NCBI RefSeq assembly: GCF_018977255.1
Contig: NW_024704742.1
Span: 30,568,001-30,632,000 of the forward strand
Length of the DNA stretch: 64,000 bases
Direction of reading: 5' to 3'
Origin: Callorhinchus milii
Lineage: Eukaryota
Part shown: piece by piece, positions 1-64,000 of the stretch
Layout: each line of letters starts with the position of its first letter
Position numbering within the stretch: the first letter of the stretch is position 1
Notes under the pieces: model-generated
What the model was told of the DNA's origin: nothing
Seen by the model: only the letters and a program-made list of their open reading frames with translations
Databases searched by the model: none
Program-made: the position numbers and the translations under genes

Positions 1-1169
1 TACTGTTGAGAGCTGTGAGACGCCACCCTCAGTGGAGGGCACAATATAAGCGCAAGTTGTTTTTGTAGCCCTGAGGGAGCCCGGGCTGTTCAGATGAGAT
101 TATGTAAGGCTGACTATATAGATGGGGTAAAGGTTACCTGCTCTTACGATCAAGATTTTGTTGAGTAATTTGCTTGCTTCATGTCAGGGAAATTCAGCTG
201 TGCTCAGTACAGTGCATCGTTTGTTACAATAGTGTGCAAGACTGCTTCAGTGATGGCAACACTTCACGCACACTGAACTGTCAAGGTGCCCAACAGGGCT
301 ATCTGTTAACTGCCAGGGCTGTGTCAGTGGATTTAAAACTGATGGAACATAGCAATGTAAAGGATGGCACAGAGTCCCAACCAGTTTTTGTCCTCGTGTT
401 GCCTTGATTAATCGGTGCAGTACCAGTATGCCTGTCATCATGGTAACTGCCTTTACCTTTGACACAAAACAGCCTCACACAAAACTGGAATGACTTATTA
501 CCCCCTCTCTCTGCTCCCATCTGCAGAAATAACTCATGGATATTAGCAGCCCTTCTATTTATTGGCTACGTTTACTGTGACTCTGCACACCACTAACTGT
601 AAAGGTTAACGTTTTTGCTTCTCCGACTTCGTTTATTCTCGTCTCACGGAGATTATTTTTAGAACGCCTCTGGCAGTTTCTTAACCCATGTATATCGCAT
701 GTTTTATTATTATTAATAATCTGTGCATTTGATACAGCACCATTCACATTAGGTAGGCGTCTCACAGAGCTTCACTGGAAATTCTGTATTTATAGGCGAA
801 AGCGGCAGTCAATTTTTGCACAGCAATATTCCACAGACAGCTATGAAGTAAATAGGCAGTGATTTGGTGTGAACCGTACAGTCAAACTTGGTGCTGGAGG
901 TCTGCTCCTCCTGGGACAACCTGAAAGCGGTGCTTGGATTCACTGCCACATTACAAACACAAAGGAGACACTCGAAAAAGTGATCATCGGGGAGACAGTA
1001 GAGATCACTTCAGAGCTGAATTCTCATGTGTCAGCATGACATACATAGAGCTCCCTGGAGAAGGAAACCATGTCCAGTGCGATTGCCATATACACTGTCG
1101 TTTTCCTGATGATGAGTGCTTTTTCAATCCCCAGTGACAATTGACTAAGTCTTTGCTCCCCCAAGGTAC

Positions 1170-1860
1170 ATATTTACTCCTGGATGGGATAGAAGTTTCC
1201 ATGGGAGAGCAAGAAAAAGTCCAACAGATTTTAGTTGACTCATCACTCGACATGCCCAAACAGTGCGAGACACCGATAGCAAAGACAAATAGGATGCTGG
1301 GCTATAATTGCCAAATCAGTTGAGCTCAAATCGTTCTCAAGAAGAACTCTTTCTCAAACATTACATTAGCCAAAACCTGGATTACTATGTCCCTCTCTGG
1401 TTTGCCCTAAAGGTGATACAGAGGTAAAGACTGAGACTGATCCCCAGTGTTTAGATGGATAAGCTATCAGAATCACCCAGATAAGATAAAGGGCTCTTCA
1501 TCCTTGAAAACAGACAACTCAAGGGAGCTTTACAGAGATATAACGTGATTTGTGGGACGTTGTTATATTCAAATTGGTTGCTGCATTTGCCTACAAAATA
1601 CATAGTCACTGCACTGTAAAACCCTGTGAAGCATTTTGAGACAATCTCCAATGTGAAAGGTGCTATATCAAATGCGAGAATTATTATTAATGGGATTGAG
1701 ACAGTAAACCCAGAACAATAGCTTCAGATAGCCAAAATAGCAAGACAAGGGGGCAAGATTCAGGGTTGTGAAAGACCGTTTATGATTAACATCAGGAAGT
1801 GTTCGATCCTCACAAGGACTAAGTTATCAGGATGGGTGTTGGAAGCAGGAGACTATTATA
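1170..1860 (+). mobile_element. Degraded CR1 LINE ORF2 3' fragment, interrupted by a SINE tail (~1560-1690)
   Basis: Translates to ILVDSSLDMPKQC..IAKTNRMLGY and later LF.LE.RQL.G.L, typical of the CR1 ORF2 C-terminus; frameshifts and stops present. Confidence 0.75.
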
Positions 1861-2818
1861 ACAAGGTTAATATATATGAATTATGGACAAGAACTGTCAC
1901 AGGCCTTCCGTCCCTTAATATTTTGTCACTTAATTTTAATTTATAATTCAGAGATAGAACTTCAGACAGGTTCCATGAAGAATTGTTAAAAGTAGATAAA
2001 TTTCAGGGCATTAGGCCAGGCCTGAATGTAGCAGGAAATTAGTCCTGGCTGAATAAATTACATAAATAAGAAGCCATTGAAAAACTAGCATGTTTATTCA
2101 ATAGCATGTGGTCCCTAAAGACACACATTAATAGCTAATGTTGGTGTCTTAGCCCGCGCAGTATGCATGAAAGAGAGAGCGGTGTCATATTTATTCAACA
2201 AGTGTATCCAACTGATCAAAATCACAACTTGTACTTTTCATAGGACCTTTCACATAAAAGAATAGCTCAAAATGTATACATTTTATCCCTGTTCACCTGT
2301 TTCCTAGCTCCAATCACACTTCCTGACAACCTGTTCAGGTGTTAATTACCCTCTGAATAATGAACATAAATTGTCCTGCTTTTTTGGTGTAGCTCAAAGA
2401 ACAGCTCAAAGCTTTAGAAGTGCTATGTCTTAATACACAGTAAATGCACGCATTACCAACACGAGACTGTGCACAAAGTAAGAATGTTAATAATAATAAT
2501 AATCCTTGCATTTCATATAGCTCCTTATCACGTAGTTGAAAAGTCTCAAAGCGCTTCACGGAAAATACTGTAAAGTGAATTGACTGTATATTTTATGGAC
2601 CAAAAAATGTTGGGGTGAAACAAAGGCAACATAGGCACACTGTGATGCACTAATTATAACAAGTGATAATTATTACTGTTATTTGTACAAGGATTTGAAC
2701 AAATCATTTTGTACTGCTTGTGGGACATTGCAATGCACAAATTGTGTGCTGCATTCGACCAGAAGAAAATAGAAAAGTCACACTACCTGTGAAGCACTTT
2801 GAGACAACTTGAATGACA

Positions 2819-3108
2819 TGGTCCTATAGCTCAGTGGTTAGAGCACTCGCCTTGCAAGCGAGACACCTGGGTTCAACTCCAGACAGGGCGGAACCTTCGG
2901 CAAGTTTCCTTATTCCACACGCCTAATAATAATCCCTCCAAAACAAAACAATAATAAATTGGTCATTTTCAATCCACGATTGTTTGTGGGACATTGCTGT
3001 GTGCAATTGGCTGCCGTGTTTCGCCCACAAATATACGGTCAAGTCACTTTACAGCATATTCTGTGAAGTGCTTTGAGACGTCTAGAAGACATGAAAAGCA
3101 CTATATCA
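2819..3108 (+). mobile_element. tRNA-derived SINE (family A: tRNA head, CORE-like body, L2-type tail)
   Basis: Pol III A box (tagctcagtggttagagc), B box (gggttcaactcc), ggcaagtttcctta body and the shared tail tgtgaagtgctttgagacgt...gcactatatcaa. Confidence 0.85.
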
Positions 3109-3270
3109 ACGGGCACTGTTGTGAGGAGAGAGGAGGTCAGAGAGGTAGGGGGGTGCAGAGGAGTGGAGGCATTTGAAGTCTTGAAGTCGATCCTCTCTGG
3201 GACAAAACTAAGACTTAGACGACTGTCAACAACTTTTTCGATGCTCTCCAACAGGCAACAGTACAGCAGT

Positions 3271-3347
3271 ACCTGGATACCTTCTGGGTGATTGAATAGG
3301 CAACCTGGATACCTTTTGGTGATCGAAGAGGAAACCTGGATACCTTC
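3271..3347. repeat. ~31-32 bp tandem repeat, about 2.4 copies
   Basis: acctggatacctt recurs at 3271, 3303 and 3334. Confidence 0.8.
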
Positions 3348-4272
3348 ACACAATTCCACTTGAGCTTCTTTGAGCTTAATTAAGGAATGGAGCACAGTTA
3401 GCAATACTGGAATTACTGGAATTCTCTCCCAAAGTTCAAAGCTACCACAGCCATCAATTGATTAATAGCGTAAGCAGTTTATTCCACTTGTGAGTTAAGA
3501 CCATGATAATCCATTGACATCAGTTCAGTGGCGATAACAAATGGCTGCATTAGGCAGAGGCAGCGACATGTAGCTCAGTGGGTGAAATTGAAACATACAG
3601 CCTTGAAAAGGATTTATAACACCAGATGGAACAGCAATGAACTGACAGTAAAGAACAGTTCTGGCTGTAAAGAACAGTTCTCTGCGAATAAAGGCTGCAG
3701 AGCGGAGGTTTGGAAGTTGCTGCGTATGATTTTTTTTCCCCTAAACATGAGAACAATCGCCTAAAGCAGTCAATAAATATCTGGGGTCGGAAGGGGGGGA
3801 GTGTGGGAGGGAAATCAGTGAATGTAGCAGTGTGATAGCAAGATTCAATTAAATTTGCTGCACTCTGCTTTCTGAGATAAATGTATTGGAATTAACGTTC
3901 CTTACGTTCTTTCAAATTTTCACGGAGCACTATCAGGAGCTAAAAGTTTTAGCAGCTAGGTTCATTTTGGGATTACAGTGTTTGATTGGCTCATCGTACT
4001 CCCTCCCCACCACCTACCTTTCTGCCAGTCACAAATCACCAAAAAAAAATGTTGCAGAAATTGCAGGTACGTCAGCCCAGCTCAGTTGGTTGCACTCTCT
4101 CCTTTGCGTCACGAGGTTATGAGTTCAAACCCCACATCGCGACTGTCTAATCTTCTCAGTGCTTTACAGCCATGTTAAATGCAAGGATTATAATTAATCT
4201 TCAGTTCTATTGAGGGTGAAAAATATGGTATATAATATAATTGCCACATCACATCCCGGATTTTTGATAATA

Positions 4273-4925
4273 TTAATAATAATCCTTGCATTTGATATAG
4301 CGCTTTTCATGTCTTCGAGACGTCTCAAAGCGCTTCACAGAATAGACTGTAGAGTGAATTGACTGTATATTTGTGGGCGAAACACGGCAACCAATTGTGC
4401 ACAGCAGTGTCTCACAAACGGTCACGGATTGAAACAACCAATTTATCATTGTTTTTTTTTCTTGAGGGATTATTATCAGGCGTGTGGAGTAAGGAAACAT
4501 GCCCAATGTTTTGACCTGCTGGGAATCGAACCCAGGTCTCTCGCTTGTGAGGCCGGTGCTCTAACCATTGAGCTACAATCCTTGCATTTCATAATAATAA
4601 TAATCCTTGCATTTGATAAAGTGCCTTATTATGTCTTCGAGACATCTCAAAGCACTTCACAGAATATAATGTAAAGTGAATTGACTGTATATTTTGAGGG
4701 TGAAACTCAGCAGCCAATTGCGCACAGCAGTGGCCCACAAACAGTCGTGGATTGAGTGACTAATTTATTGGTTTTTTTTTGAAGGAATTATTACCCCAGA
4801 AAAGTGATCAGCCAATTGACTAACAATTGGGTTCCTACTTACTGTAGGTAAGCAGAGGCAGGTAGAGTAAGGAAACTTGCCCAACGTTTCGCCCTGCCAG
4901 GAATCAAACCCAGGTCTCTTGCTTC
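4273..4925 (-). mobile_element. Two tandem family-A SINE copies (~4273-4578 and ~4595-4925)
   Basis: Each begins with aataataatccttgcatttgat (reversed tail) and ends with a reversed tRNA-like head (ggaatcgaacccaggtctc). Confidence 0.85.
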
Positions 4926-7639
4926 TTATGTTGTTGAGATGTCTTCAAGCACTTCACAGGATATACTGTGAAGTGAACTGACTATATATTTTGTGGGCAA
5001 AACAAATATTGATCCCTAGTTTGGTTGTAAAACTTTTACAATGAGAGTGGTGGATGGATGGATGGAGAGTTATAGCTCATGCCGCACACATAGCCTGATC
5101 CAAAACTCTAAATTGTAAACACTGCTTGCTTGAACACTTACGGAAAGATTGTATTATTAAAACAAGCTGCTGTTAGCAGTTTCTAAAACTCCTCTGCAGC
5201 AACTGTGGGTCAGAATTAACCTACGATACGAACACAAATGAGTCATTGAGGTTAATTCAGTGGTTCACTCATTACCTAGCAATTCAAATGGACCGCCTCC
5301 TTTTCCCCTACCCACTCTCATCCTTCCCACCTTGGGTTGTTTCATGAAGCCAGGGACCTGTGGCTTTGGATTTCTGGTTCACGGGTGGCAGCTTCCAATT
5401 TAGTGAACAAAAAGAAACGTTAGAGACGTTCTATCAGACACAAGGATCGTTACAGAAAAAAAACACAACATATCCAGCACTCTGAGTCTAATGCCAAAGG
5501 CTCAGCAACATAGACATCACCATCGAGAATGACGTGGGGAGCAGAAATAACACACAGATTCCCAGGCAAGCACAAGTCCATTAAATATCAAATTAACTGC
5601 TAAATTGCCATCGCACTAAAATGTTACATTTAACAGAGTAAATCACAAGGGACGGGCGGGGAACACGAAGCAGACCGGTGCTTGACCAGCGAAGGGAGCA
5701 GCTGGATCAGTGCTGTACTTTAGAGTAGCTGGCGTATTGATGAGGTCTGCTGCCTTCACAAACAAATATAACTAAGATGGAAACTTTAGTTAGCAAATAC
5801 ATTTTAATCTCTATTTCAAATAAAGCTCCTTTTTTTCAGGTCATTAATTTTAAGTCTTTTAAACGGAATGATTAACACATTTTTAATACATCAAACACTG
5901 AAGATAATAATAATAATCCTTGTGTTTGACATAGCGCCTTATCACGTCTTTGAGACGTCTCAAAGTGCTTCACAGAATATACTGGAAAGTGAATTTACTG
6001 TGTATTTTGTGGGCGAAATGCTTTACCATTAGTAAAAGAACTGCTCTGGGAATCAGGCCTCAAACCAAAGGTGCCAGACTTTGCTCCATAAACCTATGTG
6101 ACCTCTCTGGGCACAATTCCAGTCAAGAGTGCCGCCTGATTATAGGAGTGAGGCAGGGAAAGGGCCGCGGAGCTTGGTCAGCTGAGCAGCTTAACCAGTT
6201 GCTGAGGGAATCAACGGTTACCTCAGCTGCCTGTGAGGCAATTAAAGATTCTGAACAAGGCCAAGCTAGGAGGCTGCTCTCCCAGCTCAGTCTAACCTCG
6301 GAGTAACATGGGAAGTAATAATAAATAACAATAATTCTGTACAGCCCATCTCTTTGATTCTATATCTTGACTAGGTCACACATATGGGGATCCTTTATGC
6401 ATCAGTGATGTTCAGCTTTCATTCCGTTCAGTCATAGTTTAGAACGATTCTGATAATCATTGTATTTGATACAGCGCCTTGCATGTCATGAGGATGTCTC
6501 AAAGTGCTTCACAGGATTCACTGTAAAGTGCAGTGACTGTTTTTTAGGTGAACGTTCAGTGTGCAGTTCCGATCATCAGCATTTAATGGGGTCCAGAGAA
6601 CTGACATTTTAACAAAAGCCTACATAAAAACAGGAGGTGCAGTGTACTGGAAACTTAATCATTGTGGGATCCCACCTCCAAAAAAATATTCAAGGGGAAA
6701 AAGTTCTTGATAAAATTAACTAAAGACACAATTGAGGGGAAAAGGTTGGTCAAGTTTTGAAGTGCTGAACATTGCTGTTTTCCATCACCAATAGCTGCCT
6801 TGGGAACACAACCGCAAAAAAAAATAAACTGCACTTATATAGCACCGTTCAGCATCATACGATAGTGTCTCTAAGCATTTTACAGAGATGGAGTGGGAGT
6901 AAAATAGCCTGAAATTGGTTGCGTAGCATACTTGAAAGCTCGATATGACTCATAACAGGTGAGATTCATACAACAGCCTTTTCTTTTACACCCACAAGCA
7001 TTTCTGCAAACTGCGGTTCCAGCTGAGAATTTCTCAACTCTTGATCTATGGTTGCATTTCTTTCCGCACTGGGTTCTGTGGAAGATGCAAAATTTCCCAG
7101 GGCAGGAACCTGAAAGATCAAGGAATAAAGAGTTCCTGTTGGCGGTGTGGAAAGTAGGTCGCCTTCACCGTAAGAAATCACTCAAGCTTCCACCTGAATC
7201 AACCATTGAATCTATTAAATGAAAATTGGTGTCTTGCAGCGAATGGCTAGATCCAAAGAGACCAGCGAGCTGCTTGAGTTATGAAGTCACATTGTCTTAA
7301 AGTGACCAAAGGTCTATCCCTCAGCAGCTGGATTCACAGTCCACAGAGAACTGACTAATAAGCAGCAGTGTCTGAGGCACCTGTCATTTCCTACCAGGAC
7401 TTATAGAGCTTAGCAGCCAGTTGTCATTCATCTTCTAAGGAACTTTGGATTGTTCTTTTTCGCACTCCCAAGAAAAGTGGGCTGACAAGTAGAATGTTTC
7501 ATTTCAGATTCGGTAATTAGTTGATGCGACGTCAAATCTACAAAGATTTACAAAGGATATACAGCACGGAAACAGGCTACTCAGCCTAACCAGTCCGTAC
7601 TAGTGTTTATACTCCACACAATTCTTCACTCATTCCGTC

Positions 7640-8240
7640 TATTCCTCTTCTTCATGTGAAGGTCTAGCTTCCTCTTGAATGCATCCCCCACTCTTTGGAA
7701 TGCCAACCCAAATTCCCTTCACCTTGCTCCCTCCCTTCTTCAAGGCATGTCTCAAGAACCTCCTTTTCGACCAAGCTTTTGGCCACCCTCCTACCCTCCC
7801 TGCACTCCACCTGTTTGTGTCCAAATCCCTGACTGTCCAGTGCCTTGAGACGTCCTCCCAACTTGAAAGTCGCCATACAAATGTAATTTTGTAATGTATC
7901 TACACTATCTGATTCATTACTTCAGGCAGTGAGTTCCACAATCTCACCACTCACCGTGTGAAGTAGTTCCTCCTAAGTTCTCTTTTAGATCACCTAGTCA
8001 CTGTTCAACAACAACAACAAAATTACATTTGTATAGCGCCTTTCACTTTGGGAGGACATCCCAAGGTGCGGGACAATCATTGTTTCAGACCCGTGCTGGG
8101 GATTGGGATTGGGGAGGGTGGAGGGCATGGGGGAAGCAGGGTGATTGAACACACGGTCGAAGAGGAGGGTCTTGAGATGGGTCTTGAAGGAGGCAAGGTA
8201 GGGGGCGAGGTGGAAGGACTGCGGGATGGAGTTCCATTGG
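7640..8240. mobile_element. Two L2 3' ends in opposite orientation (+ ~7640-7892, - ~8005-8240), interleaved with CR1 3' remnants
   Basis: ctctttggaa...ttcaaggcatgtctcaagaacctccttttcgacc...ccttgagacgtcctcc...; the reversed copy starts with an (aac)n tail. Confidence 0.7.
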
Positions 8241-9049
8241 GTCCTATACCAAATGTATGGATGATTATTATTATTATTGACTAAGCTAAGTGACTATCTT
8301 ACTTTTAACTGACCTCAAATGTCAATCTCTGTAGTTGAGGTAATGAAGAAACTGAGAAAGCAACTTGTGCTCCAACCATTTTGCCAAGGTTGGGGGTTTA
8401 GGTGGGCGGGAAGAGGTTTGCTAGGGGAAATTATTCTTTTGCTATGGGAGGGGAAAAAAACATTGTTCTGTAACAGAAAGAGGCACATGACAAACCAAGG
8501 GCAAGTAACATGTAAAAAACTGGCAAACAAAACTCATAATGGGGCCTCGATGTTTGGGAATCCATAAAATCATATCAATAAAAAGGGGCAGTAGTCAGTG
8601 TCACTGTGTATGCGCACAACCGGCTGACTTGCTCCCTGCACAAGGGCTGGTTCCAAAGCTAGAAGAAAAATTGACCAACTTCTGGGGTATTAGGTCACTG
8701 AAGACGTCACTTTCTGTTTGCACCGAATGTGCAAAGAAAGAAGTGATGTCTCAGAAACCCGATGACCTGGAAGTTGTTCATTCTATTTAGAGCAGGAAAC
8801 TAAAACAACCTGGGAAGCTCATTCCGCTATAGTGCAAATTCGGTTATGATTGGTAACTGTAACTGAACCGTAACCATAGCCATTCGTTACCCAATTTTCA
8901 CTATAGCGGAATGAGAGCAGGATTGTGGTATAAGATTTGGTGGCTCTTGTACAGAAAAATGACAGCGCACACTTGATAATAATAATCTTTGCATTTGACA
9001 TAGCATTTTTCACACGAGTAGGAGTCCCCTAGTGTCACAATGTGACATC

Positions 9050-9308
9050 ATGAAGTAAATTTTATTTGGGGGATTGTTGGCCAGGAGAAATTCCCTTCTC
9101 TTTTCGAATAGTGCATTGGATCTTTAACATTCACTTGGACAGGCAGATGGAACCTTGGTTTAATGTCACATCTAAAGGACAACACCTCTGACAATCCAGC
9201 ATTGCATTGGAGTGTCAGCCTCGACTGAGTTCAAAATCCCGACATGGGGCTTGAACCCAGAAACTTTGGACTCAGAGGTGAGAGTGTTACCAACTGAGCC
9301 AAGCTGAT
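9050..9308 (-). mobile_element. Deu-domain SINE (SacSINE1/AmnSINE1-like)
   Basis: Reverse complement of the Deu core (gatgtgacattaaaccaaggttccatctgcctgtccaagtgaatgttaaagatcc) plus a tRNA-like head. Confidence 0.75.
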
Positions 9309-9611
9309 ATTGTACATTTCTCTGTGATTGTTAGGCGAGTGTTAACATCCCACTGTTGTGGTGTAGCCAGCATTCAGTATCAAGGTATGAGCCACAGAGA
9401 AGAACTCATCCCTTATCTCATAATGATGACAAGCTACTGTGCTTCTTTCAAATGGCTCCTTTTCAACAAAAACTCAAAACTGTTAATTTTTCCATTGCAA
9501 AATAGTAAATACAGCTGATGTCAATGCAAATTCAGGGGAATTTTTTTTTCCTTTCAATAAAACAAATCCTGAAATGCACAGTACAAATACGAGCAGAAAT
9601 GACACACTTAC

Positions 9612-9730
9612 CTCAACTGTTTCAGTGTTGGAATATCTGCTCAGAGTCGGCTGTGAAGGGCTTATGACAGTGATCTGCACAAAGGCATTTGGTTTCCGAT
9701 CACGAGCTGCAGCCACCAGCTCCTTGCATG
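9612..9730 (-). CDS. INPP4B: INPP4B C2-domain exon (119 nt, phase 1 to 0): [40 protein letters not shown]
   Basis: tttttcaccag|CATGCAAG...GTTGAG|gtaagt. Aligns without gaps to human INPP4B [40 protein letters not shown], and is closer to INPP4B than to INPP4A. Confidence 0.95.
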
Positions 9731-11815
9731 CTGGTGAAAAAGCAAAGAAAGAAATTGTCAGCAGGACTTCAAAGGGAACAAGAAAAAAGTTTTTTTTAAA
9801 ACAAAAAAAAGAAATTATCAACACAGGATGGACAGGATCTATCTCAAACAGAGAATTTGGCTCCAGAGACGCAACTGAGTGAGCAAAGGAAGTCCTTTGG
9901 AAAAACCTTACAGAATTAGGAAGTCACGTGCTCAGGGCTGATGTGGAGACTTAATTTTCACAAACCTTTCCATCAAGTATTTGAGACGTCAATGATCCCC
10001 AACCAAGTGTTACTTGTCTGATTTTTCTCTGCTGTAATTCTGTTTTGCTCTGCAGAGTTCTCGCTGTGGTAGAATCAACTCACACTATCAGGCACCACTG
10101 AATTTTGCATTGTTTGGTTACTAGAGGGACACACACACATATACATACATACAGACATACACACAAAACCTACTGTGTGTCACTTTGTGAGTTTACAGCT
10201 CATGTTTTATCAGGAAATAACTCACTCTGGCATCCGTTACCCTTGAACATTTTAACCTCATTCCTGACCACCAAAGGAAAATAAAACCAAAGGCAGAAAA
10301 GCTTTCAGTTTAATTGAATGCTCTCCCCATTAAAGATCTCAGCTCATGGGTTAGCACTTGTTCATCCTCCACCCGTTGGCATTATGCACAGCGAGCATCT
10401 TTTTTACACAAACTAGCAATCCCTTAAAGAGAGTCAGTCACAAGATGTGAAGGATTTCTCACGGTAGGTAGAGATTTGTTTTTCAAAACAAAAAGAAAAA
10501 TGATTTATAGAAACAAGAGCTTTAAGGATCGACAAAGTAAGCGAACGATATAGGAAAGGCATTCGGAAACGAACACATACCATTCAGATGGTTATAGACT
10601 TGTGAGATCAATCTGCTTAATGCATTTGCCAGAAGGGATGTTAAGTTCAGGAAATGAAATCCATGCTACGGTCTGTTCTGAACAGTGTTTAAACCAGGAA
10701 CATGTTTAAAATAACATTGGTCAATAATCAAATGCATATTGGCATGCTACCAAGTTTGTGTGTGGAGTGGAGGAAAATGAATGAATGGATGGGATGGGAT
10801 TTGAAAAGAACACATGATTTTGTGATTATATCCAGGAACAAAATCATCATTGCGCTATCTGGTAGGACTGAAAAAAAATCCCAACAAATTCCATGCATCA
10901 TTCCCTTAGGTAAGCATAAATACCATACAATCTATACTGATAATGAGAGCAAATTGTACCCTCATTTACCACATACCAGAATTTTATCACTTTTCCCTCC
11001 TCCCCCCGGTGACATATTAGACAAAAACAAGGATGCAACGCATATTTTAGCCTTGCAACGATTCTTTATTTAAAGAAAAAGAAAAGTTGTACAACAAAAG
11101 CATGTGTCTCCTTGTTTTTCAGCTGAACACTTCAGTTCAGTGCTGAATGCCATGTGGATCAGTGCCATGCCAATGCCACAGGCACCTATCCTACTACTTG
11201 ACATTGGTGTCAGATTTGGCTGTAAAGAGAATAGACTGGATCCATTACTGTACATGCTTGTGACAAATTAAACAGTGTCTCTTTGCTGTGTAGGGGGCAG
11301 CATATGTGCAGCCCACAGTTTCTGATTTCAACTCAGGGTGTGCTCACATGTGGTTGAATGCAAACACCTGCTAATAGAGCTTAATGAACTGTCAGCCACT
11401 GCATTAAACTCCTGATAACTCATCACTCCAAGGGAAAAGGGCTAAGTGACAACTTATCAGATATGACGAGTTAGGCATATATATAAATACATGTGGCTGG
11501 GATATTGACAGCACGATGACTTACATGGTAGTGACATGTTAAGCCACGGTTGAGATATTGGGAGTTTACTGTATTTTTTAAAAGGTCAGCTAGGGTGATG
11601 TTTAATTGGGCGGTGGGGGGAATGGTGGAGGGAAAAGCAAGAGAGTGGGATGAATCAGGACTCTCTGCGAAAGAGCTGGGACAGGCACGAGGTGCCTCAT
11701 TCTGTGCTGTAACATTCTATGGGATTGTTTCACAGCCCAATTCTGTGTGATGACTTTATAATAATATAATAATCCTTGCATTTGACATAGTGCCTTATCA
11801 CGTCATTGAGACGTC

Positions 11816-12695
11816 TGCGATGGTTCTCAACCCTAATTGTATCCCCCCGTTATGACAAAGCGCCCGGTGTACTAGGCGGCCTCTGTATCAGTCCTTTTTC
11901 TGTATTGTGCAAATTCCCTCTCTGAGTGAAACTGCACCAATGAGAATTTACACATCACGACAGGTAATCCCAATGCTTTATTGTGCATCAAAGGGATATA
12001 TTCATCAGCATCCTTTGAACTACCAGACAGCTGATATCAGCAATAACCTGCTTGTGTTTCCTCCCTTCCTTCTCGATCTTTACAAAGACTCGAGAAGCAC
12101 TGTATAGAAAACTCAACGGTGTTTTATTGGTCCTTAAACCCTATGCCTAACTTACACTACCCAAAACATGATAACTGGCACAACATTAAGGAATAGAAAA
12201 TACCCTGACACTAAACTATGACACTAACAGCTTTACCCAAAGTTATGTAACAAAGAAAAAACAATCTTGACCTGGAGACGAGGCTCTCAGGTCAGGCACA
12301 TACCTCCTCAATGGCACACAAGGTGAAAAGTGACCCAGAGCTCAGAGAACCCCCTCCTTTTATATTGTCCTAACTCCTCCCCTTTCCAATGTATTGCATT
12401 GATTTTTTTCCCTTCCATTTCCAATCTCCTCCCCTTTCAATATATAAGTAGGTTCCCACTCCAGGACTCATGTGATCCTTTCCAGCCTTTTTGTTTCAGT
12501 AACTCACCCAGGTCACAGACTTCATGTTGCCAAGGCTGTCCTTAACACTCTAAACTATATTTCGGTCCCAAGACCACAAATGCGCTTAAAAAGCGAAGGA
12601 GTCCAATTTGCACAAAATCTCACACATATAGAATATCTACATTAATAACCCCAACAAAAGAGGTGAGTGTTAATCTAAAAAAGGTGACCATGACA
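11816..12695 (-). mobile_element. Solo LTR (880 bp) inserted in a SINE tail
   Basis: TG...CA termini with an imperfect terminal inverted repeat (tgcgatggt / accatgaca). 4-bp TSD CGTC at 11812-11815 and 12696-12699. The flanks rejoin to the SINE consensus ttgagacgtctcaaagcgcttcacag. Minus-strand TATAAA near 12360 and AATAAA near 12125 and 11980. Confidence 0.85.
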
Positions 12696-13819
12696 CGTCT
12701 CAAAGCGCTTCACAGAATATATTGTAAAGTGAATTGACTGTTCAATTTACGAAATGAAACTAAATGAAATGGATGTTATAAAATGCTGAAAATGCCAACC
12801 CCTGTGATCCTTTCACCACTGGGGAGAAGCATGCATTTACCAGAAGGTGAAGAGGTATTTTCAAGTTTCTGTTAACTTTCATTAGAATAAGGACACTCTT
12901 CTGTCTGCCCACGAGTCACTCCGTAGTGAAGAACTGAACCCACAGTTCAGTGTGTCGTGGACAGTCTGATGCGGCTGTTGGCTGCTGACAAGCACACTCA
13001 TTCATTTTCATTTGAAAATATGTCAGAGACCTGCTTGGTCGATCTATACTAGGAGCATGAGGTTTGAAAACAGTCGTGTAGTGTGTAGAGAAGCAGCTTA
13101 CTGGATGTGATTTAAGTGTTCTGAGATGTTAATCTACGTGAAGGGCTGTACAATAAATGCAAGTTGTTGATTCAAATTGTGCCTCACTTGCTGGTCTGAG
13201 CTGGGCCTGCATGGAAGGCTAAACTGTCCCCAGCCTTCCCTGGGTGAGGGAGAGTAAAACAGGCCAAGGTTCCTGCTCTGCTCCCTTGTTAGGACCCTCT
13301 GCTGAGAATGTGCATGTTGTGGCAGCCGGGTGAGGAGAGGTCAGGTTAGTCTGAGATGCTGAGACATCCTCCCAATATGTAAGATGCTATGTAAATCGTT
13401 GTTGTTCTGGTGGCCGACATTTTGTAATGCTGAACGGAATTTTTACTCATGAAAGAAGGGAACACAAACTCTTGCCCTACTGCAACTAAAGCACTTTGGA
13501 ATGCCAATTATAGCAGTCTGCACAGCCTTCTAAGCATTATCAGAACAAAAACATATTTTGTTAGATTTAGAAACTTTCAATGGCAAATCAATCGGAGGTC
13601 TGAATCCTAAAGATAAGTCAATTTTCCATTTGTAGCGTTGATGAGAGAACAGCAAATGTAAATCACTTTACTCCAAGGTCTGAGGCTACTGGAATTTATT
13701 CTTTTATCATCTGGAATCAATATCCAAACCGCAAAAAGTAATTTCACTGGTCCCTTAAGTAACCAAACAATGCAAAATGTTGTGCTCCCAAAACTGTGAG
13801 TGAATTTTATCACAAATAA

Positions 13820-14633
13820 ATAATCCTTGCTTTTGATATAGTGCCTTCTCACATTGTTGAGACATCCGAAAGCGCATCACAGAATATACTGTAAAGTGAA
13901 TTGACCGTATATTTTGTTGGCAAAGCGCGGCAGCCAATTGCACACAGCTGTGTCCCACAAACAGTCATGGATTGAGTGACCAAATTATTATTATTTAATT
14001 TTTCTTTGGAAGGGATTATAAACTTCCGAAAAGTGATTCACCAATCGACTATAAACCGGATTCCTACTTCCTACTTACAAACAGAGGCGTGTGGAGTAAG
14101 GAGTTTTGTAGCGTATTGGATAGAGCACTCACCTCGCAAGCGAGAGGATCTGGATTAGATTCACGGGCAGTGCAAACATTAGGCAAGTTTCCTTACTCCA
14201 TATGCCTCTGTTTACCCAGCAGTAAGTAGGAACCCACTTGTTAGACGATTGGCGGATCGCTTTTTTTTGAAGGGTAATAATCACTTAAAAAATTTGATGT
14301 GATAACTTATGCAGGTGATTATTTTTGCAAGGCAAAATTTTCAATCATTTTGCAAAAAAACACATTTGGTCACTCATTCCACAACTGTTTGTGGGACACT
14401 GCTGAGTGCAATTGGCTGCTGTGTTTCGCTGATAAAATATACTTTAGAGTATACAATTCACTTTACAGTATATTCTGTGAAGTGCTTTGAGACATCTTGA
14501 AGACGTGATGAGGCACTATATCAAATGCAAGGATTATTATTAAGCTCGCCTAAGGTTTCATCTGCCTGGGAATCAAAGCCAGATTCTGTCGCTTGTGAGA
14601 AAAGCGTTCTACTTAATACGCTACAGGACTCCA
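13820..14633. mobile_element. Nested family-A SINEs: + copy (~14100-14541) inside a - copy (~13820-14102 and ~14545-14633)
   Basis: The minus copy breaks at gtgtggagtaagga and resumes at ...gcctaaggtttc after a complete forward copy that ends ggattattattaa. Confidence 0.8.
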
Positions 14634-15169
14634 TATTCCAATCATACAAGAAAATCCTGGTCATGAACCACCCGTGACCTGCTTGGTGTGCAGTTTTTAA
14701 CCAAATACAAGAGGATATCTGGAAATCCAGCTTGCTTCTGGGTCAGTCGAAAATATCTCAGTGGAACCAATTTAAATGACAGCTGCAGTTATTCACCATA
14801 TTTTTCCACTAAAAGGTTGATTAAGGCTCATTTTACCAGTGGCTGTTTTGATTACTCAAGCTTTCTACCAGGCAACATTAAAAGTAATAAAATCATGAAG
14901 TCTCTCTCCCCCCCACCCCACACCATATATTACTATTGTATTGTGCTGCTAGCCATGAGTGCAGTCGTGTGCATCTTAATTCAGTTCACGTGCATTTCTT
15001 CTGATGGCGATGGCTTACGAATGCACAGGCAATCTCCCCGGCTTTTTTTTTCTTGCTCTGTTTGCTGGTAATTGGGTCATGAGCTCCACAGTTCATTACA
15101 CTCACCATCAAAGCAAATAGGATTTTTAAGTCCAGCAACTATTTTGGAATTCTGAAATCTCTGGTGGGT

Positions 15170-15362
15170 TGGAGGGGAGAGAGGGGGGAGGGAAAAGAGG
15201 GAGAAGTGGGGACGGAAGGGGGATTTGAGGGGGAGAGGAAAGAAGTAGGGGAGGAAGGGAGAGTGTAGCGGGACAGTGGAGGAGAGAGAGGAGGGACTGG
15301 GAGAGGGGCATGAAGTGGGAAGGAGTGGAGTGAGGAGCAGGGAGTGGGGAGAAAGGGAGAAA
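15170..15362. repeat. Polypurine (G/A-rich) low-complexity tract
   Basis: Almost exclusively G and A on the + strand, with many GGG runs. Confidence 0.9.
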
Positions 15363-15924
15363 GTTTTTTTTAAATGAATCAACCTGTCGATGATACCAGT
15401 GGAAAATTACAGGTGCGTTTCCCACTCAGCCCTTTTAGAAGTGTAAAAACTTGCACCACTTTGTCTTGAATTTGAACTGTGGGAATGCTATTAACATGGC
15501 TCAGTCTCTCTCTCTCTCTTACATTCTTTGCAGCAGTGAGAGGCAGTGTCTCCAGATTCAGTGGTATCAGCTCCATCATCTTTCACACTTTATCTGGGAT
15601 CCAGATTTCAGCACCTGGATTTTAAAATTTTATTTTTACAATTCACTTTACAGTATGTTCTGTGAAGCACTTTGAGACATCTCAAAGATGTGATAAGGCG
15701 CTATACCAAATGCAAGAATTATTATTATTATATCCTGACATCAGTTGGGGCAAGTGGAGGAAAGGGGAGAAATGAAGACTTGTACTATTAATTAAGTGTG
15801 GGCTTATATCCCAACACAACTTTATCATCTTTCTCTTTCTACGCTGTACACATATAAGTCATTCCACTCCAGTAACAAGCAGATTTGTCACAAAAACATT
15901 AAAACCCGATGGGAATGGTGTTAC

Positions 15925-15988
15925 AGTGCCTCTCTCCATAGATGCTGCCTGACCTGCTGCGCATTCCCAGCAACTTCTGTTTTTATTA
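15925..15988 (+). mobile_element. Penelope-like terminal repeat fragment
   Basis: ctccatagatgctgcctgacctgctg...cccagcaacttctgtttt; a second, inverted copy lies at 44884-44975. Confidence 0.55.
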
Positions 15989-17710
15989 GAGTGCAATGCC
16001 GTACACAAAATAAATAAAACAGGAAAGACAGTGGGAAGGAGGGAGGGGGTTACTATTTAGTATTCAGTGAGGCTGGAATCAACTTTTTGAAACACAATTA
16101 AACTCATAAGTCATATCAGTCGGGAACATAACATTTAATGACTTGTGTGAAGTCTGAGTTGCAGGCAAACTGTATAAGTAGTACAAAAGCCGATTTCATC
16201 AATAAATTTGATGGTAAGTGTGTATGCAGTAACAGGTCAAGACTACATTTCCCCCGATTCAATGCATCTTGACCAGTCACCATATGCTCATTTAGCAGCA
16301 AGCGTTGGAATTGCATTGACTGGCAGTAAATGAAGTTCTTCTGCACATGTTTCGACATATCAAGACGGATAGGAAACTGAATGGGACTCTGGTGCATAAC
16401 CAACTTACTTGACAGCGATTATACGATTTACACGGATAAGATTTGTGTGAGCTTTACCTTTGTGCTATGAGCTCCCTCTCCCTACCAGACTCCCGGTCTC
16501 TCGCCCTCCCGCATTCCCCCCCCCCCTTCCCTCTCTCCTTCCACCATTATGATGGATAAATGTCGCTCCCATGCCCAAGGGGGTTGAGAGGTGGGGAGAG
16601 GCAGTCGCTGGATGGCTCCATCCTCCATACGGTGGGCATTTTAATCATTCAGAGAAGCTCACCCACCAGCATGATCCAACGCCCCAAAAATAATTCAGCG
16701 ACTGAAACTGTGGATTAAAAACCTAAACACAAGCAACATTTTAAAAGGGTTTGACGTTTCTCCTGTCCCAGATAAACTCATGTGAGGCACTTTGAGTCAT
16801 CCTCGCAACGTGATAGCTGGCATATCAAATGCAAGGATTATTATTTTATCATTCGATACTACACTTTACAGTACAATCTTGTGAAATGCTTTGAGACATT
16901 CTTCCAACATGAAAGGGGCTTTACCAAATGAATGGCTTATTATTATTTAATATTATTACTGCCTGCCCCATCTGCAGATTAAAGATCCCATGGCATTATT
17001 CGAAAAGTGAAGGGAGTTTCGCTCCCGGTGTCCTGGATAATAATCCTCAAATAAAATTGGCTGTTAGTTGGACATTGGTGAGCGCAAATTGGCTGCCGCA
17101 TTCACCTACAAGATACACAGTCAATTCATTTTACAGTATATCCTGTGAAGCGCTTTGAGACGTTTCAATGTGATAGAATTATTAATATTATTAACAACTC
17201 CCTGCCTCCGTTCAGCACTTGCATGTAGTCAAATCATCCCTGAACCAGACTGTAGTATCACAACTATACACAGAATATGGAGTAAAAACTGAATATTTTT
17301 ACAAAACTAACCAGCTCTCGTGCTACCAATGGTTTGTCAGTCAAGCTGTGCACTCCACAGCCAACAGACCCGGAAGCAGATCATATCACAGCAGGATTCA
17401 CACTGATGGGTTTGATCTAATCCAAGTACTAAGACCAGTCGATATTTGCAATTGCCATTTACAAAATATGAAAGCCCATGGTCTTACCTGGGTTGATGGG
17501 GAGGCATTACATCCTGAGCTACACTCTGACACAAATCAGGACTGCTGGATTTAAATGAAAACAGCACTCATGTGCTGTGAGCACGTACATTACTAAAACT
17601 ATTCAGAGATCAAGTACTGCTGATCCAAGTTTGATCAACAGAATTTCCAAATGCTGTTTAATGAAGGCTCAAGGCACGGTATAATCAACACAATGATGTG
17701 TAATACCCAG

Positions 17711-17995
17711 TGTTTGTGTGTGTGTGAGACTGTGCAATCCACAGTGTGTGTGTGTGCATGTGAGTGTATATGCGTGTGTGTGTGAGACTGTGCAATACAG
17801 TGTGTTAGTGTGTGTGTGAGCGTGAACGTGTGAAAAAGTGTGTAAAGGGGTGTGTGTGTGTAAAGGAGTGTGTGTGTGTGTGTAAAGGGGTGTGTGTGCG
17901 TGTGGAAAAGTGTGCATGGAAAAGTGTGTCTGTGTGTGTAAAAGTGTGTTTTTAGGGAGACTGTGCAAGTGCGAGTGTATATGTGAGCACGTGAG
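17711..17995. repeat. Degenerate (TG)n microsatellite
   Basis: Interrupted tgtgtg runs just downstream (in gene direction) of the 45-nt exon donor. Confidence 0.9.
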
Positions 17996-18025
17996 AGAAG
18001 GAAAGAAATTCACATCTCATCTTAC

Positions 18026-18070
18026 CAAGGCTGAATTCCAATTTGGGCTCAAATGGAACAGGGTCAATAC
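18026..18070 (-). CDS. INPP4B: INPP4B 45-nt exon (phase 1 to 1): (S)IDPVPFEPKLEFSL
   Basis: tttgtctcatttcag|GTATTGAC...AGCCTTG|gtaaga. Matches human SIQKTPNEPQLEFIL in length and in the EP.LEF.L motif. Phases fit both neighbouring exons. Confidence 0.92.
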
Positions 18071-18964
18071 CTGAAATGAGACAAAACAAAGAACTTTTTA
18101 AAATTAAGTTTTCTCTCCCCTAAACCCACTGCTAAGAAATTGTTCATCTCCCAGTGCAGGGTAGATACTGTGAGGCTCTCCTGCCTCCAACCCCCCTCCC
18201 CGAACCTCCATCCTATCAGTGACCTTCCCACCTTCAGCAAGCTTCCAAGGTAAGAAAAAAACTGCAGTAGAGGCAGAGGCATCATTGTTCCAGCTTCTGA
18301 TAGGAAATCAATCAATCAGGCGGAGGTTGGGGGAAAGAAAACATTTATAATAATAATCCTTGCATTTGAATAGCACCTTATCATGTCATTTGAGATGTCT
18401 CAAAGCGCTTCACAGAATATACTGTAAATTGAATTGACTGTGTATTTTGTGGGAGAAATGCAGCAGCCAATTTTGCACAGCAGTGTCCCACAAACAGTTA
18501 TTACTTTTTTGGAGGGATTATTACCCCCATAGATGAATCCGCCAATTGACTAACAACCAGGTTTTAGGGTCCTGACAATGTTTCTTTTGTTATAAACTAA
18601 TCTTTACTTTTAAACTAATCATTACTTTTAAACTAACCTTTAGTTGTAAATACGTTTTTAGTTATAGTTTAGTGTGTAGTTTGCATGCAAATATGCAATC
18701 ACTATGCTTCATAGTAAATCATACAAAGCGCTTTGAGACACTCTCCTGAGATGAAGGCTGCTATATAAAATGCTTGACTTATTATTATTATTACAGAACT
18801 ATTCTTTACTTGTGTTGCAATAAATTGCAAAGACACTTCTCTGATGTCAAATCTCCTAGTTCCCTCACTCCCCCCAGTCCCCACCTCCCTCCATTTCATC
18901 TGGCCCATCTGCTCCCTCCATAACCCGTTAATGTTATGTTTCTGGAAGGGAAACACAAAAGGTA

Positions 18965-19039
18965 TTGCTTATTTGCGGCCTGTGGGCGTTTCTCAAATAG
19001 GGCATTCGGCCCTCTAAAGCCCAAAGGTTGGACCACCTG
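18965..19039. mobile_element. Terminal fragment of a hAT/Charlie-like DNA transposon
   Basis: gcggcc...cggccctc...aaaggttggaccacctg; the reverse complement CAGGTGGTCCAACCTTT resembles Charlie TIRs. No partner end found. Confidence 0.5.
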
Positions 19040-20406
19040 CTTCAAATGCTAGTTTTGTTCAAAATAAGAATTTAAAAGAGGAGTGCTTCTTTTTAGGGTC
19101 GTACACCCACAATTGGAAGAGTTCCCAGAGGGAGGGAGCAAGCGAGGAGGGAGGGAGGGAGAGAGGGAGGGAGTCAGGGGCACTTATGGATGGAGTTCCA
19201 GAGAGCAAGGCAGATCGGCTGAAAGCTCAACCACTGACGGTAGGCCAATGCTCGCTGAGCGGCCGGGTTGGCAGGGTTGAAAGAGGTCACAGGGTGGGGC
19301 GAGTTATACCAAGTTATATAACAGGCAGCAATTGGACGGGTGCCTGTAGAGTTGCTGCAGCTATACTGCCTGCTCTGAAAGGCTTTTGCCCAGGGTCGAG
19401 CAGAGCAGAGCAGAGCACCGCGCTGGAGCAAACCGTGCCCTGTGCACACAACACTCTGCCAACACCCGCGAAACAAGATGTTTTAACACTACTGAGAGCC
19501 TGGATAAGCACCAAGAACCTGATCGTGGCCCAGAGCCTCGCAAGCATCATTTATTTAGCTGTGTATCAGCTGTAGACAGACAGACTGACAGACAGACTGG
19601 AGTTACACTGCAGAGGCTCACAATGGTTTAAATGTGAAAGGACCAGAATCTACCTCCTTGTGGTGGTTTTGTGAGCTGCAACTCTTCACTGAAAGCAATA
19701 TCCAGCAACAGCTACACCACGGTTGCACAATACTTTCAGCGACGAATCTTCATGGACAGCTCCCGGCGATCAATGCAAATGGTGCAGAATAACTCCAGGA
19801 CTGACCCTTCCTGGGACACGCACTCAGATTTATTTGGGGATTTGGGGAATCAAGTGCCAATGGATACAAATTCAGTCACAAACTAAAATAAAACTTCCAA
19901 GCGCGGAGTCACCCGTTAATTCAGGCGTCAATGCTTGGGGCTAATTAATGAGGCTTCAGCACTTGGCATGTGAGAGGGCACTGGTGGAGTTAACGTTTGA
20001 TAAAAGCTCAGCCCACACTCATTGCTTTGGCAGAAACACTCTCAGGTGAAGAACGATCACAAGCAAGTTGCACTTCTGAAAACAATAATTTAATCGGAGG
20101 CTTTGTGCACCGTACAGTGAGAGTCAAGTGCGGTTACTAGAGGCCAAACCAAATTGTGTAAAAAAAAATTATCTGCGAGGTAAAAGTAATTTGAGACAAA
20201 TTTGGCTGAATTCAATCAGCAGCGGTAATTGTCAGGCATAACTGCAGCCTCGTAATTTTTAATTTGATTTCAATGCTGAGATTTTTTTTCCAATCAGTTC
20301 ATAAATCAAATTGGAAATATACTACCCACAACCCCCACCCCCTTTAGGCACTTTAAATGTTTTTTTTATTTCAAAGCATTCAATGCAACGTTTCTGTAAA
20401 TCTTAC

Positions 20407-20619
20407 TTATCAGTGGAAAGGCTGTCTCTGGCAGAGCGAGTGTCTGACGGGTCTCATCTGGGCTGGTGTTCTCTCCGATTTCCATGATGAGTTGCTGGAG
20501 GTGTGCGATCCTCCTTTGCAAACCTTCGGAGTTTGCTTCTTGGAGAGCTGCAATCCAGTCCCCACAGTCTGACTTTGAGACGGCTTCAAGATAAATGTCT
20601 GGGTCTCCACTCTGAAAAG
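20407..20619 (-). CDS. INPP4B: INPP4B coding exon (213 nt, phase 1 to 1): PH C-terminal helix plus the region equivalent to the mammalian N-terminus (MEIGEN...)
   Basis: gtgcag|CTTTTCAG...CTGATAA|gtaaga; lies within ORF 20366..20629. MEIGENTSPDETRQTL is positionally equivalent to human MEIKEEGASEEGQHFL. Upstream YLEAVSKSDCGDWIAALQEA carries the conserved PH-domain Trp helix. Confidence 0.88.
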
Positions 20620-21289
20620 CTGCACTCACAAAATCATTTAAATACCCTCAGTATTCACAGTTCTGGAGAAATATATACATATATCTCATATATATTAAAA
20701 AAAATCACCGACAGGATTGATGCAGTACACAGTCTGAGCCATTCATCTTCCCTGCCAGGTTTCACACACCTAACACTGTCCACCTCGGTAAAAGCTCTCT
20801 CTGCCGCTTTACATTCAGTGTGCACTTTCTCCCGGCAGCACAGCAGTCCCTAAAGCAATTAATGCGTTGCAAAACTAGGTGGCAGAATTATCAAGAAGAA
20901 AAAAAGGAAGCTACACCCACAGCTTCTGCTCAGGCAGAATCACTAGCGTCCACCTTCTAAGGATACACATAGCAACTGTGCTAGGCAGGATTCTGACAGA
21001 AGGACCACTAGGGTTTACTAAGGTGAAAGCTCCCATCCTTCAGCTAGGAGAACCCTCACCAGAGCATTGCTCATCAATTTCTGGTGATAACAGAGCATAG
21101 CACAACTTCTTTACCACCAACAAGTGATAGGGCGGGGGCAGTGATGGGGGAGGGGGTTCAGGGGATCGAGACAGCTGTAAGAGAGGAACTAGTTAGACAC
21201 TATCGCACCCAATAGCATCAGTAGATATTCTCCCAGAGGGTATCTCAATTGATATCATTGATAAAACCTTTTCCCACGCCCCCCTAGGT

Positions 21290-21978
21290 CAGGAGCATGC
21301 TTGTCTGAGTCATAAAGTTGTGGGTGCACACTGAATGTTAAGCCCCACATCGGGAGTTTGAACTCAAAGTCTAGCCTGGTACTGCAAGACAGTGCTGGGG
21401 AACACTGCATTGGTAGAGGAACCATCCTTAGGATGAGACATTAAATTGAAGTCCCGCGTATTTGTAAATAAACATGGCAGCCAATTTAAACACAGCAATG
21501 TCCCCCAAACAGCAATGAAATAAATCATAAATTTTATTTGAGGGATTGTTGTCCAAGACACTGGGAGAAACTCCCTCTTCTTTTTGAATAGGGCCATAGG
21601 ATCTTTAACATCTACCTGAACAGGCAGAAAAGATCTCAGTTTAACCTCTTATCCAAAGGACACTGGCTGACAAAAATGCTTCTAGACTTCAGGTTTAAAT
21701 TCTGAATCCAATTTTCTGTGGGTTCTTTTAAAAAGTACAGAAAAACAGATCCCAAATTAAAACTGGATTTATCAGCCTGGCTCAATTGGTAGCACTTTTG
21801 CCCGAGTCAGAAGTTTGCAAGTTCAAGCCCCATATTGGGACGTTGAACTCACATACTCTATGCTAACACTCCAATGCAGTGCTGTGTGAGTGTTGCATTA
21901 TCGTTGATGCTGTCTTTTGGATGAGACGTTAAACCAATGTCTGCTTGTTCCGGTGGATGTTAAAGATTCCATGGCATG
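21290..21978. mobile_element. Cluster of Deu-SINE fragments in both orientations
   Basis: Deu core ggatgagacattaaa near 21430 and 21920 (+), and a reversed body at ~21460-21670. Confidence 0.7.
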
Positions 21979-22431
21979 TGGAACTGAAAGGATTGCAGAG
22001 CCTCAGCACATCCTTGAAATGAAAGCTGCTAATAAATGCAATTTGTTGTTGACTGAATCTATTGCTCTTGAGGGAGCCAGATAGACACATGTGATGGGTT
22101 AAAAGGCCTTCTTTTGTGCTGTATGTTTCTGTGGTTCTATGGTTCTAGAAATACATTTTATTCTAACTCCTCTAATTTCCCCAAATGCAATTAGTATCCA
22201 CAGCAAAGAACAAGAGCGTTAAAGGTTCTATCTCCCAGATCAGACAAAGTGCACATATACTTCAGCTTTGCTCTCACTATTTCTGATCCCCTCTGAACCC
22301 AACAACTGGATTACAGCCTTGTAATTTACTCCCAAAGATCAATATTTCTCAATTGGTTGACTTCTGTATGTATTGTTATTTACAGGCGATATAGAAACTC
22401 GCAGTAAAGAACCCAGAAACACTTTGCAACA

Positions 22432-22857
22432 TAAATAATATTGCATTTAATATCACACTTTATTATGTCGTTGTGATGTCTCAAAGCGCTTCACAGCTTT
22501 TTACTGTAAAGTGCAGTGACTGTATTTGTAGGTGAATGTGGCAGCTCAATTGCACATAACAATATCTGACAAACAGCCATACAGTGAGTGAGCAATTTTA
22601 TTTCGGGTCTGCTAGCCAGGACACCGCTAGGAGAAACTACCTTCTCTTTTCAAATAGTGCCAAGGCATGTTTAACCACCTGAACTGCCAGATGGAACCTT
22701 GATTTAATGTCTCATCCAAAAGACAGTATATTCGACAATGCAACATACCACCAACACTGCATTGGAGTGTCAGCCTAGACAAGTCTTGACGTGGGGCTTG
22801 AAATCACAATCTTCTGGCTCAGAGATGAGAGTGCTTCCAATCGAGCCAGGCTGACAC
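22432..22857 (-). mobile_element. Near full-length Deu-domain SINE
   Basis: Reversed tail, Deu core and tRNA head (gtcagcctggctcgattggaagcactc). Confidence 0.8.
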
Positions 22858-24821
22858 AATACCCACAAAAATAGTACTAGTGTATTCAATCCCTTTATCT
22901 TCGGAAAGGTCTGTGGGGAATATGCAAGCCTCTAACTACCAAAATTAAATTTCGTACAGAACTATAAAATACAGAATGGAGAAAAGATTTCCAACAGCAC
23001 TGAAGGCATGATATCAGAGCCAACAGTGAAGTCAGATGTAGGTTTTTCACTTATTCACACTAAAAATTACCTTCCTGACTACTGCCGAATCCCAAACTTT
23101 GAAATTGAATAGAGAAGCAAACCTCAAGCATTCGGACATGCTGTTTGACATCAGTTCCAGTTCCTATAAATACACATCGCTACACTTTGCAGCATATCCA
23201 GGGAGGCGTGCTGAAATGTTCTGACGACGTCATGATAAATTGCTACATCAAATGCGAGGATTATTATTATTATTTTGAACAAATACCATTATTATGGAAA
23301 TGATCATTAGCCCCATCCCCTGGCTGCAATCAAACATCAACGCCAACAGAGTAACTAACTGTGACCTCACTCACACTGGGAATCTTGGCAAAATGAACTG
23401 ATTGCAAAGTCTATTGCGGATTTCAAGAGGGAAGCAGACAGATATACGAAGGAGAGAGGCTTGAAGGAGTAAGGGAATAGGGTAGGATTCAATGAACACA
23501 CTGTTCTGAGAGTGGGTAGATACTCAGTGGGCCAAATGTCATCCTTCTGTGCTATACATTTCTATGATTGGATTCACACAGGAAACCACTGCAGTCAAAT
23601 AGTCAGCCTAAGGCATATGCAGATTCATTCCTGCAGCGTTTGCTATTTACATTGCTGTGCGTGAATTGGATTCCACGTTTGCCTACAAGATACACAAGTC
23701 ACTACACTTTACAGTCATTCCTACAAAGCTCTGAGAGATGCCTTCTCTGTGTAAGGCACTATATCAACTGTAAGGAAATATAAGGATTATACTAATATTT
23801 TTTGCAAATTCACATGTCACCTTCAGCCTGCTTTTATATCTACTAAATACACCTGTCATTTTGGATTGATTTATCAATGTAACGGAGCTTATGCTGTTAA
23901 AAATCTAAATGTTTGGTCGAATTCTGTTCCATTTTTTATTTAGATAATGCATACTTTGACAGGATTTTTTCCCCCTAAAATAGCTTAACACAGGATGCTG
24001 TGACCTTTTCATCTTTTCGTCTCCGGAAGCTTTTACTCAACTGATAGCACTCCAAATCTTGTTACACAACTTGTCCTAAATGTTCAGAGAGATAGGAATG
24101 TCATTCGACATTTTTGTTTAGAAAGAAAATCATTTACTGATAGGTTAATATTGATCTTCATAAGATGTAGTGATGGAAACACTCATATTTGGTATTGCAC
24201 AGCCATGAACTGTGCTGCAGGATTATGGATCTGCCAATGACATTTGACTTCTTCTATAGAAGACCTTCATAGGATTTACTGTAAGTGAAGTGACTGTGTA
24301 TTTTGTAGGCAAAAAGTTGGGTTGCTTGCTGGTTCGCCCACAAATATACAGTCACTACACTTCACAGGAAATCCTGCATTGCGTTGAGATGTTTTGACAG
24401 CGTGATAAGTCTCTGCATAGAACGTAAGGTGCATTTATAATAATCTGGGCTGATGCACTGAGGGCACAACAACAGCACAGATGCACAAACAGTGTCGAGG
24501 GGATGTCAGCAAGCCCGGTCACACAAGGGTACAATGTTTGTGCTGTGCTGCAAGCACACATCCTGACACAAAGGCACGGTTGCCAGGTGACTCCGTGTGA
24601 TGAGACAGATAGAGAGACAGATGTCCTTTNAAAAAATGTTTCAACTGCTTTTAATTTATTGCTGCTCAAGAACCTACAGCTCCTGCAGCTGGCAATTTTT
24701 TCATGGATTCTCTTCGAACTTTACTTCTGAACAAATAAACCTGCTCTAGGTTTTGCCTATCTTCGCACTAAAACCACCATGGCTTTCGCCAAAAGTATCA
24801 GCGTGATTCAAAATAAATAAT

Positions 24822-25170
24822 ATAATAATAATAATCCTTGCATTTGATATAGTGCCTTATAAAATCATTGAGATGTCTCAAAGAGTTTCACAGAACCTAC
24901 TGTAAAATGAACTGACTGTATTTTGTGGGCGAAACACAGCAGCCAATTGCACATAGCAGTGTCCCACAATTCAGTGAGCAAATTATTATTATTAAATTTT
25001 TTTGAAGGGACTTTTACCCCAGAAAGTGAGGGGTTCCTACAACTGGGTTCCTACTTACTGCTAAGTAAACAGAGGTGTATGGAGTAAGGAAACTTGCCTA
25101 AGGTTTCGCCCTGGCCGGAATTGAACACGGGTCCTCTTGTTTGTGAGGCTAGTGCTCTAATAGTGCTCTA
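24822..25170 (-). mobile_element. Family-A tRNA SINE
   Basis: (aat)n tail, shared body, ggagtaaggaaacttgcc and reversed B box ggaattgaacac. Confidence 0.85.
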
Positions 25171-26739
25171 ATCTCATTTCAATTGTCAAATTATTTGTTT
25201 GGATCAAAAATAATTCAATAATTCAGCTCCATGCAGGTGTGTTGTATTGCACAATTTAAGAGCTGTAATGCACCGTAATACAGTCTATTCCCATACAAAT
25301 TAATGACACAATCTAATGACACAATCTAGTTAAACCTAGACTCAGCATCTTGGGTCATTGCTTGTGACATGCCAAGATTGGTGTGTTCAATGATGTGGGG
25401 AAGCATTGCATTCTACAAAATCAAAGAGATTTACTCAGGCTATGTAACTGAAGGGGACAAATGGCAAACAACATCTATATAGAAAACAAACAGACAATAA
25501 AACACAATGGTGCAGCAAATGTGATTGCACAATAAAAGAAATGTCATTAAAAAGAGACAGAGCCACAGAAAGACAAGTGTGACAGGCACTCAGATATTAA
25601 TACTGCAATATCTTTGGTCACTCACTTCATGGCTGTTTGTGAAAAATTGCTGTGCACAAATTGCCTACCATGTTCACCTACAAATACACAGACATCCACT
25701 TCACAGTAAATATTGCAAAACACTTTGAGATGGTTCATTGAAGAGATAAGGCACTAAATCAAATGTAAGCTTTAGTATTACTGTATCTCCAGCACTGCCA
25801 CAGTGCCCGCAAAGGAATTTGTATCTGGAGTGAAGAGGCAAATCTATAACATGCACGCATCAGCGAGTCATGCACTCTTCTGCGTACCAGTGAGTCAGCA
25901 GTGGGTGTATTGCACTTGGTTTGAGGCAATAGACCAATGCAATAACACAGGACACTGGAAAAGGGCTCAAATGAAAGGCGATGGCTGATTCCGAAGTTTC
26001 ATCGAGTTATGGGGGTCAGTCACTGAGCCAAAGGGCTCAATTGATCCCATTGGAAGTAAGACTAAATGAGAAGGGTTTCAATGACTTAAAATCTCAAAAG
26101 AACTAACAGATTTAAGGTATTTAAAAACAGATTTATCCACTGAGAAATCCTCAAGTTCGGGAGAGCCGATTGGTGGGAACTCTGATCGAACTTTGTAAAG
26201 TGGGATTCTGTTGAGTGTTTAATGTCTTTAAAATTAACAGTTGAGTCCCTATTGCAATTTATTATCAGGAAATCTGTTAAGAAATAGCTCAAAGTTGACC
26301 CCACAGTGGTCATGTGGGGTCAACTTGGTTTGTATCTCTGTAACTTACAACAACAAACAACAAAATTACATTTGTATAGCGCCTTTCATGTCGGGAGGAC
26401 GTCCCAACTTAAGTGAGATGATCAATTCATGCGAACAGCTGTTCAACCATTGAAGATGTTAGACCATTGAAGGAAAATACAGTGTACAAAATAAAGGAAC
26501 ATGCAACAGCCAGGGTCTAGGCAATTGGATGGAGGGAGGAATGCATAGATGTGTGAATGGGTGGAAGGTATATGTGTGAGGTATATCCTGCTGCAGCAGA
26601 AACAAAAAAGGGAGACAACAGAAAATAATCACAGAAAAGTTCAAGAAAAATAGTTTGAACAAAAAAAAGCAGCGGGAAGAAGCGATGAGAAAAGAGACCC
26701 AGCCTGAGGCGTCTAACTGTAAGTCATAAATATTATTTA

Positions 26740-28285
26740 TGGAGGAGTCCTGTAGCTCAGTGGTTAGAGCACTCGCCTCACAAGTGAGAGACCTGGGTTC
26801 AATTCCCGGCAGGGCGAAACGTTTCTTTACACCACACGCTTCTGTTTACCTAGCAGTAAGTAGGAACCCAGTTAATAATAACCCTTGCATCCTCGCCTAC
26901 AAGGCCATTCACGGCCTTGCTCCCTCCTACCTCTCCGACCTACTATCCCCCTACGTACCTGCCCGTACCCTCCGTTCCTCTGGCTCCGGTCTGCTCCACA
27001 TCCCCCGCCCCAACCGCCCTACTATCGGTGGCCGGGCCTTCAGCCTCTCAGCCCCTAGGCTCTGGAACTCTATCCCCCAGTGCCTTCGCCGCCTCCTCCC
27101 TTTCCTCCTACAAGGCCGGTCTCAAGACCTTTCTCTTTGACCGAGCCTTCAGCTCCCCTCTCGACTCTCTACCCCCTCCTCGCTCCCTCCCTTCCCTCCC
27201 CTCACCCTGACCATTTCCCCCTCCTTGCTCCCTCCCTTCCCTCACCCTGACCATTTCCCCCCTGCTCGGGTCCTGACCCAATTGTACAGCGCCTTGGGAC
27301 GTCCTCCCGACGTGAAAGGCGCTCAATAAATGGAATCTTGTTGTTGTGTTGCATTTGATATAGCGCTTTTCACATCGGGAGGACGTCCAAAAGCGCTTCA
27401 CAGAACACACTGTAAAGTGAATTGACTGTATTCACTCCCACATCACATCACTCCCACCTTCGCTCGCCTCCACTGGCTCCCCATCCCCCAGAGGATTGAT
27501 TTCAAGATCCTCATCCTCACCTACAAGGCCATTCACGGCCTTGCTCCCTCCTACCTCTCCAACCTACTATCCCCCTACCTACCTGCCCGTACCCTCCGTT
27601 CCTCTGGCTCCGGTCTGCTCCACGTCCCCCGCCCCAACCGCCCTACCATCGGTGGTCGGGCCTTCAGCCTCTCAGCCCCAGGCTCTGGAACTCCATCCCC
27701 CAGTGCCTTCGCCTTGCTTCCTCCCTTTCCTCCTTCAAGGCCGGTCTCAAAACCTTTCTCTTTGACCGAGCCTTCAGCTCCCCTCTCGACTCTCTCCCCA
27801 CTCCTCGCTCCCTCCCGTCCCTCCCCTCACCCTGACCATTTCCCCCTCCTCGCTCCCTCCCTTCCCTCACCCTGACCATTTCCCCCCTGCTCGGGTCATG
27901 ACCCAACTGTACAGCGCCTTGGGACGTCCTCCTGACGTGAAAGGCGCTTTATAAATGGAATCTTGTTGTTGTTGTTGCATTTGATATAGCGCTTTTCACG
28001 TCGGGAGGACGTCCCAAAGCGCTTCACAGAACACACTGTAAAGTGAATTGATTGTATATTTGTGGGCGAACGCGGCAGCCAATTGCGCACAGCAATGTCC
28101 CACAAACAGTCGTAGATTGAAAATGACCAATTTTTTTTATTATTGTTTTTGGTTTTTGAAGGGATTATTATTAGGCTCTGTGTGGAGTAAGGAAACTTGC
28201 CCAAGGTTTCGCCCTCTGCCTGGAATTGAACTCAGGTCTCTCACTTGCAAAGCGAGTGCTCTAACCACTGAGCTACAGGACTCCA
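26740..28285. mobile_element. Composite: + SINE head (26740-26875), duplicated [L2 3' end + reversed SINE tail] units, full - SINE (27976-28285)
   Basis: L2 ORF2 C-terminus (LAYKAIHGLAPSYLSDLLSPYVPARTLRSS...GGRAFS..APRLWNS) appears twice, at 26888-27345 and 27437-27975. Confidence 0.9.
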
Positions 28286-29974
28286 GTTATTAGTTGATTG
28301 GCTGATCACTTTTCTGAGGGTAATAATTTCTTTAAAAAATTATAATAATATATTGGTCACTCAATTCATGACTGTTTGTGTGCAATTGGCTGGGAGCCAA
28401 TAGAGAGTACCCACTTCCCCCCCCACCACCTCTTTAATTCTCATCTTTTAGCTCTATACAAAAACACTCCTCATTGTGCCCAAAAACTCTGGAATTCCCC
28501 ACTGTTTTAGGAATGAGAAGAAAAACAATATCCTTGCATTTGACATAGTGCCTTACTCATCAGTAGGAAATCTCAAAGCGCTTCACAGGATTCACTGCAA
28601 AGCACAAAAACAACTTGGATTTATATAGCATCCTTCACGAAGGATACTGTCTTGAAATGCTGCACAATGGTGGTGCTGCACACTGAATGAGGGAAAAGGG
28701 AGAGGACCATAGTCAAAGAGGTAAATCTTAATAGAGGGATTTAAAGATAAAGAATGGACGAGATGGAGGGATAGAGGCAGGCAGTTCCAAAGGTTCATAA
28801 ACTGGTGACTGAAGGCATGGCCATTGGTGGTGGCACAGAGGGTGATGCGCAGCAGGCCAGTGTCTCTTAAGCAAATATTATTGTTTATTTCATTTTGTAG
28901 GCAAAAGCGCCAGCCAATATGGGTACAAAAGTGTTCTGTGAAATAATGGGCAGGTCTGATGCACCCTGCACAACATAGCCACGGATGGGGAATCCACATA
29001 GACATTGCCTTGATTGTTGCTCCTGTTATTTATGTAAGCGAGGGAACCCCAAAACAGCCCGCTGTTCTGGAGGAGGAACCTAGCTGATACCAAGAATGCT
29101 AGCGATCAATACAATACAAAATTACATTTGTATAGTGCCTTTCACGTTGGGAAGATCAACTCCACGACTTTCAATTCTGTGTTTCTGATGTCTGTATCCT
29201 GGTAGTACTGGAGCTTATTCCAATTCCAGAACACAATGTGATATCAACTTAATACTCTCACTTCAATTCCCCATTGGCTGACAAACAACCAGAGAGAATA
29301 AGTAAAAACTAACCCCTCAACCACATTACAACAGCACCAAGAAAAAAAAGCTAAATAAAAACAACCTCCAGAGCAACTGATAGTCATTTCCATGTTGCCT
29401 CTTCCACTACACTTGCCCCAGAGCACTAAAACTACAACCACAGTGAAGCAAAGGTTTCTTATCCGCCCACAAGCTACATCCATATGTCTGTGCTGTACTG
29501 TGCCTCATTTTGTTTCTTGGGTGTATCATTGATCTTGTTCATCTGCTTATTCTGTTTAAGTGTTTCAACCTGTCTTTTCCCATTTGATGCTTTAAATTTA
29601 GTGAAACTTGGGTTTGCATCAGACTACTCTAAGAAATGTTGTGTCTTCCCCATTGGTAGCCAGCCAGGCTGATTCAAATGTTTGAATCCAGTTTCAAAGG
29701 TAAAGATCCATTTTGATCCTGAGTTGCAATATTGCCATGCATAAGATGGCTGCTGCGTTTGCCTACAAATGCACAGTACTTCCTGTGAAAAATGAAGCAA
29801 AATCTTGTGAAGCTGTTTGAGATGTCTCGATGACAAGATAAGGCCCTATATGAAATGGAATGATTATTATAAGGAGCATTATTATTCCTCGGTGTTTTAC
29901 CCTTATTTCAACTATTGTCTTAGCATCTAACACAATCCAGGAGGCAATCCAATACCCCTCATAAAGCTGTCTTT

Positions 29975-30420
29975 AGCTGTAGAACGTCAACAAGAATGAT
30001 GCCCTCCTGGTTGGCTCCCGTCAGCACCTCCACACCTCAGACGCTAACAGCATCACCATCCATGGTTGCACACTCCACCTTACTGAGCCAGTCCGCAACC
30101 TTGGCGTCTTGTTTGACCCTCAACTATCCTTTCTACCCCACATCCGTGTCATGACCAGCTCTGCCTTGCTCCACCTCCGCAACATTGCCCGGCTCCACCA
30201 GGCCACCGAAACCCTTATACATAACATCCAGGCTCGACTATGCAAACTTGACTTGATTGTCGGCCTCCCGAACTCCTCCCTCCATACCCTCCATAGACTG
30301 CAGATCATCCAGAACTCTGCAGCCCATGTCCTTTCCTGCACCAGGCTCCGTGACCCTATCACCCCCATCCTCGCCTGACTCCACTGGCTTCCCATCACAC
30401 AGAGGATACAGTTCAGATCA
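29975..30420 (+). mobile_element. L2 ORF2 fragment
   Basis: VRNLGVLFDPQLSFLPHI...LHLRNIARL...LQIIQNSAAHVL...ITPILA.LHWLP. Confidence 0.85.
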
Positions 30421-31669
30421 CTTCTGGGGATAATAATCCCTTAAAAAAAATCACTCACTCCACGACTGTTTGTAGGACACTGTATTCTTCAATAAAGTGA
30501 TAAGGCATTATATCAGATTCAAGGATTATTATTAGAACAAAATGCAATTTTTAAAAAAGTTTTATCCACTATTACTAGATGACAAAGAGGAGTTTAGCTT
30601 ATGGGGGAATTTCTATCCAGACTTCATTTCCCTTTTAAAAGCACTGAATTATTAAGGGAAGGAAATTTCTCAGAGACAGCATAAAAAAACCACAGCAATA
30701 TTATGTTTTTAGAGCATGTAAAAAGCCCTCACATTGCCCTCACTGCACCAGGCCACATGAATGGTTATGCATGTGTGAGGAATCCTCCAAAGCTACTTCA
30801 CACTGTTGGATGCGATGGGTCAATGTAAGTCTGCTCTGTCTGGAATTCTGGAATTTCCATGTGTAGGTGGGATGCCTGGCATTCGCAATTTGGTTTGGAT
30901 ACTCTTAAGCCTGGTGATGAGAATTAGCATGTGTCAGATGACCGATGAAAAAATAAGCAGCATAAACAGCCTGTTAATTTCACACAGCTCAGGTCATTTC
31001 CTTCATGCTTCTAATCTGGAATAGACCCTTGTGTCTCGGCATGACAAAGTATTTCCTGAACTGATTTAGCCACATGAGAACAACTATGTGCACACTTCCC
31101 TCTCTGAAACACCGAGCACAGCTGCATTGCCAACCAGAGTGGCAGGACAGCAATCCATAATGTATTATAAAAAGCAACAGATAAGTACAATTGCTGAAAC
31201 CCTGAACCCTTTAGCACCTACAAGTGGGTCATCAAATTATCATTACATTTGTTGAAGTACTGGAAAGTTTCAGTAAGCCACAGATCTATCCAACCCAAAC
31301 AGCACTTACATATCAATCTGTAACTAGCAGATGTTACAATGACAAGCACTTAATTCAGGTTAGGAATGCTACACATTCAGACATTGGAGAGTTAGCACAA
31401 TATACCAATTAAACAGTGAAACAGTATCTCCCCATGCAGAGAGGGGAGAATTGCGGTAAGTGGATGGTGGGGTGGGGGACAGTGGGGAGAAGATAGCACA
31501 TGTGTTGTCTTGAATTCAGAATGCAGTGCATATGTGCACGTGAAATCAGGCCTCTCGTCCTTGTCTCTTTTCTAAACAAAGTCAAGCATTTTATTGCGGT
31601 GTATTTTACAAAGAAGTGAAAGAGCACCTCTGCAGGAATAAATCATTTTTCAGTTATATTTTGCTTTAA

Positions 31670-32150
31670 ATCACTCCGCTGCCCACATTTGTGCTCCCTC
31701 ATACAAACCACTTTAGCCCTGAGCACCCCCATCACACCAGAACTTGCCAGGCTCACAAAATATGTGGCTTACTATCACAAAATGGAAAGATTTCAAAATC
31801 CTCACACTCGTTTTCAAATCCCTTCATGTCCTGGCACCTCCCTACCTCTACGATCTGCTTACTCCCCAATCCACTACCCATCACTTCCGCCTCCTGTTTG
31901 TCCCTCATGCCTTCCATTCCACCATCACCAGCTGCACTTTCAGCCACTCTTCCTCAAAACTCTGGAACACTCTCCCTCCGCCTTGTGTCCTCCTTCCCCA
32001 TCTTCGGGTCGTGCCTGAAGAACGTCTTCTTCAATCGTGCTTACGGTCACCTCCCCCCACTCCCTGGGCCTTTGTCAGGCTCCTCCACTGTCAAGCTCTC
32101 TGAGATGTTACGCTGCATGAGAGGCCCTATGCAAATGCAGGTTATTGTTA
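31670..32150 (+). mobile_element. Degraded L2 3' fragment
   Basis: FKILTLVFKSLHVLAPPYLYDLL...KLWNTLP followed by an L2-type tail. Confidence 0.8.
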
Positions 32151-32354
32151 TATTCAATTATATTGAAGACTATGGGGGTCTCATTTCTGAGAGGTACATA
32201 TCAATCTGTAGCTAGGGGATCCTGCAAGTACAAGTGAGTGTTGGAAACCAATCTTTTGGAACTCCCAATATTAACTTCAAATCCAACTTCTGTGAACCCA
32301 GATCACGCCAAAGAGTCCGATGTTGATTGGCTGGAGATCAGCGTTAATGATGTC

Positions 32355-32640
32355 AGTCTGACTCTGTCGGTAGCAGTCTTGCTGCTGAATCAGAAGTTTG
32401 TGGGTTCAAATCCCACCTCAGAAACTTTGAGCTTAAAGTTTAAGATGACAACACTCCATTCAACGCTGTGGGAGCAACGCTTTGTTGGAGGTGCCGTCCT
32501 TGAGGTGAGACAGTAAACCAAGGTCCCATCCCCTCTGTTCAGGTAGACATTAAAGATCTTATGGCACTATTCGAAAAGAGAAGGGAGATTGTCCTGGCCA
32601 ACAAACCTCCCAAAATAATTGGTCACTCACTCCATGACTA
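32355..32640 (+). mobile_element. Deu-domain SINE
   Basis: ggaggtgccgtccttgaggtgagacagtaaaccaaggtcccatccctctgttcaggtagacattaaagatc. Confidence 0.8.
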
Positions 32641-33039
32641 AACCAAGTGTGAGATGTGAGGAGTGAGGGTTGTAGGTTTTGGTCGACGAAAGCCAGGCGA
32701 GGTGGGCCGCGGGTGGGCACTGGCGGGGCCAGAAATTTCAAATCTCCCACCTGTATCATGGGTGCGAGGAACCGCTAAGACCACAGGTGGATGCACTAGC
32801 GGTGGTGAGTAACAGGCGAGGCGAAGGTTCAGCTGCTTCAGGCGCTGAGACGCCATTTTAAAATCCCCCGCCTGATAAACGGTCCCTTCCTGGCACCTTT
32901 TTTTAAATCCACCAGAGTAGGGCAAGTATAGTGTATACTATCCTTTTGCTACCTTGTCATCCCTTCCCTCCTGGTCTTTGGCACCTAAGCCATGTCGTCA
33001 TCCCCCCTTCCACCCCTTCCCCACCAGCTGTCTCCCATA

Positions 33040-35403
33040 GCCCATTGGTGTTCTTGGGCTTATAGGAACCTGGCTCTCGCCAAGTTACCCCATCCCCCTC
33101 ATTGAAGCCTCCCCTCCTGGCTACACCTTTCACCACACCCGCCTCCCCAGCCCCCGCCTCCGCCCCAACCAACGTGGTGGCAGGGTGGCCCTCATCTCCC
33201 AAGCTTCCCTTGGTCTACTCCCGTATTTCTCTGGCTGTTTCTCCTCCTTTGAGCACCTCATCCCCTACCATCCTAGTTTACCCCCCACCGCAACCTCCTG
33301 GCTCCTTCCTCACCGATATCTCCTCTCATCCCCGTCCTTACGGGTTTTTCATGCACATAGCTTGACAGTTGAGCATAGCCTGTCTCTGTTGATTCCATTT
33401 TTATGTTCTTTGTGGGAATAGTTTAGTTTTTTCCAGTTTGTATATTGTAATGGGGATGATTGTTCTGAAGTTCGTTGGGTTGATATTTTTTTGAATGCCT
33501 TGGCAAGCCGAGAGGTGACAAAGGCAGGGACAAGGGTTTCGGCAATGTGGCGGAGGTGGAAGAAAGCGGTGCCGCCACTCTGCCCTTCTAGCTCCCTCTA
33601 TCCTCAAGTCAAACACCAAGTGCGACTTCTTTGCCTCAAAAATTGAAAACATCCGCTTGGCTGCATCGTCCTCCCCATCCATGTCCCCTTCCACCCAACC
33701 CAGAACATCCGCACCACCTTCTCCCTCCTCCACGGCTCCTGCCACTCCCCGCTCTTTACACTCCTTTACCCCCATTTCTCCCTCCTCCCTCTCAACCACA
33801 ATCACCCGCATGAAGTTCACCACCTGCTTCCTTGACTCCGCCCCACCCAGCTGCTGGTCACTCAACTCCCCCTTCTCTCCCTATTGCTGGCTGACACAGT
33901 CAACCAGCCTCTCTCTTCAGGCTCTGTCACTCCCCCTGAAAACCGCTGTCATCACACCCCTCCTAAAAAAAAACGACCTCCAATCCCTCTAATCTCTCAC
34001 ACTACCATCCCATCTCCAAACTGGGCTTCCTTGTCCTGGAATGCCTTGTTGCAGGACAACTTCGGTCACACCTCTCCCTCCACTCCTTTCTCGAGCCCCT
34101 GCAGTCTGGTTTTCGCCTTGCCCACAGCACAGAGACAGCGCTTGTCAAAGCCACAAACTACATTCTCTCTATCTGTGACCAGGGCTCCTCGTCCTCCTGG
34201 ATCTCTCTGCCGCATTCAACACAGTCGACCACCCCATCCTCCTACATCAGCTTTCCTCCCTCATCTACTTTAGTGGGACCGCACTCACATGGTTCAAGTT
34301 GTACTTAACCAACTGTCTCCATTTCATCTCTGCAAATGGTTTCTCCTCCCACCCCTGCCCAGTCACCTGCGGGGTACCCCAGGGCTCCATCCTTGGCCCT
34401 CTTCTTTTCCTTATCTATATGCTCCCTCTTGGCGATGTCATCCATACACAAGGGGTAAACTTTCACGTGTATGGCGCACAAATCTACTTTGCCTCCTCCA
34501 GTAGCAATTCCAGGTCCACTGATGTTCTATCGGCTTATCTGCCAGATATCAAGGCCTAGATGAGTGGAAACTTCCTGCAGCTGAATATGGACAAGACGGA
34601 AGCCATACTTCTTGGCTCCCAGCAGTGTCTTCACTCCTGCAGATCTAAACTCCTCAACCTCCTTGGGCTATCCCTCAGATTCACCGAACCAATACGCAAT
34701 CTAGGCATCCGGCTCGACCCCCAACTGTCCTTCCTCCCTCACGTCCGCTACATGACCAGGACTGCTTTCTTCCACCTCCGCCACTTTGCCCACCTCCGAC
34801 CATACCTTACCCCAAATGCAGCCGAAACCCTTGTTCATGTGTTTATCACCTCCCTCCTGCTTGGATTACTCCAACCTACTCCTCGCCGGTCTCCCCAGCT
34901 CCACCATTCGCAACATCTAGTTCATTCAAAATTCTGTTGCCTGCATGCTGACCCGGACCAAACTCCGTACCCACATCTCACCAGTTCTGGCCAGGCTCCA
35001 CTGGCTCCCCATCACCGAATGGATCAACTTCAAGATCCTCACACTCGTGTTCAAATCCATTCACTCCCTAGCACCTACCTACCCTCTCTGACCTCTTCAC
35101 TCCCCAATCCACCACCCGGCGCCTCCGCTCGACTGGCACCGGCCTCCTGTTCATTCCTCGCACCCTCCGCCCCACCATTGGCGGTCGCGCTTTCAGCCAC
35201 TACGACACAAAATCTGCAGCATTCTCCCTCAATCCTTCCACCTTGACCCCTCTTTCCCCTCTTACAAGTCCCGCCTGAAAACTTTCCTGTTCGACCATGC
35301 TTACGGTCACCTCCCACCTGGCTTGGAGTCAGGCCCTGCCACTGTTAAGCGCTCTGAGACACTACCTTGTGTGGAGGGTGCTATATAAGTGCAAGTTGTT
35401 GTT
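33040..35403 (+). pseudogene. Long internally deleted L2 LINE: APE endonuclease and reverse transcriptase pseudo-ORF2 with 3' tail
   Basis: Endonuclease motifs (LIEASPPGYTF, GGRVALI, FSSFEHL) and RT motifs ([49 protein letters not shown]). Many frameshifts; ends gtgctatataagtgcaagttgttgtt. Confidence 0.9.
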
Positions 35404-35619
35404 TGAGGAAACATTGCTGTGTGTAAGGATTGTCCTCCTTGATGGGGAAGTATTATTATTTTTTAGTATTAAGCGGTGTCTCCTTGGAGCAGAACTGGCT
35501 TCAAAGTGACTTGCTTGCCAATGGAATGTTGGAATTGAGTTAGTTGTGAAGTGAGGCCAAACAGTGTTGGTCCAAGTGACAAGTTACATTTTGTAACTTG
35601 TAATTTTCTGCGACTGGGG

Positions 35620-36793
35620 CTCCCTCTCTCCTCATCCTCCTTGACCTCTCTGCTGCCTTCGATATCATTGACCACTCTATCCTCCTCACCTCTCCTCTTA
35701 CCTCAAACTTCATGGTTCTGTCCCTGAATGGTTCAGATCCTATCTCTCACACCGTCTCCACTTCATCTCCACAAATGGCTTCTCCTCTAGCCCCCGTACC
35801 GTCTTGTGCAGCATTCCTCAGGGTCCTTGGTCCCTCCTCTTCAATATCTATATGCTTTCTCTTGGTGACACCATCCGCAGGCATGGGGTCAACTTCCACA
35901 TGTATGTGGATGACATCCAACTCTATCTCTCTGCCTCCACCCTCAACTCCAGGACCACTGCTGTGCTGACAAATGTCCTTCATATATCAACTCCTGGATG
36001 AGAGCTAACTTTCTACAGCTGAATGTCAACAAGACCGAGGCCCCCTTGATTGGCTACTGTCAGCGCCTCCACACCTCAGGCGCTGACAGCATCACCATCC
36101 AAGGATTCACACTCCACCTCACCGAGCCAATCTAGAACCTTGGCACCTTGATCGACCCTCCACTATCCTTTCTACACAAAAACCATGCCATGAACCACTC
36201 TGCCTTCAGCCTCCCCAACTCCTCCCTCCACAGGCTGCAGATCATCCAGAACTCTGCATCCCGTGTCCTCTCTCAGACCAGGGTCCGTGACCTTATCACC
36301 CCCATCCTCAACCAACTCCACTGGCTTCCCATCACACAGAGGATACAGTTCAAGATCCTGGTCCTCACTTTCAAATCCCTCTATAGCTTTGTTCACCCCT
36401 ACCTTACCCGCTCTCTCCACTCCGCTCAGTGGGCTCCGGCCTGCACCATGTCCCCCACCTCGCCCGCCCTTCTATTGGTGGGCGGGACTTCAGCCACTCT
36501 GCCCCCAACCACTTAGCGCTTTGGGACGCTTTGGGACGTCCTCCCGACGTGAAAAGCGCTATATCAAATGCAAGGATTATTATTAGACTGCATCCCACAG
36601 TCCCTCTGCCTCGATCCCTCCCTTCTCTCCCTCAAGACCCTCCTTTTTGACTGTGCCTTCAGTCACCCTCCTTTCCCCACTGCCCCTCCATCCTCCCCGA
36701 TCCCGACTCGGGTTGGAAACACCGATTGTCCAGCGCCTTGGGATGTCCTCTCGACGTGAAATGCATTATACAAGTGTAATTTTATTGTTGTTG
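35620..36793 (+). pseudogene. 5'-truncated L2 RT pseudo-ORF with a SINE tail inserted at ~36512-36585
   Basis: [34 protein letters not shown] (YADD motif variant), LHWLPITQRIQFKIL; (ttg)n tail. Confidence 0.9.
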
Positions 36794-38129
36794 TCAAAAC
36801 TAAGTTAAACAGTTTTAGTTGGTTAAATTCCAACATTTTCTGTTGAGCTTTCCATGTTGCTTTTCACTCAGCGCCAAGCAGAATGCCGCAATGTAGGTGG
36901 TAAAGGGTTGTTTAATGGGTTTATCACAACAGCAAATGATCACTGATTTTCACACCTACAACAGCAGTTTCTGCTCATTATTCAGGGGGAGATCCAATTA
37001 ACTTAAATCATTCAGCCATATTTCAACATTTTAAAAATTTACGACAACAGTGACACAAATCCCACTGCAGCTCCAGTTCATTTCCAGCCAAAGCGCAGAT
37101 ATAAAGCGTTTGGAGCTGCAGCTTGATAATGAACACTGACAGCAATCACTCCCTTGTGATTGTGCAAACATTGCAGTTATCAGGCCATCTCCTGAAATAC
37201 ATTGGGTTGAAAATTGTGGACTGTGATGTTATATTTATCACTGGAGATAATTAGCACAGCACCTGGAAAGTGCTGTCCAACCGATCGAATTGCTCCCAAG
37301 TGTACACCCACCCCATCCCCCCTCATTTAAGGTCCGTGAAATGGCACTCAGATACATTTGGTAACATATCACAGAACAATTTTCATCCTATTGTGCTTTA
37401 TTGTGTACGTGCATGCTTTCAGGACTGACTAAAAGTATAACATTTCATAAAACCTCCCTGAACTAAAAATCTGACCAGTAAATCAATCATTGTCTAATTA
37501 CCACCCAAACCACTGCTCAGCTTATAACTTCTCATTCAAACTGGCCGTCGATCTAGAAATTTTTTCGATACAAACTGATCTGCAGAGTATTACAACTGTA
37601 CAGGAAATACATTATAAATACTCTTTCTCTTCATTTATTCAGGATCCTATCTCCACATGATGCAGCGCACATGTTCTGTTCTGAAGTCACGCACTGATTG
37701 ATTATTAAGACTCCACTTGTCTAAAACACTGTCATTCCATTTCTGACCTTTCATGTCAATTTTCTCTTGCTTTTCTGAGAAAATCTTACAGGAAACATTC
37801 TTAGAAATGCTTGAAGTTGTTATAAGCTAGTCCACTCCACTGCACTTTGTACTGCTGGGTACATTTTGCAGCAATGTATACACAGAACCATAATAATAAT
37901 CCTTGCATTTGATATAGCACCTACTAGGTCGTTGAAATATCTCAAAATGTTTCACAGGACATACTGTAGAGTTTAGTGACTGTGTACTTGTAAGCAAATA
38001 GAGCAGTCAATGTTCCAAAAACAACCATGAAGTGAATGGTCAATGTTATCTGGGGGATTGTTGGAAAAGATACTGGGAGAAACTTCCTTCTCTTTTTGAA
38101 TAGTGCCACAAAATCTTTGGTATCCACTG

Positions 38130-38400
38130 CGATATCCTTCTTATAATATGGAGACCAGAGTTCGACACAATACTCCGTATGTGGTCAAACCAACGTTTTG
38201 TATAAACTCAACATCACCTCCTCGCTTTTACATTCTATCCCCCTGGATATAAAGCCCAAGACCCCATTGGCCTTTTCATAGCCTAGTCTACCTGTATAGC
38301 TACTTTTAGTGCTTTGTGGATCTGAATCCCCAGATCTCTATGTTCCTCTACTCCTCTCAGGTTCCTATCATCTACTCTAGGCGGCTTCTTCATTTTTCCT
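38130..38400 (-). mobile_element. CR1 ORF2 fragment
   Basis: Minus strand reads KANGVLGFISRGIECKSEEVMLSLYKTLV*PHTEYCVELWSPYYKKDI. Confidence 0.85.
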
Positions 38401-39319
38401 TATATATGTGACTGGTATACTGGCTGTAGATTATCTCAGAACGAAGCTCAATGTGACAGACGCCAGTTACCAGCAGATCTCATTTATACAACTCTGATTC
38501 CTTCTCAAACAATTCTCTTAGAAAGCATGTACTTTAACCGCTATCATTGCGTAAAGGTCAATGCTTCAGTCTGACAAGTACAAAATGTGCTTTACTACAT
38601 AATTAAGCAGGCTGTTCTGCAAGCAGTCAGTCTGGCCTCGATGTGTACATGATTTGTCATTGCGAAATTCCACCTGACAACACAGGGCTTCAATGAAAGT
38701 GAGTGTTGTCCTTACTGTGCCATTACTAAAGTTAAGTAGAGTAACACATTTCCTTCTCTCTGTGCCTACTGAGATTTCCGCAGAACTATTTGATTATGAT
38801 TGGCATGATTTTCAGCAACAACAACAATCACCATTATCTCCTAAGGCTACAAATTGTCTTCAATGCTCCCCCACATTGACTTTGCTTGTTTTTTTTAATT
38901 CAATTTATTTTATTCAATCATACATAACACAAAGTGCAGCGGTGCAGCTATCACAGCCCTGCTTCAGAAGACAACACCATTCTGCAGCTTGCACATTTAA
39001 ATGTATTTAATATACTCCATGCGCAGTTGCGTATAAAATACACAGTCGCTACACTTTATCCGTCTTTGCCCATCTTCCGATCAAACCTAAAAGCTTTCCT
39101 TTTCCACCAAGCCTATGATCACCTCCCATTTCTCTCTGGCTCGGCGTTAAACTGTAACATTGTTAAGCACTCCAAGACACTAACCCAAGTGAAGATATAA
39201 ATTCAAATTGTTGTGGTTTACAGTAAACCCTGCGAAGCACTTTTGAGAAATTCTCCTGATATGAAAGGTGTTATAATAAACACAAGGTTTCTTATTATGT
39301 CGTTGTGGATTGATTGACC

Positions 39320-39522
39320 AAATTGTTTTTGAGGGGAGGGAGATTATTATCCACGAATATCGATCTGCCAATATACTAACAAATGGGTTCCTCCTTATTC
39401 CAAGGTAAACAGAGGAGTGTGGAGTAAGGAAACCTTGCCTAACATTTCACCCGCCCACGAATTGAACCCGGGTCATCCCACTTGTGAGGCGAGCACGCTA
39501 ACCAATACACTACAGGACTTCA
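39320..39522 (-). mobile_element. Family-A SINE, 5' half
   Basis: ggtaaacagaggagtgtggagtaaggaaaccttgcc...aattgaacccggg...ctacaggact. Confidence 0.75.
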
Positions 39523-40609
39523 CTATAATAAACACAAGGGATAAATTTACATAAATTGGGAGGAATAAACACACTTGTGCTCAAACACTGATTCAACTTT
39601 TAACCACATCTTCAGGCACTCACCCCAGACACATGCACACTTGACAACACACTACTCTTCCTTTATAAGCCTTTGGGCTTGAGGGTAAAGACGCATTGCA
39701 TTTGCATTGTTGAAGGCACGTAGTTTGTGCTGAAATCGGCAAAACCACTCTTTTTGAAGTGGAAAGAGAATGGGCAGGGGCACAAATGCAAAGCATTTAG
39801 AATTGTTGTGGCTAACCAAATGAATTTTTCTTTATTGAATTTTTCTTCATTTACGTCCGAGCTATAGATATCGATGCTCGGTAACTACTGGAAACAAGGT
39901 ATTGATTTGGCACAGACTTGCCTGGACTGGTGGTGCTGGTGTTTGGCGAGCTAACTACTTGACTCTCCAAAAGCGACCATTGAGCTACTGCACCAGCATA
40001 ATGTGTAAAGAATAATTCACTGAAGAAAAATTAGTTTAGTTGGCTGACAAAAAAGGTTGGCCACCAATGATCTAGAGTGAGCTTATTTATCAAGTGCGAT
40101 CAGGAACACTTTCATTCAATTCCATCTGCAATAGTTGCTGTGATTTAAGCACCAAGCCAGAGTGTTGCCAGAATCCCTTTTGAAATCCCCGAGTGGTGGT
40201 TTCACGAGGGCTCAGAGCCCATCAGGGATGAGGGCTCGTCAGCCTATAACCACTCGCTAGCTGGTTGGCGGTTTCCTGATGCCAGAGGTTGGGCCACATC
40301 AGTATTGGGTCAATAAGATGGACAACCAGAAAACAGGAGCTGGTGATGAATGAAACAACAAATACATTTGTACAGGGCCTTTCACTTCAGGAGGAATGCA
40401 TGAATGCAACCATGCATTTACCAAACCAACATGCTTTTAGGTGTGCAATGCATCAATTTCTTCCTTCAGTCATTGATTTCTGACTTTAAAAAAGGGGCAA
40501 ATAAATACAAGCAACCCAATTACAATGGAACAATCAGAAATTAATTCATGGTACAAAAAAGCCAGTATAAACTGGTCAGGACAGAACATCTGGTGGAGTC
40601 AATACTCAC

Positions 40610-40694
40610 TGATAGTTAATGCTGAGCTCCTGTTATCTGTGAACTCCACAATGTAACATCGTTCCAAGACAATTACTTCAGCAAGATCCGACTT
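40610..40694 (-). CDS. INPP4B: INPP4B coding exon, putative PH-domain beta strands (85 nt, phase 0 to 1): KSDLAEVIVLERCYIVEFTDNRSSALTI
   Basis: Minus strand reads cctctcattcatttcccacag|AAGTCGGAT...ACTATCA|gtgagt, a strong polypyrimidine acceptor and consensus donor. The frame is open and the phase-1 end joins the phase-1 start of 20407-20619 (A+CT=Thr). VIVLERC resembles the GVIVLEQC / GALLLERC motif of invertebrate INPP4 and PLEKHJ1 PH domains. Not in the ORF track. Confidence 0.8.
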
Positions 40695-42569
40695 CTGTGG
40701 GAAATGAATGAGAGGAATTAGGAATCGGAGCATCACAAACAAACTCTTGATAAACATCCTTCAACAACAGGGAGGCTGCTGAAGTAGCCCACCTCTCTTG
40801 TAATAAATTCACCTCTGGATTAGGAGGTGACTGTGAGAGGGCAAAGTTTGTAGACAGATGGCACTTGGTTCTTAATTACTATTTCCAGGAGCTCTGCTGC
40901 AGTTCATTTAACTCTAATAAAACTCAATAAAGGAGCCTGCTGTACAGGAAGAACATGAAATAAAACACATAATTATGCACATTATATGTTTAAAGATAAT
41001 TAACAAACTCATGAAAAGGTGTTTTTTTTTAAACACGGCTTTATTTCACTGCTGTTTACGGGATGTTGCTGTCTGCAAATTGCCTGCCACGCTCATCTAC
41101 AAATATGCACTCGTCACACTTCACAATAAAATACTGTAAAGCACTTTGAGGCATTTCCACCATGTGAATAAGAGCTATGTCAAATAGCTGTATCAAAGCA
41201 AGAATTATTACTGTAATTATATTATGATAAACAAAAAAGAAGTTATTGCTTCTAAATCTTATTGGCTTTCCAAAGGGAAATGTATAAACACCTAAAAAGT
41301 AGTCTGTAACGAATGTCACAACTCAGGTATTTTAGATAACTACTTTATTCTCACCTCCAAATACTCCAACCATGGAAATACAACAGCTATTCTACCAGAA
41401 TCCCTTTGTATACTTTCTGGTCTTCTTTCATTGGTTCCCAGTCAATTGTCTACTTCTTTTTAAAGGGTCATCCAACAGAGTTGGCTCTTGCCAACCAGTA
41501 CCTAATACTTTCCAGAATTGAGTAAGCAGGATACCTCCCTCCAGGCTGAGAGGACACATTCCAACAAACTATCTCTGGAATTTCCATATGTAGGTGGGAA
41601 TGCATGGAAATCTCAGTTAGGTTTGGATACTCTCATGCATGGTGATGGGTTTCTGCATTCTCAGACATCCAGCTGACCCCAAAAATCCAACAGAGTCATC
41701 TACAGAGGTATGGGGTAAGGCAAAGTTAATGGGACTGAAAGAATTGCTCTGAAAGGAACAGACACAGAACATGGCGGGCTGAAATGTCCTTCTGTGCTGT
41801 AAATTTCTACGGTTCTATGTTACTGTAGCATGCATGTGCATCAATAGATTCATAAATTCATTGATGAAGCACCCAGTAGCAGAAAAAAGTGAAGCCTAAA
41901 TGACTTTGCAAAGAATATGTCCCCTCCGCAAGCTTGGTTTACAAATGCTACGTAACGCTTGTTTGCTTTAAGCCAAAACTGGTTCCGGAGCATTGTGTTG
42001 CTGCTGAGATCAAGAGAAACACAGTGGAGATCACTTAAAATTAATTCCAATGTGTTCAAATCCCATTTCGCTTATAATCGCTTCAATCCAAATGATTTGA
42101 GATCAATTCTGGACCTTATGTTTAGTCAATAATTAATATCAAACTCAATGGCCTTTTCTATCATAAAATAACTGGACGTATAAGATTTTTATGGCTATAA
42201 GAAATGGTTGTTAACTCAGCTTAATTTTTTTTAATTGCTCATAGCTTGTGTTGAGAATTTGATTCTTTTTTCTGTGTTTGAATTTAAAGTCAATGTCACA
42301 AAATCAAATCCAAACCGGATGTCCAGCCACAAAATGGAGCTGAAAATGCTGTCAGTCCCTACAGGTCCTGCTAAATATAAATGAAACCACTTTATATGCA
42401 CTCCTAAGAGGCCAACAACAAAAACAAATTACATTTGTCAGGAGGACGTTCCAAGTCCCACTGTCACCCTCCTCAGCAATCCCACTGGAAACCTCTCCCT
42501 CCTCCTGCCACTTGCTCCCTTTCCCCTCAAATTCTATGCTCTTGTTCCTTTGTCCACCCTCCGCTCCTC

Positions 42570-42893
42570 CAATCTGCAGCTTACAGCACCCGTTGCCTTC
42601 ATTCTTCCGGGTCTGGCCTCCTCCTTGTTCCCCGAGTCCTCCGCTCCACCCTCAGCGGCCGTGCCTTCAGCCACTATGCCCTGAGGCTCTGGAACTCCCT
42701 TCCTCACTCCCTTCATCTCACTCCCTCCCTTCCCATTTTCAGGTCTCTGCTGAAGACCTTTCTTTTCGACTGCGCCTTTAGTCACCTTTCTCCCCTCCCC
42801 CTGGCTCGGTCCCGGGATCCGAAACTGTAAAGCGCTCTGAAACGCTGTCCGGCGTGGAGGGTGCTATATAAATCCAAGTTGTTGTTGTTGTTG
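42570..42893 (+). mobile_element. L2 3' end
   Basis: SGSGLLLVPR...GRAFSHYALRLWNSLP...LKTFLF followed by a (ttg)n tail. Confidence 0.85.
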
Positions 42894-44883
42894 TAAGAGT
42901 TAGAGTTGTTTAAAGGCTTGGGGGACGCGCAGGTAGGTTTTGTCTGTACAAGTGTGACCAATGTTTGTGACAGAGTATTTGCATTGCCAGCAGATATTAT
43001 TCTGTGTTATCACACACTATGTAGCACTGTATATTTGTGAGTCCAAAACAAGGGGGCATAAATATAAGATTGGTAGTAATAGAAGATCTAAAATTAATCA
43101 CCCACTCCATGGCTGTTTGTGCGACATTACTGTGCGCAAATTGGCTGCCGCGTTGCCCTACAAATCTATACAGTCAGTGCACATTACAGTATATCCTGTG
43201 AAGGATTCGACTATGTGATAAGGCACTTAATCAATTGCAAAGATTATTATTATTATCTAAAATGGAGTTAACGGTGGTGAGAAGGTGGACCTCACTGCCG
43301 GAAGCTGTGTTTGAAGTAAATGGTGCAAATGTATTTAAGAGAAAACATTCGCATCCCTTTGCCAACTGCAGTCCCCAATGCCCCTGTGCTGGCTGATCAA
43401 ATCCAGGATTATCCAGGTATCTATGGCTCAGAAAGGAAGACCTTTCATCAACAAAACACACAGTCACTCCACTTAAAGTACATTCTGTGGCACACTTTGA
43501 GATCTTCTGCTGATTTGAAAAGCGCTATTCCAAATGCAAGGATTATTATTTTTATAAGCTCTCATTTGTACAGTGCCTATCCCATTGAAATGTTTCAATG
43601 TGCAGTTTCCACACAGAGCAATGGTTTTATGAACAGAACAACAACAAAATTACATTTGTATAGCCATCGGTAAAGAGCCTATTCTATCATATTTTGTACC
43701 AATTTCACTGTGCTGATAAATCATTCAGTGTCTTAGACACAGGCTGTACACAGCAAACTAGCTATTACTGGAGGCAGCGTTTTTATCCTTTTGAGGTTGC
43801 ACGAACACTTACACACTGAAATAAAGAGAGAGATTGACAATTTGTTTTAAAATGAATCCTGAATCAGCTTTCGCACAAGCCTAACATACACCGAGGCTTG
43901 CTGCCAATTAAAGGGTTTATTTTGAAAGTCTCGTCATCCCCAGAGAACAACACAATTACCGCAGCAACACACGACAGCCTAAGGTTACCCCAGCAGGCTT
44001 CACTTTAGAGCAACCCAAGGTGGGGGTAGAAACAAGCCCCAGCCGTGATTATTACATGAACAGAGCACGTCTGATCATCAGTTGCAGCAATTATATTTTT
44101 GTAAGACAGCTGAACTTTGGAAGCTTTCCATGAAAACCGGGAGTTAGGCAGCCAGGTATGTAGGTGCTAGAGAGAGGTGACTGATAATTCAGTTTGGTCA
44201 GCTTTCAGCTGAAGAAATTTATTATTATTATTAATAATAATAATATCCTTGCATTTGAATCCTTGCATATAGCACCTTTCACAACAGAAAGCCAACGCAC
44301 TGCACTTCACTGGCTGAACTGTAAGGTGGAGTGACTCTGCGTATTGCAGGCAACAACAACAACTTGCATTTATACAGCGCCCTTTACGTGGGGTAGCATC
44401 CCGGAGGCAAACAAGACATGACTCATTGAGAACTTGAGGCCACACAGAACAGCCTGGAAACAAAGTTGAGCAGTGGAAAGGGTAGTGAAGTTGGATTGTG
44501 GAGAAATTTATATTTTAAAAAATCCGTACATTTTGTATTGAACCTTAAATGTCACAAGGATGTCCCAAAGCGCTTCACACAGGATATTCTGTAAAGTGGA
44601 GCGACTGTGTATTTTGTGGTTGAATTGGAAAAATTGAGTTGTTTCTCGGTGTTAACCACTTTGTGACATGCAAGTATATATACTCTGACATTTGCAGTTA
44701 TTCAGTGCGAAATATTAAGTCAATTCTCTTTGGTAACCCAAAAGAAGCTGTACTGGTTGCAAGTCTAAATTTCTGAATTGCAACTCTGCTAAGTTAAAAG
44801 CCTGTAAATTGCTGCATAAAACCTTGGCAGATTAAAATTGGCCCAATTCAATGATACCAAACAAATTGATTTACCAAAAAAAC

Positions 44884-44975
44884 AAAAACAGAAGTCGCTG
44901 GGAACACTCAGCAGGTCAGGCAGTATCTATGGAGAAAGGAAAATGAGTCAACGTTTCGGGTCCACGACTCTTCGT
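44884..44975 (-). mobile_element. Penelope-like terminal repeat fragment with a hammerhead-like core remnant
   Basis: Minus strand: ttacgaagagtcgtggacccgaaacgttgac...ctccatagatactgcctgacctgctgagtgttcccagcgacttctgtttt. Confidence 0.55.
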
Positions 44976-45099
44976 AAAAACTTAGGGGATAGGAGAGGCA
45001 GACTGGCGCTGGAGTACAGATTCTTCCCACTCAGAGTCTGTTAACCCTGTAAGTCAAAGCCCTAATGGGTAGACCCAGTGAACATAGCTTGACAAGCAG

Positions 45100-45385
45100 C
45101 AATAACAACAACAACAACTTGGATTTATATAGCACCCTCCACACCGGATGGTGTCTCAGAGAGCTTCACAATAATGGATCCCAGGGCCGAGCCAGGGGGA
45201 GGGGGAAGAAGGTGACCAAAGATGTGGTCAAAAAGAAAGGTCTTTAGCTGAGACCTGAAAATAGGAAGAGAGGGGGTGAGGCGAAGGGAGTGAGGAAGAG
45301 AGTTCCAGAGCCTTGGGGTATAGTGGCTGAAGGCACAGCCACCGATGGTGGAGTGGAGGATTCAGGGGACAAGGAGGAGGCCAGA
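45100..45385 (-). mobile_element. L2 3' end (same subfamily as 42570-42893, inverted)
   Basis: (aac)n ttggatttatatagcaccctccac... is the reverse complement of the tail at 42850-42890. Confidence 0.8.
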
Positions 45386-48300
45386 CCCATGAGTGATTTT
45401 AGCTGGGTAAACTCCAGCAGTGCTCTGGGCTCTCTGGGCCAATGGCTTGGCTCTTGCCAACCTGTACCTAATATTTCCTCGGATGAAGTGAGAAGGGTGC
45501 GTCCTTCCAGGGAGAGAATGGCCTACTTCATTCCAGACACAAAGAAATCTCCATACATACTTGTCAGTAATTTGGTTTGGATATTTAACTGTATTGATGG
45601 GTTTCCACATGGGTCAGACACTAAATTGCACAGCAAACAATTAGATCAAATAATTCCCCTCCCCTATTGTACTACAAAAGACTAGACAGTGATAAAACTG
45701 CCAATGTGGTTAAATCCACCGTCTACCCTCCCAGGTAGGCTACTAAGAGAGATCCAAACACTAGCCAAGAGACAGACCCACCACACAGTGAGAATGAAAT
45801 ACGCACGTTTTGGGTTAAATATAACTGCATTGTATGTTAGTATGAAAAGTAAACAGGTAAAATACACCTTATTAAATCATTCTCCGATCTGCCCCGCTCT
45901 CGCTGATAATGTCTCATTCAGAACATTTCTGGGCCACTGGCTGCTTTGCACAGCTATCCCGAGGTGCTCAGCCTTCAGCTCCATTCTCTGCAGTGCAGGC
46001 CACGACCTCCTAATTGTTACCATGTTTGAATGGAGGGCTGGGCACAGCGGGAGGCAATAAACACACTGCATTAAGATGCTACAGGAGCAGGTTTTCATTC
46101 CTCAGTGCAGCCCAGACCACACGCTAAGCTGCAATTCAGGCCACCACACTGAAGACCATGTGAATAGTACACTTAATAAGGCCTATTCCAGCAACCTGCA
46201 CTCTGTAGTCAATCTGAATGAGATAACTGCTGTGCTGGAGAAGCTACGTGAGACAATAATCTGGGATAATAGGTTCCTATATCCTCCCAGCAGTGAACCC
46301 ATAACCATGGAGCCATCGAGCCAGTCTGCAGGCTTCTGAGAGTTGAAGCAAGGCTGAGTTAGAAACAACTTCTTCAACTATACATTCCAACTTATACAGC
46401 ACCTTTTACAAATGGTGAACGTCTTGAACACCCTCAAGCCATTTTCTCTCATGAGAACAGGTTGCCAGTAAAACCATCAGACAGCACCCCTCAACTAGCT
46501 TTTGCTCATTTCTACTCATCCCAAACTCCACTGCCATGGTGAAGATGTGGAGCAAAAGAATCAAATACCTCAGACATCTCAGTGCAAGAACATCACACCT
46601 TCTCAATTACTCACGAGCTTGCCCACAAATCCCATGATCAATTCTTTCAGAAAACCATTGCTTTCCTCTCACATAGATATTTTAAACACATCTCTGCTAT
46701 TTTACAAATATCATGCCCTCAATTTTGCTGAAAGCAAATCTGTCACCCGTTGTACTTGTCCCCTCTGCACCTTATCCCATGAAGGCAGGTTTTGCCTTTT
46801 ACTGTGATAGCGTAAGTGATATCATTCACCTTCTCTTACCCTGACTAAATGGCCACTTATAATAATTATAATAGTAATCCTTGTATTTGATATAGGGCCT
46901 TTCACGTCAGGAGGATGTTTTAATGTATATCAAGTAAAATAGTAGTAATCCTTGCATTTGGTATAGTTCCTTTCACGTTGGGAGGACTTCCCAAAGCGCT
47001 TCACAGGATTCACTGTGCAGTGCAGTCACAGTGGGTTATTTTGGCAGCCAATTTGCACGCAATGTTCAACAAATAAACACAAATTGAATAGTCAATCTTA
47101 TTTGGGAGGATTGTTGGCCAGGAAACCAGGAGAAACTCACTTTATTTGTGTGAGACCTTTTGCAAGATATTCAGTGGGGGATGGGGGCAGGGGGGGAAGA
47201 AATCATAGATAATAATCAGGAGCGAAAGCCTGGCTGCTTTTCCTTCCCTAGTTCAGGAGCACTGGGATTAATCTCTGTGGTGAGATCAACTGACACAGTA
47301 GGGATGAAGCCTCACACCCCCCATCTGACTCTCAGATATTCGCTGAACAAACTCACTGAGACAATTGACTATTTTTTGTTCGACACTGCATTTGTATTTG
47401 TGAAGAATTTTTTTGTGAAGCAATTGTCCTAAAGTAATTGTCACTCACTTGGTGTAGAAAATGTTCCATTTACACTGCAAGTGGAATCCAGAGCACGTGC
47501 TGCTATTTTAAAGTTGCTGGGGATGATATATGACTTTATTATAGACCTGTACCCTGAGAGCACATTGCCAGAAAACCTGCTGAAGATGTGCATTATCCTG
47601 GAATATTGGCTATGTTTGTTTTTTTCAATATAAAGGAGTGAAGCAAGATAGAGTACAGTAACAAGGCTGATCCTCAGTGTAAGAGGGATAAGCTATGTTT
47701 TCTTTGGTCAGCCGGGTGTCTGACATGTGCGGAAAGCTATCCCATGCTTAAGAGTATCCAAACCAAACGGAGAATTCCATGCATCCCACCTACACATGGA
47801 AATTTCAGAGATAGATTGTTGGAATGGAATTATATGTTTAAAATTATTTGTTTAAAATGAATAAGCTATGATGTACGACTTGATGAGCGAGGGCTCTTCA
47901 ATTTCAAAACAAAATATCTCAGGAATGCAAGAGATGTATAAGATGCTAAATGAGATAGAGAAGGTGAATCCAGAATGATACTCTCAAGATGCACCAAGGT
48001 ACCAGAACAAGAGGGTCATCAATGGCAAGAATAGGTTACCAAGAAGGGTAAAACTGTTTTTTGTACCACGCTACATTTAAAATGAAATCTTAGAATTCTA
48101 CAATAAATTGGAGAATGCAGCAGAGGAAAGTATTACAGATAGAACTGCATTTATCGACTCTCTGGATTTCTGATCAAAATAGGCATGGAAATATATTAAA
48201 AGCAGTACCATTGACAGGGTGTTTGATTGGTTTCAACCCTTGCTGAGACTTCAACTTTAGTCAAACTCCTTCAGCCTGCAATTTCCTTCATAATCACGAC

Positions 48301-48696
48301 ATTAAAGATAATTTCCTCATACCTTGCATGAGTGCATGAAATATAAACGCAGAAACTTAAAACCTCTTTTGTCAGTATGCCCAGCCGAAGATCAAAGTTA
48401 ATCACTACCTAATTTCAGTTTACAAATACGCTCTCTTACGCACTTTATTCTATTCATACATTTCAATTTGATTTTAGTCAGGGGAAAAGAAAAGGATTAC
48501 TATAACCAGCATCTTGCGGACGTCTTGAAGAAAATATCTTTTTTGCTTTCAATTTAACGCTGTACCTACTGACTTTTCAAGGAAAATACGCGGAGGGTGG
48601 TGGGGGGGGGGGAGGAGAGGAGAGGGATGATTTAATAGCTAAGAGGAATATTGACCTACTCTGGTCAGTGGGATGATGATTTGGTCACAGTCTGAG

Positions 48697-48972
48697 ACAA
48701 CAACAACAAATTACATTTGTATAGCGCCATTCACGTCAGGAGGACGTCCCAAGCCACTGGACAGTCAGGAATCCGCACCCAGGTTGGTGGTTGGGATCAG
48801 GAGAGATGGAGGGAGGGGAGAGTAGGGTAGGAGGGTAACCAAAGGCACGGTTGAAGAAGAGGGTCTTGAGGCAGGTATTGAAGGAGGCAAGGGAGGGAGC
48901 GAGGGCGGAGGGACTGTGGAATGGAGTTCCAGACGGTGGGGGCAGAGAGGCTGAAGGCCCGCCCAACAATGG
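48697..48972 (-). mobile_element. L2 3' end
   Basis: (aac)n tail and reversed GGRAFS..P..WNS motif. Confidence 0.8.
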
Positions 48973-49080
48973 CTGTTAATTATAAATTTAGTTTGTACAG
49001 TGAAGCTGACCCAGGAGTCTAATAATACCATTACTATTCCTACTACTAATGGGGTTTGTTATAATACAGGTTTGCTCCAA

Positions 49081-49149
49081 GGCAGGTGCCCTGTGCACCG
49101 CCAGGCAGGTGCCCTGTGCACCCTCGGGTAGATGCCCTGTGCATCCCTA
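49081..49149. repeat. 23-bp minisatellite, 3 copies
   Basis: ggcaggtgccctgtgcaccgcca / ggcaggtgccctgtgcaccctcg / ggtagatgccctgtgcatcccta. Confidence 0.85.
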
Positions 49150-52100
49150 GGCGGGATCCTGAGCTGAGACAATGCACAACCCAACTTACTCACATTAGTA
49201 GGTTCACTTGTGCAGCGCGACACTGCACAACCTAATGCAATAGAGCGAGCACGTTATGTCATACAGACAGGAGGTCTGTGTATTTCTATGTCACCAGAAA
49301 TGTGGGCATCGAAGATGTCACAGGGCAGGAGCACTGACACTGATCACCTTATAATGGGGCTCTGCTATAATAGTGTTTGATATGGCACCAATTAATGTCA
49401 AACCATTTCAAAGAGTTTTGCAAGGAATTGCGGTAAAGTGAAGTGACTGTGTACGTATAGGCAATTTGTGCGTATCAATGTCCCCCAAACAGCTGCGAGA
49501 TGAATGATTTAGATTCATAGATTTTCATAGAATGTTACGGCACAGAAGGAGGCCATTCGGCCCATCGAGTCTGTGTCGGCTCTTTGACAGAGCAAGTCAC
49601 TTTCACTAACCCCAATCACCAGCTTTCTCCCCATAACCCTGCAAACCCGTCTTCCCCAGATTAATTTATCTGCAGAATTTTTGGTCAGGAAACTCCCTTT
49701 TTTTCCAAACATTACCATGAAATCTTTAACGTCCACTGGAGCAGGCAAACAATTTAACGTTTAATCCAAAGGAAGGTCTGCCTTTCTAATATAGTTACAG
49801 AAACTTCATCCCTAACCTCTGCGACTCCCTCCCTCCACCCCTCCTATTACCCCTCTCTCTATTTGTTTTAAATCCCACCTTAAAACCTGCCTCTCCGCTC
49901 ATGCCTACTGTCACCTCTCGCCTCTTCTTTTGTAAAGCGCTCTGAGTTCTTATCCTATGTGAAAGGTGCTATATCACAACATCTTGCATTTTATATAGCG
50001 CCCTTCACGTGAGTAGCAACTCAGAGCACTTGAAAGCGCAATATAGTATAAGTGCACGTTGTTGCTTTATTACATTTTTTTTTAACCTTACATGTTGCCT
50101 GCACTGTTTAAAGCCTTCAGGATTTTTCAGTTTTGAATATAACTGGCACGTTTATTGCCCACACAGGGTACTGTATAACTGCAAGCAGCAGATGCTTTCA
50201 AAAGCCTAGGTCGACCCACCGAAAATAGCTCTCCCTCCCTTTAATGCAACTGTAAGTGGAATATTATGCAGCCAATTAAGAAGACAATATCCGACAGACT
50301 AAAGATATTCTGCAACCTATTAAGAATTAGAATTAAATCTAATCCATGTCATGTGCTAAAGTCTTCACAGAAATGTTTATGTAATTTTCAGAAGTATCTT
50401 TTCTTAGTAAGTGCATCACAAATCCTGTGCATGTGTGGTTTCAAACAACTGAGGAATTATCAGCACAAGACTCCTGTTCGGCAGCTGGGATGATATCAAA
50501 GAACATATAGACTATATTGGTGATACTGTGCTTCTTAAACAATGTGCATGTGAGCTCATAAAACATGCAAGCTGCCTCTGTTAAGATGCCTTAAGAATAG
50601 AGGCAATCGGGCATGATTGAATGCAAGCGAAACAAGGAAGAAACCCAGCTCTGGGGTATTTGATCAGAGGTTTTAATTAGCCTGCACAGACAGTGAGATG
50701 TCTTACCGTCAGTTGCTACTAAGTCTCCTCATTGAAGAATACTCAGTCATTTTTCAGCGACAGCCCACTAACCAGCAGCATTAATCCATCATGCAGTGCC
50801 ATCAGCTACCGAACATCAAGCTGACAGCAGGAGACTGGCAATTTGCATTCATTCACTGGCACATCTGAACTGCTGCGACATTTTTCGATAAACCTGACAA
50901 GCCTGGCATCTCATCAAAAGGGGGGAAAAAAAAACAGGGGCCTCCTCATACAGGCATCAAACAAAATAAATAGTGTTTCGGAAAGCTGGGGTCAGTATCA
51001 ACTTTCCACAGTGCATGGAATTTTCAACATGTGCTTTCACTCGTCAAGCACGGCTACAGAAGTAAACAAACAACAATATATGTTTTCAGGTTTCAAATAG
51101 TGTAGAGAAAAGTAGAAGTGGGGAGCACACAGGAGATCTGGAGCTCTGATGTCATTGGACTTTGCTGTGTCCCAGTGAGGGGAGGAAGTCATGAGAAAGG
51201 GAGAGAAACTGGAAATGATCGACAAAACAGACGCGAAACAGTAGTGAAGTTTGACATCTGGTAAAGTATGTCTGACACCCAGTAAAGTACTTAATTTGGG
51301 AAAATCTATTGACCGATTTACAAAATACACAAGTGTTTTATCTGCTGGGGAACATGACTGACACAGTTAGCTTTGACCTCATTTACTCCATAAGAGCTTA
51401 CAACAACTGCTGGAAACTCACAGTGGGACGCTGTTCACCCGAGCAATTTGGGAATCACTTCTGTGCAACCAAGCGAGTAAGTTGGATAAGTGATTGCATG
51501 TTAATTGCAATGTTGGTCGGCGCTGGCTAATTCTCATTCAGATTAGAAACTGACACACTATACGATAAACAATGGGTAAAATATGCAGCATCTCAGAACT
51601 GAAGCAATAATTATCCTCCCGACATGAAAGCCGCTATATAAATGCAATTTGTTGTTGTTGTTGTCACCAGTGATAACTCCTGAATATTCAGTTGTTTTAA
51701 GTTGACATTAATTATTATCTGGTGACAATTATCACATCAAATCGATATGAAACGCCACATAGTTTATCTGATTGATAGACGTTCAGGTAAGGCGTTTGGA
51801 TAAACCTCCCAAGTGTGTATATTAATTGAATCAAACATCGATGAAATGTGCTAAGTTAGCAAAAGGTATTTATGAAACCTGAAGGTGATATTTTTATGAG
51901 GTTAACCAGAGTATATCCTTAACTGGCTATGTGAAGATTTTCATGGAACCTGGGTGACATGAAGCACACACTGAACGAATCAGGTTGAATCTCAGTATTC
52001 TCTCTGCGCATAGTTGTACTACAGTCATATCCAAGTAAAGTCATTTTTGACTGTCAATCAATAAACTTAGTGAAAACAATGGGTTTGTGTCTTGGGATGG

Positions 52101-52299
52101 TATTATGGATCAGAATTGCTCAAGTAATTTGCCAATATCATCAAAAGGACTGTTTTAAAAATAACATACGGTATTAAGTGAAGCGCTGAAATATCAGATG
52201 TGGCTCAACAGAGAGAGACTGTGGTTTAATGGTTTAATCTCATCTGAAGGTGGATAATATCGAAATTAGCTGAAGTTATATAATAACCCTTACAATGCT

Positions 52300-52737
52300 T
52301 CTGTTTGATACAGCACCTTTCAGGTCAGAGGAACATCTCAAAGCACCTTCACACTGCAAAGTTTAGTGACTATGTCTCTTGGGGGCAAACATGGCAGCAA
52401 ATTTGCATACAGCAATGTCCCACAACCAGCCGTGAAGGGAATGACCAATTTTTATTTGAGAGATTGTTCACCAGGACACTGGGAAAACTCTATTTTCAAA
52501 TAGTACCATGGGATCTTTAACATTCACCTTAAACAGGCAGTTAGGCAATTTATCATGTCAACTGAAGGATGGAACCTACGACAGTATCTTGCTTTTACAG
52601 GTCACACCTCACCAGGGTAGGGTCCCAGAACACTACCACAAGCACTCCCCCAACACTGCACTGGAGTGTCAGCCTAGGTTAAATGAGTTCAAAGTCCCAA
52701 GAGGCGAAAGTGGTTACCGAATGAGCTAGGCTGACAC
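52300..52737 (-). mobile_element. Deu-domain SINE
   Basis: Reversed tail, ccatgggatctttaacattcacc core and ctggagtgtcagcctagg head region. Confidence 0.75.
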
Positions 52738-53269
52738 CTAAAGTTTCCATTCTTCATCTAAATAAGCACTGGGCTTAAATATAAGGTAACCTCCAATGGG
52801 ATTCATTCATAAGGACGGAAACAGTCATTCCAACCTGTGAGAATTCTGCTCCAAAAGAAGATTCATCCACAAAATATGCAGTCAATTCACCTTGCAGTAT
52901 ATTCTGTGAAGTGCTTTGAGATGATTAGAAAACGTAATAAGGTGCTATATCAAATGCAAGGATTATTATTATTATTTTCTCATAGGAGTGTAATTCCCAC
53001 TGTCAGTATAACATACTTTGTTTCATTATTCAGAAATCATATCAGAAATTGCTACATACTGTATTGGACCTTGTTTACTTTATTGAAAAAAATGTTTGTT
53101 TGTAGAGCTGGAAGAGCGAAACATTGCTTATACTGACTTCACCAAATGAAGTTTTGTTTTCTTGTCCTTTGACTATGTGGGTTCGCATCAGTCCTTAGAT
53201 TTCCAGCTTGCCTGATGTTTGCGGCATTAAAAAAAAGTAAAATGCTTAAATATCACCAATTATATAAAA

Positions 53270-53570
53270 TCGTCCTTCAGGGGAGACGTTAAACCAAGGT
53301 CCATCTGCCTGTTCAGATGGACGTTAAACAACCCATGGCACTGTTCGAAAAGAGAAAGGAATTTCTCCCAGGGTTCCTAGCCAACAATTCCCCAAATAAA
53401 ATTGGTCACTCATTTCATGGCTGGTTGTAGCAGAACTGCTATATGCAAATAGGCTGCTGCATTTGCTTACAAATACACAGTCACTACACTTTACAGTAAA
53501 ATCCTGTGAAACACTTTGCGATATCTCAATGACGTAATAAGGCACTACATCTATGCAAGTATTATTATAT
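53270..53570 (+). mobile_element. 5'-truncated Deu-domain SINE
   Basis: gagacgttaaaccaaggtccatctgcctgttcagatggacgttaaa followed by the shared tail. Confidence 0.8.
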
Positions 53571-55819
53571 CATGTATTATTTAAATCTGTATGCAGCAAA
53601 GACAAGACAATTGCTGATGCTAACATCTTACTGGACTGATGGATTCAGTCACCTTGACTTTTAAATACATGAGTTAGCTTATTTTATTGGCCATTTAAAG
53701 TCTTACATTGCCTCTCAGTTGGATTTTAGGAATTGTTTCACCTTGATCAATTATTCCCTTTTTTAAAAATATTCAAATTAACATGGTTAATGTACTTGCG
53801 GGTGGCCCTAGATGACCTCTGAATAACTTAGAGTACAGTACTTAGAGATCAATGGTTTTAGTTCATTTTGAACTCATTAAATTGCCCTTCTTTGATCTGC
53901 TCCTGCATTGTAGATCAAGTCTTTTGCTGGGTGATGGCCAAGCAGTCTGGGATCAGGTCATCCTTTCAGGCTGCCCATGGCCTGCAGCACGAGAAACAAA
54001 GATAAAATAATTATAATGGGATGAGACGTACTTCTGGGGTATGCCTATTTTAAATAAGTATTTCATCTGCACTGCCTGGCCAGCAATTCAAACATTCCAA
54101 TTATAGCCCTTTTTTCTTCTGAAATAGTCTTGTTGGTAATGAAGCTTTCTAATTCTAATTCTCTGCATACTGGATTGCTTGATACGCTGCTCACCTTCCA
54201 AGCAAGATGTTTAACAGTGACTTAAAAATTCCCTGAAGGACTTTCAGTTCGTGAGAACCCTTGAGCTTGTGGCTGAATAAGGAAGACAAGTACAGGTAGT
54301 AATGGAAAGGATAAGAGTGGAGTCCTCATCCTTTTCAAGGTATTCTCCACCTGGTTTATAATTTTCAGATATCATCTCTCCCTATCTCACGTTTGCCCAC
54401 AAAACACACGGCCAATCTACTTGACAGTTTATCCTGTTAAGTACTCCAAGACTTAACCTATAGTATTGAAAGGCATTATATAAATGCAGCTTCTTTCATC
54501 TGTTTCCAGGACACTGTGCACTCAGATCGATTCAGACAAGTCAGAATCTGAATTAAGACTACATGCAGAGCAAGGGAGATCTTCTCTACACGACCAAGAA
54601 ATATCAGTCAATTCACTTTACAGTATATTCTGTGAAGCGCTTTGAGATGTCTCAAAGATGTGATGAGACACTGTATCAAATGCAAGGATTATTATTATTA
54701 TTATGAAGAAACTAAACACCACTCCTTCCCTCATTTTCCAGCAAAAAATCCGCTGAGGCATTCAAGCATTGTGCATCGGGAGCAAAACAGGAGTAAAAGA
54801 AAAGTTCAAATCTGCAAGCATTCTGTCTATCCAGAACAGTGAAAGCGTTAAATATCCTGTGGCTCTATTCAAAAACAAGAGGGAGTTTCTCCCGGTGTTG
54901 GTCAACAATCACTAGGGCAAAGTGGATCATTCATGGCTGTTTGTAGAACATTGGTATGCGCAAATTGGCTCCCGCTTCCTCCCCTACCCGCCCAAAACAC
55001 AATCATTACACTTTACTGTATATCCTGTGAAGTGCTTTGAAATGTCCCCTGACATGGGGTCACATGAATATACAGGATATACTATACCAAATGTAAGGAT
55101 TATTATTTGTTTACATATATTCTTTTCCATCTGCTGGTAGTAGAAACCCAGTAAAAAGGGTGAGAAATGATCAAACGTACCAAATATGCTGAGCAATTTA
55201 ACAAATAAAGGAAACTCTTAGGTTATTGGAATTGCTCAGAATATAAAATAGTGAATGTAATGTGGCTCAATTAGATTGAAGTGCATTTTAGGAGTAAAGA
55301 GTGAATGATAAAACACATATTCCAAGAGGCACCACAGGAAAAAGAGGACTGATAGTAATTTCATTAACTCAGTGAACAAACAAGAGGCCATCTCAGTGAA
55401 GTCAGTGTAAAAGTGGGAGAGATGTGCTGCCACAGTACCTAAATTTGTATTCACGCACAGCGATGGCATGAACAGGTTTGGCTGAAAGGAAGGATTTATG
55501 CAATAATTTTTTCAGGAGGTTATTAACAAATTGTTCGAATTTGATAAAGATCATACTTAGGTCCACTTGCATCTGTCACCTTGCATAACCACACAACATC
55601 ACAGATTCGATTTATGAAGAGCATTTATGTGTTTTAACCTTGTTTCCATATCTATATTGGTACAAATTTATAAACATACGAGTTGAAAACAGCAATCAAA
55701 ATCCCCGTTAATAAGATGACTTTTGAAAGGCTTACGATGATATACAATTTTTCAAATTTACAAAGGTTCAATGTAATAATGGGCCATATTTGAAAGGACG
55801 CTCAGTTTCCAACCATATT

Positions 55820-56240
55820 ACTGAACATAGTCGGTTGCACTATCACCTCTGAGTCAGACGGTTGTGCGTTCAAGCCCCCCCCCATTGGGAATTGGGCAGT
55901 CACATAAACTAGTTAGACACTCCAATGCAATGCTGAGAGTGGGGTGCTGCATTGTTCTGTCCTTCGGATAAGACATTAAGGTCCTATCTTCAGATGGATG
56001 TTAAAGATTCCATCGGCACTATCAAAAAGATATGGGAGTTTCTCCCAACATCCTTGCCAATAATGCCCCCAAATAAAATTGGTCATTCACTCCAAGGCTT
56101 TTTGTGGGACACTGCTGTTTGCAAATTAAAACATTTACAGTCACTATACTTCATGGTAAATCTTGTGATGTGCTTTGAGACGTTCTCCCAGTGTGAAAGG
56201 CGTCCTATCAAATGTAAGAATCACAGTATTATTATTTTAA
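55820..56240 (+). mobile_element. Deu-domain SINE
   Basis: tRNA-like head (gagtcagacggttgtgcgttcaagccc), Deu core and tail. Confidence 0.75.
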
Positions 56241-56664
56241 CAGCTCGAATGTTGAAATGGAAATCTGATGAGTAGAAGGAGAAGTGAGAGAATGTGTTCT
56301 CAAACATGTGGTAAGAGCATTCGACTGTTACATCTTTAGCACTTACACTGCAGGTTGGTTTAATGTAATGACAATACAGCTGATTTTAAATCATTTTTCG
56401 AGCATTTGAGCTCAACAAACTCTGCCATCACGATAGACAGGTGCAAAACTGAGTTTTCATATATTCTGATATTTTTACTCCTCCCAAACTGCTCCTAACA
56501 GTGTTAGCCAAGATACTAGGAGAAACTGCCTTCCTCTTTTCAATTAGTCTCATATGTAAGGCTGTTCAGGTGGAGAAAGCCTCAATTTACAGCCGCGCCC
56601 TGATTTCCAACAATGGAGGAATTGTCCAGTACTGCATGGGACTGCCGGCCTAGATCATAATGCT

Positions 56665-56990
56665 TCGCAAGTGAGAGGACCCGGATTCGATTCCTGCGCA
56701 GGGCAAAATCTTAGGCAAGTTTCCTTACTCCAGATGCCTCTGTTTATCTAGCAGTAAGTAGGAATCCGCTTGTTGGTGGATTGCTTTCGGGGGGCAATAA
56801 TTCCTTCAAAAAAGAATAATTTGGCACTCAATCCTCAACTGTTGGGGACACTGCTGTGTGCAATTAGCTGCCGTGTTTCACCCACAAAATATACAGTCAA
56901 TTCACTTTGCCATATACTCTGTGAAGCGCTTTGAGACATCTCAACAACGTGATAAGGTGCCATATCAAATGCAAGGATTATTGTATTATT
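56665..56990 (+). mobile_element. Family-A tRNA SINE
   Basis: B box ggattcgattcc, ggcaagtttccttactcc body and tail caaatgcaaggattatt. Confidence 0.8.
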
Positions 56991-58281
56991 ATAACCTCAA
57001 AGAGCAGCTTTCAACCCAGAATCTTCTGACCACTATCTAATTCCCACTATCTGATTTAAACAGAAAATAGCAGCGCACGCACACTACTTATTAACACAAG
57101 CCCAGTGTGAATCTCTAACTCCTGCATTTGTACCGATTGTGATATCAACATGTGAGTACTTTCACTCTAAATCCTGAACACAGTAGGTAACTCTACACTG
57201 ATTTCAGGAATGAAAACATCCAGTTGCAGCATAAGTAGAGCCTTGCATACACAAGCTGTGCCGAAAAAGGTTTTTGTTTTGCTGACCACAGGAGTGGCGA
57301 TCAAACAGAGTTTAGAAATGGATGAGGTGTAATTTAAAACTTGTGGATTTGACCCTATTCATCGCCATTCAGCTACTGTTTGAGTGAGCGAGACAATGAC
57401 TCCAGAGGACTTTGCTATGAAAGAAGAGGACTTCATACTGTCACCATTGGGAAAACTGGGAATCCATTTATTTTTAAGTTTTCTGAAGTCTCTACTTATT
57501 TACACTGGACACAATGGTTTCACTGGGCACTTGTGATTCCTTGTACAGCATTAGAATAACAATATAAATATTTGAACATTTCTTTTATCTATTTCAATTC
57601 CTAACTTGTTGATCAAAATCCCTACTAAGTTGCATCCATTTCATGGCTATTTCATTTTAGGAATGGAAGGCTAAGCATTAATGTGTCCTATATGAACAAA
57701 GATAGTCAGTGGTTCAAGTACTATAGATCCAAGCCATTGCAGCTAGGATTGCTTCCACACAAGTTTATGGTAGTAATGGATTAATGATAAGAATAGGAAT
57801 TATTCAAAAACATGCCAATGTCCATGCAAATATGACAAAGTTGAAACTGTTCTAGTTATTTCTATATAGTTGTTTAGCAAATGGGGGTGCTGTTCGGCGG
57901 AGGAAAGTGCAGCCAAAGACTTTAGGTACTTTAAGCTTCAGTTTGACTCAGTTAGTCCTGGCTGACCTTAAGACAACTGAGCATGTCTTGTAAGTTGGGG
58001 ATGTCCTGTATTTCAGTGAGGGAGGAAGTAAGGGAGTGAAGAGGAAGGGAGTAAGAGAGGGAATGGAGAGAAAGTTAGGAAGAGAGGAAGAAATTGTGGG
58101 GGGAAATTAGAAATAATAATGATAATGCTTGTACTTTAATATAGAACCTTTTAAGTCAGGAGACACCTGAAAGGTGCTATATCAAAAGACAAACATGATT
58201 ACATTTCATATTTCACATTTCTCCCCTCACTCTCAAAGTGCTTCACATGATTCACTGTAAAGTATAGTGACTGTACTTTGT

Positions 58282-58835
58282 ATAACAACAACAACAATAA
58301 CTTGCATTTATATAGTGTCCTTCATGCAGGGTAGTGTCTCGGAGGGCTGCACAATGGTGGAGTTTAATACTGAGCCAGGGGATGAGGTGATGTGACAGTT
58401 ATCTTGGTTGAAGAGGAGAGTTTTCAGGTGTGATTTAGAGACAGGTAAAGAGGGGGCAAGACGGAGGGATTGAGACAGGGAGTTCCAGAGATGGACAAAA
58501 GGGAGTGAGAAAGTAAAGACTGGAGAGATGAAGTGAGAGAGGAAATGAGGAAGTGAGAAAAGAAATGAAGGGGAAATAAGGAAGGGAATGAGAAACTGAG
58601 GAGAGAAAAAGTGAGGAAGGAAGGGAATGAGGAAGTGAGTGAGGAAGTGAGAAAGACAAGAGGACATTGACAGTTGAAACATACAATCACTTTAGTGATC
58701 TCTACGGCAAGGTGTTAGGACTGCACTTCAGGAGAGGAGATAACATGAGAGTGGAAAGGATTAGAGATGACTAAAGAGAGGAGAGAGGACTGGAGAGAGG
58801 GAAGAGAACTGGAGAGGACAGAGGACTGGAGAGAC
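58282..58835 (-). mobile_element. Reversed L2 3' end running into a GA-rich low-complexity tract
   Basis: (aac)n tail at 58283, LWNSL...LKTLLF on the minus strand, purine-rich 58500-58835. Confidence 0.7.
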
Positions 58836-60713
58836 AAAATAAACATATCCAAATTACGGGAAGCTACAATTTGTTTTAAAAAATTGTATCTGAAAGAAAC
58901 ATTACAGACAGGTAAGAATCTCTGTGCAGTCACTACAGTGCACATGTGATCAAATCAATTTGAAAATAAGACATCTGGCAATACTTCCAGGAGAGAAGAA
59001 CAAACAAGTAAATGTGTTTTAGGCTTTTACATTCCTTAAATTTACAAGGTAATTGCAAACCAAACAAGGTGGGAGTTATTCAGAGCATCACTATATTAAG
59101 ACATTGCACATTTTAGCTGCTCAGTTGGTTGACTCTGACAGTGATACAATGTAAATGAATTTAATTATTCACCTCAATAAACTGCGGAATATTTTGATTA
59201 CGAGAATAACACAGCAGTGAATTGTTACAATGAGAATATCAGTAAAGACGAATGTACAAAGGAGGACACACAACATGACTGGGAGGTTCACTGAAAGGTA
59301 AGCTGATGAGCGAGATTGTTCACGTAACTCACAGTTACTATTCCGCACATCATTGAGCCCCATTTTTTCATCTTCTTCCAGCCAGACACTACACAGAATT
59401 AAATGGATTTTCTAAACACTTAATAAGATTGAACTTCTACAACCTTTCTTTTAAAATAAATTATTTATTACAACAGTGATCTGGGCTTTCCTGACTATGT
59501 CCTAGGAAGCATGGAGTGGAGTGCAAGGTACTGGTCCATGACTTCGGGAATAGTTGTGTATGAAGCGGTGAGGGCAAAAACATTGTTAGGGCAGATAATG
59601 CAATGCCACAGTTACATGCCACTGAGAGCTGCAGTATTGAGGCCACTTCTGAAAGTCAATTGAGGGAGTAGATTCCCAGATATAACTGTATGCACTCCAA
59701 GGCATTGATAATGCATCAGCGATCTGAGATTGGAGAGGAACAGACCAGTTACTGGGTGAAGGGGTTCTTCACATTCAATTCCAGTTAGTTCTGCAAGCCA
59801 AAATCTTAACAGGTTAGGGTGGTCGTAACTGGACAAACAGTGGGAAGCTTGCCAGTGTGTTTGCAATGGCAAACTGTACAGCTTTGGGCGGTTGAACTGC
59901 AAAAGTACCCTATTACACCCTATGGATTCCCCACCCTTGGCTCCTGCCAACCTGCACCTAAACATTCATGGATTAGGTGAGCAGGGTGTGTGCCTCCAGG
60001 GTGGGGGTAGGAGGGTGACTAAAGGCGCAGTTGAAGAGGAAGGTCTTGAGACAGACTTTGGAAGAGGTAAGTGAGGGGCTGACTTCCAAAGGATATTTAC
60101 AGGTATCTACAGAGCTCTCCTCATGAGAGTTTGACAGCCAGTGAAAGACAAGAAGCTGAAATGTACACAAGGGAAAGTGAACCCAGTTTAAATCACCAGT
60201 TGTGTACCCAGTACAGCAGAATTAGCGCAAGGTTATATTTGTCCACTCGTCTCCCTGGAAACTGTGCTTTTTATTCTGTACGCTTGGATCAGACTGACCT
60301 AAGTTGATGCCAGACATGCAGAGAAAGCCTATTGACTCGAGGGACACACAGTAAATGAATGTTGAAAGCAAGCAGATGATAGATACCACAAGAAATTTTC
60401 AAAAGCTACACACTTTGCCTCAGTGGAGCTGGGATTTGATTTTTAATTTGAAGTTCTGTTCGAGGGAATTGAGAGTCTGTTATACCTGTTCCCCTTCCCT
60501 TGCTGACAAAGGCCCAAGCACACCGAGTGCTGCATCTGATGGAGTGTGAAAGGTGGTAAATTAGAAACAACATGCAGCAAATAAAAGCTAGCTTTCACAG
60601 GCACATTGGAAAGGTTGACAGCCACCACAATGTAATTTTCTCAATCCTAAACATAGTTTTTTATGGATGATTGGATGCGAGTTTGTCTCCATTCTAATAT
60701 GTGTGCATTTAGG

Positions 60714-61080
60714 TGTCAGCCTGGCTCAGTGGTAGCACCTTCTGAATCAGAAGGATGTGGGTTCAAGCCCCAAGTCGGGACTTGGAACTCACCGTCTGGT
60801 TTGACGCTCCAAAGTAGTGCCACATTGTTGGAGCTGCCTCCCTTCAGATGAGACATTAAATTGAGGTCCCGTCTGTCTGTCCAGGTGGATTTAAAGATAC
60901 CACTATTTCAAAAGAGAATTTTTTCCTGGTGTCTTGGCCAACAATCCCCCAAATAAAGTCAGTCACTTATTTCACTCACTTCATGGCTGTTTGTGGGTCA
61001 ATACTAATAGCTGTTTGAAAATTGACTGCTGTGTTCACGTAATAAAATATACGGTCATTACATTTCACAGTAAAATCCAA
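60714..61080 (+). mobile_element. Near full-length Deu-domain SINE
   Basis: gtcagcctggctcagtggtagcac (A box), gggttcaagccc (B box), cagatgagacattaaattgaggtcccgtctgtctgtccaggtgg (Deu core). Confidence 0.85.
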
Positions 61081-61911
61081 GAATTTTTTTTATCATTGTT
61101 TATTTTATTATAAGCAGGATCAAAATAAACATAAATAAATTATTCTCTCATGATCCTACCACCTATTGCAGCATTGTCAAGGTACAGCACTCAGTCACTT
61201 CACTCACTCTGCGATGAACCAGGAGATTGTTTTTAACCATGATTCTTAATCTTTATTACCGCTATCATAATGAAAATTAAACAGCTGTGTGCTTGACAGT
61301 GAGTTGATATGAATCCAGTTTTTTTGTGACAGGTAGCATCTGCCTGCAGACTTATAAAATGAGCCTCACCATCTTTAAATTTACTAAAGGTAAGTATAGT
61401 ATAGTCAGTGATGAGAAAAGTCAGCCAATGAAATTCATTCCTCCAAATGCTTTACGCAACGGTGGAAGCCAAAAGGTTTGACTTCTAAGAGAAGCCTTCC
61501 AGTTATTAAACAGCTCAATGGGCTGAGTAGCAGCCTAGGGACCAGAGGCTTTAGGTTCAAATCCCGCTAGGTTCTTTCAGTTCTGCACACTTTGAACATG
61601 ACGTCTAAAAATATTCCCGGGGTTGCTCTTGTTGAAGCATTATTTCAAGAGATTTAACTATTCTGTGCTCAAAGGGAGCTAAAAGATACAGTGCCATCCT
61701 ATATGGACAACTGGTGTGAAATACCTTACGCTCTGTAGGTGCAAGTTACGTGGTTGCTATTATATGTAAACACATTCACAGTAAACAGGGCTTATAAAAG
61801 CATAAAATCAAAACGTTCCCATAATCTAACACCAGAGGTGATGTTTTCATAAAATGAGTGAAATGTTTGGATGCAGGATAGGTTAAGTACCATTTTCTAT
61901 TATTAAAGTAA

Positions 61912-62275
61912 AATAATAATAATCCTTGCATTTGATATATTGCCTTATCAGGTCGTTGAGATGTCTCAAAGTGCTTCACAGAATATATTGTAAAGTGGAT
62001 TTACTGTGTATTTTGTGGTAGCCAAAGTGGTAGCCAATTGCGCACAGCAGTATCCCACAAGCAGTCGTTTTTTTGGGAGGCTTCCTACTCCCGTAAAGCA
62101 ATCCACCAATCGATTAACAACCGGGTTCCTACTTCCTACTAGGTAAACAAAGGCGGATAGAGTAAGGAAACTTGCCTAAGGTTTTCCCCGCCTGGGAATT
62201 GCCTAAGGCTTCACCCCCCCACGGGTCCTCTTACTTGCAAGGCGAGTGAGCTAACCACTACGATACAGGATTCCA
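61912..62275 (-). mobile_element. Family-A tRNA SINE
   Basis: Full reversed tail, body and head. Confidence 0.85.
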
Positions 62276-63651
62276 CTATAATGTAAGTCAATTAGAATAG
62301 GTCAAATGGAGATTGTTAAAGTTGACGAATAGGAGAGACTGAAGAGGAGAGACTGGCGAGAATGAAAGAACCTTGAATCGTCATACCTCCTTTTCAAATC
62401 GCATCTACATAATCCTTACAATTGATACAGTGCTTTTCACATTGGGATGAGGTCTTGAAGCTCCTTACAGGATATGCCTTAAAATGCAGTCACCTTGTAT
62501 TTTGTAGGTGAATGTACAGGCATATTGTATTTAATTTGCTTATATTGGTTATTTGTGATAATTATTACAGCAAGACAGACACTCTATTATTGTTTCATTT
62601 GGGTTTGTTACAGTCAGATTGGGGTTTCATGCAGTCATACTGATTGGCTGAAAACATGCCATACTGCCCAATGTCAGTCCACTGAAACAGAAATGGTCCT
62701 GATTTGTGCTGCACTTTGCGACCCTCAATGATATGATAAGGCGCTATGTCAAATGCAAGGATTATTATTATTTATCATTATTAATCAAAGTAATCTCTCT
62801 ATACCCTACTGCAGTTTTGCTTCAAAATGTCTCACGAATATTAAATTCAACTGCAGTAATCTTCTGCTATAGTATAAACAAGTAGTTATATAAAAATATA
62901 TTTACCAATATTGACATAAATGTACAAAGGATGCTGGATCACAGTTAAATAATCAAGCAATTTATGATTTATTAGTTAAAATAAATAGTGTTAACGGAGG
63001 TGTATATTTGTTTTAAGCAATCATTTCTGAAATAGCTTTTTGATCTTTGAGTGTGCCTATTTAACATCCTGCATCACAATTATTCCAAGCTATAAAAAAA
63101 ATCTGTAGGCATCACCTTGTGCTGAATGACAACTGTTCTGTACAGTATTAGGCATCTCTCATTATCTACTATGTTCCTGCAACACTGTTAACATATTCAC
63201 ATAGCAGGAGGGCTGGCTGAGCTCCGCAGGTAAACTATCTCTTATTCAGGCCAGAAATGGTCTCAGGGACACCGACACTATTATTAACTAACAGAACATT
63301 AGCAAATCTCTTTACGCTACTCTAAAGATCAACAAGATTGTGTTTGCAACTAAATAAATCGGTGTTCATAAGAAACATCTCTTTGGTATTCTCTACGTAT
63401 TGGTTTTACATTTGCCGTTCACAACTTTTAGATCCATGATTTTATCATGCGTTATTCAACATAATTTCCACACAGATGCACATTTATTATGAAACTACCT
63501 GCACAAGGATCATATACATCCATCCATCAATTATCATTGCCATGAAAATTTTAACCATCATCAGATCAGGCACCACCTTTTTAATAGAAATAACTAGCCG
63601 ACAGAAAAAAGCTTCACCATTATCTGTCTTCCTTCCCATTCCTGATCCTGG

Positions 63652-64000
63652 TCTGCCTAGCTCAGTTGGTATCACTCTCACTCCCAAGTCACAAGGTTGT
63701 CCACCACATCAAACCCCACATCGGGATTGAGAGCTCACAATTTAGGCCAACACTCCAATGCAGCGTGCTTCATGGTCCTTCAGTGAGACTTTAAATCAAG
63801 GTCCTTGTCTACCAGTTCAGTTTGCTGTTAATGATCCCATGGCAATATGCAGAAAGAAAAAAGTGCTTCTCTTGATTCTGGCCAACAATCCCTCAGCTAA
63901 AATTTGGTCATTCACTTCATTGCTGTTTGTGGAACATGGCAAATTAGCTGCTGCATTCATGAATAAATACACAGAACCAGCACTATTCTGCTTATGCCAG
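63652..64000 (+). mobile_element. Deu-domain SINE at the window edge
   Basis: ctagctcagttggtatcactc head, ggccaacactccaatgcag and gatcccatggca core. Confidence 0.75.

Follow-up and report, generated by a model that had tools for sequence, protein, structure and literature searches.

Exons for an N-terminal PH domain upstream of the mammalian start codon in INPP4B of Callorhinchus milii

Where does the INPP4B protein of Callorhinchus milii begin? The domain scheme given for the mammalian enzyme consists of a C2 domain, an NHR2 or PEST region and a CX5R phosphatase domain, and those domain descriptions include no PH domain (PMC3248162, PMC10631434, PMC5301276). All four named C. milii models (907, 919, 839 and 795 aa) begin at the sequence MEIGEN or later, so that they too are without a PH part. 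A stretch of 64,000 nucleotides from this species (hereafter called the window) nevertheless carries open reading frame on the 5' side of MEIGEN, and the original prediction was that this frame belongs to a PH domain. Our best explanation, to which we assign a probability of about 0.93, is that C. milii INPP4B has a long form with an N-terminal PH domain and that the PH-less mammalian enzyme is derived.

Table 1. INPP4B features, numbered by position in the window
Feature	Position	Strand	Length	Details
Exon 1	about 136 kb upstream of exon 3, beyond position 64000, same contig	minus	118 nt	ATG
Exon 2	about 107 kb upstream of exon 3, beyond position 64000, same contig	minus	65 nt	...RWCRLQGNLLFLMK...
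Exon 3	40610..40694	minus	85 nt	...cccacag before, gtgagt after
Intron 3	20620..40609	minus	19,990 nt	phase 1 on both sides
Exon 4	20407..20619	minus	213 nt	...gtgcag before, gtaaga after
Internal ATG (MEIGEN)	20483..20485	minus		codon 135 of the long form
Exon 5	18026..18070	minus	45 nt	...IDPVPFEPKLEFSL; tcag before, gtaaga after; matches P0012
Exon 6, start of C2 domain	9612..9730	minus	119 nt	CKELV...NTETVE; ccag before, gtaagt after

Two spliced exons in a single frame

Exons 3 and 4 are confirmed as genuine spliced parts of holocephalan INPP4B, the type II inositol 3,4-bisphosphate 4-phosphatase. The canonical splice sites and matching phase 1 proposed for them are borne out by the AG/GT flanks and the frame: joined in phase 1, the two exons form a single open frame. 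Translation of exon 3 gives 28 residues (KSDLAEV...ALTI) with one base over, and past the split codon exon 4 reads FQSGDPD...QQLIMEIGEN...PLI, which reproduces the 73 stop-free residues originally listed ahead of MEIGEN. The frame 5' of the exon 4 acceptor is open only as far as 20647.

Both exons have close counterparts in sharks. In a tblastn search with shark INPP4B as query, exon 3 is 78% identical to residues 63–90 of the Cetorhinus maximus model P0005, and exon 4 is 77% identical to residues 87–161. A profile of orthologous N-termini compared with the frames of the window picks out the two exon-bearing open frames (E 6.5e-8, and 2.3e-20 for exon 4); the next best among all window frames has an E of 1.9. 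Judged by these sequence scores, the match of the two exons to the orthologue profile exceeds chance.

The junction from 40610 to 20619 is present in read contigs from three runs (X1, X2 and X3). In each run, contigs span exon 3, colinearity ends in a loose end at 40610, and the following 30 letters (the length compared for every contig end) equal window positions 20590–20619 exactly. At the other edge of the exon, the X1 and X3 contigs depart at 40694 into positions 1516–1545 of the upstream locus L003, which is the end of exon 2; the X2 contig reaches 40695, and a loose end at 40694 is listed only for the other two runs. In one X3 contig, of 4,329 nt, exon 3 occupies positions 316–400. Because a genome search found each PH exon in single copy and no contiguous retrocopy, the joined contigs derive from spliced RNA; all three runs come from one study, and their label 'RNA?' is a guess rather than an entry in the run list. 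A fourth run, X4, is DNA-like and colinear across 40694. X1 also holds a contig that is colinear over intron and exon (40110–40639) at a depth of 9.9, where the spliced contigs have about 60; it represents unspliced RNA or DNA carry-over.

A start codon far upstream

The first PH exons had been expected past position 64000. They are there, on the same contig and strand. Exon 1 starts with an ATG and reads MRFNSSAL..., where its shark counterparts read MNFNSAAL... or MKFNSAEL.... Exons 1–4 have canonical splice sites and compatible phases, and together (118 + 65 + 85 + 213 nt) they make 160 codons with no stop, 134 of which come before the Met aligned with the mammalian start. We predict that exon 1 is joined to exon 2 and that translation begins at the exon 1 ATG. 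The introns among these four exons measure about 28.5, 107 and 20 kb, and the gene, on the minus strand, extends over at least 357 kb.

The gene is identified as INPP4B by 100% identity of the window exons to P0012, a named C. milii model, by the C2 domain and by the CX5R motif. Residues 1–27 of P0012 match 20485–20405 at 100% identity, and exon 6 corresponds to residues 31–81. Pfam C2 spans residues 42–143, and the CX5R catalytic motif reads CKSAKDRT; the exons for the catalytic part are on this contig and strand too, but not within the window. The Met of MEIGEN is the counterpart of the MEIKEE Met of mammals and birds, and the public 907-aa and 919-aa models start with it. From this internal Met on, the C. 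milii gene matches mammalian INPP4B (linker, C2 and, as seen in P0012, CKSAKDRT); it differs in its 134 extra N-terminal residues. What is new here is the corrected INPP4B gene model for C. milii, which gains those residues and two far-upstream exons.

Could the frame before MEIGEN be a mere 5' leader, with translation from the internal Met and the 73 (or 134) codons non-coding? That is how all four named C. milii protein models have it, and the mammalian enzyme is described as a C2-NHR2-phosphatase protein, PH-less in those descriptions (PMC3248162, PMC10631434, PMC5301276). However, conservation at the protein level runs across all 134 residues, out to birds (58%) and lizards; the ATG is conserved and opens an M-[RK]-[FY]-N start; orthologues yield both a match to the PH profile and a PH fold; and 160 codons spread over four exons contain no stop. 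An untranslated leader would not preserve conserved residues, a start, a PH signal and a stop-free frame, and we therefore consider this explanation highly improbable.

The PH domain

Exons 3 and 4 are confirmed as coding for the latter half of a PH domain at the N-terminus. Placed on the orthologue model, exon 3 covers strands β4–β6. Exon 4 contributes the final strand of the domain and its C-terminal helix with the invariant Trp (...CGDWIAAL... in the window), then a second helix and the first part of the linker.

The anticipated PH-profile match and AlphaFold PH fold were both obtained on orthologues, 53–81% identical, rather than on the window's own joined peptide. Pfam PH (PF00169) scores 44.9 bits in shark, 40.9 in skate, 38.2 in gar and 25.6 in crow, all above the curated cut-off of 25.1 bits, and the matches cover positions 2–103 (shark and skate), 17–103 (gar) and 14–101 (crow) of the 105 in the profile. 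Taken alone, the 28-aa exon 3 piece has no Pfam match, and the 70-aa exon 4 piece gives PH below the cut-off (E 0.26, 12.3 bits). The N-terminus of the window species scores 214 bits against a profile of 18 N-termini, a profile that itself matches 69 PDB PH-domain sequences (best E 3.2e-8).

The AF2 model of residues 1–140 of shark P0005 (pLDDT 87.8, pTM 0.81) is a seven-stranded sandwich (strands 21–29, 42–49, 52–56, 65–70, 74–78, 86–91 and 98–101) capped by a helix (105–118) and followed by an extra helix (120–139). Foldseek returns 257 PDB matches to it at E ≤ 0.001, with PH domains on top. Five residues (W111, R44, G23, N51 and F54) are the same in all 18 aligned sequences. The PH domains of Tiam1/Tiam2 (PH-CC-Ex), SKAP-Hom, ArhGAP9, Grp1 and PLEKHA7 have the same sandwich and capping helix, and Tiam1 also has helices after its PH domain; the likeness to INPP4B is known here as one of fold only, and sequence identity to solved PH domains is 12–24%.

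Small proteins, too, align with this PH domain. An intronless 286-aa ORF elsewhere in the C. milii genome (L002; Pfam PH 78.8 bits) aligns with PH residues 1–133 at 31–33% identity (E 1.9e-10), sharing an MKFN start and RWF.LKGNLLFYF with the INPP4B PH domain, and unnamed proteins of 138–163 aa align with PH residues 1–135. The kinship with PLEKHJ1 proposed originally was assessed on this paralogue and on the small unnamed proteins, the former putatively PHETA/Sesquipedalian-like and the latter putatively PLEKHJ1-like. Unlike INPP4B, neither has a C2 or a phosphatase domain.

A probably ancestral architecture and its possible function

INPP4B with a PH domain is not a new kind of protein. Public RefSeq and UniRef models already predict the architecture in dozens of species, and Pfam PH calls come precomputed with them. 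Identity over the 134-residue N-terminus is 81% in the basking shark, 73–74% in the bamboo shark and rays, 62–63% in gar, bowfin and sturgeon, 56–58% in birds (crow 58%) and 43–55% in lizards. This N-terminus is intact in all 14 vertebrate INPP4B models examined, which range from sharks and rays to birds and lizards; they are free of the stops or frameshifts in orthologous exons that would have spoken against the original prediction, nor was any of the other three outcomes named in advance as contrary to it observed. Closest are the shark and ray models, all NCBI predictions (Cetorhinus maximus P0005, Chiloscyllium plagiosum P0010, Hemiscyllium ocellatum P0009, Amblyraja radiata P0008 and Hemitrygon akajei P0004), which share with the window gene the N-terminal 134–135 residues (73–81% identical), the internal MEI... 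Met and a domain order of PH, C2 and phosphatase, whereas the named models of C. milii itself are without the PH part.

PH-bearing INPP4B models are found in sharks, rays, gar, bowfin, sturgeon, an eel, turtles, lizards and birds, and of ten further representatives looked up nine are PH-bearing models named as INPP4 (a salmonid, a croaker, a lamprey, a hemichordate, two ticks, a spider, a nemertean and a cuttlefish). In the named INPP4 models of nine non-shark taxa the PH domain lies at residues 1–135. The invertebrate and lamprey models (Saccoglossus, Ixodes, Hyalomma, Oedothorax, Tubulanus, Acanthosepion and Lampetra planeri) resemble the window gene in having PH at 1 to about 135 of 900–1100 aa, the M-[RK]-[FY]-N start and an ERWCRL.GN.LF motif; they differ in that PH identity is just 29–39% and several are named as type I (INPP4A)-like. 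Mammals are absent from the PH-region matches (0 of 57 in one search, 0 among the 120 listed of 124 in another), and amphibians are likewise absent from the 57 matches and from the 120 listed of 124. Models predict a PH-bearing INPP4B for most of the non-mammalian jawed vertebrates sampled. The suggestion that this lineage keeps an ancestral PH-C2-phosphatase enzyme is supported, with one correction: an ancestral PH domain fits its presence in invertebrates and lamprey, but its retention is not peculiar to the lineage, being shared with fishes, reptiles and birds.

We propose that the long mRNA would be translated from the exon 1 ATG, exons 1–4 supplying 134 residues ahead of the Met at which mammals start. 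These residues begin with a short helix, continue with the seven strands and the C-terminal helix of the PH domain, and run on into a second long helix, in which the 'mammalian' Met lies. The product would then run PH, helix, C2, an NHR2-like region and CX5R 4-phosphatase. Invertebrate and lamprey INPP4 has this architecture as well, as does INPP4B in other fishes and in turtles, lizards and birds, and the PH-less mammalian enzyme would be a derived form.

The PH exons could instead be alternative exons. In that case an isoform that lacks all or part of the PH domain, made from a different promoter or first exon or by internal initiation, would coexist with the long form and perhaps dominate some tissues, which would make the PH domain a regulated add-on. 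Predicted isoforms of relatives point this way: P0003 (994 aa) and P0007 (1022 aa) begin inside the PH domain at MKNRSS, P0006 (987 aa) joins a different first exon to the exon 3 equivalent, and among the matches listed many bird isoforms span only 55–63% of the PH query. The mammalian form, moreover, shows that an enzyme starting at the internal Met works. Yet no sign of such an isoform was seen in C. milii itself, where exon 4 is joined to exon 3 in all three runs that hold exon 4 (X1–X3), and we regard such a regulated add-on as unlikely.

What might the PH domain of the long form do? It may serve as a second membrane- or partner-targeting module alongside C2. The canonical 3-phosphoinositide-binding signature of PH domains is K-Xn-(K/R)-X-R, a β1 Lys and a basic residue two before the β2 Arg. 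At β2, sharks and the window species read L-T/I-E-R-W, and in the window species (LTERW) the position two before R44 is T, not a basic residue. Sharks and invertebrates have T, I or S there, and R is confined to gar, birds and lizards. Weak membrane binding is nevertheless common among PH domains without the signature. The INPP4B domain might act through coincidence or avidity, using its invariant β2 Arg and basic β1-β2 loop, and would not be a canonical high-affinity 3-phosphoinositide sensor. We give lipid-assisted targeting an even chance.

Alternatively, the domain may have a PH fold that does not bind lipid, its role being to engage a partner protein or, in autoregulation, to turn back onto the C2 or phosphatase domain, as in PH-helix modules such as Tiam1 PH-CC-Ex. 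The full signature is missing, and in sharks, the window species and invertebrates the residue before the β2 Arg is acidic, in addition to the T, I or S at -2. The top Foldseek match is Tiam1 PH-CC-Ex, a PH domain followed by helices; INPP4B has a conserved long helix after its PH domain; and the nearest paralogue in the genome is the adaptor that we presume to be PHETA/Ses-like. On the other hand, R44 is invariant and R47 and K57 nearly so, the β1-β2 loop is basic in sharks and the window species, and R-E-R-W is present in gar, birds and lizards. A domain of this non-lipid kind is possible, though doubtful.

The literature searched holds no description of PH-dependent targeting or gating of INPP4B. 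Our tentative proposal, which we place a little short of even odds, is that the PH-helix unit has a working role in regulating vertebrate INPP4B and that the stem lineage of mammals lost it, as amphibians may also have done, since mammals and amphibians alike are absent from the PH searches. The widely studied mammalian tumour-suppressor enzyme would then be N-terminally truncated, and non-mammalian INPP4B would be PH-targeted or PH-gated.

The PH-less scheme presented in the domain accounts of reviews covers the mammalian protein only (PMC3248162, PMC10631434, PMC5301276). By our reading, the ancestral enzyme and the INPP4B of most non-mammalian vertebrates would carry a PH domain. This could be relevant to studies of PI(3,4)P2 signalling that use chicken, reptile, gar or shark as models, and mammalian and non-mammalian INPP4B may offer a natural comparison of the enzyme with and without its PH domain.

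INPP4B exons and their splicing

As the original prediction had it, two C. milii INPP4B exons in the window, exons 3 and 4, carry splice sites that join in phase 1, and their translation gives 73 stop-free residues ahead of MEIGEN, the internal Met that is the counterpart of the mammalian start. Exon 3 translates as KSDLAEVIVLERCYIVEFTDNRSSALTI with one spare base; exon 4, after the split codon, reads FQSGDPD...LQQLIMEIGENTSPDETRQTLALPETAFPLI; the intron between them (intron 3) measures 19,990 nt. By tblastn, the 907-aa C. milii model and the basking shark (Cetorhinus maximus) model located four exons in the window (see table), exons 3 and 4 being 78% and 77% identical to basking shark.

The gene is INPP4B. 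When the exon 4 peptide was used as query among longer proteins, 29 candidates yielded 10 matches, nine of them shark or ray type II inositol 3,4-bisphosphate 4-phosphatases (INPP4B; 987-1038 aa) that matched the whole query at 76-81% identity. The tenth, the 907-aa C. milii model, was 100% identical but solely from MEIGEN on (37% of the query). In the protein collection, all four named C. milii models (907, 919, 839 and 795 aa) begin at MEIGEN or later, so the public model lacks the PH part first noticed in the sequence.

The first PH exons had been predicted to lie beyond position 64000, and their likely appearance had been described. Neither tblastn nor a shark N-terminus profile found them in window 40695-64000. 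A genome search with the shark N-terminus gave two further matches on the same contig and strand, ~107 kb (exon 2) and ~136 kb (exon 1) upstream of exon 3; both the position and the look of these exons were anticipated correctly. Joined by script, exons 1-4 (118 + 65 + 85 + 213 = 481 nt) encode 160 codons with zero stops, placing 134 residues ahead of MEIGEN.

Coordinates of INPP4B exons and related C. milii loci (C1, C4 and C8 are contigs of genome G000, with the window at C1:30568001-30632000; L002, L003 and L006 are loci cut from it)
Feature	Position	Strand	Description
Exon 1	L006:1626-1509 = C1:30744607-30744490	minus	ATG start; reads MRFNSSALRALARRPPFCFEKEGALKMCRKSTANWRRPQ; ends CACAAG/gttaaa
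Exon 2	L003:1580-1516 = C1:30715960-30715896	minus	cag/AACTGA...AGCAGC/gtaagt; encodes ...LTERWCRLQGNLLFLMKNRSS
Exon 3	window 40694-40610	minus	85 nt; ...tttcccacag before, gtgagt after
Exon 4	window 20619-20407	minus	213 nt; ...gtgagtgcag before, gtaaga after
Exon 5	window 18070-18026	minus	downstream exon, same gene
Exon 6	window 9730-9612	minus	downstream exon, same gene
PH-protein ORF	L002:1501-2361 = G000:C8:7304570-7305430	plus	intronless, 286 aa
INPP4A-like paralogue	G000:C4:76636037-76682108	plus	same genome; upstream loci L009-L028

Searching sequencing runs with exon 4 returned seven matching runs from two studies, none recorded as RNA; the RNA nature of X1-X3, from one study, is a guess, and X4-X7 are of genome-like size. 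We compared the contigs of X1-X4 with window 40110-41194 (1,085 bases) and read junctions from 30-letter loose ends. Contigs from X1, X2 and X3 (depth 25-60) span 40610-40694 (X2 to 40695) and then depart from the genome. At 40610, the 30 letters of the loose end in all three are exactly window 20590-20619, a match unique within the window. The 40610/20619 junction proposed originally is thus present in contigs of three runs of a single study whose RNA label is guessed. At 40694, the loose end in X1 and X3 is exactly L003:1516-1545, which is the exon 2/exon 3 junction, spanning ~107 kb. The junctions seen in contigs are these two, exon 2/exon 3 and exon 3/exon 4. One X3 contig of 4,329 nt has exon 3 at contig positions 316-400; if the preceding 315 nt comprise exons 1 and 2 plus a leader, that leader would be ~132 nt long.

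The DNA-like run X4 is colinear over 40618-41194 and has no loose end at 40694, the behaviour expected of DNA. X1 also holds a colinear contig (40110-40639, depth 9.9), which is either unspliced RNA or DNA carry-over. Joined contigs might also arise from a processed retrocopy, but the genome search returned a single match per PH exon and no contiguous copy, so a retrocopy cannot account for them.

Two features of the introns deserve mention. Stretches of 24-35 bases from window 40363-40395 and 41060-41150 recur inside many otherwise unrelated contigs of RNA-like and DNA-like runs, with loose ends on both sides, a pattern that fits short dispersed repeat fragments. Within intron 3, window 32001-36000 has a G+C content of up to 0.515, a GC skew of -0.27 and an AT skew of -0.14. 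Four of the five window ORFs of at least 150 aa lie between 31670 and 35246, none of the five contains a Pfam family, and a single small tandem repeat occurs nearby (27803-27886). This segment could represent a mobile element in decay or a compositional island.

The PH fold of the N-terminus

Taken alone, the exon 3 peptide had no Pfam match and the exon 4 peptide matched PH at E 0.26, together with two chance-level matches (CM2 and MerR). Such pieces are too short for Pfam to decide, and we therefore tested orthologues. The basking shark protein (P0005) matched Pfam PH at 44.9 bits (residues 20-118, profile 2-103 of 105), and skate, gar and crow scored 40.9, 38.2 and 25.6 bits, against a cut-off of 25.1. 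The expected PH-profile match was therefore obtained with the orthologues and not with the window's exon pieces on their own. In the PH-less C. milii model, C2 alone was matched.

The joined C. milii N-terminus scores 214 bits against a profile built from an alignment (A1) of 18 orthologous N-termini. Its identity is 81% with basking shark, 73-74% with bamboo shark and rays, 62-63% with gar, bowfin and sturgeon, 56-58% with crow and swan, 53% with conger and 43-55% with four lizards. Run against the PDB, the A1 profile matched 69 sequences at E <= 0.01 (best 2dn6, E 3.2e-8); judged by name, all 60 of the matches listed belong to PH-domain proteins or are chains that contain a PH domain.

AlphaFold2 modelling of basking shark residues 1-140 with the 18-sequence alignment gave the PH fold that had been foreseen (mean pLDDT 87.8, pTM 0.81). 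In this model a short helix (5-12) at the N-terminus precedes seven strands, after which come the PH helix (105-118) and a second long helix (120-139). Foldseek returned 257 PDB matches to it at E <= 0.001, headed by Tiam1 PH-CC-Ex, SKAP-Hom, Dbs DH/PH, ArhGAP9 and Grp1. Mapped onto this model, exon 3 would supply roughly PH strands 4-6 and exon 4 everything from the last strand through both helices to the linker; the Met used as the mammalian start is predicted to fall within the second helix.

Relatives of the domain in C. milii and other animals

The ORF at L002 starts MKFNERSVAYY..., includes ...RWFVLKGNLLFYF, scores 78.8 bits against Pfam PH and is ~31% identical to the INPP4B PH domain over residues 1-133. 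It appears to be the nearest PH paralogue in the C. milii genome, and we take it from its resemblance to be a PHETA/Sesquipedalian-type adaptor. At the INPP4A-like paralogue, the A1 profile, which detects all four PH exons of INPP4B, found none in the 200 kb upstream of the first exon matched; of 10,106 open-frame pieces, the best scored E 2.4. This paralogue either has no PH domain or has its PH exons further away.

The PH region is widespread in INPP4B. Querying with the shark PH region gave 57 matches at E <= 0.001 among 126 candidates, from sharks, rays, bowfin, gar, sturgeon, conger eel, many birds and lizards. With the lizard region, 904 candidates gave 124 such matches, the best 120 coming from lizards, birds, turtles, gar, bowfin, sturgeon, sharks, rays and conger, plus one abalone INPP4A-like protein. 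Most of these matches carry a precomputed Pfam PH call. No mammalian or amphibian PH-bearing INPP4B occurs among the 57 shark-query matches or the best 120 of the 124 lizard-query matches, both candidate sets having been chosen by shared words.

An exhaustive search of representatives gave 184 proteins at E <= 0.001; many of the best 150 are 900-1136 aa long and align at their own residues 1 to ~135. Names exist for nine of the ten looked up: INPP4 in a salmonid, a croaker, a hemichordate, a tick (Hyalomma), a spider, a nemertean and a cuttlefish, 'unnamed protein product' in lamprey, and the UniRef name 'PH domain-containing protein' in Ixodes. Short unnamed ORFs matching the exon 4 part alone are bird-like in sequence. 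By this distribution, the ancestral bilaterian layout is PH-C2-phosphatase, and it has been widely kept. The ancestral architecture originally proposed fits the PH-bearing INPP4 of hemichordate, ticks, spider, nemertean, cuttlefish and lamprey.

Short 'uncharacterized protein' models of 225-288 aa from the teleosts Seriola and Salarias (P0062, P0069/P0234) have an INPP4-type PH domain followed by a stretch that by eye resembles the linker and C2 region, and then end. Either the gene models are incomplete or these are truncated duplicates in teleosts.

The NCBI CDD has a model called PH_INPP4A_INPP4B. No description of an INPP4 PH domain appeared among the papers listed by literature searches, though one may be in print. 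In reviews, mammalian INPP4B is drawn with C2, NHR2 (or PEST) and phosphatase regions and without PH (PMC3248162, PMC10631434, PMC5301276), in agreement with the PH-less mammalian enzyme of the original prediction; in passages of PMC3248162 and PMC10631434 on a PH domain, that of TAPP or AKT is meant.

A possible role for the PH module

INPP4B removes the 4-phosphate from PI(3,4)P2 (PMC3248162, PMC10631434, PMC5301276), and the C2 domain of the mouse enzyme is described as binding phosphatidic acid and PI(3,4,5)P3 (PMC3248162). With gene structure, splicing and fold established, what the PH domain contributes we infer. R44 in strand 2 is invariant (18/18 aligned sequences), and the same alignment shows R47 and K57 as nearly invariant; the beta1-beta2 loop of sharks and C. 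milii is basic. The classical signature of high-affinity 3-phosphoinositide binding is a basic residue two places ahead of the strand-2 Arg. It is absent from C. milii, sharks and invertebrates, which have T/I/S-E-R-W; only gar, birds and lizards have R-E-R-W, with the signature residue. On a rival reading, the unit of PH domain and helix would be protein-binding or autoregulatory. The best reading is that the PH domain would provide low-specificity contact with membrane or partner, acting jointly with the C2 domain.

Three predicted INPP4B isoforms of sharks and rays (P0003, P0006 and P0007) start inside the PH domain and would lack its first three strands; the start is the Met of ...LFLMKNRSS in some and comes from a different first exon otherwise. 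Such isoforms hint that the gene family has alternative 5' ends and that the module may be used in a regulated way.

Overall, the initial observation is confirmed, and its interpretation has support. The outcome is a corrected INPP4B gene model for Callorhinchus milii. Its PH-bearing INPP4B is a further case of a form already in public automatic annotation and not a new kind of protein. On the boldest reading, the PH module may be functional and may have been lost specifically in mammals.
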